A stretch of 58,337 nucleotides of DNA, filler included, from Sanchytrium tribonematis (lineage: Eukaryota), in the NCBI GenBank assembly GCA_018985235.1. It is 5 parts of 5 records of this genome, joined end to end, with 100 filler letters (N's around TTAATTAATTAA, not from the genome) between each part and the next. Parts side by side here need not be neighbours in the genome. Positions count along the whole stretch, not along the records: positions 23,526 to 35,132 come from JADGIG010000256.1; 4 more parts are not named here. One strand, given 5' to 3'. This document shows positions 1 through 58,337 of this stretch, piece after piece (positions within the stretch are counted from its first letter, which is position 1; each line of letters starts with the position of its first letter). A program made the translations under genes and the position numbers. Below the pieces are notes generated by a model. It saw nothing but the letters and a program-made list of their open reading frames with translations. It was not told where the DNA came from and did no database searches.

Positions 1-1097
1 AAAGCAGTCTCATACTGTTTATGCCTCAAGTTGTCTTGCAGATGAAGCACTATATCCTCTGTTAAATTGATTTCGTATAATCCATCTCTTGTGATAAATT
101 TCTCATAAATTATACCTGCTGTGTATTCGGGATCATTCACACTTTGTAAATCATACACGGCTTTGAGAAATGATAAATTTTCAGCAGCAAATTCCCGTGT
201 TAAAAATTTTAAAAATGCATCAAAAAATTGACGTGTCTCTAAAATCATTTCTATATTCCATATTTTGGGTTTCTTCTTATAATGCATGAAATATCGTATG
301 ACTGGTATATGTAATCCAATAAATGCACCTACATTAATCATGCAAATCCAATACCAATTAATGGAAATCAAAAGTGAATCCATGGATAATCCGAAATAAG
401 GAAGAGAATTGGAGAGAATTATTGATGTAAATATCCAGATAACAAATAGCATGCTCTCATGTGCAATGCCAAAATTGTCTTTAATTTGAGTCAGCATGAT
501 AAAAACTGTTAATTCTAAAATACCAGAAATGCCACTCAATCCACCACTTACATTATCTGCAAATAGCACACAGTATGGGTTATTCTCTGTTACAGCCCAT
601 TGTGATGTCCTATATACGTAAAATAAGCCAGATAATAAAGAGGCACAAAATATGTAAAATGCACAAATACTCAAAATAAATCGATCTGTGAACCAAAATG
701 TGTGCTTAGCATACCACGATCTACATATAATTACTTTAAAGCACCATATCCGTAGTTTAAAATGACTCTGAGTCTGTAACTGCGATCTTAAATTTGAAAT
801 AATGAATAAAATACTCCTAAATGCAAACATGCTGCTGGCTAAGATGATGAATGCAGTGCCCATAATAGCCGTAAACAAGCAATATTTGTAGTCGTATGTT
901 CCATTTTCATAGGGATGACCAATTGTATGTGGTCTGCCAAGTGAAAGAACAACGCCTAAAGTTGAAATAAAAATAGTTGAGACCATCCAGGGTCTTCTGT
1001 AATATAAAAATGGTTCATTGCGGTAGAAATTCATCAAAAATATACTACCGAATATAGGAATGGCATAAATGAAGAATAAAAATCCAATAACATCCAT
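1..1097 (-). CDS. 7TM-RGS protein (GPCR-like membrane domain fused to RGS domain), runs off the window start
   Basis: Not in the ORF track because it has no stop. Manual translation from ATG at 1097 (MDVIGFLFFIYAIP...) gives several hydrophobic helices, then the RGS signature FLKFLTREFAAENLSFLKAV...IYEKFI...YEINL. The frame is open to position 1. Confidence 0.85.
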   Translation of the reverse strand, partial: MDVIGFLFFIYAIPIFGSIFLMNFYRNEPFLYYRRPWMVSTIFISTLGVVLSLGRPHTIGHPYENGTYDYKYCLFTAIMGTAFIILASSMFAFRSILFIISNLRSQLQTQSHFKLRIWCFKVIICRSWYAKHTFWFTDRFILSICAFYIFCASLLSGLFYVYRTSQWAVTENNPYCVLFADNVSGGLSGISGILELTVFIMLTQIKDNFGIAHESMLFVIWIFTSIILSNSLPYFGLSMDSLLISINWYWICMINVGAFIGLHIPVIRYFMHYKKKPKIWNIEMILETRQFFDAFLKFLTREFAAENLSFLKAVYDLQSVNDPEYTAGIIYEKFITRDGLYEINLTEDIVLHLQDNLRHKQYETA

Positions 1098-1173
1098 TTT
1101 GTGATTTTCAAGGAGTGTTTTAGGGGCACATTTAAATAGAACTAGAAAATGATTGGTTGACTATGTTTAAGAT

Positions 1174-4100
1174 TTATTGCATACGTAGCACCTGACCTGA
1201 CTGTCCCAACTGTGTGTTTCCCGCTGCACTTGTATGAGCTCCACCACCAATCACAGCGTTACAATCTGGACATCTGCTGGTTTCCATTGCCATTCCACAC
1301 TCCCCAATAGTGTATCTGTGACCATTTGGACAGCTGTACCAAATCAATGGTCTATTCCCTTCTCGTTCTAACACTTTCAAGACCATTTCCATGACTTTCA
1401 TGGGTTGTCCGTCTTTAATGGCTTGAATTTGTGTTTTATACTCTTTTAGCAGGCCGATACTAGTCGAACAATCTTTTCCTTGATTCATTAATTCATAAAT
1501 TTGAAATTCAATCTGATTTGCGTTATTTAGAGCAAATTCGCAATCATTGTCAATGTCATTTTTACAATTCTGCAAAACATTCAAATAATATACGAGAGTT
1601 CTCAAGTAAAATAATTTACAATCAATCTCTTTAAATGTTAATTTAGCATTTTGTGCGATATCATTGCAATCTTTTGCAATTTCTAATGATTTCTCAAATA
1701 ATTCTTCCAAATATGTTTGGCACTCTAACTTTTCATCTTGTTGCGCTATTTTAGAATATTCTTTATTTAAATAGTCATAGACATTGATAATAATTTGCAT
1801 TTGTAGCTCATTAAGGGCTAAAATCATTTTATAGTCCCTAAATGGTACATATTTGTAAATATCTGTTTCAATGCCTTTTAGTTGTAAAAATCTCTCTGAT
1901 GCATCAATAATTCGTTTATTTGGATCATTGGCTTCCAAATCGTCTTTTATTTTTGAGATATTTTGCATGTTACTCGTGTAATGCGCTTTGGCTTTCTTTA
2001 AAACTGTCTGTTTTTTCTTTAATTTCCCAACACCATTTATTACCAATTCTTGTAATTTACTGATTTTATTCTGATATTCTACTCTAAATCTACCAGTAGA
2101 ATGATCTAATATTGCTTTTTTCCACATTCTTGAATATCGTGAAATATTTGTAATTTGTGATTTGCAATTTGGACACTTTGGAAATGCTATAATTTGATTT
2201 AATTCTAAAGAAACCACTTGGTTTTCACTAAAATGATTCTCAAATCCCAATAAACCATCCAAACTTTCAATAGAAAAGAAATGTTGGCAGGGAAGCACGA
2301 TGATTGGTGTTTTATCCAAATTTAATTCACCATAAGTCTCTAGTGTAATAGTGTCTAGCTCATCCATGTATCTATCACTACATTCTCTGCAATAATCTTG
2401 TGGTGGACATGTTTCACCACAAACTGAGGGGCACTGGTGGCCACAAATTAGCAATTTTGAGCATCTTTTGTCGCATGGAACTATAATACAAGGTGCACCA
2501 CACGGAAGGGGGCATTCATCAACATGTTCACAAAAATCTTGGCATTTTTCTAAACAAACCAAACACGAATCCGCGCAATTATTTTTGCATTTTGAGTGTT
2601 TGCAACTTGCTGGACATTTATTTGTACATTTTCCATGTGGTTCATCCTTGGAGTGACATTGTAATTTGCATGTGTGGCCATTGACGACAGCATTGCAAAT
2701 TTTACTGCAATTTGGATGGGTTTTATTTTCGCAAACATGGTACAATCCGGTACATTCATGGCCACATTCTAGAGTGCTATGGCATGGTTCATTACATTGA
2801 ATATCTTCAATTTTCTCAATACACATTTTGGCGGTAAAATGACCACATGACAATTCTACATTTTCAACAATTTCTTGACATTGAAAAGTGAGAATTTTAC
2901 CACATTCAATAGATTTAATAACATGATTACATGGTAATGTGTAGTTTTTTAATGGTTCTATGCAAGGATCGCATTCCGATTTGCACATCTTTTTGCAAAA
3001 ATGACCACATTTTAATTTTTTGAGACAATCTTCGCGACATTCTAATAATCTGTGATCTTTCACATGGCATTGAAATTTACAGCTATGGCCGCACTCCATT
3101 CTGTTGTCGCATAGTTTTGAACAGCCTCCCTCAGGTGTTAAAGTTTCAAATTCTTGTGGGGATGTCAAATATTGGATATTTCCATGAGCTTGACAAATAA
3201 TCTCTAAATTTTCACTAATTCTTCCATTTTTACTGAAACTATTCTCAATTTCTTGCCATTTAGGCTGACATTTCTTTAATAATTCAATATTTCCAAGTAC
3301 GATCATTCCATCTCTTGCACGACTTAACATCACATTTATTCGATTGTCGATATCTAAAAATCCAATGGTTTGAGATGGCAAATTTCTAACGGTAGAAATT
3401 ACAATAATTTTTGATTCTTCTCCTTGAAAATTATCAACAGTAGAAATTCGAATGCTAGAAAGGGATTGTTTCTCTACGACGGGCTCAATTTCAGAATTTT
3501 CACCTTCTTTTATTAATTCATCCATGTCTGCTTCTTCAATCACGACAATGTATTTTTGGGAAAAGATCTTTTTTAAATGTAGCATTTGCCCCAAATATGG
3601 CGTCAAAACAACAATATCAGATGGTTTATACTCTTGATCAATGAGATAATTGACAATATTTAGTGTCATTTGTGCTTCCTGTTGATTTACTTTGGATGCT
3701 TGCTCATCTTCCTTGTTTTCTTCCCAAGTGTGATTGAAAAATATCATATTTTTCGTGAATCCTTTAATATTTTCACGATTTAAACACGAATAATCATCTT
3801 TTAGTGATGGGTAATAAAGTCTTCTAGGGATTTCTGATATTTCTGGTCTCATTCTACGCTGTACATCCAACGTTTCCATTTTCATATTCAATTTTGCCAA
3901 TCTTTCAAACATTGACAAATTTATATTAAATTTGTGATGTTTGGATTCTTTGGATAGATCATGGTGATTGATTTTAGCTGTTAGCTGTTGATCATCTCCA
4001 ATTAATATGATTTGTTCTACAGATGGCTGCAAAGAGACCAAAATATGCCCCTCTAAACACTCCGCTGCTTCCTCGCAGAATACAATTTTGGGATTTATTG

Positions 4101-6767
4101 CTTTAATGATGTTTATGTTGCTGCTTAATCCAGTCGTAGTCAAACCTATGATATCCACATTTCCACGTTTTAAGAAGGCGACTTTCTCATTCGCTTGTAA
4201 TTCTCGCAATTCGCTTTTTTTAGCTTGATAATTTTTAGAAATTTTAGCAATCTCAAACTTGTAACTATCATCTAGTGCCTCTATCACATCTTGGATCAAT
4301 TCATGACGTTGAGCTAAATTTAATTTGTAAAGATCTTTTGCAAAATCAAACCCTTGATAATTTTCCAATTCAAATAATTCAAATGCTTGATCGGATAATC
4401 CCAAGACATCTTCAGCATCATTGTACCATTTTTCAAACGCAGCATTGTTTTTGAATGGCTTTTCTTGGAAATTGGTCAAATTTTGCATAAATCTTTTAAA
4501 TTTAGAGAAAAGATTTTCCTCTGGATCTGTGTTGATTTTCACCAAATCGTCTGCAACTTTCTTCATTGCGTCTAATTCTTTTCTCAATGCAAATAATCCT
4601 GGCATTGGAATTCTATTTTCTCGACAAAGTTTATTTATCTCTATTTCTTGAACTGCTGGCACTTTCGATCTGCTACCAATTCTAACAGCCGTAACATCCG
4701 TATTTTGGTCCATAATAGTTTCCAAGAAACTATCTAATGCATGATTTGTGTACGCAATGATCAAAATTGGTGTTAAGTTGAATTTGGCCTTGTTTCTCAG
4801 AAATGTTTGAATTATTCTGCTTCAGTATAAGATTTACCAGTACCTGGGGGACCTTTTATCAATGTTACTTTTTGAGTTAATGCTGCGCATAGTGCCTGTG
4901 ACTGTGTTTCATCCATGGTAGACCAATCAGATAATGCGCTTTTCACAATCTCAATAGAATCTTCTATAAGTAACTCATTTGTCTCGAGAAATAAATCCTG
5001 AGACTCTTTGTTTAACAGGTGTCTGAGATTCCATGAAGGATCAGGCACTTGAAGATACTTTGGAGGCGATTTTAAAACTTCAATATTTCCCTCGTAAGTA
5101 ATATGATTTAAAATCTCATTTTCACTATATGCTAATTCCTTTAATGCCTCCAATACTGATTTGAATCCTATTAACGAAACTTTTGGCAATTCTATTAATT
5201 TCAAAGTTTTTTGATCCATTTTAGCCCATCTTTCCGTCAAATAATCGACATCGGCCTTCTCAATTGGAAAAATAGTCACTTTTGGAGATTTTGATGCGTA
5301 TTCTTTGATGTCGGATTCCGAAATGACACAAATCATAATTCTATCATTTTCAAGTAAAAAATAACATTGATCCATTCCAAAACTGCCTTTTCTCTCATAA
5401 ATTTCCTTTAAATTTTTCTTCTTCCCGGATTTTAATGAAATTTGCTCAAATTCTAGCACAAAAGATGCTCCTTTTTCAGTCGTTGTTGGACGTAAAATTT
5501 TTACAGAATTGTAAATTTGAAGTGCGACTTTTCCAAATCTCTTGTATTCTGTTTTATTTAAGGCCTGGATAACTTTTGCTTTGGATTCAACGACTTGAAA
5601 TGCTTCTCTTAGGAAATAGACCACATCTTCTCGCATTAGTCTGAAATGGGTGTCTAATAAACAATTTAAAGGGTTTAATCCTTCCACATTGCCATTTTTC
5701 TGATTTAAAGGCAAGAATGGCTTATCTCTACTTTGCAATTCTGCTCTTGTAGGGATAATATTGATTTCTGAAAAAATCTCAAAATCATTATCGTGTCTAG
5801 ATCCAGGTCCCTTGAAGAATTTGACACTTGCTTCAACGGCAATTTTGTTAGTTTTATTTAATTTTGGCTTTGGTTGTTCTACTTTCATGATTAGTAACTC
5901 AATTCTCTCTACCATTTTCGGATCATCATCCCTGAAACAGCCTAATTGATTAGCTTGCTGATAAAGTCCTGCAAAAAGTAGAAATATTCTCTCCCATTCG
6001 GTCTTTTCTAATCTTCCCTTGATCGTATAACGAGGCACATCCAATAAAACTTTTAAAAGGGGGTAAAACATTTCCGTAAAGAAAATGGGCTTGTAGCATC
6101 TGCTGATATAGCTATCCTCCCAGTAATTACTCAATCCTCTTTTCACCAAATCTTCTAAACATTGATAATAGACCAATTCAAAGTTTTGCTTCAAGTCTAA
6201 AAATATCTCAAATGTTCTATTTTTGAATGTTTCAAGCACACTACTTTCGAATTTGTTGTCAGATAAAAAAATTAACAACGGCATTACAGTTACCTCAAAA
6301 CAATTTCGATTTCTGGCTCCTTTTTCATAGCATTGGATTTCTGGGCGCTCCAAAACAGTTTTAAAGTTTTTTAAATACGAATCAAAATGACTCACTAACA
6401 CGTCATTATGGTGCTCATTATAAAACACCATAGCAGACACGAATGAAGACAAATCATCTTCTTTGAGCTTCTCCAACGTTTCTAATCCACGATTTCCTTG
6501 AAATGTGGTGAGATGAAATGGATCAATTCCGACGCCAATTCTCTTTAAATATTCACTTCTAACTTGTCTGGCATTCTTTACTGATCGTTTTTCATGTTTA
6601 AATTGACAGTTTTCACCACTGCAGTTTCTCTTATTGCATAATAATTCTGACGCATCTTCGTGAATTCTGCCACATGACTTGTTACACCCTTTTCTTCTGC
6701 AAATAACAGCACCATTGGATTTTTTATTTTTGTTTTTATGTTTGTTTTCTCCAGACATGTGCATCAA
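1174..6767 (-). CDS. ZNFX1: NFX1-type zinc finger SF1 (UPF1-like) helicase ZNFX1/Hrr1 homologue with C-terminal RZ finger; split by a 1-nt frameshift near 4823
   Basis: Motifs RHDNDF, LLDTHFRLMRED, Walker A GPPGTGKS, YTNHALD, EEAAE, IGDDQQL, QRRMRPEI, TVDNFQGEE, NVMLSRAR; many CGHxC NFX1 fingers; RZ finger WYSCPNGHRYTIGECG...CPDC...GGGAH. The track ORFs 4812-6767 and 1174-4764 join if one C is added at 4823. Confidence 0.92.
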
Positions 6768-6793
6768 GCCTCGCTAATGACCCAATATATTTC

Positions 6794-8668
6794 ATGACAA
6801 TCTACAAGACGATATCCTTTGTGAAGTTTGATTGGATAAAATTTAAAAAAGTGATTATAACAAGAATCACGCTGCCTAGATGCATCAAAATGGATTCCAT
6901 CTTACCAATGTACAAATACGATGTGAAATTCAACGAATTAATCACTCATCAAATGAATTCTATTAAAATTGAAATCCTTGTCCACCATCCAAGCACATTT
7001 TGGCTCATTGAATTGGTCACTGGTGTTAAAATTCATGTTCAAATGACTGATTTAATGCAATATATAGTCGTACATGACCACAAATACGCAGAAGAAGCCA
7101 TTCAAATGATTTACAAAAGATATTTAAATTACCCAAACAATCAAACAATGCCAATTGATTTATTTTATTATAGTTATCCAAATTATATTAGATCATTATT
7201 ACGCATTATTTACTATGATTTGAGTATTTATTTGGAGTTTACTGGAAATCAAAGTAGCACCATGAAATCTATTTTATTGCTTTTAACGCATGAATTTCAT
7301 TATTCATTACTTGATCAATGCGATTCCAGTGTAACTAATCTATTCATGAATAATTGGAAAAGAGAATTGACATATTTGGATACTTGTACTGTCAACAAAA
7401 CCACATTTTATATCAAAATTCAATCTGCTTGGCAAAGTATAAAAATGAGATGTGCGCAAATGGATGTATTTCAATACAATAGATATTTCATACAAAATAT
7501 TCCATTTTCAATTTTATTGGATTATAATCAACCCAGATATCAATTATTTCTAAATCCCTTGTACGATTTTACAAATATTTCAGATGAAATTCTGATTGAA
7601 TTTGCAAGTTTAAAAGGTGTTTATTTAATTGGAATTTTCAACAAGATAAACAGAAATGATTTAATGGGAAGAATTATGATGTTAATTATAATTTATCAGG
7701 GTTATTTGGAGAGTCAGCAGTATGATTTACGAATTAATCATTATGAAGCCAGTCAAATCCTATTTTCACCTTCATTTATTGAAAACTGTTTAAACTATTC
7801 TAAATCTGATGTAAATTTCGTATTAAATCTGATGAATCTCATTAAATCTTGGCCAAATCTAAATTTAAAGCTGATATATGAAAATTGTCCATCCAATTTG
7901 GATAATGTTCTTGAATTTGACAAAATGAAGTTGAGAAATCCCATTTTAGCTGATATTTACTATGAAAATGATAAATTAATCAGGGGAGATGTTCAAACAA
8001 CATCCATTGAAATTTCAAATGCATGTCAATCCGGATTAAAAATTTTATACGGGATATATCAAAATGATGGTAAAGTGCATAATCTATTAGAAAGTGTAAA
8101 ACTCATTGATGATTCTGTATATTGCCAGAAATATCCAAATTTTATTTATTATTCAATTTTATCGTGGATGATGATTAGTTTGACTAGTATTATCATTCAG
8201 CCATTACTATTTATATGGCCGTTATCGGGTGTTGTTTTCGTGTTGAATATAAGTGCAATCTTTTCCAATTTTTTATTGGTTTCTGCAGAAAGTTATTCGA
8301 ATTTGGTCAAATGTCAAAATATCAAGGAATTAGTCAAGCAGGGACTGGATGATGATCTTGTCAAAGTGTGGACACTAAAACGTTTCTTAAATGGCTCCCT
8401 CTCCATTCAAAAGTCGACTATGTTAGATATTTTACAAAATGGAAATTATAAAATTGGCAATTTTGATATATCTGGTGGCTATACATTTAAGATGTTATAC
8501 GATGCTGGATTCAAATATTCTAAAGTAGGCGTATATCATGTATTTACAGATTTGTATTATTCTAGTTTTTACGTGCTTTCTGGTAAAATTCATAAATTTC
8601 CTTTTCAGATCGCAAATCATGGATATTTGCCAGATATTGAAAAGAATAGGCGCCTTGAGATTGAATAA
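6794..8668 (+). CDS. Hypothetical protein with a hydrophobic (probably two-TM) segment near the C-terminus
   Basis: 624-aa open frame in AT-rich DNA; hydrophobic stretch FIYYSILSWMMISL...VVFVLNISAIF; no family recognised; start may be the ATG at 6890. Confidence 0.6.
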   Translation: MTIYKTISFVKFDWIKFKKVIITRITLPRCIKMDSILPMYKYDVKFNELITHQMNSIKIEILVHHPSTFWLIELVTGVKIHVQMTDLMQYIVVHDHKYAEEAIQMIYKRYLNYPNNQTMPIDLFYYSYPNYIRSLLRIIYYDLSIYLEFTGNQSSTMKSILLLLTHEFHYSLLDQCDSSVTNLFMNNWKRELTYLDTCTVNKTTFYIKIQSAWQSIKMRCAQMDVFQYNRYFIQNIPFSILLDYNQPRYQLFLNPLYDFTNISDEILIEFASLKGVYLIGIFNKINRNDLMGRIMMLIIIYQGYLESQQYDLRINHYEASQILFSPSFIENCLNYSKSDVNFVLNLMNLIKSWPNLNLKLIYENCPSNLDNVLEFDKMKLRNPILADIYYENDKLIRGDVQTTSIEISNACQSGLKILYGIYQNDGKVHNLLESVKLIDDSVYCQKYPNFIYYSILSWMMISLTSIIIQPLLFIWPLSGVVFVLNISAIFSNFLLVSAESYSNLVKCQNIKELVKQGLDDDLVKVWTLKRFLNGSLSIQKSTMLDILQNGNYKIGNFDISGGYTFKMLYDAGFKYSKVGVYHVFTDLYYSSFYVLSGKIHKFPFQIANHGYLPDIEKNRRLEIE

Positions 8669-8678
8669 ATGTGATTTA

Positions 8679-9173
8679 TTATAGCAATTTTTTGATATCG
8701 TCTTCAAATTTGAGTGGATCATCTTGAGGAGAATATCTTTTTAAAACATTTCCATCTTTATCTACCAGAAATTTGGTGAAATTCCATTTGATACTAGTAG
8801 TTCCCAAAATACCCTTTTTAGAAGTTTTGAGATATTCGAATAAAGGATGCGCATTTTCACCATTTACATCTAGTTTGGCAAATAATGGAAATGTGACTCC
8901 ATGGTTTCGCTTACAGGCAATAGCAATCTCATCACCCTCAAGTGGTTCTTGTCCATTGAATTGATTACATGGAAATCCCAAAATGGCTAAACCCTGATCT
9001 TTGTATTTTTGATGCAATTCTTCCAATCCTGTAAATTGTTTGGCGTAGAGGCATTCAGTGGCTGTATTGACAATCAGCAATGCCTTTCCTTTGTACTCAC
9101 TCATCGAGACATCTTTTCCGTTCAAAGTAGCTTTGAAGTCGTAAATTGTTTGCGTCATGGCAAAGGGGTCCAT
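8679..9173 (-). CDS. Glutathione peroxidase family (Cys-type, thioredoxin-dependent GPx-like)
   Basis: LIVNTATEC (peroxidatic Cys, TGC codon), LGFPCNQF, WNFTKFLV signatures. Confidence 0.95.
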   Translation of the reverse strand: MDPFAMTQTIYDFKATLNGKDVSMSEYKGKALLIVNTATECLYAKQFTGLEELHQKYKDQGLAILGFPCNQFNGQEPLEGDEIAIACKRNHGVTFPLFAKLDVNGENAHPLFEYLKTSKKGILGTTSIKWNFTKFLVDKDGNVLKRYSPQDDPLKFEDDIKKLL

Positions 9174-9434
9174 TTCATTTTTAAATCTGCTCTATTGGTG
9201 CAATCTGTACGAAATCCAATAGTCGATGATGACCTGAAAAACAGAGACATGTGCACACAAAAGTAATACAAAAGCACAGGTTATCTCGAGTATCCTGTAC
9301 TGTCTTGATTTTTCATTTTTCAGGTTGATTGTATGAAAAATTTATGAAATTGAATTTGCACCAATAAGTCTCAAATATTTTCCTTGGATTCCTGAGAGAC
9401 AGATCAAAAGCAGAATGATCTATCCTGTATTGAG

Positions 9435-9710
9435 ATGAGTCATTTTTTTATGATTTACGAACTAATATCAAAGAGCATTGAAAAAGCCTCACTTTCTAAA
9501 GGTCAACCATTATATGTCAAAGCAAAACTCAATCAGGTCATTAGAGATTTAGAATTTAATTATCCAATTACTTTTATGAAGATTGCAGATCCGCAAATGT
9601 CTTTTGTTGAAATTGAAGAGCGCATTAATGATTTGATTAAAATGGGTTATTTGGATGAAAATATCGTGAATCAGGATCCAATGATGGGTAAACTCGTTCA
9701 AATTAAGTAA
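9435..9710 (+). CDS. Small hypothetical protein
   Basis: 91-aa ORF with normal composition; stop abuts the convergent gene (2-nt gap). Confidence 0.4.
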   Translation: MSHFFMIYELISKSIEKASLSKGQPLYVKAKLNQVIRDLEFNYPITFMKIADPQMSFVEIEERINDLIKMGYLDENIVNQDPMMGKLVQIK

Positions 9711-9712
9711 AT

Positions 9713-10540
9713 TCATTTATTATCAACACCATTGTCAAGCATTGAATCTGTTTTTGATAGATTTAAGCTTGATAAATAACCTTGTTGTCCAACAGAATCC
9801 AATAAATCATCATAAAATCGTATTAAAAATAGTAGCCGAAGCAAATAAGTAAATGCTCTCAATGGTCTATCCAATGTATTTAGTTGTAATTTGCTAATTA
9901 TCAACAAAATGTCAAAAATGCATAAAATGAAAAGAGATAAACTCAATTCTACACTTAATTTCCGTTTAATATCTAATCTATATTCTAAAATTTCCAATAT
10001 TTTACGCAATAAAACGACATATAGCAGAATCTCTCCAATAGCAATCATAAAACTGAAAATAATTGCTAAAAAGTAGCCAGATAATCTCAAATCCATTTGT
10101 GGTATATAATAAGAAATAATGCCTAATGCTTGAGTGGGCAGCATCACTAATAGCAGTAGCCATGGCGTCCATTTGACTAATTGATCAAATTTGGAGTAAA
10201 TAGCCAAAGAATTGATTCTGACAGAATATAAATAATTTGCAATAAAAATCATAATAAACCAAGTCAAGGTACCTAAAATGTCATTTAATAGACGTGGGGC
10301 ATCAAGATACTGCTCACTCATCACTATACATGCATTAAATATCGCACTAAATAGTCCCGTTTGTAGTAAAATGAAGAATAATTTGGATTTATGAGGAAAT
10401 ACGAAATATGATTTAGAGATAGCTGCTAAATAAATGATGATATCCGCTCCAAATAACATGAATGCGAGAGCTTCTGTGATGGAAACCATGCAACAAACAC
10501 TCCAGTTGCAAATGTGCAATACCATGAGGAACGCGCACAT
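9713..10540 (-). CDS. Multi-pass membrane protein (about 7 hydrophobic helices, GPCR-like topology)
   Basis: 275 aa, alternating hydrophobic segments and a polar C-tail; no family recognised. Confidence 0.65.
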   Translation of the reverse strand: MCAFLMVLHICNWSVCCMVSITEALAFMLFGADIIIYLAAISKSYFVFPHKSKLFFILLQTGLFSAIFNACIVMSEQYLDAPRLLNDILGTLTWFIMIFIANYLYSVRINSLAIYSKFDQLVKWTPWLLLLVMLPTQALGIISYYIPQMDLRLSGYFLAIIFSFMIAIGEILLYVVLLRKILEILEYRLDIKRKLSVELSLSLFILCIFDILLIISKLQLNTLDRPLRAFTYLLRLLFLIRFYDDLLDSVGQQGYLSSLNLSKTDSMLDNGVDNK

Positions 10541-10879
10541 GATGAGTCATCGGTGAGTCTCTTACATGATCAACTATCAAATTAACGATACAAATTCATG
10601 ATTGACTACTCAACACCGCATTGACTTTGTAAATGGGTGAAATGTATCCATTTTTCACTTTGTTTTCACTTGGTTTTCCCTTGGTGGTCGTCCAACTGCC
10701 ACAAGTCAATCGTTTTGCTCTAAAGACTTGCTCGATGACTGTGATTGGTGATTTCATCTGGTAAATCGTTTTGCTCATTGTCAGCAAGCAACGTCCATTG
10801 GTTTAAGATATATGAGAAAGGTGCTTGGCTCAATGCACTCGATTTAAAAATCTAGATCGCCCAACATGGTACAGTATCT

Positions 10880-11140
10880 ATGGATCAAGCAGTGAAAATC
10901 ATTCAATTGTCCGTCCGAAAAGAGCATGTCATGAACTCCAAAAATCTGAATGATCAAATCAGATTGAAATTGATGTTGCATCGTCTCCGTAAAGAGAATC
11001 CAATTAGTTTCTTAGAGGCAACATCTCCCAATTTAAATAGAGCAGGGATCTTAATGTCTATACGCAAAATGGTGAAGGGAAATCAAACGAGTTACGAATT
11101 TGTTCGTAAAGAAATGAAAGAAATATCACTAAAGAAATAA
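10880..11140 (+). CDS. Small basic hypothetical protein
   Basis: 86-aa ORF; stop lies 1 nt from the convergent gene's stop. Confidence 0.35.
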   Translation: MDQAVKIIQLSVRKEHVMNSKNLNDQIRLKLMLHRLRKENPISFLEATSPNLNRAGILMSIRKMVKGNQTSYEFVRKEMKEISLKK

Positions 11141-11141
11141 A

Positions 11142-11672
11142 TCAATATTTATTCAAAGGTATTTGTAAAGCAGCTTGTATAAAGTGAATAAATGAATCTA
11201 TATCAGTGAATATTTGGTAGAATATCTCGGTTTTTGAGAGGATATTTGGGTTTAGAGTAAATGGAATCTTTTGATTTTTATAATAATACTCAAATCCGAT
11301 TTTATACTCTTTTAAATAATTTAAAACCTCTAAATTGTGAATATAAACGGACTGGACATTGTTAATTTTGCACTTATATTTCACTAAACACAAATCCAAC
11401 CACGTGCAGTCAAATACTTGTCCGTTTGGGTCAAATTCATTGCCATTCGTTTGTAAATATGATCCAATATCACTGGCTTCCATTGGCATTACCGTATTAT
11501 TGACTGCAGATTCGTATGGCTTTAAAACACCACAAACGTGATCAATTAAATTATAAGGGATATTGAAGCTATTAAGCGCATTTGCTACTGATTGACATTC
11601 TACTAATATCTTGAATTTCAGTTTTGAATGAATAAATGAGGATGTGTCGCAAATAATTGGAAGCAAAATTTG
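11142..11672 (-). CDS. Hypothetical protein, 5' end cut by the contig end
   Basis: Frame is open from the linker to the stop at 11142; no family recognised. Confidence 0.5.
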   Translation of the reverse strand, partial: QILLPIICDTSSFIHSKLKFKILVECQSVANALNSFNIPYNLIDHVCGVLKPYESAVNNTVMPMEASDIGSYLQTNGNEFDPNGQVFDCTWLDLCLVKYKCKINNVQSVYIHNLEVLNYLKEYKIGFEYYYKNQKIPFTLNPNILSKTEIFYQIFTDIDSFIHFIQAALQIPLNKY

Positions 11673-11772
11673 NNNNNNNNNNNNNNNNNNNNNNNNNNNN
11701 NNNNNNNNNNNNNNNNTTAATTAATTAANNNNNNNNNNNNNNNNNNNNNNNNNNNNNNNNNNNNNNNNNNNN
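11673..11772. other. Artificial contig-joining linker N44-TTAATTAATTAA-N44
   Basis: Exactly 100 nt, six-frame stop spacer, identical in four places. Confidence 0.98.
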
Positions 11773-11774
11773 AA

Positions 11775-12770
11775 ATTACAGGACAAGTTCCACTTATTCC
11801 AACTGGATGGTCTTCATTTGATACTCTGGATGTTAGTTTCAATTTACTTTCTGGCCCTTTGCCTTCATTGCCTTCTAATTTAAAGTATTTAGACGTGTCA
11901 ATGAATCAATTGAATGGATCTATGCCTGTTTTACCATCTACATTGACTTATTTCAATGTGTCTCATGATTTATTCACAGGCAATTTAATAATTCCCGCGA
12001 ATGTTGCCACTGTGGATGTCAGTTATAATGGATTTAATGGCACATTAAATGTGACTGGTGCTACGACTTATTTAGATGCATCCAACAATCAGTTTTCATT
12101 TGTACATGTTCAAAATGCAAATCAATTGACATTTTGCAATTTAACAAATAATCCCAAACTCGGAGGAGATTTCTCAAATTTGAATACGTGTATTTTACCA
12201 AGTATTGATACTAAGACTGTGGTACAGCTGATGACTTTAACTTCTGCACAATCCAGTCTAACAAAATTGAATAATGGACCGACCATTTTCGTACAGTCCA
12301 CAAATCCATTCCAATCCACTAAAGAATTTACTAGTACTCCATTCAGCTCATCATCTTCTTTGTTGAGCTCACAATCAGAAAATTCTATTTCAAACGTGTT
12401 TACTGTATTAGATGAAAGCACCCAATTGTCATATTTAAGTAAAATAGAATTTGATTCATCACCACCCGCAGAAACAAAATCAGTTTTAACTAGAAACATA
12501 ATTAAAACAACTCAACTATTCACCAAATTACAAGCCACAAAATCCATTTCAAACTTGTTTTCAGTTGTTTCTATTTCCAAAAATGTCTCAACTTCCTTCT
12601 CCTTAACTCAAGTCACCCCGAGTACATCCACATTAACTTTTTCAAGTATCGCTGTACTTATTAGAGTACTTGTCAATATTTTATTCTTATTTGCTGTTTT
12701 TGAAAGAATCCCAAGACATCAATTTAGAAAAAGTAAAACCGCAAAGAATGGCCAATTGATAAGTGAATAA
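11775..12770 (+). CDS. LRR receptor-like protein A (5' truncated): LRRs, Cys cap, Ser/Thr stalk, single TM, short basic tail
   Basis: Frame open from the contig start (ITGQVPLIPTGWSSFDTLDVSFNLLSGPLP...); plant-type LxxLDVSxNxLxGxxP repeats; TM AVLIRVLVNILFLFAVF. Confidence 0.85.
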   Translation: MTGQVPLIPTGWSSFDTLDVSFNLLSGPLPSLPSNLKYLDVSMNQLNGSMPVLPSTLTYFNVSHDLFTGNLIIPANVATVDVSYNGFNGTLNVTGATTYLDASNNQFSFVHVQNANQLTFCNLTNNPKLGGDFSNLNTCILPSIDTKTVVQLMTLTSAQSSLTKLNNGPTIFVQSTNPFQSTKEFTSTPFSSSSSLLSSQSENSISNVFTVLDESTQLSYLSKIEFDSSPPAETKSVLTRNIIKTTQLFTKLQATKSISNLFSVVSISKNVSTSFSLTQVTPSTSTLTFSSIAVLIRVLVNILFLFAVFERIPRHQFRKSKTAKNGQLISE

Positions 12771-12851
12771 ATAACCTATTTATGTTTATTGTTTAAATAA
12801 ATCAATTCAAAATTAAAATGTCACATTCAAAAAGCCACCTGGTAAAACGCG

Positions 12852-14768
12852 ATGTTACTTTTAAATTTGATTTTTGGAACTTTGACAACAGAATGCAGTG
12901 CAGTGGATACTATCGCGGGATTGGTAGGGTATTCAGGTATCAACTGCTGTTCTTTAGCAGGAATTACATGTACTATTGCTGGAACTGCGCTCTTTTCTAT
13001 GAATTTTACAAATATGGGTTAACAGGGTCATTTCCGACTACTTTACCAACTGGATTAGCATCACTGACATATATAGATGTCAGTCACAATCAAATTACGA
13101 GTTCTTTACCCTCTGCGATTCCGAGTGGATGGTCGTCATTTGTGTTTTTAGATGTCAGTTTCAATAAATTGACAGGTGGGCTCCCTACTTCAGGACCAAG
13201 TAGTTTTACCACAATTCATGCAAATAAGAATTTATTATCTGGAGCACTGTCAATTTCATTGATAGCATTTACAAATATCTCCATTTCAAACAACTTTTTC
13301 ATTGGCTCGTTGCCAACCATGACTAAAGTCGTGCGACTGTATGCTGCCAACAATCGATTTACTGGGTCATTTCCAAGTACGGCTGCCATTCAAATCGTAG
13401 ATGTGACCAATAACTCATTCAGTGGCATTCCCGTGCTTCCATCCACTTGCCTCGAATTTCATGGGGGTTTCAACGCATTCACAGATATTAATTCTGCAGC
13501 TGCCACGTCACTCAGTTTTGTTAATGTTACTAGAAATGCGATTTCATTGATATCACAGTTGCCCAATTCTGTTAGAACAATAGATGTCTCGTATAACGTA
13601 TTGCTCAAATTATTTTTGTTGCCACTTTCCATCAACACATTTATTGCCAATAACAACGCAATGACGGGTCAAATGTTAGCCTATATTCTGAGTATTTATT
13701 CAAATATGGCGCATGTCGATATATCCAATAATTTATTGAGTGGTTCATTTCCTATTTTCATCAAAAGTCTGGTTTACATGGATTTCTCATTCATTTTCTG
13801 GTAATCTTTCTGCTTTGTCACCCATTTTAAAGTATTTAGACGTGTCAATGAATCAATTGAATGGATCTATGCCTGTTTTACCATCTACATTGACTTATTT
13901 TAATGCGTCTCATGATTTATTCACAGGCAATTTAACAATTCCCGCGAATATTGCCACTGTGGATGTCAGTTTCAATACATTCAATGGCACATTAAATGTG
14001 ACTGGTGCTACGACATATTTAGATGCATCCAACAATCAATTTACATCTATTTCCATCAAATATCCAAATCAATATCCAAATCAATTGACATTTTGTAATC
14101 TGACAAATAATCCCAAACTCGGGGCATCTCAGTCAAATTTGAATGCGTGTATTTTCAATACCAGTCAACCTTTGGTAAATCCATTGGTTACTAGCATCCC
14201 AAACAATGCAGGAATGATTAATTTCATAAGTACTATATCCAATGCGGGAACCCAATCTATCCAAATTATTTCAAAATATTCCTCGACTGGTGATTTTACT
14301 GCATCTACATCCATACTTGACAATCCAACAACCATGTTCCAGTCAGCTCCAACATCTTCCACATCTTTCACATCCCAATCCACCAGTATTCTCCATGATT
14401 TACTCTCAAATTCAACAAACACTTCCCAATTTTATCAAATCCCTCAATCTCTACAACCCGATTCCATCCAACCAATAGATAAATCAATATTAACAAGAAT
14501 CATCCATAAATCCACTATTTCACCCATTTCATTCCAAAATTCAACCAAATTACTCTCTCACTCTCAAACTACATCCACTTATATTTCATCCACAATACCC
14601 ATTAAATTAGCTCATTTATCACCCAACACATCCCATTATATAGTCAATATTTCCCATTATTTCAGAATATTTGTCAATTTCATATTATTCATATTTGTAA
14701 TTCACAAGACACCCAAAAACTATTTTAAAAGAAAAAAGGAAGCTACCAGTCATTTTTATGAGAATTAA
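12852..14768 (+). pseudogene. LRR receptor-like protein B with two frameshifts
   Basis: Start MLLLNLIFGTL at 12852 matches the paralogue at 41246. One T is missing near 13020 (GGTTAACA vs paralogue GGTTTAACA); a second shift near 13790 fits a 5-nt loss in D-F-S-[F-N]-S-F-S-G. Neither break has a frame-restoring GT-AG. Confidence 0.8.
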
Positions 14769-14780
14769 TCAATAAAATAT

Positions 14781-15563
14781 TTATTCAATTTCAGGCAAAC
14801 ATCTAAATTCCAATGATTCTCTTGGTGTTTCGTCCTCATTAATCTTAATACCTGCATGTGCTACTTTTGATGATTCGAATAACAAGACATCTCCAGCTAC
14901 CAATTTGTAATAATATGCGTCATAATCTCCGCCATTCAAACTCACAAAACCATTAAAATCTGTTTCAAGCTTTCCTTTAGGGTCTAAAATAAACGCCAAT
15001 GGATAATTTTTAGCATCATTTAATTTAATCCAGACATTGAACCACTGTTGATCTCTCAACTTTTCCCAGTATTTTATTTTTTGAGTACAATCATTGAAAC
15101 CATATCTTGGAAATGGATGTTTATATGGTCGCGTACCTTTATCCAAGTGAAACAATGTAGATGGTCCATGCCCAATAAATCTATACAATGCATCTACACA
15201 CTTGACTTTTAGATTAAACTGCTTTAAATACAGATCCTCTGCCATTTCGTACAACACCAAATTTGTTTGTTCCGTCAATCTATTAACATCATAAGTAGTA
15301 CCGTCATCTCCATTTTTCGTTTCCATGGTCGCCTTTAGATTCTGTTTTACTGCATCTAATATAGAGTTTAATATTTTAAGTTTAGTCACACCATGTCTAT
15401 TAAAATCAAGTGAATTATCAGGACATTCACGTAATTGTAGACAATACTCCTCAGGGTCTCTCCCATCATACTTATGGTTAACTGGAAAGGGTTGATCACA
15501 TTTTGAATTTGCTTCATCAATGGCATCGTTGCCAAATACAAATAATGCAAATGGAATCATCAT
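14781..15563 (-). CDS. CmcJ/NvfI/AsaB-like Fe(II)/2-oxoglutarate-type oxygenase with short hydrophobic N-terminus
   Basis: FHLD (HxD), FNVWIKL...YPLAF, YYY...GDVLLF, AHAG and PRESLEFRCL match the family pattern NVWRPL/PLA/WYY/H/PRESIEVR. Confidence 0.65.
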   Translation of the reverse strand: MMIPFALFVFGNDAIDEANSKCDQPFPVNHKYDGRDPEEYCLQLRECPDNSLDFNRHGVTKLKILNSILDAVKQNLKATMETKNGDDGTTYDVNRLTEQTNLVLYEMAEDLYLKQFNLKVKCVDALYRFIGHGPSTLFHLDKGTRPYKHPFPRYGFNDCTQKIKYWEKLRDQQWFNVWIKLNDAKNYPLAFILDPKGKLETDFNGFVSLNGGDYDAYYYKLVAGDVLLFESSKVAHAGIKINEDETPRESLEFRCLPEIE

Positions 15564-16007
15564 TGTCTTTTTTGGGAGAGTTCTCTGTGAAATAGATTTC
15601 AAGGGGTCATTGTAATATTAATAAGCCAATCATTCTTTTGTACTCACCCCGTGTCATTATGGGGTCAACAACGATGCCTTTTTGACATACTCGGAGATGT
15701 GATTAAAATTGTTATGTTAATTTTTACAAAATACAATTTACCACGAATGGATTGATTCATATAAACACAGATGTTTGCATGTTCTGTAAACCCACTTGCA
15801 TTTCTGAGAGAGGTAAACTAATTCCCAAATCAAAACATAAAAAGACAACAGTCCCTATTCAAAAATAATTTACACATCTCTCATTAGCGCATTTGCAACA
15901 AAACATTGATTTAAAAAAGAATTCATAACAAAAATTGAGTAGAGATTGAAATAAATCGGCTCTAAAAACCATGTCATTTTAATTTTAAAAATTACCCACT
16001 AAACGCG

Positions 16008-17951
16008 ATGCTCGTCATTTCTTTAGTTTATTCGACCATTGCTTCTGAATGCACTGCATTGGGATCTTTAGCAACTAGTCTAGGTGTATCAGGATACGAT
16101 ATTCCAACATGCTGCACTTTAAAAGGGATTTCGTGTAATATTGGTAATACGTCTATTACAAGCATCCAATTCAGTAGAATGGGCCTTAATGGATCATTTC
16201 CAGGGGCATTCCCATCTAATCTACCTTCTTTAACCACCCTCAATGTCAGTCATAATTTGATTTATGGATTTATACCAAATACGATTCCATCATATTGGGC
16301 CGTGTTTACAAGTTTAGATGTGAGTTATAATCGATTATCAGGTCCATTGCCCTACAATGTCCCGATTTCCATGTCGGTATTACTCGCAAATGACAATTTA
16401 TTGAGTGGAATGATCATTTCTTTAGATTGTAAAACAACCAATGTAGCCAACAATCATTTTAGCGGACAGTTACCACCCATGTCCAATGTTATCAAGTTTT
16501 ATGGTGCGAATAACTTTTTTAGTGGATCATTGCCAGCCATCACAAATGTTCAAATATTGGATGTGAGAAATAATCAGTTGGTTGGTTCTATCGGAATTAA
16601 CAATTTGAATATGCAAATAGATGTATCCATGAATCGATTGACTGGAATCTCTTTTATCAGTCCAAATGGCGCATATCAACTGAATTCATTGAATGTTTCA
16701 AAAAACATGATTTCAAATATGGCTTTGGTGCCAAATAACGTCAAAATTTTAGATGTATCGTATAATTTATTGACCAAAGTATTTACATTGCCAGGAAATA
16801 TCACCACATTTATTGCCAATAATAATGTATTTTCTGGTAGTTTGATTTCTACCGTATTCTTGTCTTTAAAATCAATCAATTATTTGGATGTATCTAACAA
16901 TCTATTCAATGGGTCATTTCCGAATATCCCATCCACCATCACGTATTTGGATATCTCTAATAATTCCTTTTCTGGTGATTTCCCAGTGCTTCCACTCAAT
17001 TTACAATATTTAGATGTTTCTACAAATCTATTGAGAGGGTTGCCCAAATTGCCATCCACATTGACTTATTTGAATGCGTCTCATGATTTGTTGAGTGGAT
17101 CTATTGAAATATTATCCAATGTTGCCACTGTAGATGTCAGTTTTAACGGATTTAATAGAATATTAAATGTGACTGTTGCTACAACTTATTTAGATGCATC
17201 TAATAATCAGTTTACGTCTATTTTCGTTAAAAATGCAACTCAATTGACATTTTGTAATTTAACAAATAATCCCAAACTCGGAGGAGATTTCTCAAATTTG
17301 AATGCGTGTATTTTCAATACCAGTCAACCATTACTGAATATGATCAGTACGAAAACAACCGTGACTGGTTCAGTTCAATTCAACTTTATCACATCCTCTA
17401 TTCAAATTGCCATTTCTTCCACGACTCAAATATCTGTCAAATCTGTCAAATTTACAGCCACCAACACATTCACAACTTCAACAGTGACTAGTCTATTATA
17501 TAAAATGTCAAGTACCAATACCATTGCTATTATTCCATTACAGACATCCATCATAACTGAATCATCAGATTTATCTACAAATCAATTCATCTCAGAAATC
17601 ATCTCAGAAATCAACTCAGAAATCAACCCATCTGCCATTTTACAAGATATCAAAATCATTAAAACAAGAATCATTTATAAAACATCCATTCCCATGGCCA
17701 TACCATCCAATCTATTTCAATCTACCCCATTTACCACTAAATTAACAAATTCAAGTGTATTCACTATTTCCACAATTCCCATCAAACCAAGTCAATTCAT
17801 TCCCAACCTCTCCCAATCCTCATTCAATGCATTTATGATTATTAAAATGGCATGTGATGTGATTTTATTACTGGTGATTTTAAAGAAAGTACCCAAACAT
17901 TTATTGATGAAAAAGAAAGTAGCGAGTAGTAAATTTGATACTTGGAAATAA
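16008..17951 (+). CDS. LRR receptor-like protein C (intact): signal peptide, Cys cap, LRRs, Ser/Thr stalk, TM
   Basis: MLVISLVYST signal; C..CC..C cap; repeated LDVSxNxLxG; C-terminal hydrophobic helix followed by basic residues. Confidence 0.9.
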   Translation: MLVISLVYSTIASECTALGSLATSLGVSGYDIPTCCTLKGISCNIGNTSITSIQFSRMGLNGSFPGAFPSNLPSLTTLNVSHNLIYGFIPNTIPSYWAVFTSLDVSYNRLSGPLPYNVPISMSVLLANDNLLSGMIISLDCKTTNVANNHFSGQLPPMSNVIKFYGANNFFSGSLPAITNVQILDVRNNQLVGSIGINNLNMQIDVSMNRLTGISFISPNGAYQLNSLNVSKNMISNMALVPNNVKILDVSYNLLTKVFTLPGNITTFIANNNVFSGSLISTVFLSLKSINYLDVSNNLFNGSFPNIPSTITYLDISNNSFSGDFPVLPLNLQYLDVSTNLLRGLPKLPSTLTYLNASHDLLSGSIEILSNVATVDVSFNGFNRILNVTVATTYLDASNNQFTSIFVKNATQLTFCNLTNNPKLGGDFSNLNACIFNTSQPLLNMISTKTTVTGSVQFNFITSSIQIAISSTTQISVKSVKFTATNTFTTSTVTSLLYKMSSTNTIAIIPLQTSIITESSDLSTNQFISEIISEINSEINPSAILQDIKIIKTRIIYKTSIPMAIPSNLFQSTPFTTKLTNSSVFTISTIPIKPSQFIPNLSQSSFNAFMIIKMACDVILLLVILKKVPKHLLMKKKVASSKFDTWK

Positions 17952-17953
17952 AT
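17905..17953 (+). repeat. 49-bp direct repeat copy 1 (3' end of LRR gene C)
   Basis: TGATGAAAAAGAAAGTAGCGAGTAGTAAATTTGATACTTGGAAATAAAT; 47/49 identical to 20545-20593. Confidence 0.9.
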
Positions 17954-17979
17954 AAACTTCACTCTTAAATTATATTTCA

Positions 17980-20425
17980 TTAAAATTTACTTACATTTGT
18001 ATCATAAAATGATCTAGATTGCTTGGTCCTTAGATTGCGCTCGTGTTTGATTAAATACGGCAATCCAGCAATCAAAATAGAATTGACAACCAATTTCACG
18101 ATGGATAGAATACTAAAGTTGAGAAATGCATTCAATTTGTAGTTTGGTTTGATATATAGATTGGCCATCGTGGTTTGGACCAATTTGGTTGAAGATTGAT
18201 CAATTATTGTTGAGGTTGCCTCTATCAAAATCTTTGAGCTAGTGGCCTTTAAAAATACTCTTCTGGTTAAAATAGACTCTAAATAAATGAGATTTACGCT
18301 GTAACTCAAAATCATTAGAAGTTGAAGAAATCACTTGTTTCAAAAAAGAATCTGACGCATTTACACAAATTCCCAAATCTGTCCTGTTTAAAATTGGATT
18401 CTTGGTGATATCACAGTACTTTAAAGTATTTGGTGCTGCAATATATACGTTTGAGATTAAATTATTGTATAAATACAAGTATTTGTCAGAACTTAATTCC
18501 AAAAATGCAATTTCACCACTAATCTGGTTAGAATCCACCTGGTCGGGCATTCCCAATAACAATTGCAACATATTGGGTGGTAGTATAGGTAAGACGGCAT
18601 TGATTTTGTTGCTTTGTAAATATAATCTGACTAAACTAGACGGAAATGGACCAGTCATATTTGTAAATTGATTAAATGACAAATCTAAAACTTCCACACC
18701 CTCTGGAATCAATGGAATCGTGCCACTCAATAAATTATTATTTAGATAAACGTGAGTAAGGACGCCAAAACCGGGTAATTCGCCACTCAATACATTATTT
18801 TGTACATAAAAATAGTCAGCTTTTGGTGGGATATATTTTAAACTATCAAATTGATTGTAATCAACGCTATAGCAAGAAGCATTTGGCGCCTCTGGTAATG
18901 TTCCATTGAATTGGTTTCCATCTAATACGATCGTATCTGCGTTTTCAAATTTCTCTTTGATTGGACCACTAAATTGATTGTAAAAAACCACTAGATAGAA
19001 CAATTTTGAAAAGTCCGGGAGTGCACCAATGATTCTATTATATGCAAGTCCAAGAATAACTAAATTGGGCGGGGTTTGGCCAGTAATTTTCACAAAGTTA
19101 TTATCAACCAAAGAAACAACAGTGATACCTTTTGGCAATAAATCCAGATTTAATGTAATTAAAGGACCAAATTGATTCAAATAATCCCAATCAATGCGAT
19201 CAACAATCCCTTGTTTACAATTAACATTTGTCATTAGACAACAATCTTGATTCAATAATTGATAGTAATTTGGCAGTGTGACATCCAGCTGCATTGATTT
19301 TGCAAATATAGCAAGTTGTTCACACCCATATTCCCTATTTGGAGATAAATTTGACTGGCAATTAATTGGTAAAACCGAGAAATTTGAAATTGGATTATTT
19401 TCAAAATTGCAAAAATTACCAGAACCACCAACTAAACATGCAGAACCAATTATATTTACACTTGAAATATTATTGTAAGTCGCATTCAACGCGCAATTGC
19501 TACTATAAATGCTAATTTCACCATAAAAATGATTATTTGAAATGTCCAAATTTTGAACACTTTCAGCGGACAACCAATTGGACATATTGCCCGTCAAACT
19601 GTTGTGACTGATAGTCAATTCTAATATATTGGTGACATCAGGTTCAAATAACCCACTTAGTTTGTTGTGGTCTAAATGCAAAAAATTTAAATTGGGCACC
19701 AAATATGGAATCATTCCAGTCAGTAAATTATGGCTAGCAGAGAAATATGTTAGACTACCAGGGAAGTTTGTAATATTACCACTCAACAGATTGTAGTCCA
19801 ATCGGATGGATTCTGCATTTGGAATCACTCCAATTGGCCCATAAAATTGATTATGCGCAAATGACCCCCTGATGAATGTTGCTGGTAATTTATTAGTCAA
19901 TGTACCATTCAATTGATTCATTTGACAGTATAATTCAGTGGTAGTATTCATCCTTGGTAAACCTCCGATAAATTTGTTATTTGAAACATCAATAAATGTT
20001 CCATAAAAATCAAAATCCAAATACCCGCTCAATTGATTCCTAGAAATAGCCAAATAATTTAAACTAGATGGAATAGTGGTATTAAGACTACCAGTTAATC
20101 TGTTACCGGTAATATCAAAAAACGACAAAGGTAATTTGAAGTTCAAATGTCCCGTCAAATCATTATAACTCAGAATCAAACCAAGCAATTTAGATGGAAT
20201 GACTAAATCTGTCACATCACCATTTAATCCTATCCGACTCCAATTAATATCCAAAACGTTTTCATTTGAACACGAAATATAGGTGATTTCCCAGCTTAAA
20301 CAACAATCTATTTTGATATTCGCGTACAAATGTGGTGCTGAACGATCTAGACCTAATTTTTGGGCCATTTGGATGACGATTTGACAATCTGAAATGACTC
20401 CGAAAATATAATAGAATAGAATCAT
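17980..20425 (-). CDS. LRR receptor-like protein D: two capped LRR modules, one 19-nt intron, C-terminal TM
   Basis: Start MILFYYIFGVISDC at 20425; caps DCQ...DCC...C and GCE...DCC...C. Splicing 18279-18297 joins track ORFs 18239-20503 and 17980-18315 (ELQ-QSILTRR) and restores the TM. Confidence 0.85.
18279..18297 (-). other. 19-nt spliceosomal intron GTAAATCTCATTTATTTAG
   Basis: GT-AG, phase 1; removal restores the frame to the family motif SILTR and the TM anchor. Confidence 0.8.
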
Positions 20426-20544
20426 TTTTCTAGAATCAAGCCACGTTGTTTCAAAACTTTTGAGATTTATAATATCTAAAATTTTTGACAGGATATCTTG
20501 CATCTATTGTGAATTACAAAAATGAGTAGCATTGCTATTTACCC

Positions 20545-20593
20545 TGATGAAAAAGAGAGTAGCGAGTAGCAAATTTGATACTTGGAAATAAAT
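20545..20593 (+). repeat. 49-bp direct repeat copy 2
   Basis: Matches 17905-17953 with 2 mismatches; the pair brackets LRR gene D. Confidence 0.9.
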
Positions 20594-20994
20594 TGTTTTG
20601 CAGCAAGCATATTTGAAATGTATGACACAAGGTGATTCCGACTGCACAACAGCAGAAAGACAAACTCAATTGAATCATAAAGAACTGCAAGAATTCAAAG
20701 AGAGAACACTTAACAATCAATTAAATCAACTTATTCAACAAATCAAAGAACCAAAAGCAAACCAATTTGACTAAAAAGGCAAACCCAAGGCACTTAACAC
20801 GCGTATTTATCGCAAAATTCTACCCCTACGACGACAATGACAAGTTGTTAGAGAGTACTGATCAATTTAGAGACGCTATGCTGTTAATTTGCAACTATTA
20901 CATTGATATTGAAAATGACAAAACTCAAAAGAGAATTAAAGCGCAACAGAAAGAGAGCAAAGATCAGGTGGGGGATCAGCTGTCCAACTCATAC

Positions 20995-21765
20995 CAGCGA
21001 GTCTATAAATTATTACAACTCTAAAATTTTAGTCATTTTACTTTCCCCCTTTATATTTTGTACTTTTTGAGAGCTTTTTGGCAAAATTTTGATCAAGCAT
21101 CGCACACATTTTTTAGCAAAAAGTAAAACAAATAGAGGGAAGGGACTGACTAAAAAGTGATCCTTTACAATGAAATAAATAATTTTTATGACAACCCGCA
21201 TCAATTCTGCTTCACTCGACGATGTCACAAAAGATATTGTGTTTCCCTTAGCGCCCCTACCTGCATTTCTTCCAGTCAAGCGACCATATAGTGAGGAAGA
21301 GAAAGAAAATCAACCCAAAGTTACTCCCAAAACTAAGAAATCCAAAAAACAGGACAAACCAAGAAAATCTGGGACCCAGATGAAGAGCGACTTCTCTCTA
21401 CATCCGTTTGCTACTGAAGGTGGTTAATTGAAGAAAGCAAAAAGTCATTCTGACAAGGTCAAATTTGAAAATTATCTTGTTCAAAAATTCAAATGCAGCA
21501 AATTTGAGCAAGTTAAGGGTAAAATTCGCCTTATTTACAACAAATACAAGGCAGAACGTGTTTAAAAGTCTGGATTAATGAAAGATCTGATTGGGAATTA
21601 TTTGAATTGTGTGCGGAGGTATTTGAAGAAAACGTTATTTGGAAACCAAGTTTGCTTTTGATGGAGGTAAATTGAACCATTTGGCAGATGATGGAATGAC
21701 ACAAGTTCAAAAGGCAAAGATATATTAATTTAGATGTCCAATCAATTGCCAGATGGAGACTTGCA
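20995..21765 (+). mobile_element. Truncated, degenerate copy of the left arm of the Harbinger element (TIR plus Myb/SANT-like gene)
   Basis: High nucleotide similarity to 41603-42436, starting exactly at CAGCGAGTCTATAAATT; has a frameshift and stops. Confidence 0.88.
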
Positions 21766-21903
21766 CGTCTTTGGAAGAAGCACTTGATGAAAACAAAACC
21801 CCAAATCGTACGTAAAATGGAAATGAATAATTTTCGAACATTCACTTTCATTTTGGGTCACCGATTCATTGAATTAACATCATAAAATCTATTTCTCCCA
21901 TTC

Positions 21904-22755
21904 TTGAGATCTTTTAAGGATTACTTTGAAAAGTCAATTTTGTATAAAAAAGATGCGTATTATCTACTGTTACACAATAATAAACAATTCAAGGAGTTAG
22001 AGGTTAAGAGTATTGTTCAATTCATTATTGATACTGGTGCAGTATATCGTGTGAAATTATGTAAGGATTACTTCAGTAAAATGTCCAAATTTTACGGACA
22101 ATCATACAAAAGAAGTTGCAAATTATCTGAATTGGAATTTCACTGTATTTTAAATGCATGGACAAAGCAGATTGATAATGTCGTGAATGATGCAACTAAA
22201 AAATTGAAGACAGAAAATATGTTTTACACAGACATAGACGCTGGAAATGAAATCATGAATGACATTGATGTACCTAAACCAAAATCAAAGCAAATAGATG
22301 ATGTGTCAATGTTTGAATTAAAAGAAGAGGAAGCAATAGATCAAAAGTAATTGGCAAACCAAGCAAATGAAAAACTGGCCAATCAAAATGATTTGCAAAA
22401 ATCTACTTCAAAGATGGACCAAATCAAATTGGTTATCGATGGACAAGTGACTTTCAAGAAATGGGATGAGAACTTAACAATTGCAGACAATGTCAATTCA
22501 ATTGAAATGCCAGTACAAACAGTAATTTGCAATTTGAAGCATATGAAAGATTATGAAACAATAGTACCAAAGAGTTGCACTGTGTTTATCTGTTGTCAAT
22601 GGAGACTGGACCATGAGATTGATGTGAAGAAAAAGAAAAAGAATTACAACCTGGCTGTTTCATCCCATACAATGGTTGACACTATCTTGCCATGGAGTGT
22701 ATTGAATAGATTGGATCATTATCATTCCAGTGATTATTTCTTGATCTTCCTCTAA
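21904..22755 (+). other. Two abutting in-frame ORF remnants of unknown origin (possible transposon relic)
   Basis: ORFs 21904-22350 and 22351-22755 are in one frame separated by a single TAA; HCILNAWTK weakly recalls MULE/FAR1 C-terminal motifs. Confidence 0.25.
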
Positions 22756-23029
22756 CATGTAGAATTAGTTTTGAAATTGCGAAGCATATTTTATTTAAAA
22801 ATATAGCCACATGCCTCTAAAAATACTTCTGATCTGATCAGAAATGAGTTTTAAATTTGGGACTAAATATATATTTATATTTTTAAATATCTCAAATCCC
22901 CCACTATACCTAAAATCCCTTGAATTGCCACTTTTTGTGATTTAATAGAACCTGGTCGATTCATAAAAAAGACTATAGCAAATCTCTTTAATAAATCAGC
23001 AATGACAAGTTTCAAATCTGTGATTTCTT

Positions 23030-23425
23030 TTAAAGTAATTGCTCTTTCACACAAACGTTTACAGAATGGGCTAAATTTTCAATTTGAACATCACTAAGGT
23101 TGTTAATAGAGGGGATGTCAAACAAAGCTGCAAGATTTATCTTTTGTACTTTAAATAAATAGAAGTCATTTAACATCATTTCTAAGGGACTTAGCATAAT
23201 TCGATTGTCCAAATGTGATTTTTTACACTCAATACGGCTGAACTGAACATGATAATCTGCTAGTTCGTTAAACATATTATGAGAATGGGCTTTAGTTTTA
23301 TGAATTTCAAAGTACGTTAATTCATCTCTTACCATTGAGAGTATATAGCTGCGGCATAGACACTTCGAATAACGCGCCTCACACCGAACTGTCGCAGTTA
23401 GAGAACTAGTGTTCGATTCTCGCAT
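23030..23425 (-). other. ORF fragment at contig end with a C..C...HxH pattern (possible MULE/FAR1-type zinc finger)
   Basis: RCEARYSKCLCR...KAHSH; weak similarity only. Confidence 0.25.
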
Positions 23426-23525
23426 NNNNNNNNNNNNNNNNNNNNNNNNNNNNNNNNNNNNNNNNNNNNTTAATTAATTAANNNNNNNNNNNNNNNNNNN
23501 NNNNNNNNNNNNNNNNNNNNNNNNN
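23426..23525. other. Artificial contig-joining linker
   Basis: N44-TTAATTAATTAA-N44. Confidence 0.98.
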
Positions 23526-23804
23526 AGTCATATTTCACTGACCTCCCAAGCTTTAATTGTGCTGGAAGGCGGAAGAGTTAATGGTTGCATTGCGATCTCG
23601 GATATAAATGACAATGTGCCACAAGGTGGGGATTCTGCAGGTCCAATCTATATAAAAACCAAAGATAGTGCCGACTGTTTAGGATTTTTCCTGGGCTGTT
23701 TAACTGATCCTTTGGGCCAGACTCGATTTAATCTTATCATTAAGTCAGAGAAATTGCGTCAGTTTTTGGATAAAAATTTTCCTTCTGGCTGGACAATGAT
23801 TTAA
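23526..23804 (+). CDS. C-terminal fragment of a protein with a trypsin-like catalytic Ser motif
   Basis: Frame open from the contig start; GGDSAGPIY resembles GDSGGP. Confidence 0.4.
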   Translation, partial: SHISLTSQALIVLEGGRVNGCIAISDINDNVPQGGDSAGPIYIKTKDSADCLGFFLGCLTDPLGQTRFNLIIKSEKLRQFLDKNFPSGWTMI

Positions 23805-23952
23805 TTAAAAGTTTTATTCATTCAAACTACTGTACTGCATTTTGAAATGTGATGAACTCGTAGTTTGGGCTTTAGCGCAGCACCTGATTTATTAATGGCT
23901 GAACGAAAGTAGTTTTGAAGCACAAGATTGCTCCAAATCTAAAGGAGTGAAA

Positions 23953-24293
23953 ATGTTTTTGGAGACCCTATATTTCGCGACATATTTGGTGCTCATCTGT
24001 CTGGGTTTTTTCGCGTTATATCAAAGCAGGTTTTATAATAATGAAACCACTGATAAATTTGTAAATGCAAAAAAACATGGAACATTTCGAGTGATGTTTT
24101 CGTTGTATTCAGCCAGTGTCGGCGCATGGGTAAGTATGCTTCTACGGACAAGATGTCATTATTTATTTCTTCGACTGGTAGTTTTACAATTGTATTTATG
24201 GTGTTGATGTTTTATGGTTTGGTAGGGTTTTTCGCAAATTGGGCAAAGCTGACGGATGAAAACACCGATCCAATTCCCCTCCCCTCAAATTAA
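23953..24293 (+). pseudogene. Internally deleted remnant of a sodium:solute symporter-like transporter
   Basis: N-terminal TM, DKFVNAK and FSLYSASVGAW, then in another frame VLMFYGLVGFFANWA; far too short for an intact SSS protein. Confidence 0.4.
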
Positions 24294-24518
24294 TATATGT
24301 TATCTTACATCAATCTATTTATCATTCTCTTAATAATCATTACACCAGTACTTATGACTTTTCAAATAAATTTATTGAAATCCATGTCAAGTAATTGAAT
24401 GCTGAGCCATTTGGTGAACAAACAGGAGTTTGGAAAGGTGCTTTAGATCTGTTTGAAGAGAAATTGAAATTGACGCAATAAAATTTTGTCCCCTATTGCC
24501 AAGTTTCTCAGACACACC

Positions 24519-26189
24519 ATGGAGTTACAATATAAATTTCTGAAAAACGATACAGAAAGTGAAATCTATTCCCTTTATTTCGAAAACATTCCTAAAGGAT
24601 ATGAATTTCTTATTAAAATCATTGAAAGGCATGACAATCTGAAACCATATGCAAAAAATGGTATTGGATTTTTTAAGAGCGCAAAGATTGATGTTGCAAA
24701 TGAGCTTGTCAAAGGAAAACTCATTAATGTCAACATGGTTTTTGTGCATCTTCCACAAATGCTGTTGATGGATGCTTTACCACCCTTAACGATCAATAAC
24801 CTCTCAACAACTAAACCCAAAAGCAAATCTTCCTATGCCAATATCTTCTTCAAAATTCAATTGAGTGATTTCAAAATATTATATCAATATGAAAAACACA
24901 ACTTGCATGATATAATCTGGAACTGGGATCAATTGTATTGCCACAGCGCGATCGATCTTACAACAATAGTTTTTGATGTAATGAAAGCTTGTATAAAAAT
25001 GGGCAATTTAGATCATGTTTTGCAACTAAGATTGGGGCAGTACTTTCCAGCTTCCAGCCTTTACTCTAATTACCAAAAGCCAGTTGACATTTGCATTCAA
25101 AAACGTATTTCATTAGAAATAATTGGGGTTTGCGATGTTAAGATTCCTCATCCTAAAAAATCTCTTAATGATCTTACTCATTATGAAATCTTGGACTATA
25201 TGATTGATTTGAGAAATTCTTACCATGTTCGCTTTCCGTATGGTATTTTCACGACTTATTATGAATGGAGAATCTTTTGGTTTGAGGACAGCGACATTCC
25301 ATCAAAATTGACAGACAAATATGCCTTTGATGAATATTGTGAGAATACCAAAGATAGTCAGTGTGGGATTGAAGGAAATATTAAAGTATATATGTCTAGA
25401 ATCTACAGGTACGACGAATCAGATCTGATAGAATTATTAGTGAGCCTTATGTACAAAGTCAGTCAGACACCAACTTCAATTCCGAATAGACTAGCACAAA
25501 TTCAATTAAAATATGTCCACGTTTCTTCAAACTCACTTGAATTCAAATCACTTCCAACAAATTTTATTAAAAATGAAACCCCATTTTCATACGACATGCC
25601 AAGTGCACGTTGTACTCAATTTTACATTTTAAATTGGAACCATAGGGGTGGAGATGGAACTGTAGCCATTTGTTGCTCACCAAATGGTAATTTGGGGGTA
25701 TTAAAGTTTTTTCATAATTTTGAAAATGAAAATGAAATAATCAACGAAAGAGACCGTTGGAATCTATTGTGGGCCACCAATTGTCGCATTGTCAAGGCCA
25801 ATAATAAAACAGCACTTTTGATGCCGTTTGCAATTCATATCAGGACCATTGAAAATCAGCACATATTTTGTGGATTAAATTTTTGGAATAGTCGACAAGT
25901 TGAAAGTCCACAATTTTTGGAATCAGAAATGTGCATCAAAATTGGAATGGAAATCTTAAAAAATTATCAGGCAGAACCTCTTGAAGTTTTTAAATCTGCT
26001 TACCAAGAAATGCTAAATGCAAATATTGTTCATGATGACATCAAATGGTCTCATGTTGCACTTTTACCAGTCAAAATCAGAAGTGGTTATAAATTAAAAC
26101 CAATCTTGATAGACTTGACACGGACAAGACCTTTGACAGATCCTAAAGAAATTGAAATGGAACGCGCCTTGAAGGAACTTGATGAATAA
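24519..26189 (+). CDS. Crinkler-effector-like protein: restriction-endonuclease-like domain plus kinase-like C-terminal domain
   Basis: PVDICI...IIGVCDVKIP (PD-(D/E)xK-like), ILDYMIDLRN...YGIFTTYYEWRIFW, then GGDG, VLKF, IVHDDIKWSHV and ILIDL. Confidence 0.6.
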   Translation: MELQYKFLKNDTESEIYSLYFENIPKGYEFLIKIIERHDNLKPYAKNGIGFFKSAKIDVANELVKGKLINVNMVFVHLPQMLLMDALPPLTINNLSTTKPKSKSSYANIFFKIQLSDFKILYQYEKHNLHDIIWNWDQLYCHSAIDLTTIVFDVMKACIKMGNLDHVLQLRLGQYFPASSLYSNYQKPVDICIQKRISLEIIGVCDVKIPHPKKSLNDLTHYEILDYMIDLRNSYHVRFPYGIFTTYYEWRIFWFEDSDIPSKLTDKYAFDEYCENTKDSQCGIEGNIKVYMSRIYRYDESDLIELLVSLMYKVSQTPTSIPNRLAQIQLKYVHVSSNSLEFKSLPTNFIKNETPFSYDMPSARCTQFYILNWNHRGGDGTVAICCSPNGNLGVLKFFHNFENENEIINERDRWNLLWATNCRIVKANNKTALLMPFAIHIRTIENQHIFCGLNFWNSRQVESPQFLESEMCIKIGMEILKNYQAEPLEVFKSAYQEMLNANIVHDDIKWSHVALLPVKIRSGYKLKPILIDLTRTRPLTDPKEIEMERALKELDE

Positions 26190-26347
26190 ATTGAATTTAG
26201 GTAGTTGGCTTAATGCGATAGCTTGTCGTTCAATGTTTTTAATTTAGACACTTTGTTGTTAAATTGAGCCTTGATTTTGATTGAGAAGTAAAATTTAATT
26301 ATAAATCTTGGTGTAATTGCATTATAATGGGTTGTAGAAGATTTAAA

Positions 26348-26659
26348 TTAAAAGAATTTTCTAATGTTATTCTGTGCAAACTTGATATTCTCCTCAACCA
26401 AGCACTTAGCACGAGGTTTTCTAAATTTATATCTTTGAACCTTGATTTGTAGATCTCTTATGATAACTTTTATTTCCTCTTTCCGCGTCTTTGATAATTT
26501 CCATGGTGTTGTAGTATCAATCAAAGCTCTTCCATACAGCTCACTTGAAGCTTTACAAATATCTGATATTATTTGTGCCTGCATGTATCTTTCTTCCATG
26601 GTGAACGGATTAGCAACAGCACATAATTTAAAAGTAACAGCTAAATCATCCAACCACAT
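26348..26659 (-). CDS. Small hypothetical protein or remnant
   Basis: 103-aa ORF; no family recognised. Confidence 0.3.
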   Translation of the reverse strand: MWLDDLAVTFKLCAVANPFTMEERYMQAQIISDICKASSELYGRALIDTTTPWKLSKTRKEEIKVIIRDLQIKVQRYKFRKPRAKCLVEENIKFAQNNIRKFF

Positions 26660-26963
26660 CCCTTTGTTTTGACTTCAGAAAAATTCGATATTTAGCCATC
26701 TGGACAATCATAAGTCTACTTTTTTGGATGAGTATGTATGCTTAATTATATTTAAGTTTTTAAATGAAGTATAGAAATTAGAAATTAAACGATTTTGTAT
26801 ATTCGCTTTTTTTTTAAATAACTTGTTCATCGTTTCTCAAATAGGTAGACAGTGTAGGACTGTAGCTATTGGATATTTGTCAAGGTAATTCAAATTTAAA
26901 ATTGCAATGTGGATGTTTTGTGGAAAAATAAATAAAATTTTGAAAAAGGAGTAAACATTGGAG

Positions 26964-28850
26964 ATGGCTGAATTTCCAGCAGTTTTGCCACTCAATGGGT
27001 CTATTTGGCAATCACTACTAGAGCAATATAGTGAAGACCACCAATTAATATCACAAATATTCACTCACGTATTAAAATCACCATTAGATCCTATTTATCA
27101 ATTGTACATTGAATACATAAAACGTACTCAACCTAATTTCCTTCAAGACGCATATCAATATACAACCACACAATTAAAATATTCTTATTTCTCACAAGTT
27201 TATCAAGATTACATCAGTTTATTGCCAACAGACGATATGAATAAAATTAGAAATGTTTATAAATCATTATTTGAATATCCAAGATATAATTTAAGAGAAT
27301 CTTTTCAAGTCTATTCTCAATTCGAATCTAAAGATGTTATTGGTACAAATCAATTACAGGATATGACTAAGCAATTTGAGCATAATCATTTATTATTCCA
27401 AGATGTTGAACCCATTTTAAATGCATTTCAAAAAGACCCAACCCCTCAATTGGCCCATGAATTGGTTAATATTGAATCCAAAAACATTCCAAATTATTCC
27501 GATGAGATATTTCATCAGCGTATTTCTAATATTTATCAATGGTGTTTATCATTTTTACCAATTACGAATGAATTGCATTATTGGTTATTTATTGTCCGAT
27601 TTTTAATACACATTAAAAATGAGGAACAACCAGAAATCGTAGATGCTACAACCAAATTGGGTGATTTATCTGTTCCAATTATTCCACAATCTTGTAATGA
27701 ATGGTATTCTATATTTATTCAATACGCAATCCATCATTTAAAGGAATGTCCAAATGCCATCCTTATACTTGCGATTGCTACTCAATTTAGATATCCAATT
27801 GAACCATTATTTGAATTTATTACTCCAAATCATATGATTCCATTTATGGCGCTCAGTTGCATCACTATGCGATCAACAGATTTATCTTCTTTTAGATCTT
27901 ACTTTAGCCAATTTAGAAAATGGTTAAATCAATGTCAATTTGAACCACATATTTTGTCATATTCACTTGGTGTCTTTAGCACATCAGCTTATTGTGAATA
28001 TCTCAATAAATCAGATGACACAATACAAGCACGTATTTTCGAGTTGGGAATGAAGTATTTAAGCAATTTATTAACACATCACACTGAAGAAAGGCAATTA
28101 ATTGTGGATAATGCGATTCAATATTGTAATACGTATTTGGACTGGTTAAATGATATTGGGGATGTGGATAATATGAAATCGGTATTGACGAGATGTTTGC
28201 AGTTGGGTATTGATAGAAAGTATCATTCAACCTGGATTTTAACGAGTTTAAAAGCTGCAATGAAACATGGTGATCATAATTGGATGACTCAATTACAAGG
28301 GACTGTTTCTGAGTATAGAAAAACGAAGGAATGGGAAGTAAAGAACTTGGAGTCCGCCGACTATAATGGCACTTGTTTGCTTTATTATTACTTGAAAATG
28401 TGGAACCAACACGGATTTAATATTTGGCAATTAATTGGGAAAGAAATTGAAAGTGAAGAAAATTTACTATATTTCTTGGCAGGTAAAGAAAAGCAAGTGG
28501 CACCTAAACCTATAGAAAGAAGAGAATATGATAGAGGATATGAAAATAAAGAACGATATGAAAATAGAGAAAATCGAGATAATCGAGACAGATCTTATGA
28601 TAATAGAGACAGATCTTATGAACCTCGTCAAGAAAGAGAAGGAAGAATTAGAAATCCTTCAACTCGGTCACATCAAAGCAGTGATCATTCTTCTCCTTTG
28701 GGAATGCCTAATAGTGATTTGGTGTATGGTTTATTGATTTCACTTCCTAAAGATCCTTGGACTGGTCCAATAGTTGATGTGCAGCTACTTATGTACCAAA
28801 TTAAGAATACGCCACTGGGTCAAAGGCCAATGAAAAGAAAAAGACATTAA
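26964..28850 (+). CDS. RNA14: mRNA 3'-end processing HAT-repeat protein Rna14/CstF-77 (divergent)
   Basis: HAT-like helical repeats, ARIFELGMKY, C-terminal LISLP...GPIVDVQLL; RD/RE-rich linker. Confidence 0.7.
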   Translation: MAEFPAVLPLNGSIWQSLLEQYSEDHQLISQIFTHVLKSPLDPIYQLYIEYIKRTQPNFLQDAYQYTTTQLKYSYFSQVYQDYISLLPTDDMNKIRNVYKSLFEYPRYNLRESFQVYSQFESKDVIGTNQLQDMTKQFEHNHLLFQDVEPILNAFQKDPTPQLAHELVNIESKNIPNYSDEIFHQRISNIYQWCLSFLPITNELHYWLFIVRFLIHIKNEEQPEIVDATTKLGDLSVPIIPQSCNEWYSIFIQYAIHHLKECPNAILILAIATQFRYPIEPLFEFITPNHMIPFMALSCITMRSTDLSSFRSYFSQFRKWLNQCQFEPHILSYSLGVFSTSAYCEYLNKSDDTIQARIFELGMKYLSNLLTHHTEERQLIVDNAIQYCNTYLDWLNDIGDVDNMKSVLTRCLQLGIDRKYHSTWILTSLKAAMKHGDHNWMTQLQGTVSEYRKTKEWEVKNLESADYNGTCLLYYYLKMWNQHGFNIWQLIGKEIESEENLLYFLAGKEKQVAPKPIERREYDRGYENKERYENRENRDNRDRSYDNRDRSYEPRQEREGRIRNPSTRSHQSSDHSSPLGMPNSDLVYGLLISLPKDPWTGPIVDVQLLMYQIKNTPLGQRPMKRKRH

Positions 28851-28959
28851 TAAACAAAATTCATTAACTGATATTGATTTGTCAATAGTAATATTGAGGA
28901 AACATAGTTCTAATTTAAAAATTTAGGCTAGTTTTAGAAAAAGGAGCTTTTTTGAAACT

Positions 28960-29881
28960 ATGTCCAATTCCAGTGCTCAAAACGGTGCTCAACTATCCCT
29001 CTTTCATCCATTATTAAAGGAAGCCATCACATCAATCCAAACAGATCCAACTATTGTGGTTGATGCCGTCATCGTGGATTTTGATAACACCCAATATCAT
29101 GTCAATTACCCAGGCTCGGGCGAATTAGTATTTAGCATGATGTTAAATGGATTTACTTATATCAAACAATTTGTTAATTTATCTGAATACAAAACAATGG
29201 AAACAGAAGCAAATTATTCTTTCACTATTGGAGTTAAGAAAGAACAATTACAAAACATACCTCAATTAAAAATGAACTTACTGGGCCAAGTAGCATTACA
29301 CCACTATGAAAAAGGTACCTCTATTATTTATCCAACTCAAAATAACTTTTTAAACATGCAAAACAATCAAGTGAACATTTCCCAATATCCTGGTGAATTT
29401 GTACTTTTGAAAGGGGAGAAAGAGAGATTATCAATTGTATTCAAGATTGTATTTGACGATGGAAATGATGATGGAGTTGCTAAATTATTCATTCAAGAAT
29501 TGATAGATGCCCGTAAATTGGTTGGTCTTCAAGGTACCCCACAAGTTTTGTACAACAAAGAAATCCCATTGGAGCTAAAACCATACGCAAGTGGTGCTTC
29601 TTCTCAAGCTACTGGTATTTATTTTTAATTTAGGATATTCCTCATATGTCACATTTAGTGTATTCCCTCAACACATTCAAAAAAACAAAGTAGAACAACT
29701 TGCTAAACTCTTGATGTTTAGAAATTATTTGCAATATCATATTAAATGCTCTAAAGCATATTTACATACTCGAATGAGATCAAAGGTAGGTGACTGGCTA
29801 AAAGTTTTAAATCGTGCTAAATTGGAGACTGCTGCATCTGATGTGCGTGTCACAGCCAGTGGAAAAACCTTTCGAAAATAA
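28960..29881 (+). CDS. ARPC2: Arp2/3 complex subunit 2 (p34-Arc/Arc35), two exons
   Basis: DFDNTQYH, FIQELIDAR, PQVLY; after the 19-nt intron YVTF, FRNYLQYHIKCSKAYLHTRMR, VLNRAK, TASGKTF. Confidence 0.95.
29615..29633 (+). other. 19-nt spliceosomal intron GTATTTATTTTTAATTTAG
   Basis: Contains the in-frame TAA that ends the first ORF; removal gives ACT G|GA TAT (T-G-Y) and a full-length conserved ARPC2. Confidence 0.9.
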
Positions 29882-29885
29882 ATAT

Positions 29886-30197
29886 ATGATTTTAAAAGGC
29901 CAATTTTGTATGTCACTTATGGAAATCGCTGCTCAAAAATATGATTTAAATTATTATGGGACAATCTATGGAGTTCTACATGACTATAAAATACTAGTTA
30001 AGGATGGAATCATCAAAGTCTTGATTAAGGAAGAGTGGGTCGATATTTCTTCGACTGAGTTGCATTTAGAATTGGGAAATATTGATGGACCATTCAGTGG
30101 TGATTTAACACATACTTGTGGAAGTCATAAGGAATTAGAAAGATTGTTTGCATTTATTCATACACATCCTCGCAATTACACAGGATTTGGAGTTTAG
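29886..30197 (+). CDS. Small hypothetical protein
   Basis: 103-aa ORF starting 4 nt after the ARPC2 stop. Confidence 0.45.
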   Translation: MILKGQFCMSLMEIAAQKYDLNYYGTIYGVLHDYKILVKDGIIKVLIKEEWVDISSTELHLELGNIDGPFSGDLTHTCGSHKELERLFAFIHTHPRNYTGFGV

Positions 30198-30691
30198 TAA
30201 ATCAAATTAAGAACTTTGACAAAAATAGTTTCTAAACTTGTCAGCAGAGATAATTCGCCAGAAACAGTCGGATGTTTTCTGTCCATCTATTACAGTCTTT
30301 TGTTACAATATGCAATTTTGTATTTTCCATCCGTCTCTTCTATCCATTTCTCATCTTCCGTTTCTCTAAAAATCATCAAATGTGAGCGCCGTAGTCAGGT
30401 TTGTAAACACCACGAGGAATGACTGCAACACTTCAAGACATTTAACAAGGTTGTTGTGGTATACAAGAAAATGATTCCTACTGTTGATACATTCAGTCCA
30501 TCCAAGATGGTTCATCTAGATACACTGGGATTTTATCCCAAATATAACCTGTACAAAAAAATGTCATTTCCAATTCTATACGTAGATTAATATCAAGCAT
30601 ATGCGATTGCCTGTACAGATGCTACTCGAAATTATGAAACAAGGCTGAAAATCTGCTGCCTCTAAATAGACCCAAGAAATAATGAGATTCT

Positions 30692-31669
30692 TTAGTCTCT
30701 ACGACTCACCCATGCAACAACCCATTTCACATTTGTCAAAAATGATTTGCATGCCTTTCCCCATTTATCATCAAATGTACATTGGATTGTCAAATGATTA
30801 ATAGTATCTTTAAATATTTTATAGGGAACTGTAAATCGATCATCCAAATGTGATATCGAATTTTCAATTTCTAACAAGCATTCTAGCAATCCCACCAATG
30901 CTCTGTTGTAATTTTGACGTTGAAAAACAAACATGGCAAATGTCTCAGTTTGATAATACAATGGATAAGATTTCTTATCTTCAAGACTCACTAATCTTGA
31001 ATAACTACCAAGTGCCTGAATCTCCCATTTGAGAAATTTTAAATTTAATTTTTGAGCAACAATATTGAAAAGTAGTGCACAATATCCGAAAGCGGCATTT
31101 GTTTCTAACCAGTCATCGGTTGTTTTACTTTGACCCATTCTACATCCCACAATACTTGCAAATCCGCTCATTTCCCCAATTTTAAATACTTCTTTCAACA
31201 CGCCTTGATCAACTGTGTTTTGTAAAAATTGATATTGTTCTGTTGCTTTAACAACTTTGGCATTTAAAGAGTGTCTGTGTTTCTTGAATTGATACAATTC
31301 CTCTTGATGTTTGTTGTATTCAATAAAATATTGCTCTTCTTGCTCTTTTAGCCTTTCTTCTTGTTGTTCTAAAGCTTCATGTTCTTTCAATAAAGTAGAA
31401 TATTCTTGATCTAGAGATTGTCGTTGACCAATTAGTTGATGATACTCACGATTTAATTCATTTAAAGCATTTTGATCGAATTCTCCTGCATTGGCCATTT
31501 CAGTATTCATAAATTTTTGACAAGTTTTTAATGATTTTTGAAGTAATGATAATTGAGATTTTAATTGATTAACTTGCTGATCTGCACACTGACTACAAAG
31601 CGATAATCTGGAGGGCTTTAGTGGTACTGAGCATTGATTGCAAATAGATATTTCAGAAGGCGCATTCAT
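30692..31669 (-). CDS. ATG6: Beclin-1 / Atg6 / Vps30
   Basis: CxxC pairs, long coiled coil, BARA motifs FASI, WLETNAAFGYCALL, LGSYSRL, WGKACKSFLTNVKWVVAWVS. Start taken as MNAPSE (31669); the track starts at 31735. Confidence 0.93.
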   Translation of the reverse strand: MNAPSEISICNQCSVPLKPSRLSLCSQCADQQVNQLKSQLSLLQKSLKTCQKFMNTEMANAGEFDQNALNELNREYHQLIGQRQSLDQEYSTLLKEHEALEQQEERLKEQEEQYFIEYNKHQEELYQFKKHRHSLNAKVVKATEQYQFLQNTVDQGVLKEVFKIGEMSGFASIVGCRMGQSKTTDDWLETNAAFGYCALLFNIVAQKLNLKFLKWEIQALGSYSRLVSLEDKKSYPLYYQTETFAMFVFQRQNYNRALVGLLECLLEIENSISHLDDRFTVPYKIFKDTINHLTIQCTFDDKWGKACKSFLTNVKWVVAWVSRRD

Positions 31670-31831
31670 TTTGATGAAACAATGCTCACGGAGATTAGAT
31701 ATTTGACTCATATGGCAGTCTAACATTTGAGGCATATCTTATTCTTGTATAGCTTTATCTAAGAACCTTAGATACTTGAAATCAGGTCATAGTATTTATT
31801 TCTAATTAAATGTGGCTTATTTGAGATTATC

Positions 31832-32908
31832 ATGAAAAGTGTTTCTGTTTTAATATTTATAGGTGCCATCTGGCTACTGGTTATAATTAACCAATACTCA
31901 AGTCCAGCTTTATTGGAAAAGCCAGAGAGAATATTTAATCAAAAATGTGGTGGCCCAGGATTCTCCTCTGGTAAATATGAGGTCCATGAAATCATTAAAG
32001 AAGTTAAAGCAGATTGTCCTCTTATTGAGCAACACAATCCAAAGCATGAAGAAGAATCTTGCAATGTCGAAGAATGTAGGGCAAAATCTGGTAATTGTAA
32101 TAATAATAAGTGCGAATGGGATTCTGGTTGGTCATTGAAAGTTGACGAATTTAATCCACCATCAGCAAATCATTACTCATGGGAAAAGAAAGGTTTGACT
32201 CCGGAAAAGCTCAGCAAGCACGATTCAAAATCAATTCCTCCTATTTTCCATCAATCTTGGAAAAATAAAGATGTCCCTGATCGGTATATTGAATGGGAAA
32301 ATAGTTGCATTAACCATCACAAGCACTGGGATCACATATTATGGACAGATGATGATAACAGGCAATTGGTGGCATCCGAATATCCTTGGCTTCTTTATAC
32401 TTATGATCGGTTAAAAACACCAATTATGAAAGCTGATTACATCAGATATGTTTATTTATATCATTTTGGTGGTATATACGCAGATTTGGATGTTGAATGT
32501 TTGAAACCAAGTGATGAATTGATCAAAGATCGCATAGTTGTTCTTGGTGAGCTTGGAGACGACAGAGGATTTGTACACAACATTCCGAATGCTATTCTGG
32601 CATCCAGAAAAGGTCATCCATTTTGGCTGTTCCTGCTGAACAGAATATCCATGCTGGTACATCAACAAGGATGGACTGAAGAAGTAACTGGCCCAATTAT
32701 TTTACGAGATTCTTATTTGCTCTTTCAAAAATTCAAAAATTATAAAAATGATTTTTATGTGGCACCATCAAATCTACTTTATGGAGTAGATTGGCATCGG
32801 CCACCTGCAAATTGTGTTGCTGCGTTTGGACAACATCTGGACACTGATAGTTGCAAAAAACTATTCCCAGATGCTTATATGATAACTTATTGGACACATT
32901 CATGGTGA
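31832..32908 (+). CDS. GT32 glycosyltransferase (Sur1/Csh1/Och1-like), type II membrane protein
   Basis: N-terminal TM; IPPIFHQSW, LWTD, KADYIRY..LY..GGIYADLD (DxD), HPFW, TGP, SW. Confidence 0.92.
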   Translation: MKSVSVLIFIGAIWLLVIINQYSSPALLEKPERIFNQKCGGPGFSSGKYEVHEIIKEVKADCPLIEQHNPKHEEESCNVEECRAKSGNCNNNKCEWDSGWSLKVDEFNPPSANHYSWEKKGLTPEKLSKHDSKSIPPIFHQSWKNKDVPDRYIEWENSCINHHKHWDHILWTDDDNRQLVASEYPWLLYTYDRLKTPIMKADYIRYVYLYHFGGIYADLDVECLKPSDELIKDRIVVLGELGDDRGFVHNIPNAILASRKGHPFWLFLLNRISMLVHQQGWTEEVTGPIILRDSYLLFQKFKNYKNDFYVAPSNLLYGVDWHRPPANCVAAFGQHLDTDSCKKLFPDAYMITYWTHSW

Positions 32909-32992
32909 TTTAATAAAAGCTTCACAATAAAAATTGAAATACAAAACAAAATACACTAAACTTGCTCCATTTTAGCTCCTTGTCTGAATATT

Positions 32993-34915
32993 ATGGATTA
33001 TATGCATCCAAGCAAAAGGCGCAAAATAGCAAACAAATTTTATGGAGCTGCTAATCTTAACACAACAAGAGCGATGTTGCTGCAACAAAGAGATGCCGAA
33101 TATGAAAAATTGGAGAGATATTTACAATACCAAATGTCTCACGTTGAATATAGTAAGGAACGATTTCCATTGATATGCTGCTCTGGTCCTCCAGGTATAG
33201 GTAAAACACGATTTCTTCTGGAATTACCGGATCAAGTCCTTAAAACCGAAACAGGTGTAGCGTTTATAGGAATTACTTTACTGCATTGCAATTTACTTTG
33301 TGATATCACCAATGTTTTGTGGAAAAAGTTGCTCGAAGCAATTGTGGGTGAAACATTTCAATTTCAACCTGATCAAGTAGGTGCTGATTTACTTGTTGGG
33401 GTACTTCAGAAAGAGTCTAATATTAAACGAGTTGTAATACTCGTTGACAAATACAACACCGTACGCGAACTTCTGAAAGAGTTTCTATCTGCTATTGCTA
33501 AAATTCAAAGGCAACTTTGCAGTAATAATTTACCGACTCATGTAATTCTTAGCGGCACGGATCAGTATGAGCTGTCAAGGCAGGTTACCGCAAGTGGGAA
33601 CCTGGTGCTATCAATTGATTTGCCCTACTTAAATTTTAATTCGGTTCTCAATATTTTTAAAGATAGTGGTATAAATTACGATTTTGTTTTAGTGATCTAC
33701 ATGCAAACTTTGGGAATACCGGGACTCGTTCAATATTGCTATAATTGTTTTCAAGATGGAAATTCCGCGTGTAAGATGCTCAATTGTCTAAGTAGCAAAG
33801 ATTTTATGCGACTATTTTTGAATGCTTACAACAATTCTATTGATTATACTAAACTGTGTCATACTGCGATTAAAGAGGAATTAGGCCATAAAGTAGAAAT
33901 ATTTACAAACAAAATTACCACTAATCCGACATTGCTCAAGGCTTGTTTGTTTGATAAACCACTGACAAATGAAATGAGAATCTTTATCAACACAGGTGTA
34001 GCTTATGGAACTTTAGAAAAACCTTTTTTGCCAAGGTTATATCTCGAATCCCTTTCCAAATCAGACTGCGTCTTGAAGTTGTTGGTAGACTCTTTCTCAA
34101 GTGAAGTTAATCAATTTAAAAGCTTAATTTATGGCAAGCTGGTGTTGCACTGCAGATATTCGATACAATCATCTGTATTTCGGGGTGCAAGTATTTGCTG
34201 GGAGAGCATTATGTGTGGCACAACTAAGAAGAAGGTACAAATCTCCAATCTGAATAATATCTGTTGTGATAATATTTTTGATGGTAAGAATTTTATTAGA
34301 AAGCCTCAGATATTGACACTCTTAGACAATTATTTGTTACTGGTCCGGAACGAAACAGAATTATTTGATATAATTTTAAATATTTCAAATACCACAATAT
34401 ATTTTATACAGTGCCAATTTATTAAAAGAAAATTCAAGTCACATTTTGAAGAGAGCTATGAAAAGTTCAAGACTATAAAGAATCAAATGTTAAAATTTGA
34501 CTTAAATTGGAAATTTATTGCTTTTTCCACAGATTCTTTGAAGATTAAAGATAAATCATTGTCATTTGATGATAAGTTTTTGTTTATCAATGGTTCAGAG
34601 TGCGAATCTTTTATTGGTTTCAACTTGAGTAATATACTTCTTCTTTGTACCTCTGCCAATGGATATCACCCTGCCATTGTGGATTCTATTACCAGGCTTA
34701 AGCATAAATTTTCAAAAGAAACGGCAAGAAAAGTGGTGGAAAAAAGAAATTTAATTTGGGATAAAGAACGACGAATAATCGACATAGGGGATTTAATGGG
34801 ATTCAATTTCACCAAAGATGTAGAGAACCAATTATTCTTACAAAGCGAAGAATCAAGCTCGGAACCAGAGGAAGACTATGAAGATGAAGTGAGTTCCATT
34901 TCAGAAAGCGATTAA
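32993..34915 (+). CDS. Crinkler-like P-loop NTPase with probable C-terminal REase-fold domain
   Basis: Walker A GPPGIGKT, Walker B-like VILVDK, GIPG motif, LFDIIL...FIQCQ; N-terminal basic PSKRRK; acidic tail. Confidence 0.6.
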   Translation: MDYMHPSKRRKIANKFYGAANLNTTRAMLLQQRDAEYEKLERYLQYQMSHVEYSKERFPLICCSGPPGIGKTRFLLELPDQVLKTETGVAFIGITLLHCNLLCDITNVLWKKLLEAIVGETFQFQPDQVGADLLVGVLQKESNIKRVVILVDKYNTVRELLKEFLSAIAKIQRQLCSNNLPTHVILSGTDQYELSRQVTASGNLVLSIDLPYLNFNSVLNIFKDSGINYDFVLVIYMQTLGIPGLVQYCYNCFQDGNSACKMLNCLSSKDFMRLFLNAYNNSIDYTKLCHTAIKEELGHKVEIFTNKITTNPTLLKACLFDKPLTNEMRIFINTGVAYGTLEKPFLPRLYLESLSKSDCVLKLLVDSFSSEVNQFKSLIYGKLVLHCRYSIQSSVFRGASICWESIMCGTTKKKVQISNLNNICCDNIFDGKNFIRKPQILTLLDNYLLLVRNETELFDIILNISNTTIYFIQCQFIKRKFKSHFEESYEKFKTIKNQMLKFDLNWKFIAFSTDSLKIKDKSLSFDDKFLFINGSECESFIGFNLSNILLLCTSANGYHPAIVDSITRLKHKFSKETARKVVEKRNLIWDKERRIIDIGDLMGFNFTKDVENQLFLQSEESSSEPEEDYEDEVSSISESD

Positions 34916-35132
34916 AGATAATCTGAAATGCTTCGGTTTCTAATTCATTTCACAGCCTTGAATAGCTAATAACTAATAAATCTCTTTTTTGAAGTTTTTA
35001 AATCAATTGAAATAATAATAAATATCTCAATAAGAATGTGGTCAAATTCCATTTATTCTACATGACAATACGTGGTTCAGCAATGGTTTCACTAATGCCC
35101 TTGTGAGGTAATATTTTACCACCATTTACATA

Positions 35133-35232
35133 NNNNNNNNNNNNNNNNNNNNNNNNNNNNNNNNNNNNNNNNNNNNTTAATTAATTAANNNNNNNNNNNN
35201 NNNNNNNNNNNNNNNNNNNNNNNNNNNNNNNN
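35133..35232. other. Artificial contig-joining linker
   Basis: N44-TTAATTAATTAA-N44. Confidence 0.98.
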
Positions 35233-35727
35233 TCCCACAGGACAGAGGACTGTGCGCCACTTGGATTGGATCGATTTCCCCCACACGTGATCCCCCATTT
35301 ATGGGAACGACGTATTAGTATTGGAATAGTGAATAGAAACGAAATTAAAATTGCAATTAATGAGGACATCTTGAAACAAACTGGAGAACCATGTGCTGAA
35401 AGAAATTTTATCTGTCTCGCTTTTCTGGGTTACAGCGCCGCGGAAAGTAAGTTTCCACCGTAACCCAGGTCCCACATGGTCTGAAATGGCTGTGTGGGTC
35501 TTCAAGTGAAGTAGATCGACGTCGTAGTTAGAGCTTCAATAAAGGATTTAAAAAAAAACGTACTTGTCTCTAGTGACCCAAATGAATTTATTTGCGCTAT
35601 TCTAGACACACACGATCCATTTACACGTTCGTTTTTGATCAATGTTTCATTTACTAAAGTTAAAATTATTAAAACTGTCAAGACTGGAAACACCGAGTCT
35701 TTTACAAGTTCTTTTCAATTAATCAAC

Positions 35728-36534
35728 ATGAAAATTAGTTTAAAAAAACTGTACGATACCTGGAAAACAACGTGGTACGACGGCCTGAGCTATTACTTTG
35801 ATTTTGATCCTCCATTACTAGACAAAAATAATGGCCTCGCTGAAACGAAAAGTTCTGAAATGTCTCCTTCCAGTCCATTAAAAATCGCAGTTCTTGGAGA
35901 CTCTATGAATGGAAAATCCATCTTGATTAATTTAATTACAGATGACCACCGTAAAGATGTCAACCCAAAGGTATGGAATATCAAAGACGACTGTGAAATC
36001 CAAGTTTACGAAATACCAAGTTATCTTGGTAAATTCAAAAATGCGAATGAATTTTGGAACAAGCACAAATTGTATACCTTTAATGCTATTGTCATAGCCA
36101 CCGAATGTCGATTTGATACGCTTAATATCTTGTGGACATTCAATGCAAATGCCAACAAAATTCCATTGTTTATTGATAATATCATTGAGAAATTGATTAT
36201 TCAGGATAATCTTGTGTTTGAAAATGCTGTCCGTTTTGTTAAAAAGAGAGATGAAAAGGATTTAACTAGGTTAATTAATTATGATAATGAAGGAGCTATG
36301 AAAATTAGAAGCGATCCTAGTCAGATTTCAAAAGTATTTGGACCTACTGGTGAGTTGTCATTAAATATATATCAGATTACTGAATACAAGGAGCTGAATG
36401 AACATATTTATAACAACTTGGATCTTGAAAAGATGAAAAATGACATTTACTCAATTTTATGTGACATAAAAGAGCCACAAAGCCCATCTTTCATCGAAAT
36501 AATTACGGCGCGTTTAAATAAATATTTATTATAA
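35728..36534 (+). CDS. Degenerate IRG/IIGP-like GTPase
   Basis: G1 KIAVLGDSMNGKSILIN; G3 position reads YEIPS instead of DxPG; FNAIVIATECRF is IRG-like; no recognisable G4. Confidence 0.55.
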   Translation: MKISLKKLYDTWKTTWYDGLSYYFDFDPPLLDKNNGLAETKSSEMSPSSPLKIAVLGDSMNGKSILINLITDDHRKDVNPKVWNIKDDCEIQVYEIPSYLGKFKNANEFWNKHKLYTFNAIVIATECRFDTLNILWTFNANANKIPLFIDNIIEKLIIQDNLVFENAVRFVKKRDEKDLTRLINYDNEGAMKIRSDPSQISKVFGPTGELSLNIYQITEYKELNEHIYNNLDLEKMKNDIYSILCDIKEPQSPSFIEIITARLNKYLL

Positions 36535-37314
36535 TCGAAGTTTACCCAATTCCACAATCTTTTCAAAGAACTTGACATGGTCATATTGGTTTGATCCCTT
36601 GATGCGCATATTTGGAGAACTAACAACATAGAAAGGAATGTTTCCATACTTTTTCATTCCTTTTTCCTCTTGAATAGAGTCCAACTGTTGTTTTAATTCT
36701 AATTGGATATTTGTCAAAGTACCTTGGCGTTCAAATTCATCCGCCTTGGATATTACTATAATCAATTTTGATTTAAAACCAGCTTGTTGACAGAATCTGA
36801 TTAGTTCTTCCTCAAAATCAGCTAATTGTGGATTAACAAGAACTATGATACCATCACAACTTGCTAGATCCCACATTAAAAAATAATCCTTAACTTCAGT
36901 TCCAGCATCTGCCCCAGGTACATCGCTTATTCTAATAAATCCATTTCCATATTCATAACTGGTGACACAAGTAGTATGTGAAGCTGTAATTCCATTACCA
37001 ACACTTGCAGCACTTGGGTCTGAGTCTCTTACACCACGTAATCCGTTTATTAAACTAGATTTTCCAACACCAATTTTACCAATAAAAGCAAAATTAAATT
37101 TTCCTTGGTCAAATGTATGCTTTTTAGGTTTAGGATTAGATGTAAACAAGGATGTGTCAACTGTCGGTCTCGTAGGACCGTCTTTCATCATTTTTTCAAA
37201 GTACACTTTAACTAATACTGACACGAGATAAAGAAATCCTGCGAAAAACTTTTCAAGCTGCTCGCTGACATATTCCACCGTGGAAGAATAAACATTACCC
37301 ATATAATGTAACAT
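36529..37314 (-). CDS. Immunity-related GTPase (IRG/IIGP family)-like protein
   Basis: FAFIGKIGVGKSSLINGLRGVRDSDPSAASVG...TT (IRG-typical G1-G2), DVPG (G3), SKAD (G4); second Met at 37302 gives MGNVYSS. Confidence 0.85.
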   Translation of the reverse strand: MLHYMGNVYSSTVEYVSEQLEKFFAGFLYLVSVLVKVYFEKMMKDGPTRPTVDTSLFTSNPKPKKHTFDQGKFNFAFIGKIGVGKSSLINGLRGVRDSDPSAASVGNGITASHTTCVTSYEYGNGFIRISDVPGADAGTEVKDYFLMWDLASCDGIIVLVNPQLADFEEELIRFCQQAGFKSKLIIVISKADEFERQGTLTNIQLELKQQLDSIQEEKGMKKYGNIPFYVVSSPNMRIKGSNQYDHVKFFEKIVELGKLRL

Positions 37315-37582
37315 GGGTCTATCATCATTTTATAAAGAGACGTTCAAATTGACCAATCAGGTACCTGTATAAAAGAGTATAAAGACGTCTTGATTTTTAA
37401 AACGATGCCATGCCCAGTTTGTTCAACTCCTGGAAAAACAAAAGTAGATGATAAAAACTGTCCTAAAAACCTAGTTGGATACAGAGTATGCGAGAAACCT
37501 ATTTGGAGATGCGAAGGTAACTCCAATCAAAAGTACTGAAGAAAATATTACTGGATGGAATCGATAATAAATAAAATAGCGT

Positions 37583-37969
37583 TTATTTCAAGACCCTTTC
37601 TAGTATCAATTCGTATTCGTCTTGGCAAATGTCAACCAATAATAAAAACATGTCTTTACACACGACACCAAAAGGATAGACCTTGTAATTAAATTCTAGT
37701 GGAAGAAAACGGTCTGGTACAGGACTCAATAAACTGGTTAACAGTCCCAATACAAAATAAAATTTCTGATGACAAGACATTTTGGAAATCTTGGTTTGAA
37801 ATGCAGGTACATTGAAATGTTTCAAATAATGAGCACAGCACTCACATTTCATGTTTCGGGTACATTTAACAGGCATTAACAAGGGTAATTTAAAGAATAT
37901 ATCATCTAGAAAGTATAAAAAACTAATGGATTTATTGTGGCGAGTATTTATATGGCACAATTTCAGCAA
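37583..37969 (-). CDS. Hypothetical protein or remnant
   Basis: 128-aa ORF with non-ATG track start; no family recognised. Confidence 0.25.
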   Translation of the reverse strand: MLKLCHINTRHNKSISFLYFLDDIFFKLPLLMPVKCTRNMKCECCAHYLKHFNVPAFQTKISKMSCHQKFYFVLGLLTSLLSPVPDRFLPLEFNYKVYPFGVVCKDMFLLLVDICQDEYELILERVLK

Positions 37970-38198
37970 TTCTTAATTTTTCAATATCTTGCAGTAATGT
38001 TGCAGGCTCACTGTCTGTGAGATAGTAATTCGCGCCCTTTAAATTCTCAATATCCATTTATCTCCAATTGCAGAAAAGAGTCATCACTTTTCAACGTTTT
38101 AAATGTACAACCAAGTCATTTTGGCACCATTTAAGTACAACTAATTTCTTACAATAATTGAAAACTAAGAAAAATAGCGAATTTTATTAATAATGTAT

Positions 38199-38549
38199 TT
38201 ACGATTCCGGAGTACAACGTAAGCGGTTATACTCGAAATAATCACCATCCGTGTCGAACCATCCATGTTCGCTATATCTATTAAATTGATAAAAGTATTG
38301 TCCATCAAGAAAGTCAATTTTGATTGTACCAATTAATTTTCTCCCAAAATTCTCGATCAAGATTTGAGAACCTTCTATTCTTAAACTGTAAAAAGGTTGA
38401 TCACGTGAATTATAGAAATCAATATGTTCATCTAAATAGTGGACATTTTTCCAATAGTCTATGCATCGAAATCGAATTGCAAAGAGGGTTGTAAAAAACA
38501 TTTCACGGGGATCATCTCCAAAATTGTTTTGTACAATAGAGTGAAACAA
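38199..38549 (-). CDS. Hypothetical aromatic-rich small protein
   Basis: 116-aa ORF; no family recognised. Confidence 0.4.
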   Translation of the reverse strand: MFHSIVQNNFGDDPREMFFTTLFAIRFRCIDYWKNVHYLDEHIDFYNSRDQPFYSLRIEGSQILIENFGRKLIGTIKIDFLDGQYFYQFNRYSEHGWFDTDGDYFEYNRLRCTPES

Positions 38550-38764
38550 GAAAGGAGTTAATTAACAAGTCAATTCCTAGCAACGGAACATGTTTTCTAC
38601 TTTCAAGACACCCATGAGTTTTAACCGCTCCTAAAAATGTTGTGGTGAATTCATCAATGGGATATGGACATGGTACTATAAAGGTAGTTGTAGTTATCCT
38701 ACTATAGCTGGCCGGATTGCCTCTTCAAAGTTGTTATTCAACCAACTTGTATAAGCTTGTTTAT

Positions 38765-39127
38765 TTATTCGATATCTCGTTGATTACCAGTTTCCACATC
38801 ATATACTATTCCAAATAAATATTCAAAAACTGCAATAGGAATGTCATCATCGTACAAACGTTTCATTGTTAAATAGTGTTCTTTTTTGACATCTTGTGAT
38901 TTTCTAACAAAAAGTTGAGAAGCTAATTTAATATCTTCAAAATATCCAATCATGTGTAAAATTAAATCACAAAAATTTGTAAGAGTGATCCCATCGTAAA
39001 TTTCTCTCATACCAATCAAATGAGCCAAATTTGCTTGTTGAAACGCGTCAATATCAAATGTTCCACTAACTACTTTTAATGCTAAATACTTTTCACAGAT
39101 ATTAACCATGCTCTCCATCACTAACAT
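38765..39127 (-). CDS. Hypothetical protein
   Basis: 120-aa ATG ORF whose TAA lies within AATAAA. Confidence 0.5.
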   Translation of the reverse strand: MLVMESMVNICEKYLALKVVSGTFDIDAFQQANLAHLIGMREIYDGITLTNFCDLILHMIGYFEDIKLASQLFVRKSQDVKKEHYLTMKRLYDDDIPIAVFEYLFGIVYDVETGNQRDIE

Positions 39128-39290
39128 TTCTATTTATACCTTTATTCCTTTAAGTTGATTGGGTAAAAGTACGTGAAACACCAAAGTGGAGACCTAATTG
39201 GCTTAAACCATCTTTTTAAACCAGTGTATTTGATTGGTCAAAAAAATAAATAGACTAATTTTCACTGCGCAATTGACATGAAATCACCCT

Positions 39291-39378
39291 CGTCTACCTT
39301 TCACAGCGTAAATCGGGTCAAGCAACCCTGGTCTACCTTCCACAGTGTAAATGTCGTCAAAAACTTGGAATTGAATTT
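39291..39378 (+). repeat. Dispersed ~88-bp repeat copy 1 with internal 39-nt-spaced GTCTA...GTAAAT units
   Basis: Aligns without gaps to 46211-46298 (shared TCAAGCAACCCT and AAAACTTGGAATTGAATTT). Confidence 0.75.
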
Positions 39379-40111
39379 GGTCAAATGTTTTGAAAAAATA
39401 AAAATTGGTTTAATTAAAAGATCCAGTCTCCAAGTTTACTCCTGTCAAGAAAATTTACTCCTCAAACCATTTTCAAGCCAATTGTACCCATTTATATGTC
39501 TTTACGACCTTTACAATATGGAAGCTAGACCAGCATGTCGATTGCGCTGTGGAAATTAGTTTATTTTACTATACTCATAATCTTTTCTAGTTTTCAATAC
39601 TGCCTTTTGATCTTTAGTAAATTGTTCATCTTTTTCACAAATCTCAATCACTGTGATATAATCTTTTGCCAGTACTATATTCAACTTGTTTTTTACATTT
39701 CCATATGCTTTAACAGCACCTAGGATTAATACACCAAATTCATCTAAACTTTCAAGAACGCTGTTCTTCTGGAACAAAGTTATCCTTTCAAGAACCCATT
39801 GACAATAAAAATGCCCGATTTATTGGAATATTTAGAGACACCAATTTTGACATTTGATATTCTGTCATCCAATATGACGAGTTTGAAAGAATTACATAAT
39901 TCATATTTCAGTAATATAAAGATTCAATTATAAAGAACAATGCCAGACACGATAGAAGTACTGAATTTGATTTATTGTAAGTGTGATTTGACTGGTTTCA
40001 TCTCACAAGAGATATTTGGAACTACATGAGAGCATTGCATCAGGGAATCTCACAATATCTTCACAAAATATAACCCATCATGAAACGGGGATCGAGAGTG
40101 ATTCATATAAT

Positions 40112-40447
40112 TTATTTCAGTTGATTGTAGCATGATTTCAAATGTTGTAAAATATCATCCGCACGGTTTGAACAATATTTCGTTTCACAGAGGGAACTAT
40201 CAGTAATTCCGTCCACAGTAATGGTGCTGGATTTTGGTGCCTCATCCAATACTTGATACAAGTTGACTTTTGTCAGTTTAGACTCGTCAATCACTGAAAT
40301 CCCATGGCTTTTCATCACATATGGAATCATTTCCCAAATATTATCTTCACAGGTGTGCCAATCAGAGGGAGCATCAATCAGACGATACAAATATTCTTTG
40401 GTACGTACGACTAGGGTCACAGCCATTAAAATGGACATCCAGATCAT
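40112..40447 (-). CDS. Small putative secreted protein, paralogue of 47135-47470
   Basis: Short hydrophobic N-terminus; shares LMA..., Y.LI...SD, CE(T/S)K and C-terminal CY with the 47.3-kb ORF. Confidence 0.6.
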   Translation of the reverse strand: MIWMSILMAVTLVVRTKEYLYRLIDAPSDWHTCEDNIWEMIPYVMKSHGISVIDESKLTKVNLYQVLDEAPKSSTITVDGITDSSLCETKYCSNRADDILQHLKSCYNQLK

Positions 40448-41011
40448 CTATTCTTTCAATGGGAAGTCTCCAATTAAATACTACAGCATGTTGCACAAAC
40501 AACTCCATCCAATTTCACAATCCAATCAAATCTGTAAAATCCAGTCACATGCGTCTCCTGTGTATTGATCACACGGATGAAGCTGAAGCTATAAAATATT
40601 ATGAGATTGTTGTGTATAATTTGAAGTCGTTGACATAGATATTTATTCGGGGATGTCCCGTTTATATGTGTTTCGGTCTTTTAATTGATTGGTTCCCTTA
40701 TATATCACAAGTCTTTGTAATATATAAGAGCCAATCAATAATCTCTCAAATCCCCTCGTGACCCCTCGTGACCCCCCTTGGGTCTACAGGGTCAAAACTG
40801 CTCCCGTCGGAGTATGTCTTGCAACAGAGATTGCTTTAGAATTGGGAGATACAGATGCTAAAGATCAAATTGATAAGATACAAAATGCATCAAACACTAA
40901 CTGCATCCTCCAATAAATACATCTATTATTTATTTGTGGACGAGTTCGAGACATTAATAGATTCTGGGGTCTATTGGTATATGTGGACGGTAGAGAGTGT
41001 ATTGAAGATGA

Positions 41012-41355
41012 TATATATCAATGATGCTAATCCAGTTGGTAACCCCATAGACGGAAATGTCCCTGTTAAACCCATATTTGTAAAATTCATTGAAAGAAGC
41101 GCAGTCCCAGCATTAGTACATGTAATCCCTGCTAAAGAACAGCAATTAGAACCTGAATATCCTAACGATCCTAAACTAGTCGCGATAGTACCCACTGCAC
41201 TGCATTCTGATATCAAAGTTCCAAAAATCAAATTTAAAAGTAGCATCGCGTTTTACAAGGTGGCTTTTTGAATGGGACATTTTAATTTTGAGTTGATAGA
41301 GTATAGTTAAAACTTTAAACAATAATAAGGTTATTTATTCACTTATCATTTGGCC
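41012..41355 (-). pseudogene. Displaced fragment of the LRR cluster (last codons of a gene A-like copy, spacer, 5' end of a gene B-like copy)
   Basis: Reverse complement aligns with 12750-13075; ORF MLLLNLIFGTLISECSAVG... breaks off after the first LRR. Confidence 0.85.
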
Positions 41356-41795
41356 TTTTTTTTTACTGAATTCGAACAGCGGCTATTTATTAAAATAACA
41401 TTTCAAAGCGATTAATCAAGCTGTTTGAAATCATGTTTTGTGACAGAGACACCGTGGTCTTTGATACGTTTATGAGTATTTAAATGGCTAATCATACCGT
41501 ATCTGCGATCACAACCTGAAGTTAAAGTACTCTGGGTTGGTTGGAATGTAAGTAAATCGAGATGGCATTATTACACAGATTTAATGACTGTCGCCTTTAT
41601 ATCAGCGAGTCTATAAATTATTACAACTCTAAAATTTTAGTCATTTTACTTTTTCCCCTCATATTTTGCACTTTTTGAGAGCTTTTTGGCAATAATTTGA
41701 TCAAGTATCGCACACATTTTTTAACAAAAAGTAAAACAAATAGAGGCAAGGGACTGACTAAAAAGTGATTCTTTACAATGAAATAAATAATTTTT

Positions 41796-42686
41796 ATGAC
41801 AACCCGCATCAATTCTGCTTCACTCGAAGATGTCACAAAAGAAATTTTATTTCCCTTAGCGCCCCTACCTGCATTAATTCCAGTTAAGCGACCATATAGT
41901 GAGGAAGAGAAAGAAAATCAACCCAAAGCTACTCCCAAAACTAAGAAATCCAAAAAACAAGACAAACCAAGAAAGATCTGGGACCCAGATGAAGAGCGAT
42001 TGCTTTTACAACTGCTTGCTACTGAAGGTGGTCGATTGAAGAAAGCAAAAAGTCATTCTGACAAAGTCAAATTTGAAAATTATCTTGTTCAGAAATTCAA
42101 ATGCAGCAAATTTGAGCAAGTTAATCATATAATGTGGCAATAAAATTGAGCTCTAGTGGAAGAGCGACGGTTATAGCCAAATATTTTAAAAAATGAGTCT
42201 GGTTTCGAATAAATACAAGGCAGAACGTGTTCAAAAGTCTGGATTAAATGAAAGATCTGATTGGGAATTATTTGAGTTGTGTGCGGAGGTATTTGAAGGA
42301 AAGCGTGATTTGGAAACCAAGTTTGCTGTTGATGGAGGTAATTTGAACCATTTGGCAGATGATGGAATGACACAAGTTCAAAAGGCAAAGATATATTAAT
42401 TTAGATGTCCAATCAATTGCCAATTGGAGACTTGCAAATTGAAGAATTGGAAAATCAGCCAATGGATGAGCCCCCCAAAGTTGTTAAAGTGACTCCCAAA
42501 GTCAAAAAAGAAGGAAATGGTGTTAGAAAAGCAAGATTAAGCGATATTATTCAAGTTCAATTGGAAGAAACTGGTAAACAATTGAAGGAAACAACAGAGA
42601 CCACAAATCATTTGGTAAGATTGTTGATGAATGAACTTTGTTCAAGTGCCCAACCAAATGCAATTGATGGAAATTCTTTGCAATAA
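41796..42686 (+). pseudogene. Harbinger Myb/SANT-like DNA-binding protein gene, interrupted
   Basis: RKIWDPDEERLLLQLL...WELFELCAEVF. Segment 42125-42210 replaces the 25 nt that encode KGKIRLIYN in the 21.5-kb copy. Candidate 20-nt GC-AG intron at 42385-42404. Confidence 0.75.
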
Positions 42687-42720
42687 AAGTTATATCTTCT
42701 CATTTTATTACAAATTTATT

Positions 42721-44113
42721 TCATTCTCCATTGATATTAATTAATCCATTAAATTCATCTGTCATCCGATGTAAATTAGCATTTGTTGGTCTTGGTACTA
42801 CTGTAGGCATTGCATTTCTAATCATATCCCGCTTGTATTCTCCCAGTGCCAATTCTTGAAAATCATGCTCTTCATTAAAAATTGGACAATCTCTTAATGC
42901 ATCTATTTGTCTCAATATACGTGCAATGCGAGTCGGTAATCTTGAATACGACCATGCTGTTCCCATTAGTTCCAATATGTAATTAGGATTGTTGTCAATT
43001 TGATAATTGTGAAGCATAAAGCAACACAAAATCAACTTCACGTACAATTCAATTTTGTATTCAGTCCCAATTACTAATATATAATATCTTCTTTGTAAAA
43101 TGCCAAATATTCTCTCTACAATTTGCCTCACACTTGAAAATATACGATTAAATTGTAATTTGGATTGTTCTGTTTCAGAGCATCTCAATATATCCTCTGC
43201 TTGATATGGTGTTATCAAATACTCTCTCAAATGGTATCCATTATCACCCATAAGCATATATGATTTATCAAATCTCGTAAATATAGTTAAAAGAAATTGC
43301 TTAAAATTTGAAAATGCAAACATACTGGCGTCATTAACGGATCCGGGAAATCCAACATCTATAGAAACAATGCGCATTTGCGCATCCACAACAACTTGAC
43401 CTGCCATTGAACGAAATCCTTTTCTGTTATAGAAGGGACTGGGATTTGTTTCGCGAGGGATTTTGCGAATTGGAAAATGTGTGCCGTCTACTACAAAAGG
43501 AATACCATCTAGCCCTGACAAATAGTAAACAATTTCTGCATTATTTCTTAAGTATTCTTCATTGATTCTATCCAAAGAGAAATTGTCGCGCAACAAAGAT
43601 ATCAATAAATTGCAGAAAATGTGGATTGACGCTCTTGCAGTTTCTTTACAGCAGCCATACATGTGCTTTAAAGAATTTAAACATTCTCCTCTAGTGGGTT
43701 GACGCTCTTGCAGTTTCTTTACAGCAGCCATACATGTGCTTTAAAGAATTTAAACATTCTCCTCTAGCAAGATATCTTAAAAAAATACCCAGTTTCCATT
43801 CAAATAAATGATTTGGTCTACCAACATTGTGAAGGGGCCAAATTTGGGTGTAAATTTGATGCAAGTTCTGTGATAGCTGATTGAATGTGTCTATTGACAT
43901 TCTGAAAAAGTTGCTAAACTCACCTGGACCATATTGTTGATAAAATTGGGTTGGGATCTTTGTTGGAATCCATTCTATTTTGGGTCCAATATACCGCAAA
44001 TTGTAGCGCAAGTAGCAGTTAAACAATAAAATCTTGTATTGTTGCAGCATCAAATTATTGCGATTCATTATAATAAGCAAAGTAAGCAGGATTTGTCTTC
44101 TAGTTAGAGTCAT
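42721..44113 (-). pseudogene. Harbinger/HARBI1-type DDE transposase, frameshifted by a 73-bp tandem duplication
   Basis: VVDGTHFPI, YNRKG, FPGSVND, LMGDNGY, RQIVERIFGIL; deleting one repeat copy yields a single 439-aa ORF. Confidence 0.93.
43621..43766. repeat. 73-bp tandem duplication (2 copies, 1 mismatch)
   Basis: 43621-43693 and 43694-43766. Confidence 0.95.
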
Positions 44114-44928
44114 TCAAGGAGATTTATTTTAGCTAATACACTTGGGGAAATTGCAAAAAGCAATTTGATTTTTAGACTCGATGATCTTATTAGGCTTTGT
44201 TTCCGGAGATGCAAAAAGTGACTTCGGTGAATTTATAGACTCACTGTATACTCGCTGTACTAGATTAGTCAGTCCATTGAAAATGTGCAAAACAATGTGG
44301 ACACTAGATCGTCCAAGAGCGTCTAAAGAGCGTCTAAAGGATATGTGTTTCCGATGCACGTTTTGAGATGGGATATCGTCAAGAGTAGTTTAATACAGTC
44401 TTACCGATATACAAATAATCTGTCAGTATCATTCATTATTACAAAATTAAAACAATGTTATTTTACGGTCTTTATCAAGTCTCGAGTCGTATAAAATTGA
44501 AGAATCGGGTATCTGTTAAGGGTTTGAAATTTTGAATCACTTTCATAAATTTGTTTTGTTTATTTTCGCTGGTAGCATTTTGTAATAATAAACACAAACA
44601 GTCGTTTGGAGTATCAGCTTTAATTTTATACACTTTCCGATCACATAGCATAAAAGATCTAGGTAATCGAGTCATATTATTCGTGAATTGACAGAAAATA
44701 ATCTACATGATTCATTTTTTCAAGGGTTTGTTACAAAAATACCAGTCATTTTTTTCTTTTCCATTCTTTGTTTCAATTTTTCTGGCAACCATGCCTCTAC
44801 ATTTTGATTAGAGGGTGAAATGCTCGTTGTTGATATTATGGATCTGTGGTTTTTATCCCGTGATTTTGACTTTTGGTTAAAATTATTTGAATGAAATTGA
44901 AACGATAATTAATAGAATTTGCTTTATT

Positions 44929-45555
44929 TTAGCTGCTTTCCGAATACAATTGTTGCAATATTAATGTATTAAACTTGCTAACCCATTCTGGGGGCAAGTA
45001 AGGCAATACTTCTTTGTTTTCAGGAGAATAAATTGAATTGCCTGAATAGTATTCGGGGTTGTCAGGCAAATATTTAGCATAATTCTGCAACCCAATGTTA
45101 TTAAGAAAGGTTATTGCTTCTTCTTCTGATTTAGGTCTCTTCATGATGAAGTATACCACAAGATCTCCTATTAATGGTTTCATATAGATTTTGTTGCAGT
45201 AATAATGAATCACATTGAATATCAAATCCGCTATTTCACCTTTTATGACAAACAACGCCCCTTTAATATAGTACAAGACATCAATTTGAGTATAAGAAGG
45301 TATCCAAGGAGGACGTTCAGGGGAATTAAGATAGAAATCCGAAAAGTAGTACAATTTGTTGATAATCCATGCTTTATCATAGTCTTTGTCGTTCAATTTT
45401 GTATCAAAGCTCCGTTTTTTGCTTTTGCGAAACTGGCGATGGTGCAATTCTTTAATTTGTTCTCGCAAATCTATATTCTCCGAACCATTCTCAAGAAGCA
45501 GCGGCATCTTTAATTCATCTAAATTCCCAAATACACACAACAATGCAAATAACAT
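44929..45555 (-). CDS. Putative secreted protein with basic NLS-like patch
   Basis: MLFALLCVFG leader; RQFRKSKKR; no family recognised. Confidence 0.6.
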   Translation of the reverse strand: MLFALLCVFGNLDELKMPLLLENGSENIDLREQIKELHHRQFRKSKKRSFDTKLNDKDYDKAWIINKLYYFSDFYLNSPERPPWIPSYTQIDVLYYIKGALFVIKGEIADLIFNVIHYYCNKIYMKPLIGDLVVYFIMKRPKSEEEAITFLNNIGLQNYAKYLPDNPEYYSGNSIYSPENKEVLPYLPPEWVSKFNTLILQQLYSESS

Positions 45556-46210
45556 GGGGGATGGACATCATGTCTCTTTTATAACAAATGGGGCAACACG
45601 TGGTTGTACAAATATACCCCGCTGCTAAATAGTCAAGTCGCACACGTGTGAGTACAATAATTTGCAAATGGAAGCCCCAAATAGCTCAACATTGTCTCCA
45701 AAACAGTTATTTTACTCCCAAATGTCAAAAATCCATTGATTTTACCCAAATAATTTTCCCAATTGACTCATTTGTACTTCCAATTGTCTAATCTTGACAT
45801 ATTTCATTATTTTGTAAATCCACACCTCGTTTGGATCCAAATGCAAATCAGAATTAGTTAATTAAGATTCATTTTTCCAAGCGATTCGATTATACGATCT
45901 GGATTTCCTGTTAATTCGGATTGTAATTCTATCGAATTGTTAAATATGAATTTATGCCTTAATTACTGCTAAATAAACTTGAATTTAAAGACACGTTATC
46001 CAACTATGCAATGGAAAGATTACGAAAATCAAATCAAATTTGAATTTCAAGTTGTGAAAAAATTAAGTAAATAAATTGAATTTAACAAATTTCATTGATT
46101 AGACTAAAAGCAATTTTGACAGACAATTCAATTGGTTTGGATGTACATAAAACTGGCAATTTTTACTCAATTAAAAATGATTATCTTTGATTTTGTTGGA
46201 ATCAAACAAT

Positions 46211-46298
46211 CGTCTAGCTTTCACGGTGTAAATTTCTTCAAGCAACCCTAGTCTAGATTCCTCAATGTAAATGACATGAAAAACTTGGAATTGAATTT
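46211..46298 (+). repeat. Dispersed ~88-bp repeat copy 2
   Basis: Homologous to 39291-39378; a third GTCTAGTTTCCACAG unit occurs at 46323. Confidence 0.75.
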
Positions 46299-46349
46299 AC
46301 AGAAAATCAAAATTTTCTCCTAGTCTAGTTTCCACAGAGCGTGTCCCAA

Positions 46350-46756
46350 ATGATGCCCCTATTTCTTTCTCTGCTAATCGCAGTCAAGTCATTTCAAACT
46401 TCATGTATTGTCAGAGTTTTGAAGCAAATCCAACATTTTAAGGTCGATCTAAATGAGAATGATGTTTATGAAAGCAACATTGAAATTACACATCAATCAC
46501 TTCAAATAATCAGTCACATTCAATTTGAATGGATTAAAGACAACCCAAACCAAGTACAATTTACTGGTACGCTAACTGGTATAACGCCCTCATTATCTTA
46601 CTCTAAACTTTTAGATATTTCACAATATGGTGATGATAAAGATAAGTACGAGTTACAATACCCATTTCTTGTCACTTTGAAGGACATTTTAGACAAATCT
46701 CTATTATCTGCCATTTGGAAGAAATTTTTAAAAGCGCAGGAAGATTCTGCTAATTT
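46350..46756 (+). CDS. Hypothetical protein with hydrophobic leader, truncated by the contig end
   Basis: MMPLFLSLLIA...; frame open to the linker. Confidence 0.45.
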
Positions 46757-46856
46757 NNNNNNNNNNNNNNNNNNNNNNNNNNNNNNNNNNNNNNNNNNNN
46801 TTAATTAATTAANNNNNNNNNNNNNNNNNNNNNNNNNNNNNNNNNNNNNNNNNNNN
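46757..46856. other. Artificial contig-joining linker
   Basis: N44-TTAATTAATTAA-N44. Confidence 0.98.
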
Positions 46857-47134
46857 AATACAGAATGGCAAGCAATTAGTTGCCAATGACAGAAAAGGTA
46901 AAACATTATGTGCAAAACACTTTTAATCAGCGTGCCACTGAGATCATTAACCCCCCCCCCTCAATTGAAAGACAATCGTCTCCAATTTATAATAATATTT
47001 TATTAAAATAAGTCTGAGGATTATTTAATTTGAATTTATTGTACAATCTCAGAAACAATTGTATAGGCACTGTATTTCTAATCCGGTCGTTTTCACCTTT
47101 TATTAAGGGAATATATCTCTGATTCTGTTTCCGC

Positions 47135-47470
47135 CTAGATAGTAGAACTTGGATTAGTATAACAATGGTTAATATTACTTTTAATTTGTTGCCTTTTATC
47201 CTTATCGTCCACAAGATATAGTAAAATCGTTTTGGACTCACAATAGGGTCCACTTATATTTAATTCCTTCGATGAAATAATCTCTGTTAATAAAACATCT
47301 AGTGTGATAAATTTGGTTGGTACTGTAAGATATACTACCCAATCTTTAAAAACCTTTTTCCATTTCATGTCAAATAAATCTTTATCGCTTTCCGTTTCTA
47401 TCAGTGTGTACGTATGTTTGTCTGTTTCTATTATCAATAAAGCCATTAAAAGTGTAAAGTATAGCATCAT
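47135..47470 (-). CDS. Small putative secreted protein, paralogue of 40112-40447
   Basis: MMLYFTLLMA leader; shared motifs listed under the paralogue. Confidence 0.6.
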   Translation of the reverse strand: MMLYFTLLMALLIIETDKHTYTLIETESDKDLFDMKWKKVFKDWVVYLTVPTKFITLDVLLTEIISSKELNISGPYCESKTILLYLVDDKDKRQQIKSNINHCYTNPSSTI

Positions 47471-47562
47471 TTCCAAATGTTTGTTCCTTTTTAATTGGGG
47501 ATCTTTGTGAACATTTTCAAATCAAAGGGGATCTCCGTGTGGTCAAAACAAATTGTACAAAC

Positions 47563-50500
47563 ATGGAAGCCATATTAATCCCAAATGCCATTGGTGCCAT
47601 TAGTAAAATCATTCCAATTATACAAAGAATTCAATTAGTCAAAGAAAACACCACACAAATTCATGAATTACATCAAAGATTGACTAGAATACACACAATA
47701 TTAAATGAATTCACATTAAATCAATATACGACAACGACTAAAGAAATAATCCATCATTTAACATGTAAACTGAATGAGATTATTGTGTATTTAGGACAAT
47801 TTGAGCAGAAATTGATTTTGAAGAAATTGATTCGTGCTGATAAATATAGTGAAAAATTTAAACAATTTAATGAGGATTTATCTAAATTGATGTGTGAATT
47901 GTCTATTTGCAATTTGATTGAATTAAAATCAAATGCAAATGACACTAAAAAGAATGATGATGAGATGAAAGGACAATTAGAAGTGATATTGAGTAGAATG
48001 GATGAATTGAAGAGAAATGGGAGTGTTGAGAATATGCACCAGCAATTAAATATGCCAATGGATCAAATGAAAGAATTGAAAGCCATGTTGAAAGAATTGC
48101 AAAAAGATGTTCAAAATGTGACTGTGAAGCAATTACAAGAAACCAACATCAAGATTAACAAACAACGCAAATCATTTGAAATTGTTTATGTGAAAGACTT
48201 GGTAGTTGAAAATGAAGAAATTGGGCGTGGATCATTTGGAATCGTCTATTTGGGAAAATGGCGTGGTTTAAAAGTGGCTATAAAGAGAATAGAAGACTGT
48301 CCATATGAAAATCCAGATACTTTGACTGTTCATTCAGATGCATTCGTCAGAAATAGAGCCATTTTAAGAGAAGTCAAGGCGTTTGAAAAATTAAACAAAT
48401 CTCCATTTATTTCTCGATTTTATGGAGTCACTTCTACCAATGGCAAATTGGGACTAGTCATAGAATATATAGACAATTGTACGTTATACAGCTGGCTATA
48501 CTTTGACAAACAATTGCCAAATGAGCATATAAATAAAATCCAACTTGGGATTGCCCAAGGTCTGGCTTTCATGCATTCTCAAGGCATTGCCCATAATGAT
48601 GTCAAATCTAATAATGTCATGTTGGATAATCTATTCCATCCGCGCATTATTGATTTGGGAATGTCGCAAATGCAAAATTCTACTATGTTATCATCAATTG
48701 GCAATATCAAGAGTATTGGGACAGATGGATGGAGAGCACCAGAGTATTGGCAAGTTAGTGAATCCAGTATCAAATTAAGAAGAGAATATCCATTTGCAGC
48801 AGATATCTTTGCATTTTCTGTTTTACTCGGAGAAATCACGACTCGTCAATTGCCGTGGTCCAAATTGGGTTCTAATGAGATTAAACAGGCCATTTTAGAT
48901 GGAATGAGACCATATTCTCAGGATGACATCCCTTTATCTTTATTCCAAGTCATGGTCAATGGATGGCATCAAAATCCAAAATATCGCCATGATATGCAAG
49001 ATATTGCCACAGAATTGGTTGATGTGGATATATCACCCATTCAGGATCTATTTATTAACAATAATGTACCCAAAGAACCAGAATCATATGATTTATCTAA
49101 TATTTATGGCCTCGATTTATACAAGAAATTCAAGGATTCTATAGAAAGTAACAAGCCTGTCTTATTTAAATACGCTTTAATGACATTAATACAATACATA
49201 GAACTAAATGAACTCAAGAATTACATTTTACAATATAAAATTGAAATTCAATCAAAGCAATTTGCAAATCACTTTGAAAATACATTTTTCATGTTGATTT
49301 TGTGTTTCTTTGAGATTGGAGATGATAGGAATAATAATGATTTATATGATTCCTTTCAAAATACTAAAAAGGAGCCCTTGTCACTCTTATTTCTCGGATT
49401 TATGACTGCAAATGGGATTGGAACCATTAAAAATATAGACAAAGCCTCAAAAATATTTAAAAAAGGGCGGAAATATAAAATAGCAGCATATTATTTTTAC
49501 TATGGGGATCAATCTCTCCGTGATGAGTATTTTTCTCAAAAATTTGCTTATAAAAATTACAAACGAGCAATTGATGGAAATTACAGTAAAGCGTACCACA
49601 GAATCGCTGAAGTACAAAATAATAGCCATTCTAGTAAAGGAAAAGAGATTCAAATGAAATATTACGATTTAGGTGCTAAATATGGATGCGCTCTGTCTTT
49701 TTTCTATTTGGGCAGAACTGCTTCAACAGAGGCTCAAAAACTAAAGTATTTAGAGATAGCTGCTAATTTGAATTGTAAAGAGGCACAGATTCAACTAGGT
49801 GATCATTATAGTGATCAAAATGAAGAACTGGCTATTAAATATTATGAAATAGCAGAATCCTGGACTGATTTGGGAAGGATGTATCTACACGGCAAAGTTG
49901 ATCATGATTTTAAGAAAGCCAGACAATATTTTGAAAAGGGAAACTCTTATTACTATTTGGGTCAAATCTATGAAGAAGGGTTAGGTGTTTCAAAAAATAT
50001 GGAAATTGCCATTGAATATTACAGTAAAGGCGAAATAGAAGAATCAATCCATTGCAGGCAAAGATTAGTTGATATTAAAATAAGCTCAATAACTTGCAAT
50101 TTACCGGATAATTTTGAATTTGATGAATTGCCTAAAACATTTGAAAATTTGACTTCTGATGATCGTAAAGCACTTGTGGATAAATTATATGGTGTTCCTC
50201 TTTTCAAATTGTTTGAAATGTCTATTAATGAATGTGTCCCTGACATTTTTGCACTTGTTTCCGCAAAATTAATTGAAACAGTGTTGATTCATGCTATTAA
50301 GGCATTTGTACGCAAAATTGATAAACATGAGTTGAAATTAAAACATTTACTTGAAAAGATATCATATAACAAATTTACGAAAGCATTTATTCATTATTTG
50401 CTTTATAAAAAAAGATTTGATGCATCTGCCAGAAAATGCCTAAAATTATTTAACCAATGCAAAGACATGCCATTATCGAATATATTCTTGTATCAGATAT

Positions 50501-51240
50501 ATTTATGGGGTATTGGAACCATTATAGACTACCGAATTAGTAAAAAATACAAAAAATATTTGGATAGATGTGTCAATTTTAATTTAGCAGCGGGAATATT
50601 TCGATATTATTCAAGTTTTACCTCCAAAGAAGCAGATAATCTAAAAAAAGCAGCAGAAGTGAAATTTGGAGAAGCCTACTACGTAGTGTCACAATATTAC
50701 GACAAAGTTAAATGTGATAAATCATTAAGATTTCAATATTTACAGGTGGCTGCATATTATGGTTCACAAAGGGGTCTTAATGATCTAGCTAATTGCTATT
50801 ATTACGGTTTAGGATGTGACAGGGATGAAACAATGGCAATTCAATATTATGAGCTTGCTGCATTATTTGCAGATTATTTGGTAGATTTTGGAAATATGGG
50901 ATATATCTATGAATGCAGAAATGATTTAAAAAGTGCATTTGATTGCTATACTAGGTCATATGAATCAAAGCAGAGTGGAGAAGAGTTAGGAAGATATTAT
51001 TTTGAAGGAATATTTGTGGAAGTTGATTATAAAAAAGCACGCAAATGCTTTTAACAATCAATTCAAAGGAATAAAATGGCTTTGGAGCGTGCGTATATGG
51101 CATATTATTATATGGGAATGATTTACGAGAATGGATTGGGTGTTTCAAAAAATAAGAGGAAATCGAAATATTATTATAGATGTGCTGGGGAGTATTCAGA
51201 GCAAGATAGGGAGAATAGGAATTTCTTCCTACTTAATTGA
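47563..51240 (+). CDS. MLKL-like N-terminal helical bundle, TKL-type protein kinase and Sel1 repeats; in-frame TAA at 51052
   Basis: N-terminus ...VKENTTQIHELHQRL...LNEI...F...LKKLIRADKY...F...L; kinase GRGSFG, VAIK, HNDVKSNN, DLG, APE; Sel1 YYLGQIYEEGLGV. The Sel1 pattern continues after the TAA to TGA 51240. Confidence 0.88.
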
Positions 51241-51280
51241 ATATGTGAGGAACAATAAAATATACAAATTTATTCACAAT

Positions 51281-52240
51281 TTACGTTACTTTCTTGCTAG
51301 ATTGAATCATTAAAACAACCAATGTTTGATCAAATGATCCAAATGCACATAATCCTTTGATTTTATCATTATAATGAAATGTACGAATGGGTTGTTGGCT
51401 TAAATATCCCACAGAATCAATTAAATTCATTTTATGATCAAATAATTGCAATAAATGGTCATTTGACATCATAAATTGGAAAGGATTATGAGGATTGAAT
51501 GCGCATGTCCATATGGTGCATGGATGAGATGAATTGACATGGGAAATGATTTGAAATGGATTCTCGTTTGGAGGGGATGGTTTATTTTGGAAATCTATTA
51601 AATGGGCTTTACCATGGAGACATCCAATGATTAATTGATTCATTCCGATGCTTTTTGAGTCAAATGATAAGCAGCAAATACCAGAATCAAATTGATTTTT
51701 ATAAATACATGATTTTTGCAATAAATCATAGATTTTTAATAATCCATTCTCAAATCCAATTGCAATATTCCTATGATCATTTATAGAATTGCCAAATGCA
51801 CAGCACCATGGCTGAAAAGACTCATATAATTCAACAACTGGTGTATCTACTCGTAAATCATAAATTTCTACCTTTTTATTCAATCCAATAGCCACTTCAG
51901 GTGGTCCATCTTCTAATACACCACATACATCCATACATAATGCACTTCCATTTAATTTAATGGTCTTTTTTGGAAATGTCAAATCATGAATATCCCAAAC
52001 ACTCAATTTATCCTGTTCTGCAATGATTAATTCATCTCCCATACATTTTAATTGAGTTGGCATATGTGTAAAATGGATATTACCATGCAACATCTTCAAT
52101 TCTTGTTGATTTAATGCATAAATATGTAAAATACCATTTCCAGCACTAGTTTGACCCAATACAGCCAATTTAGGACTATTATGAATCCATTGTATTTGAT
52201 GTATTTGATAATTGGTTTGTTTTCTGATAAATGGCAGCAT
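51281..52240 (-). CDS. WDR92: WD40 protein WDR92/DNAAF10 (Monad), divergent
   Basis: GPPEVAIG, WCCAFGNS...IGFENGLLKIYDL, GICCLSFDSKSIGMNQL and LSQQPI...KGLCAFGSFDQTL match the WDR92 blocks in order. Confidence 0.85.
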   Translation of the reverse strand: MLPFIRKQTNYQIHQIQWIHNSPKLAVLGQTSAGNGILHIYALNQQELKMLHGNIHFTHMPTQLKCMGDELIIAEQDKLSVWDIHDLTFPKKTIKLNGSALCMDVCGVLEDGPPEVAIGLNKKVEIYDLRVDTPVVELYESFQPWCCAFGNSINDHRNIAIGFENGLLKIYDLLQKSCIYKNQFDSGICCLSFDSKSIGMNQLIIGCLHGKAHLIDFQNKPSPPNENPFQIISHVNSSHPCTIWTCAFNPHNPFQFMMSNDHLLQLFDHKMNLIDSVGYLSQQPIRTFHYNDKIKGLCAFGSFDQTLVVLMIQSSKKVT

Positions 52241-52450
52241 TTCAAATCACACAGAAAGGGATTGTGTTTCACAAATGAATTGGAGAAGCCATTTGACAGT
52301 GTCATTATTAAATTGTTCCTCGCATTTCTACAAATTCCAATGTCATTCAATGACGACATCCATCATGGCATCTGACCCACATGTGACTTCTCCAAGTTTC
52401 TAATATGCTGTCATATTCGTCATATTCAAAATCAATTGATTCTCCTTCAA

Positions 52451-53806
52451 ATGCTTTGGCTCACAATCGTGTACACAATGTACCTACCTAGTGGTATAGC
52501 AAATTCCTTGACCTTTTTACAAAGTTCGGATGACTTTACTCGATTTAAAAAACTAATTGACAACAATGATGTGAATGGATTCGGCGATTTTATTCGAAAG
52601 AAAAATTTAAAATTCGATCTTTCAGTTGCAGTTCACCGCAATGCATACATATCTCTCTTTTCTAAACCAACATTAATTAAAAAACTCTTTGAATTGGGCG
52701 TATCTGAGAGTTTCCGTACTCACAATTTTCTATTATTTTTATTATATAATCACATTAGGGATCTATCAAATACATTTTTCAAAAATAACCTGTATTTCAT
52801 GGAGGATCAATTTACGCAGATTATTCAATTTCTGGTTGCATCACTTAATCCAAAATTGCAATTTTTGGAAAAAATCATTCTTTATGACGATCATATTACA
52901 CCAGACTTAACTTTATTTGCATATGCTATTACTAAATTGCCTGATATACCAAATACGTCCAACTACCGCCCTCTGTTTGCAGCCATTCATGTCATTATAA
53001 GTAATTCCGAATCAAGTTTTGACAATCATTTGTTGTTCATTGGTAGAGCAATTGCATTTAATCATTGTGACATTTCTTTAAGCTCATTATTTGTAATGCG
53101 CAATTTAGAACATTATCAGCGAGAACAAGTCATATCTTTGGTAAAACATGCAAATTATTGCAAATCCACAATTGAAACATTTATTAATGAAAATCAGGAT
53201 TACTTTCGAATTGAACCATCTGCACCACCTCAGTGGAGGCGTAAATTTCTAAGTAAAAGTCCTGTACGACTGCCATATAAAGTGTATGACCCATCTGAGG
53301 GGCAAGAAGCTCTTACAAATGATTCTGACGACTCTGATACAAGTACATCAACAGGAACTCGACGTGGAAGATCACGCACAATTCAAGGAAGAATGAGAAA
53401 TGAAAGATCGCGGTCAAAATCACTCACAAATGGTGCAAATTTGGATACCACATCAACTAAATCAACTGTCGAGCAACCTGACACCCAACCTGACAGGCAA
53501 CTTGGCAGGCAACCAGTTCAAAAAGGCATGGCCAGTGCAGCAACAGCAACACAAAGGAAATCATCCGGTGAAGAATCAAAGGATGTAGCAACTTCTAAAG
53601 AAATAGAGAATTCAAATCCCCAGGAATGTTGTGTGTGTTTAGAAAATTGCATGGCTTCAAATCAAGCAACATGCTGTGGACCTTTTGGTGTTTGTAACAC
53701 CTGCATAGAGGAAAATAAAGTAGATTTCCAAAAATACAAGTCTGGATCAGTATATTGCTTGAATCCACTTTGTAAGAAACATCCCAAGTCTGAAAAACAA
53801 ATTTAA
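52451..53806 (+). CDS. Putative secreted protein: helical domain, disordered linker, C-terminal RING-like finger
   Basis: MLWLTIVYT leader; ECCVCLE...TCC...VCNTC...YCLNPLC. Confidence 0.65.
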   Translation: MLWLTIVYTMYLPSGIANSLTFLQSSDDFTRFKKLIDNNDVNGFGDFIRKKNLKFDLSVAVHRNAYISLFSKPTLIKKLFELGVSESFRTHNFLLFLLYNHIRDLSNTFFKNNLYFMEDQFTQIIQFLVASLNPKLQFLEKIILYDDHITPDLTLFAYAITKLPDIPNTSNYRPLFAAIHVIISNSESSFDNHLLFIGRAIAFNHCDISLSSLFVMRNLEHYQREQVISLVKHANYCKSTIETFINENQDYFRIEPSAPPQWRRKFLSKSPVRLPYKVYDPSEGQEALTNDSDDSDTSTSTGTRRGRSRTIQGRMRNERSRSKSLTNGANLDTTSTKSTVEQPDTQPDRQLGRQPVQKGMASAATATQRKSSGEESKDVATSKEIENSNPQECCVCLENCMASNQATCCGPFGVCNTCIEENKVDFQKYKSGSVYCLNPLCKKHPKSEKQI

Positions 53807-53842
53807 TAAAAATCAATTTTTAAAAAATCGGAGTTGTAACAA

Positions 53843-54226
53843 ATGGAGTATTCTGCGAGTCAAGTCGCTCAACATCAATCACGATCTGATTTATGGATGA
53901 GTATTCATGGAAAAGTGTATAATGTATCTAAATTTTTAGATTCTCATCCTGGTGGGGAAGAAGTATTGGCAGATCATGCGGGAATGGATGCGACGGGGGC
54001 ATTTGATGATATTGGACATTCTGAAGAAGCACATGAACAAATGAAAGAATATTTGATTGGGACATTGAAGAAATCAACAGCAGAACAATTAAAAGAGGGT
54101 GTATCGAGTGTCGTAGATGCAACAAAACATGTTAAAGTACATGTGGAAGATAGTACGAATTATTTACCCTATTTGGTACCACTTGTGGCTGTATTGGTGT
54201 ATATTGGATTTAAATATATTCAATAA
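53843..54226 (+). CDS. CYB5: Cytochrome b5, tail-anchored
   Basis: IHGKVYNV, HPGGEEVL, DAT..F.DIGHS; C-terminal TM. Confidence 0.97.
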   Translation: MEYSASQVAQHQSRSDLWMSIHGKVYNVSKFLDSHPGGEEVLADHAGMDATGAFDDIGHSEEAHEQMKEYLIGTLKKSTAEQLKEGVSSVVDATKHVKVHVEDSTNYLPYLVPLVAVLVYIGFKYIQ

Positions 54227-54241
54227 ATATTAATTTGTGAT

Positions 54242-55199
54242 TTATTGTTCATCAATTGCCATTCTGTTGATGGTTCTTCTACTTGCATTCTCAATTGCAC
54301 TTTTTAAGCCATGATCAAAGTTTCTTAGACATAAACAGGCATTGACTGTGGTTAATCCGACGATTATGAGTGACAAAACAGCTAAATAAATGAAAAATAC
54401 CAAAAAATGTCAGATAATTACGCACATTTAAATATTTCAATTCTTGAGTGGCATCGTACATTCTGACTAATTTAAACATGAAATAAGCCAGTGCTAAGAG
54501 GGTTAAAAAAATGAAGCAGATCATTAAAACCTTGTTTTCTTTTTTTAATGCTTTGGAGGCTACAAATAAGATGATGACTGTGCAAATGAGTGCAGCAATG
54601 GTCAAATACATCTCAACATCTTGGACTTGGAGGACTAGAATCATGAATTGTAAACTGAAACTCACAAAAACAAAGAAACATGCTTTTAACAGCATTAAAA
54701 AGATTTGGTATGTTCTATACATTTGCTTCATTCTTGGATCTGCTCCTATTTTCTTGTATACTTTCCAACCATATTCACAATATAGTTTAAAAGTCAAAAA
54801 TCCACTAATGACAGCAAATACGGCTAATAATACACAAATAGCAAAGAAATAGCCACTATAACTTTGCCAAATATTGGTGACTTGACTCACATCTTTGATT
54901 TGAAAGAGAGAATATCCAAAACTAGCAACATTCATGCCCACCCAAGCAAATAATTGAATGGTATTTTCATTTGCAATGGCATCCCAACTAAAATAGATTT
55001 GGAATAATTGACCAAATATAAATATAGCTAGATAGACTGGTAATCCACGCAGAGGCTCCGCTTTATTCTCTAATGAGATCTTGGGGACTAGTTGGGCTGC
55101 AATGACTATTTCAAGGATAATGATGCAGACTGCTTGTAATACTGCTGTCATTAATGCTGCTTTAGAGTAATTAGAAAGTTTGTTGGGAAAAACTTTCAT
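54242..55199 (-). CDS. UPF0658-type fungal multi-pass (Golgi) membrane protein, two exons
   Basis: ENTIQL, LYCEYGWKVYKKIGAD, Y..YQIF..LLK; after splicing 54382-54400: YLTFFAVLSLIIVGLTTVNACLCLRNFDHGLK...RMAIDEQ stop. Confidence 0.85.
54382..54400 (-). other. 19-nt spliceosomal intron GTATTTTTCATTTATTTAG
   Basis: GT-AG, phase 1; removal restores the last TM helix and the NFxxGLK motif. Confidence 0.88.
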
Positions 55200-55620
55200 C
55201 AAACAGTGTTTTGAAATCAAAAAAGTAAAATGACGTTTGGACGCTTTAATTGACCTAGTTTGACGACGTATGGTTGAAGTGACTCGCATAGTGACAAGCT
55301 GTAGACTGGTAGCGTATAAGGAGATACAAATAAGAACAATATCAATTGATTTTAAGAATTATTAATCCAAACTCCATATCTCTTGAAACATTATTTCAAA
55401 TGTGGGTCGTTTCATTTCAAATTCAATCAGCGTGATGACTAGTAATCCAATGAAAGTAATGCAAAACTGGCAAGCAGCAAGTATATTGGGCAAGTCTTTT
55501 GCCATTTCAAATATCCAATAAAATCATTTTCTAATATTCTCAATCGAATAACAGAACAAGAACAAAGAGAAAACAGAAGTTCAATCAATACAAATAGATG
55601 CAGGGGTTCGATATCTCAAA

Positions 55621-56529
55621 ATGATCTTTACCACACTTGTTTCGGCTATTGATATTCCACCAAAATACACTGAAGATACTACAGATCCCATTAGATTTGC
55701 TATTCCCTTGGATACTTGGGGATGGAATGCCATGAACACACCAGGTGTGCTTTATGAATGTGTCAACGCAAAGAAACAAGTAAGTTACCGAGTCAAAACC
55801 GAAACCCCAATGGACGATTCAAAAGATTTTGGCTTTGGTCAATCAGGATTTCATTATTTGGCATTTCCTAGACTAAAGGACGTCACATGTTCTTATTTTG
55901 TGACTACACTATATTTCACATACGCAAGTGGCACGAGTGAAAGCGACAAAAAGTCCCAAATGTGCACCAAAAAAGTCGAAATGAATCTGGATGCATGTGA
56001 ATTAAATGCTCAAAATGGAGCAACTCAAAAACCATCTATAACAGCCCAGCTAATGAATGGCAAAACTTCAGAGAAACAATCTGCAAATGATACAATTTTA
56101 ACCATGGTAGAGTTGAAGAAGCCAGAAAATAAGGATTTATTGACAACTTATCTCAAATTTGCAAGGGCCTATTTCCCAGTAGCCGCTAACATAGAATCAG
56201 ATTCAGACTTGATCAATTGGCTGTTAAGAAATGTGGATGCTAAAATGCAAATTGATTATTTACTCATGAAGGTGATCGATGCACAATCTGCCGCAGCAGC
56301 ACCAGCACCTCCAAATAAGGCCAAAGGTGGTGCAGCTACAGCAGCGCCGAAAGCGGTACCTCCTAAAAAGAATGTCAAATTGCAAAAAAGAGACTCTTGT
56401 GGGCCAAAACAATTAGTTTTGGACGTAGAGTGTGCAGATTTTGTCACAGTTGGCAATTTGAATGCAGCACTCGCTTTTCAAGGAAATGATATTTATAAAC
56501 CAACTTATGAGCTTACAATGAGTCAATAA
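55621..56529 (+). CDS. Putative secreted protein, tandem paralogue 1
   Basis: MIFTTLVSA leader; DPI.FA.PL.TWGW and DFGFG..G.H.L..PRL.D..C shared with the next gene; LQKR site. Confidence 0.8.
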   Translation: MIFTTLVSAIDIPPKYTEDTTDPIRFAIPLDTWGWNAMNTPGVLYECVNAKKQVSYRVKTETPMDDSKDFGFGQSGFHYLAFPRLKDVTCSYFVTTLYFTYASGTSESDKKSQMCTKKVEMNLDACELNAQNGATQKPSITAQLMNGKTSEKQSANDTILTMVELKKPENKDLLTTYLKFARAYFPVAANIESDSDLINWLLRNVDAKMQIDYLLMKVIDAQSAAAAPAPPNKAKGGAATAAPKAVPPKKNVKLQKRDSCGPKQLVLDVECADFVTVGNLNAALAFQGNDIYKPTYELTMSQ

Positions 56530-56757
56530 ATATTATGGAAATTAAATAATTTTTGGCAATGTGAATGTCATGTATTCCATTGAAATGACATGATATTCAT
56601 GTGATGCTGACATTGGCGCAAACATATTGGGCAAGGACATGTCATTTCAACTTCCAATCACAGTTGAATTTTAAAATCTAATAGCAAATCACAGAATTGC
56701 AAAAGTCTGTTCGTAGGATTCAAAATTTACAAATAGATGCAGAGGTAAATTGGCAAC

Positions 56758-57984
56758 ATGATTTTGACTCACGCCATTTACGCAGATTATTCCCTGCAAG
56801 ATCCGATCAATTTCGCAATGCCCCTTTCAACTTGGGGATGGCTTGAGAATAGAGGCAATGGTATTCTATATGAATGTGCTAAAGAAGATAAGACTGTTAA
56901 ACCTTCCACTTACAGTGTCAGTTATCGTAGATTCTCAGATCATCATGTGGATGATGAAAAGACTGATTTTGGATTTGGAAGTGGCGGATACCATTTACTA
57001 CAATATCCCAGACTCGAAGATACCGAATGTGATGTGGTATTCAGCACATTATACATCACAGATGGTGATAATGCACAGAAATGCAATGTGACCACTACTC
57101 TAGAATTAGATGATTGCGAATTGCAAAATCAAAATGGTGTTTCGAATCCACTTCTTCCTCCAGCTGGTCAAGAACAAGGTGGTAATCCAACAACCCCTAC
57201 AACAGGTGCTGGTGCGGGAGATGGTACTGCAACAGGTGCTGGTGCTGGAGATGGCACTACTCCTGAAGATCCCATCAAATCCATTCAAGAGATGGAAAAA
57301 GATGGTCAAATTGACATGTATCTTCAATTTATTCATGAGCAATCTCCTCCTTATCCATTTCTCCAAGAGATGTCCGATACTAAAATTAAAGCGTATCTCA
57401 GTGATCCCAAAAATGCAGCTGATAAAATTACAATTGATAATGATCTTGTTGATGCAATCAATGCTCAATCAGATCCAACAGCTGCCAAACCAGCACCCGC
57501 AGCACAACCAGATCCATCCGTCGATCCAGCAGCCCCTCCAGCCAAACCAGCAGATATTCAGCCACCTGCACCAGTTACACCAGCTGATAATGCAGCATCT
57601 CCATCCCCATCCAATTCATACACCATCAAAGACATCAAACAAATGACTCCTCAAGAACAAATTGCATATGCCCAATTTGCCATTCAAACTTTTACTGATT
57701 TCAAAGGTCAAGATGCTAAAACAGTCATTGCCACATTAGCTAAAGATCCAGCGAGTAAAAAACAAGTAGATGAGAAATTATTAGCTTATCAACAATCTGA
57801 AGGTACCAACAATTTACAAAAGAGAAATTTAGCATCAGATGCATCCCAATGTGGTAAAAAGAAGAAAGTATTGGTCGTACATTGTCCAGATCATGCATTA
57901 AATGGAGATATGGAAACAGCATTAAAAGATTCTAAAACGACTGACTTGAAAGATGATAACCCAGTGGATGATCCAATTGAATAA
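56758..57984 (+). CDS. Putative secreted protein, tandem paralogue 2
   Basis: MILTHAIYA leader; same N-domain; 30-nt tandem repeat (TGAGAGDGT) at 57201-57260; Pro/Ala linker; LQKR site. Confidence 0.8.
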   Translation: MILTHAIYADYSLQDPINFAMPLSTWGWLENRGNGILYECAKEDKTVKPSTYSVSYRRFSDHHVDDEKTDFGFGSGGYHLLQYPRLEDTECDVVFSTLYITDGDNAQKCNVTTTLELDDCELQNQNGVSNPLLPPAGQEQGGNPTTPTTGAGAGDGTATGAGAGDGTTPEDPIKSIQEMEKDGQIDMYLQFIHEQSPPYPFLQEMSDTKIKAYLSDPKNAADKITIDNDLVDAINAQSDPTAAKPAPAAQPDPSVDPAAPPAKPADIQPPAPVTPADNAASPSPSNSYTIKDIKQMTPQEQIAYAQFAIQTFTDFKGQDAKTVIATLAKDPASKKQVDEKLLAYQQSEGTNNLQKRNLASDASQCGKKKKVLVVHCPDHALNGDMETALKDSKTTDLKDDNPVDDPIE

Positions 57985-58039
57985 ATTTCCATCATTTTGT
58001 GATTTTACAAGTTGCGTAATTTTGTTTGATCCCTGTTAA

Positions 58040-58337
58040 ATGTTGATGTTGATATTTGCCATTCTTTCACAGATCCAAAAAACACTCGTATTAGATCTAG
58101 ACCATACCCTCATTCACGCTATCCCATTCCAATTACCTCCAAATACTAAAATGAATCAAATGACACTCATTGACGATGTCATTATATACTTGGATACCCG
58201 TCCCGTTATTCAAATCCATTCCAATTCATATCTATTATCCATAGATCATGAGTATTATAAAGTATATATTCGTCCATTTGCAAGAGAATTGATTGAAATC
58301 GCACATTCAAATCAATATGAAATCATCATTTATACTG
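58040..58337 (+). CDS. FCP1/SCP (NIF-domain) HAD phosphatase with short hydrophobic leader, runs off the window end
   Basis: Not in the ORF track. MLMLIFAILSQIQKTLVLDLDHTLIHA...VYIRPF...YEIIIYT; DxDxT catalytic motif. Confidence 0.82.
   Translation, partial: MLMLIFAILSQIQKTLVLDLDHTLIHAIPFQLPPNTKMNQMTLIDDVIIYLDTRPVIQIHSNSYLLSIDHEYYKVYIRPFARELIEIAHSNQYEIIIYT

What the first reader, a model, noticed from the sequence alone, without database searches (positions are those of the whole stretch)
29615..29633. Ultra-small 19-nt spliceosomal introns in three unrelated genes
Seen: three frame breaks are each repaired by removing exactly 19 nt bounded by GT-AG: ARPC2 29615-29633 GTATTTATTTTTAATTTAG, UPF0658 54382-54400 GTATTTTTCATTTATTTAG, and LRR-D 18279-18297 GTAAATCTCATTTATTTAG. 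They lie on three different contigs, are all phase 1, start GTA and end ATTTAG. I found no well-supported longer intron. Known: introns this small occur in heterotrich ciliates (Stentor, 15-16 nt) and chlorarachniophyte nucleomorphs (18-21 nt), far below normal fungal sizes. Inference: this fungus-like organism has a spliceosome working on near fixed-length tiny introns that standard gene predictors would miss. I cannot confirm whether this is already reported for the lineage.
Basis: partly seen in the sequence, partly recalled or inferred. Interest (0 to 1): 0.92.

Follow-up and report, generated by a model that had tools for sequence, protein, structure and literature searches.

The report
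19-base introns in a sanchytrid fungus
Conserved genes of this fungus, likely a sanchytrid (a small group of algal parasites), are broken by 19-base GT-AG segments that are likely spliceosomal introns, shorter than any fungal intron in the papers I found, and relatives break at the same places, but no RNA was available to show the splicing.

Summary
The three 19-nt GT-AG segments are where stated, on three contigs, all phase 1. Closest named homologs are sanchytrids (Amoeboradix, Sanchytrium). DUF7789/UPF0658: of 1037 frame-restoring deletions, the GT-AG 19-mer scores best against 18 outside homologs. ARPC2: it is the best splice-site-bounded repair and gives 300 aa, but homology alone does not fix the length. 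All 6 close orthologs of the two genes stop just after the same glycine; their tails decode to GTA donors, and three fit 20-nt introns with A six bases from the end, the Stentor branch-point spacing. The LRR case is contested: 3 of 4 close paralogs share the break, one reads through it as coding. A reduced U2 spliceosome acting on shrunken ancestral introns is the likely mechanism; Amoeboradix keeps core spliceosome genes. No RNA, genome or relative DNA was available, so splicing, branch site and genome-wide lengths are inferred. Tiny introns are known in ciliates, mikrocytids and nucleomorphs, and this scan noted them in Rozella and Bonamia; nine literature searches found none reported for sanchytrids.

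The parts
28960..29614 (+). ARPC2 (Arp2/3 p34-Arc) exon 1, 218 codons plus one base
   Evidence: Pfam PF04045 profile 28-173; PDB ARPC2 residues 30-212 of 1k8k_D
29615..29633 (+). 19-nt phase-1 GT-AG intron; in-frame TAA at intron nt 12-14; predicted branch A at 29628 (six from the end)
   Evidence: best GT/GC-AG repair, rank 28 of 673 among all repairs; 3 of 3 close orthologs stop after the same Gly
29634..29881 (+). ARPC2 exon 2 to stop; spliced product 300 aa
   Evidence: Pfam profile 178-242; PDB residues 221-298; length
54401..55289 (-). DUF7789 / UPF0658-like membrane protein exon 1 (from the first ATG of the frame)
   Evidence: 22 homologs, 76-79% to the three closest; weak PF25044
54382..54400 (-). 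19-nt phase-1 GT-AG intron; predicted branch A at 54387
   Evidence: top score of 1037 frame-restoring deletions against 18 outside homologs; 3 of 3 close orthologs stop after the same Gly
54242..54381 (-). DUF7789 exon 2 (last helix and tail); spliced product 342 aa
   Evidence: aligns without a gap at the junction to Allomyces, Blastocladiella and chytrid homologs
18298..20503 (-). LRR-D exon 1 (leucine-rich repeats and start of Ser/Thr stalk)
   Evidence: PF00560; close paralogs P0028-P0031
18279..18297 (-). 19-nt GT-AG element, likely intron but contested; predicted branch A at 18284
   Evidence: same break in P0028, P0029, P0030; read through in frame in P0031
17980..18278 (-). LRR-D downstream frame (stalk, predicted membrane helix, short tail); spliced product 834 aa
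   Evidence: 98 open codons homologous to the C-terminus of P0031

Best explanation
The 19-base GT-AG segments that break the ARPC2 and DUF7789 genes, and probably the one in LRR-D, are likely U2-type spliceosomal introns of a sanchytrid-like fungus, predicted to branch at an adenine six bases from the 3' end. Shown: the segments, the frame breaks, their repair, and the same break in relatives. Inferred: the donor is little more than GTA; the A at intron position 14 attacks the donor to give a 14-nt lariat loop with a 5-nt tail; the AG is then chosen by its fixed short distance from the branch A, as proposed for Stentor (loop 10-11 nt, tail 5 nt). Length varies on the 5' side (19 here, 20 decoded in relatives) while the 3' geometry stays fixed. 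At least the DUF7789 intron is inferred to be an old intron position shrunk by deletion in a compact genome, because two chytrid gene models also break at this codon. Introns are sparse: 2-3 frame-breaking ones in 58 kb.
For: DUF7789: best of 1037 deletions is the GT-AG 19-mer (2816, tied only with its 1-nt-shifted equivalent; best 1-nt fix 2648, best 16 and 22 nt 2669 and 2628); 15 of 18 outside homologs gain 34-77 score units on splicing. ARPC2: exon 2 holds the conserved C-terminus (E 7e-20); the 19-mer is the top GT/GC-AG repair; it gives a 16-residue loop (93 of 101 homologs have 10-16), a 1-nt fix would give 22 (2 of 101 reach that). Relatives: 6 of 6 close orthologs (60-79% identity) end 1-5 residues after the junction Gly; in 6 of 6 the next codon starts with A (GTA donor; 0.33^6 = 0.0014); 3 of 6 stop at intron nt 18-20 with an AT-starting codon just before (TAG acceptor, A at -6; 0.117^3 = 0.0016); 2 of 6 stop at nt 12-14 like the window's ARPC2 intron. 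LRR: 3 of 4 paralogs, down to 57% identity, share the break and their tails decode to the downstream frame (0-1 of 300 shuffles reach the score). Amoeboradix has PRP8, SF3B1, both U2AF-type subunits, SF1/BBP, PRP16/PRP22-type helicases, SNRNP40, SNU13 in the published eggNOG table. Stentor branch A is at 10 of 15 and 11 of 16 (PMC9505925 passage).
Against: No transcript, lariat or spliced sanchytrid protein was seen. Relatives are known only as proteins: the decoding assumes a GGT glycine, was noticed after the fact, the sequences are related, and P0004 could be 23 nt if the preceding Gly is the donor. ARPC2 homology alone prefers a 28-nt removal without GT/AG ends (14780 against 14111). P0031 reads through the homologous 19 nt as coding, and against it a 1-nt deletion 11-14 nt upstream scores better than the intron (357 against 323). 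The assembly has other frame breaks with no such motif (ZNFX1-like helicase, LRR-B/C, transposase), so plain indels do occur here. The branch A is assigned by position only.
Confidence: 0.86

Rival explanations
1. The breaks are assembly errors or dead genes, and the GT-AG ends are chance.
For: Other frame breaks without the motif exist in the window; in-frame stops too. For LRR-D a 1-nt fix matches paralog P0031 best.
Against: An error would not recur at the same codon in 6 of 6 orthologs from other assemblies; DUF7789 needs 19 nt removed, not 1; the downstream frames stay open and conserved.
Confidence: 0.03
2. Only for LRR-D: the 19 nt are coding, and an old one-base insertion upstream, shared by four paralogs, removes the membrane anchor or is bypassed by ribosomal frameshifting.
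For: P0031 (879 aa) is one open frame through the element; one of three other window LRR paralogs also has a hydrophobic run at this place.
Against: The break is shared at 57% identity while 98 codons downstream stay open and conserved; the Arg codons that carry GT and AG are kept in 4 of 4 broken paralogs while the middle varies; a loose motif match at a given break is expected about 0.2% of the time (4 chance matches in 116.7 kb, about 70 usable bases). P0031 may instead have lost or not yet gained the intron.
Confidence: 0.27
3. The frames are joined without splicing, by +1 ribosomal frameshifting or transcript slippage on the T/A runs.
For: All three are 3n+1 nt, so a +1 shift restores the frame; they hold T runs.
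Against: It would add six residues that DUF7789 homologs lack and make the ARPC2 loop 22 long; it does not explain GT-AG ends; the 20-nt cases decoded in relatives would need a different shift.
Confidence: 0.04
4. The segments are removed, but by a non-spliceosomal nuclease-ligase route such as Ire1 (HAC1 introns of about 19-26 nt in fungi; recalled, no call).
For: Similar length (recalled).
Against: No CNGCNG motif within 15 nt of any junction (motif recalled); canonical GT-AG ends; unrelated genes; spliceosome genes retained in the lineage.
Confidence: 0.02
5. They are real introns but lie at the short tail of a broader length range, so the genome has no fixed-length system.
For: Only 3 sequenced cases; no genome was held; longer introns were not searched beyond 40 nt except at the three breaks.
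Against: 3 of 3 in the window are 19 nt on separate contigs; 5 of 6 decoded relatives fit 19-20 nt. This rival keeps the best explanation's core and only removes the 'near fixed length' part.
Confidence: 0.22

Closest known systems
Heterotrich ciliate introns (Stentor coeruleus, 15-16 nt; PMC9505925, passages read)
   Same: GT-AG, AU-rich, GTA start, TAG end, branch A predicted six from the end (5-nt tail); most genes intronless; Slu7 and Prp18 not found there.
   Different: 4-5 nt longer here, so a 14-15-nt lariat loop; a fungus, an independent origin; no RNA support yet.
Chlorarachniophyte nucleomorph introns (18-21 nt) and mikrocytid introns (16-17 nt) (PMC10245619, abstract and section 7 read)
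   Same: Same length class, narrow range, reduced genomes.
   Different: Nucleomorph introns are dense (over 800 in about 300 genes); here 2-3 in 58 kb. Those lineages are an algal remnant nucleus and rhizarians.
Short introns of microsporidia and Rozella (PMC6349667, passages read: Encephalitozoon introns about a third of 76 nt; Rozella about 30 nt)
   Same: Closest fungal-side precedent; parasites with compact genomes.
   Different: About 25-30 nt with, in microsporidia, conserved donor and branch motifs; here 19-20 nt with no extended branch motif; sanchytrids are sister to Blastocladiomycota (PMC8371127 section 6), so the shrinkage would be separate.
Myxozoan and dicyemid ultra-short introns (median 22-27 nt; PMC13644364, part 1 of 3 read)
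   Same: Parasite, opisthokont, reduced splice signals, conserved positions.
   Different: Longer by 2-8 nt at the median; animals.

Membership tests
U2-type spliceosomal intron | GT...AG ends | tested here: met
   3 of 3
U2-type spliceosomal intron | Removal restores a conserved reading frame at exactly those ends | tested here: met
   DUF7789 exact; ARPC2 best among splice-site-bounded repairs only
U2-type spliceosomal intron | Same test for LRR-D | tested here: inconclusive
   3 of 4 paralogs share the break, P0031 reads through
U2-type spliceosomal intron | Position conserved in relatives | tested here: met
   6 of 6 close orthologs truncated at the same Gly, seen at protein level only
U2-type spliceosomal intron | Branch adenine used to form a lariat | not testable with these tools
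   A at -6 in 3 of 3 window segments and compatible in 5 of 6 decoded relatives; use not shown
U2-type spliceosomal intron | Absent from mature mRNA | not testable with these tools
   no RNA run could be laid on the region
U2-type spliceosomal intron | Spliceosome present in the organism | tested here: inconclusive
   core proteins listed for the relative Amoeboradix; no snRNA in this 58-kb window; own genome not held
Fixed-length tiny-intron systems (Stentor, mikrocytid, nucleomorph type) | Nearly all introns of the genome fall in a 2-4-nt range at or below about 21 nt | not testable with these tools
   3 sequenced at 19 nt, 5 decoded at 19-20 nt; no genome
Ire1-type (HAC1/XBP1) intron | CNGCNG loop motif at both cut sites, non-GT-AG ends (recalled) | tested here: not met
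   no motif near any junction
Sanchytriomycota (lineage of the host genome) | Closest homologs are sanchytrid; about 35% GC; standard code | tested here: met
   best named hits are EukProt Amoeboradix gromovi (65%, 76%) and Sanchytrium tribonematis (57-88%), next-best DUF7789 hit 44%; GC 27-40% per kb; no tree was built

The most novel reading that the evidence does not exclude
Sanchytrids splice, genome-wide, only introns of about 19-20 nt with a branch A fixed six bases from the end: the shortest spliceosomal introns of any fungus or animal, convergent on the Stentor geometry, possibly without Slu7 and Prp18, and overlooked because their genomes were annotated without introns. A bolder extra (about 0.25): signals this weak let coding sequence turn into an intron, as the LRR family with one read-through paralog may show.
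Probability: 0.6. Interest if true: 0.75.

Novelty: new variant of a known kind. Interest (0 to 1): 0.63.

Why it matters
The lower size limit of a spliceosomal intron, and how a lariat of 10-15 nt fits the active site, are open questions studied so far in ciliates, rhizarians and nucleomorphs. A fungal case would be a further independent origin, close enough to yeast that spliceosome proteins and snRNAs can be aligned with well-studied ones, and it repeats the 5-nt branch-to-acceptor tail, which hints at a physical floor. Practically, sanchytrid proteomes in public collections hold truncated or split proteins (ARPC2 lacks its last 82 residues in all four entries seen), so counts of gene loss in this phylum may need a second look.

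Tried and rejected
No whole genome is held, so no length histogram. No RNA holder was listed for 24400-34300; this is no evidence either way, and no reads could be laid. DNA of relatives: metagenome scans with ARPC2 exon 1 and with the four-sequence alignment gave nothing; viral contigs nothing; prokaryote genomes one 31% match, L001, judged irrelevant. No full-length sanchytrid-like ARPC2 or DUF7789 was found among proteins of the searched lengths. Rfam: no match in the window. The raw count of GTA...TAG at 19 nt (34, highest of lengths 12-59) was not used: most of those lie inside open frames. Other short candidates (9192-9210, 13743-13767, 26421-26440, 50572-50587) lack homology support and were dropped. 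The helicase break near 4825 has no GT-AG repair of 12-40 nt and looks like a one-base loss. Window LRR paralogs did not settle the LRR-D question: two have polar residues before the conserved motif, one a hydrophobic run. Earlier scan notes: none on this genome or on sanchytrids.

Full report
Observation. The window is five contigs of about 11.6 kb joined by N-spacers, and the segments lie on three of them. Each is phase 1, starts GTA, ends ATTTAG and joins two long frames when removed. The motif count is not evidence by itself: GTA-N10-ATTTAG occurs 3 times, and lengths 16 and 30 also give 3. The weight comes from where they lie.

Lineage. ARPC2 exon 1 found 4 proteins among 81 candidates: the window's own and three at 61-65%, one labelled Amoeboradix gromovi. 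DUF7789 exon 1 found 22 of 1674: own, three at 76-79% (one Amoeboradix), then Allomyces at 44%. The four closest LRR homologs are labelled Sanchytrium tribonematis. GC is 27-40% per kb, against about 35% published for sanchytrids (PMC8371127 section 6). I infer a sanchytrid or a close relative; no tree was built.

DUF7789 (UPF0658-like). I scored all 1037 deletions of 1-49 nt (3n+1) starting within 30 nt of the site against the 18 outside homologs. The GT-AG 19-mer is top (2816, tied with its one-base-shifted equivalent; next 2775; best 1 nt 2648, 16 nt 2669, 22 nt 2628). The spliced protein aligns across the junction without a gap, and 15 of 18 homologs gain 34-77 units; the other three (P0013, P0018, P0020) end or diverge at or before the junction. 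P0013 (Quaeritorhiza) and P0020 (Gonapodya) leave the alignment at this very codon, which suggests an old intron position mis-modelled in those chytrids; that is inference, their DNA was not seen.

ARPC2. Exon 1 matches residues 30-212 and the downstream frame residues 221-298 of solved ARPC2; Pfam gives profile 28-173 and 178-242. The spliced product is 300 aa. The junction is in a variable loop, so homology does not fix the length: among 673 repairs scored against 101 of 149 homologs with both anchors, a 28-nt removal without splice ends is best (14780) and the 19-mer ranks 28th (14111), though first among GT/GC-AG repairs (next 13479). Its loop of 16 is within the 10-16 of 93 of 101 homologs; a one-base fix would give 22, reached by 2 of 101.

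Relatives carry the same breaks. All 3 close ARPC2 and all 3 close DUF7789 orthologs stop 1-5 residues after the junction glycine. Read as retained introns: the codon after the glycine starts with A in 6 of 6, giving GTA (0.0014 by composition). In P0004, P0006 and P0007 the stop falls at intron bases 18-20 with an AT-starting codon before it, which fits a 20-nt intron ending TAG with A at -6 (0.0016). In the two Amoeboradix proteins the stop falls at bases 12-14, as in the window's ARPC2 intron, where that TAA supplies the A at -6 of a 19-mer. P0003 stops at 6-8 and says nothing on length. These figures are after the fact, assume a GGT codon and treat related sequences as independent, so they are indicative; P0004 could be 23 nt. 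Still, an assembly error cannot recur at one codon in several assemblies.

LRR-D is the weak case. P0028 (88% identical), P0029 and P0030 (57%) break at the same element; the arginine codons that would carry GT and AG are kept in all four broken copies while the middle varies, and their tails decode to the downstream frame (against the window's: 23 of 25, 17 of 41, 13 of 22 identities; 0, 1 and 0 of 300 shuffles reach the score). The window's downstream frame is open for 98 codons and homologous to the membrane-anchor end of P0031. But P0031 reads straight through the homologous 19 nt, and against it a one-base deletion 11-14 nt upstream beats the intron (357 against 323; unspliced 187). Either P0031 lost splicing or has an indel, or the intron arose from coding sequence after a frameshift, or the element is coding and four paralogs share an old frameshift. 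I put the intron reading at about 0.7. Other frame breaks in the window have no such motif, so indels do occur.

Mechanism. Shown: ends, phase, frame repair, shared breaks. Inferred: U2-type splicing with a minimal GTA donor, a branch A six bases from the end, a 14-nt loop (15 in the 20-mers) and an AG picked by distance. Stentor has the branch A at 10 of 15 or 11 of 16, a 5-nt tail (PMC9505925, passages). In yeast Slu7, Prp18 and Prp22 are not needed for step 2 when branch and acceptor are under 7 nt apart (PMC3392075, passages; 9 nt or fewer for Slu7 in PMC10158995, passages), and Slu7 and Prp18 were not found in Stentor. The Amoeboradix eggNOG table lists PRP8, SF3B1, both U2AF-type subunits, SF1/BBP, PRP16/PRP22-type helicases, SNRNP40, SNU13 and cactin; 'slu7', K12817 and K12819 (identifiers recalled) gave no hit, but the file is cut and such annotation misses fast-evolving genes, so this is a lead only. 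Two or three introns in 58 kb would scale to a few hundred in an 11-Mb genome; that is rough and misses in-frame and 5'-end introns.

Comparison and novelty. Introns this small are described in heterotrich ciliates (15-16), mikrocytids (16-17) and nucleomorphs (18-21) (PMC10245619, abstract, passages and section 7). Among animals the shortest median is 22 (PMC13644364, part 1 of 3). On the fungal side, Encephalitozoon introns are about a third of 76 nt and Rozella's about 30 (PMC6349667, passages); a fungal survey's passages give no smaller class (PMC8476143). The sanchytrid genome paper predicted proteins with TransDecoder on contigs and uses 'intron' only in a reference title, 'splic' not at all (PMC8371127, outline, passages, sections 6 and 18); PMC10459994 likewise (passages and part 1 of 5). 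Nine searches (listings only, apart from the papers named) showed no report of sanchytrid spliceosomal introns. The library lacks most subscription journals, and two supplements of PMC8371127 (the main PDF and one spreadsheet) were too large to read, so a prior mention cannot be excluded. Earlier AI notes of this scan describe 26-29-nt introns in Rozella and about 20 nt in Bonamia, none in sanchytrids; I did not test them.

Verdict. Observation confirmed; interpretation well supported for two genes, likely for the third, unproven genome-wide and at the RNA level. It works like the Stentor and nucleomorph tiny-intron systems; membership in a fixed-length system could not be tested. New variant of a known kind, interest 0.63.

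Noticed in passing
window 28907-28926 (+): 20-nt AT-rich GTT...ATTTAG segment 33 nt upstream of the ARPC2 start codon; possible 5' UTR mini-intron, or chance.
   Followed up: no
window 1174-6773 (-), break near 4825: ZNFX1-like helicase with RZ zinc finger split by a frameshift just after the Walker A motif, with no GT-AG repair; looks like a one-base loss, error or pseudogene.
   Followed up: partly
window 11775-20503 and 40971-41252: Cluster of plant-receptor-like LRR proteins with Ser/Thr stalk and a predicted C-terminal membrane helix; best outside hits are weak plant receptor-like proteins. 12797-14768 is frameshifted near 13745-13800 without the intron motif.
   Followed up: partly
window 47458-51237 (+) and 21886-22755 (+): Kinase-Sel1 protein with an MLKL-like N-terminus whose Sel1 repeats continue past an in-frame TAA at 51052; a second in-frame TAA at 22348 between two open frames. 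Nonsense change, error or read-through unknown.
   Followed up: no
window 42721-44113 (-): Harbinger-like DDE_Tnp_4 transposase in two frames with a duplicated 25-residue segment; flanking block 41621-42400 resembles 21013-21857.
   Followed up: no
window 26955-28850 (+), 30692-31738 (-), 8679-9191 (-), 53840-54226 (+): RNA14/Suf, ATG6, glutathione peroxidase and cytochrome b5 are single open frames, so the genome is intron-poor.
   Followed up: partly
PMC8371127 supplementary file 4, rows 1135-1136: Amoeboradix SF1/BBP (K13095) is split over two adjacent ORFs of one contig, as an unmodelled intron would cause.
   Followed up: no
P0013 and P0020: Public chytrid gene models of DUF7789 leave the alignment at the same codon as the window's intron, likely mis-modelled introns at an old position.
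   Followed up: partly

What the first reader, a model, noticed from the sequence alone, without database searches (positions are those of the whole stretch)
54382..54400. Fixed adenine six bases from the 3' splice site: candidate branch point fused to the acceptor
Seen: all three 19-nt introns and the 20-nt candidate have A at position -6 (T(T/A)ATTTAG), with no room for a separate CTRAY box and pyrimidine tract. Known: Stentor tiny introns have a conserved A six nt from the 3' end. Inference: convergent intron architecture in an unrelated lineage, with a lariat loop of only about 14 nt. The sample is four AT-rich introns, so chance is not excluded.
Basis: partly seen in the sequence, partly recalled or inferred. 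Interest (0 to 1): 0.7.

Follow-up and report, generated by a model that had tools for sequence, protein, structure and literature searches.

The report
Nineteen-base introns in sanchytrid fungi
Genes of a little-studied fungal parasite of algae carry 19-base inserts, very likely introns and shorter than any fungal intron I found reported, with an adenine six bases from their end that likely serves as the splicing branch point.

Summary
The window is a sanchytrid fungus (nearest named homologues from Amoeboradix gromovi). 54382-54400(-) is very likely a 19-nt GT-AG intron: removal restores the conserved end of a DUF7789 protein. Two more 19-nt introns (ARPC2, an LRR gene) also have A at -6. 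A shared A column in three introns alone could be chance (P 0.14). Relatives give an outside test: unspliced predicted proteins read into the same introns. All 4 resolvable ones (one 19 nt; three 20 nt if the stop is TAG) have A at -6; 3 more are compatible. All 7 fit a Y-T-N-A-Y box at -9..-5, seen in 2-4% of decoys. So a degenerate branch box exists, fused to the acceptor, as in Yarrowia and Stentor. The published A. gromovi annotation lists a U2 spliceosome and Dbr1, but no Slu7 or Prp18. Limits: three intron sites only, no RNA data, branching unshown. My searches found no description of sanchytrid introns, and no earlier scan note on them. Known architecture, new lineage, below the 22-nt microsporidian minimum I found.

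The parts
54382..54400 (-). 19-nt phase-1 GT-AG intron in the DUF7789 membrane-protein gene
   Evidence: Removal gives a 310-aa product whose last 45 residues align with the C-terminal helix of fungal homologues. P0002, P0003 and P0004 stop matching at this same site. The DNA contig is intact.
54386..54390 (-). degenerate branch box (Y-T-N-A-Y, -9..-5); predicted branch A at 54387
   Evidence: Same register in 7 of 7 resolved introns; 2-4% of decoys. Role as branch point inferred.
54401..55193 (-). exon 1 of the DUF7789 gene
   Evidence: Pfam PF25044 weak hit; 76-80% identical to sanchytrid homologues
54242..54381 (-). exon 2 of the DUF7789 gene (with stop codon)
   Evidence: Aligns with the C-termini of full-length homologues P0005 and P0007-P0013
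29615..29633 (+). 19-nt phase-1 GT-AG intron in ARPC2; predicted branch A at 29628
   Evidence: Pfam P34-Arc profile positions 28-173 and 178-242 lie in two frames. PDB matches end at residue 212 and resume at 221. The spliced product is 300 aa. P0025-P0027 are cut at the same site.
18279..18297 (-). 19-nt phase-1 GT-AG intron in an LRR surface-protein gene; predicted branch A at 18284
   Evidence: Removal adds a Ser/Thr linker, membrane helix and basic tail, as in 64 of 100 family hits. S. tribonematis paralogue P0044 has an insert of the same length at the same place. The DNA contig is intact. Less secure than the other two.
42385..42404 (+). weak 20-nt GC-AG candidate in a degenerate Harbinger-type Myb-like ORF (copy at 21714-21733)
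   Evidence: In-frame join with the best U2 fit of all (6 of 6). A 29-nt GT-AG version fits equally well and no homologue test was possible. Not counted.

Best explanation
The 19-base insert is very likely a major-spliceosome (U2-type) intron of a sanchytrid fungus, whose adenine six bases from the 3' end likely acts as the branch point inside a degenerate branch box fused to the acceptor. Shown: the insert, GTA..TAG ends, frame restoration, the same site in relatives, and the fixed A with its Y-T-N-A-Y context. Inferred: U2 snRNA pairs at +9..+15 of a 19-nt intron and bulges the A at +14; step 1 makes a 14-nt loop (15 in 20-nt introns) with a 5-nt tail; the AG is set by fixed spacing from the branch, not by a pyrimidine tract. 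Length varies between donor and branch box, while the branch-to-AG distance stays fixed. Slu7 and Prp18, which yeast does not need at short branch-to-AG distances, may be lost.
For: Frame restoration in two conserved genes. Unspliced relatives: P0002, P0003 and P0027 cannot have 14-19-nt introns at the site by codon logic, stop at intron positions 18-20, and have an A-T-N codon just before, i.e. 20 nt with A at -6 if the stop is TAG. P0026 and P0028 agree in two frames at 1 of 15 offsets tried and fix a 19-nt intron ending A-C-N-A-A-Y-G-T-A-G, given an AG end. Columns over 7 introns: -9 Y 7/7, -8 T 6/7 (one unresolved), -6 A 7/7, -5 Y 7/7, while -4, -7 and -10 to -13 vary. The A follows the 3' end (+14 in 19 nt, +15 in 20 nt). 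Likelihood ratio for a fixed A from five tails: 43-70 (19/20-nt prior), 34-52 (18-22), 8-11 (15-30); further factors 2.4-2.9 (P0026/28) and 1.6-1.8 (P0044). In all three window introns -6 is the best or tied-best U2 register. The A. gromovi eggNOG sheet lists Prp8, SF3B1, BBP/SF1, U2AF1, a U2AF2-type protein, Prp16, Prp22, Prp17, Cwc25, Yju2/CCDC94, Isy1 and Dbr1, with no hit for Slu7 or Prp18 by name, KO or KOG. Slu7 and Prp18 are dispensable at short distances, and Prp18 is proposed as a minimum-distance ruler (PMC10158995, PMC10711555).
Against: Only three intron sites are involved. Orthologous introns share ancestry; counting two independent sites, the outside test has chance 0.11-0.15. 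Relatives' introns are back-inferred from peptides, not read as DNA. Under a flat 15-30-nt prior the 20-nt length has only about 50% posterior each. U2 pairing does not single out -6 within one intron: -10 ties in the DUF7789 intron (4 vs 4) and -13 ties in ARPC2 (5 vs 5). The three window introns have T, not C, at -9, so the box is weaker than in other intron-poor fungi. The sanchytrid U2 sequence was not seen. The Slu7/Prp18 absence rests on a table that annotates about half of 7,220 intron-blind predictions in a relative, and C. merolae lacks both despite long distances.
Confidence: 0.8

Rival explanations
1. The introns are real, but the conserved A at -6 belongs to an extended acceptor motif read by proteins (U2AF-type), and branching happens further upstream, for example at -10 (+10, a Stentor-sized loop).
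For: A at -10 in 3 of 7 resolved introns, with a fourth unresolved; it ties with -6 for U2 pairing in the DUF7789 intron. A. gromovi keeps both U2AF subunits.
Against: -10 is T in ARPC2 and a pyrimidine in P0003. The bases around -6 match the branch consensus, and one intron has the yeast-like A-C-N-A-A-Y. A helix around +10 would cover +5..+11 and overlap the donor.
Confidence: 0.09
2. The introns are real, but the A at -6 is an accident of A+T-rich sequence plus shared descent of a few introns; there is no fixed branch position, as reported for chlorarachniophyte nucleomorph introns.
For: Small sample; look-elsewhere P 0.14 on the window alone; only three sites. B. natans 18-21-nt introns have no discernible branch A (PMC6009652).
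Against: Other interior columns have turned over while -9, -8, -6 and -5 have not. The register holds across 19 and 20 nt. The box occurs in 2-4% of decoys.
Confidence: 0.08
3. The inserts are not introns: the genes are broken, frameshifted or end early, or the breaks are assembly errors.
For: No RNA evidence is on hand. The window holds one frame break with no intron-like join (ZNFX1-like gene) and decayed transposons. For the LRR gene the exon-2 match to family tails is not significant (best E 0.012).
Against: ARPC2 and DUF7789 break at the same codon in four sanchytrid proteins each, counting the window's, always followed by GTA, and both downstream parts stay conserved.
Confidence: 0.03

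Closest known systems
Yarrowia lipolytica introns with constrained BP-AG distance (Irimia & Roy 2008, PMC2483917; passages)
   Same: Fungal U2 introns without a pyrimidine tract; 2 nt between branch box and AG, which puts the branch A at -6
   Different: Yarrowia introns are long (median 204 nt in their table) with a strong ACTAAC. Here 19-20 nt and a degenerate, T-rich box.
Stentor coeruleus 15-16-nt introns (Nuadthaisong et al. 2022, PMC9505925; parts 1-3 of 6)
   Same: A fixed at -6, GUA start, AU-rich, U-rich branch region, 5-nt tail, branch role inferred from sequence
   Different: Ciliate; 15-16 nt and a 10-11-nt loop. Here 19-20 nt and a 14-15-nt loop, long enough for donor and branch helices not to overlap (inference).
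Encephalitozoon cuniculi introns (PMC3629993, PMC2483917; passages)
   Same: Reduced parasite of the fungal line; very short GT-AG introns with a 3' branch motif (TAAYTT)
   Different: 22-76 nt with a strict donor. Sanchytrids are sister to Blastocladiomycota, so the shrinkage is independent. The branch-to-AG spacing there could not be checked (Lee et al. 2010 not held).
Chlorarachniophyte nucleomorph introns (PMC6009652; passages)
   Same: Same size class, 18-21 nt, AU-rich, GT-AG
   Different: Intron-dense and no discernible branch A; here intron-poor with a fixed A.
Giardia, Trichomonas and Spironucleus fused BP/3'SS introns (PMC2483917, PMC6679479; passages)
   Same: Branch box fused to the acceptor at a fixed distance; spacing shown to matter in T. 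vaginalis
   Different: 4 or more nt between box and AG, longer introns, long strict motifs.

Membership tests
U2-type spliceosomal intron | GT-AG ends whose removal restores a conserved reading frame | tested here: met
   GTA start in 10 of 10 introns seen or inferred
U2-type spliceosomal intron | Branch consensus with an A near the 3' end | tested here: met
   Y-T-N-A-Y at -9..-5 in 7 of 7 resolved introns, one position unresolved
U2-type spliceosomal intron | Major spliceosome and debranching enzyme encoded | tested here: met
   For the relative A. gromovi, from a published annotation; Dbr1 also for S. tribonematis. Not tested in the window's own genome (none held).
U2-type spliceosomal intron | Removed from mRNA through a lariat at the predicted A | not testable with these tools
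   Needs RNA and lariat reads
U2-type spliceosomal intron | Pairing with the organism's own U2 snRNA | tested here: inconclusive
   No snRNA in the window. With the canonical GUAGUA, 4-5 of 6 pairs form at -6, tied by another register in 2 of 3 introns.
Fused BP-3'SS introns of intron-poor genomes (Yarrowia/Trichomonas/Giardia pattern) | Fixed branch-to-AG distance, no pyrimidine tract | tested here: met
   Same register in 19- and 20-nt introns
Fused BP-3'SS introns of intron-poor genomes (Yarrowia/Trichomonas/Giardia pattern) | Strong WCTRAY consensus | tested here: not met
   3 of 3 window introns and P0002 have T at -9; C is shown only in P0026/28 and possible in P0003 and P0027
Fused BP-3'SS introns of intron-poor genomes (Yarrowia/Trichomonas/Giardia pattern) | Intron-poor genome | tested here: inconclusive
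   3 introns among about 35 ORFs examined, but the scans miss in-frame and UTR introns
Heterotrich (Stentor-type) tiny introns | Length 15-16 nt | tested here: not met
   19-20 nt
Heterotrich (Stentor-type) tiny introns | Invariant A at -6 | tested here: met
   against PMC9505925
Chlorarachniophyte nucleomorph introns | No discernible branch A | tested here: not met
   Fixed A found; size class 18-21 nt is met

The most novel reading that the evidence does not exclude
Sanchytriomycota have the smallest introns in Fungi, uniformly 19-20 nt across the phylum, the least length that still holds both the donor helix and a full U2 branch helix. They are cut by a spliceosome that keeps U2AF and SF1 but has lost the Slu7/Prp18 second-step ruler because the acceptor is hard-wired five bases behind the branch A. 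Published sanchytrid proteomes are then cut short at every such intron.
Probability: 0.45. Interest if true: 0.72.

Novelty: new variant of a known kind. Interest (0 to 1): 0.56.

Why it matters
It adds an independent lineage to the short list of genomes with introns of 20 nt or less, and the first fungal one that I could find. It does so with a readable branch box, which the equally short nucleomorph introns lack. Stentor, Yarrowia and sanchytrids would all sit at branch A = -6, which suggests a physical floor for the branch-to-acceptor distance; comparing Slu7/Prp18 presence across these lineages would test it. Practically, the published sanchytrid proteomes were called with an intron-blind ORF finder, and named proteins P0004, P0025 and P0044 are cut at introns, so gene-loss and domain claims for this phylum may need rechecking.

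Tried and rejected
No whole genome is held. No RNA holder was listed; this is not evidence either way. Scans for sanchytrid DNA found nothing usable: metagenomes with A2 and A4, prokaryote genomes with A4 and P0028, viral contigs with A4 and P0028; the single hit L001 is a phage gene, a false match. A frame-only GT-AG scan was too noisy to use. A codon-scored junction scan found the ARPC2 intron and the Myb candidate but missed the DUF7789 and LRR introns, so it is insensitive. The motif scan gave 32 matches; apart from the three introns and the 20-nt candidates I had no homology support for any, including the in-frame 18-mer 50570-50587. Alternative boundaries for the finding (40, 55, 76 nt) would delete conserved residues and were rejected. 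Rfam: 0 matches. Exon 2 of the LRR gene had no significant phmmer match among 100 family hits. Earlier scan notes: none for this genome or sequence, irrelevant ones, one on Neolecta. Lee et al. 2010 is not held. No fold or complex job was run, as neither bears on the question.

Full report
What the window is. It is gene-dense eukaryotic DNA, about 33% G+C, read in the standard code. The gene holding the finding has 23 homologues among 834 candidates; the top three outside the window are 76-80% identical. One is an Amoeboradix gromovi protein. ARPC2 gives the same picture (4 hits among 81 candidates), and the best LRR paralogue is from Sanchytrium tribonematis. A tree of 19 rows (P0001 and P0020-P0023 left out) groups the window with A. 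gromovi and two unnamed proteins at 100/100, sister at 95/95 to P0005, whose cluster holds a Paraphysoderma protein (its blastoclad placement is recalled). This fits the published position of Sanchytriomycota (PMC8371127). I place the window in that phylum and go no further.

The observation. 54382-54400(-) is 19 nt, GTA..TAG, with A at -6. Removing it yields a 310-aa protein whose last 45 residues align with the C-terminal helix of full-length fungal homologues (13 sequences aligned, 12 of them from the 23 hits). The three sanchytrid homologues stop matching at the same codon, and so does one chytrid model, P0006, which hints that the site is old. ARPC2 has a 19-nt insert at 29615-29633 between two halves of the Pfam domain; the spliced product is 300 aa, the length of the mammalian chain. 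The LRR gene has one at 18279-18297(-). Removal adds the membrane anchor that 64 of 100 family hits carry. Paralogue P0044 reads through an insert of equal length, with 3 of 3 changed residues in its first half and 3 of 4 later changes at third positions of the exon-2 frame. Contigs of run X1, possibly the source, span the first and third inserts without difference.

Is the A more than chance? On the window alone, weakly. Decoys have A at -6 in 30-40%, and some all-A column appears in 13.8% of shuffles. The outside test comes from relatives whose proteins were predicted without splicing and so read into the intron. P0002, P0003 and P0027 stop at intron positions 18-20. Codon logic excludes 14-19 nt, 20 nt is favoured (posterior 0.95 under an 18-22 prior, about 0.5 under 15-30), and each has an A-T-N codon before the stop, i.e. 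A at -6 if the stop is TAG. P0026 (exon-1 frame) and P0028 (exon-2 frame) are mutually consistent at 1 of 15 offsets. They fix a 19-nt ARPC2 intron ending A-C-N-A-A-Y-G-T-A-G if it ends in AG and both come from the same gene or near-identical ones, which the 32-base agreement suggests although their contigs differ in length. So 4 of 4 resolvable introns have A at -6 (chance 0.012-0.023, or 0.11-0.15 if only two sites count as independent). Three more are compatible but unresolved: P0004 and P0025 have a stop at positions 12-14, which is -8..-6 if 19 nt; P0044 has a Leu codon there. Over the 7 resolved introns, -9 is Y, -8 is T (one unresolved), -6 is A and -5 is Y, while neighbouring columns vary. 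That box is in 8 of 244, 3 of 82 and 1 of 43 decoys. It is the general branch consensus (WCTRAYN in PMC2483917; the looser human yUnAy form is recalled).

How it likely works. With the canonical U2 motif GUAGUA (reported conserved in Stentor; not seen for sanchytrids), the helix would cover +9..+15 and bulge the A at +14, with 4-5 of 6 pairs including G-U. Other registers tie in 2 of 3 introns, so conservation rather than pairing picks -6. The first step would give a 14-nt loop and a 5-nt tail; the AG is then set by spacing. If the donor pairs over +1..+6 (recalled), only two bases lie between the two helices, which may be why lengths stop at 19 (inference). The eggNOG sheet for A. gromovi (3,755 rows; supplement file 4 of PMC8371127) lists Prp8, SF3B1, BBP, U2AF1, a U2AF2-type RRM protein, Prp16, Prp22, Prp17, Cwc25, CCDC94, Isy1 and Dbr1. 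Searches for SLU7, PRP18, PRPF18, 'step II', two KO and two KOG identifiers (identifiers recalled) and SMU1 gave 0. Slu7 is not needed at 9 nt or less (PMC10158995). Prp18 and Slu7 are dispensable at short distances, and Prp18 is proposed to impose a minimum distance (PMC10711555). The fit is neat but only a lead: the table covers about half of 7,220 predictions, these proteins diverge fast, the S. tribonematis sheet was cut at 171 rows, and C. merolae lacks both despite long distances.

Comparison. The 3' design is known. Yarrowia has the same spacing in long introns, Stentor in 15-16-nt introns, and Giardia, Trichomonas and Spironucleus have fused motifs with wider spacing. The size is known from nucleomorphs (18-21 nt, no visible branch A). 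Myxozoans (median 22 nt) show A residues whose distance from the AG grows with length, unlike here. The shortest fungal-line introns I found are 22 nt in E. cuniculi. It works like a Yarrowia/Stentor-type fused intron and is a U2-type intron on the tests I could run; it fails the strong-consensus feature of the Yarrowia pattern and the length feature of the Stentor type.

Novelty. Searches 'sanchytrid'+'intron' (2 papers) and Sanchytrium/Amoeboradix/Sanchytriomycota/intron (21 listed of 23) showed no description of sanchytrid spliceosomal introns. In the two papers opened, the word occurs only in a reference title. The genome paper used TransDecoder on contigs. A fungal intron survey and a reduced-spliceosome review do not mention the group, and 'shortest introns'+fungi+'19 nt' gave nothing relevant in the listing. 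The library lacks most subscription journals, and two supplements of PMC8371127 (the main PDF and one table) plus one scanned PDF could not be read; they could mention introns.

What I saw of each paper. PMC8371127: passages, section 18, searches in supplements. PMC9505925: parts 1-3 of 6. PMC13644364: parts 1-2 of 3. PMC10459994, PMC2483917, PMC6679479, PMC6009652, PMC3629993, PMC6349667, PMC8476143, PMC10158995, PMC10711555: passages only. Lee et al. 2010: not held.

Verdict. New variant of a known kind. Confidence 0.8 that the A is the branch point, about 0.95 that the finding's insert is an intron. Interest 0.56.

Noticed in passing
window 4812-4821 (-): The ZNFX1-like helicase gene (1174-6773) changes frame just after Walker A, with no AT-rich GT/GC-AG join; it looks like one missing base.
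   Followed up: partly
window 41787-42686 (+) and about 21100-21800 (+); transposase 42721-44113 (-): Two degenerate copies of a Harbinger-type Myb-like ORF beside a DDE_Tnp_4 transposase; both copies keep a GC-AG 20-nt candidate with the same 3' box.
   Followed up: partly
window 11721-20503, 40971-41252: A cluster of LRR surface proteins with Ser/Thr linker and C-terminal membrane helix; a large family, with named members in both described sanchytrids.
   Followed up: partly
window 47458-51054 (+): A 1,198-aa protein with an MLKL-type N-terminal domain (weak, E 2e-4), a kinase and Sel1 repeats, resembling fungal MLKL-like cell-death proteins (resemblance recalled).
   Followed up: no
window 51281-52246 (-): A WD40 gene over which summed contig depth rises to 270-550, against about 100-170 nearby, with variant letters: probably several copies or alleles.
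   Followed up: no
window 23896-24295 (+): A short fragment that looks like part of a membrane-transporter gene, with a GTAAGT-type donor but no clean continuation; likely a remnant (no Pfam hit).
   Followed up: no
P0004, P0025, P0044 (public named proteins): Published sanchytrid protein models end in intron read-through, so the proteomes hold truncated proteins; read-through tails can be mined as intron data.
   Followed up: yes
PMC8371127 supplement file 4 (A. gromovi): No Slu7, Prp18 or Smu1 entry beside an otherwise broad spliceosome list.
   Followed up: partly
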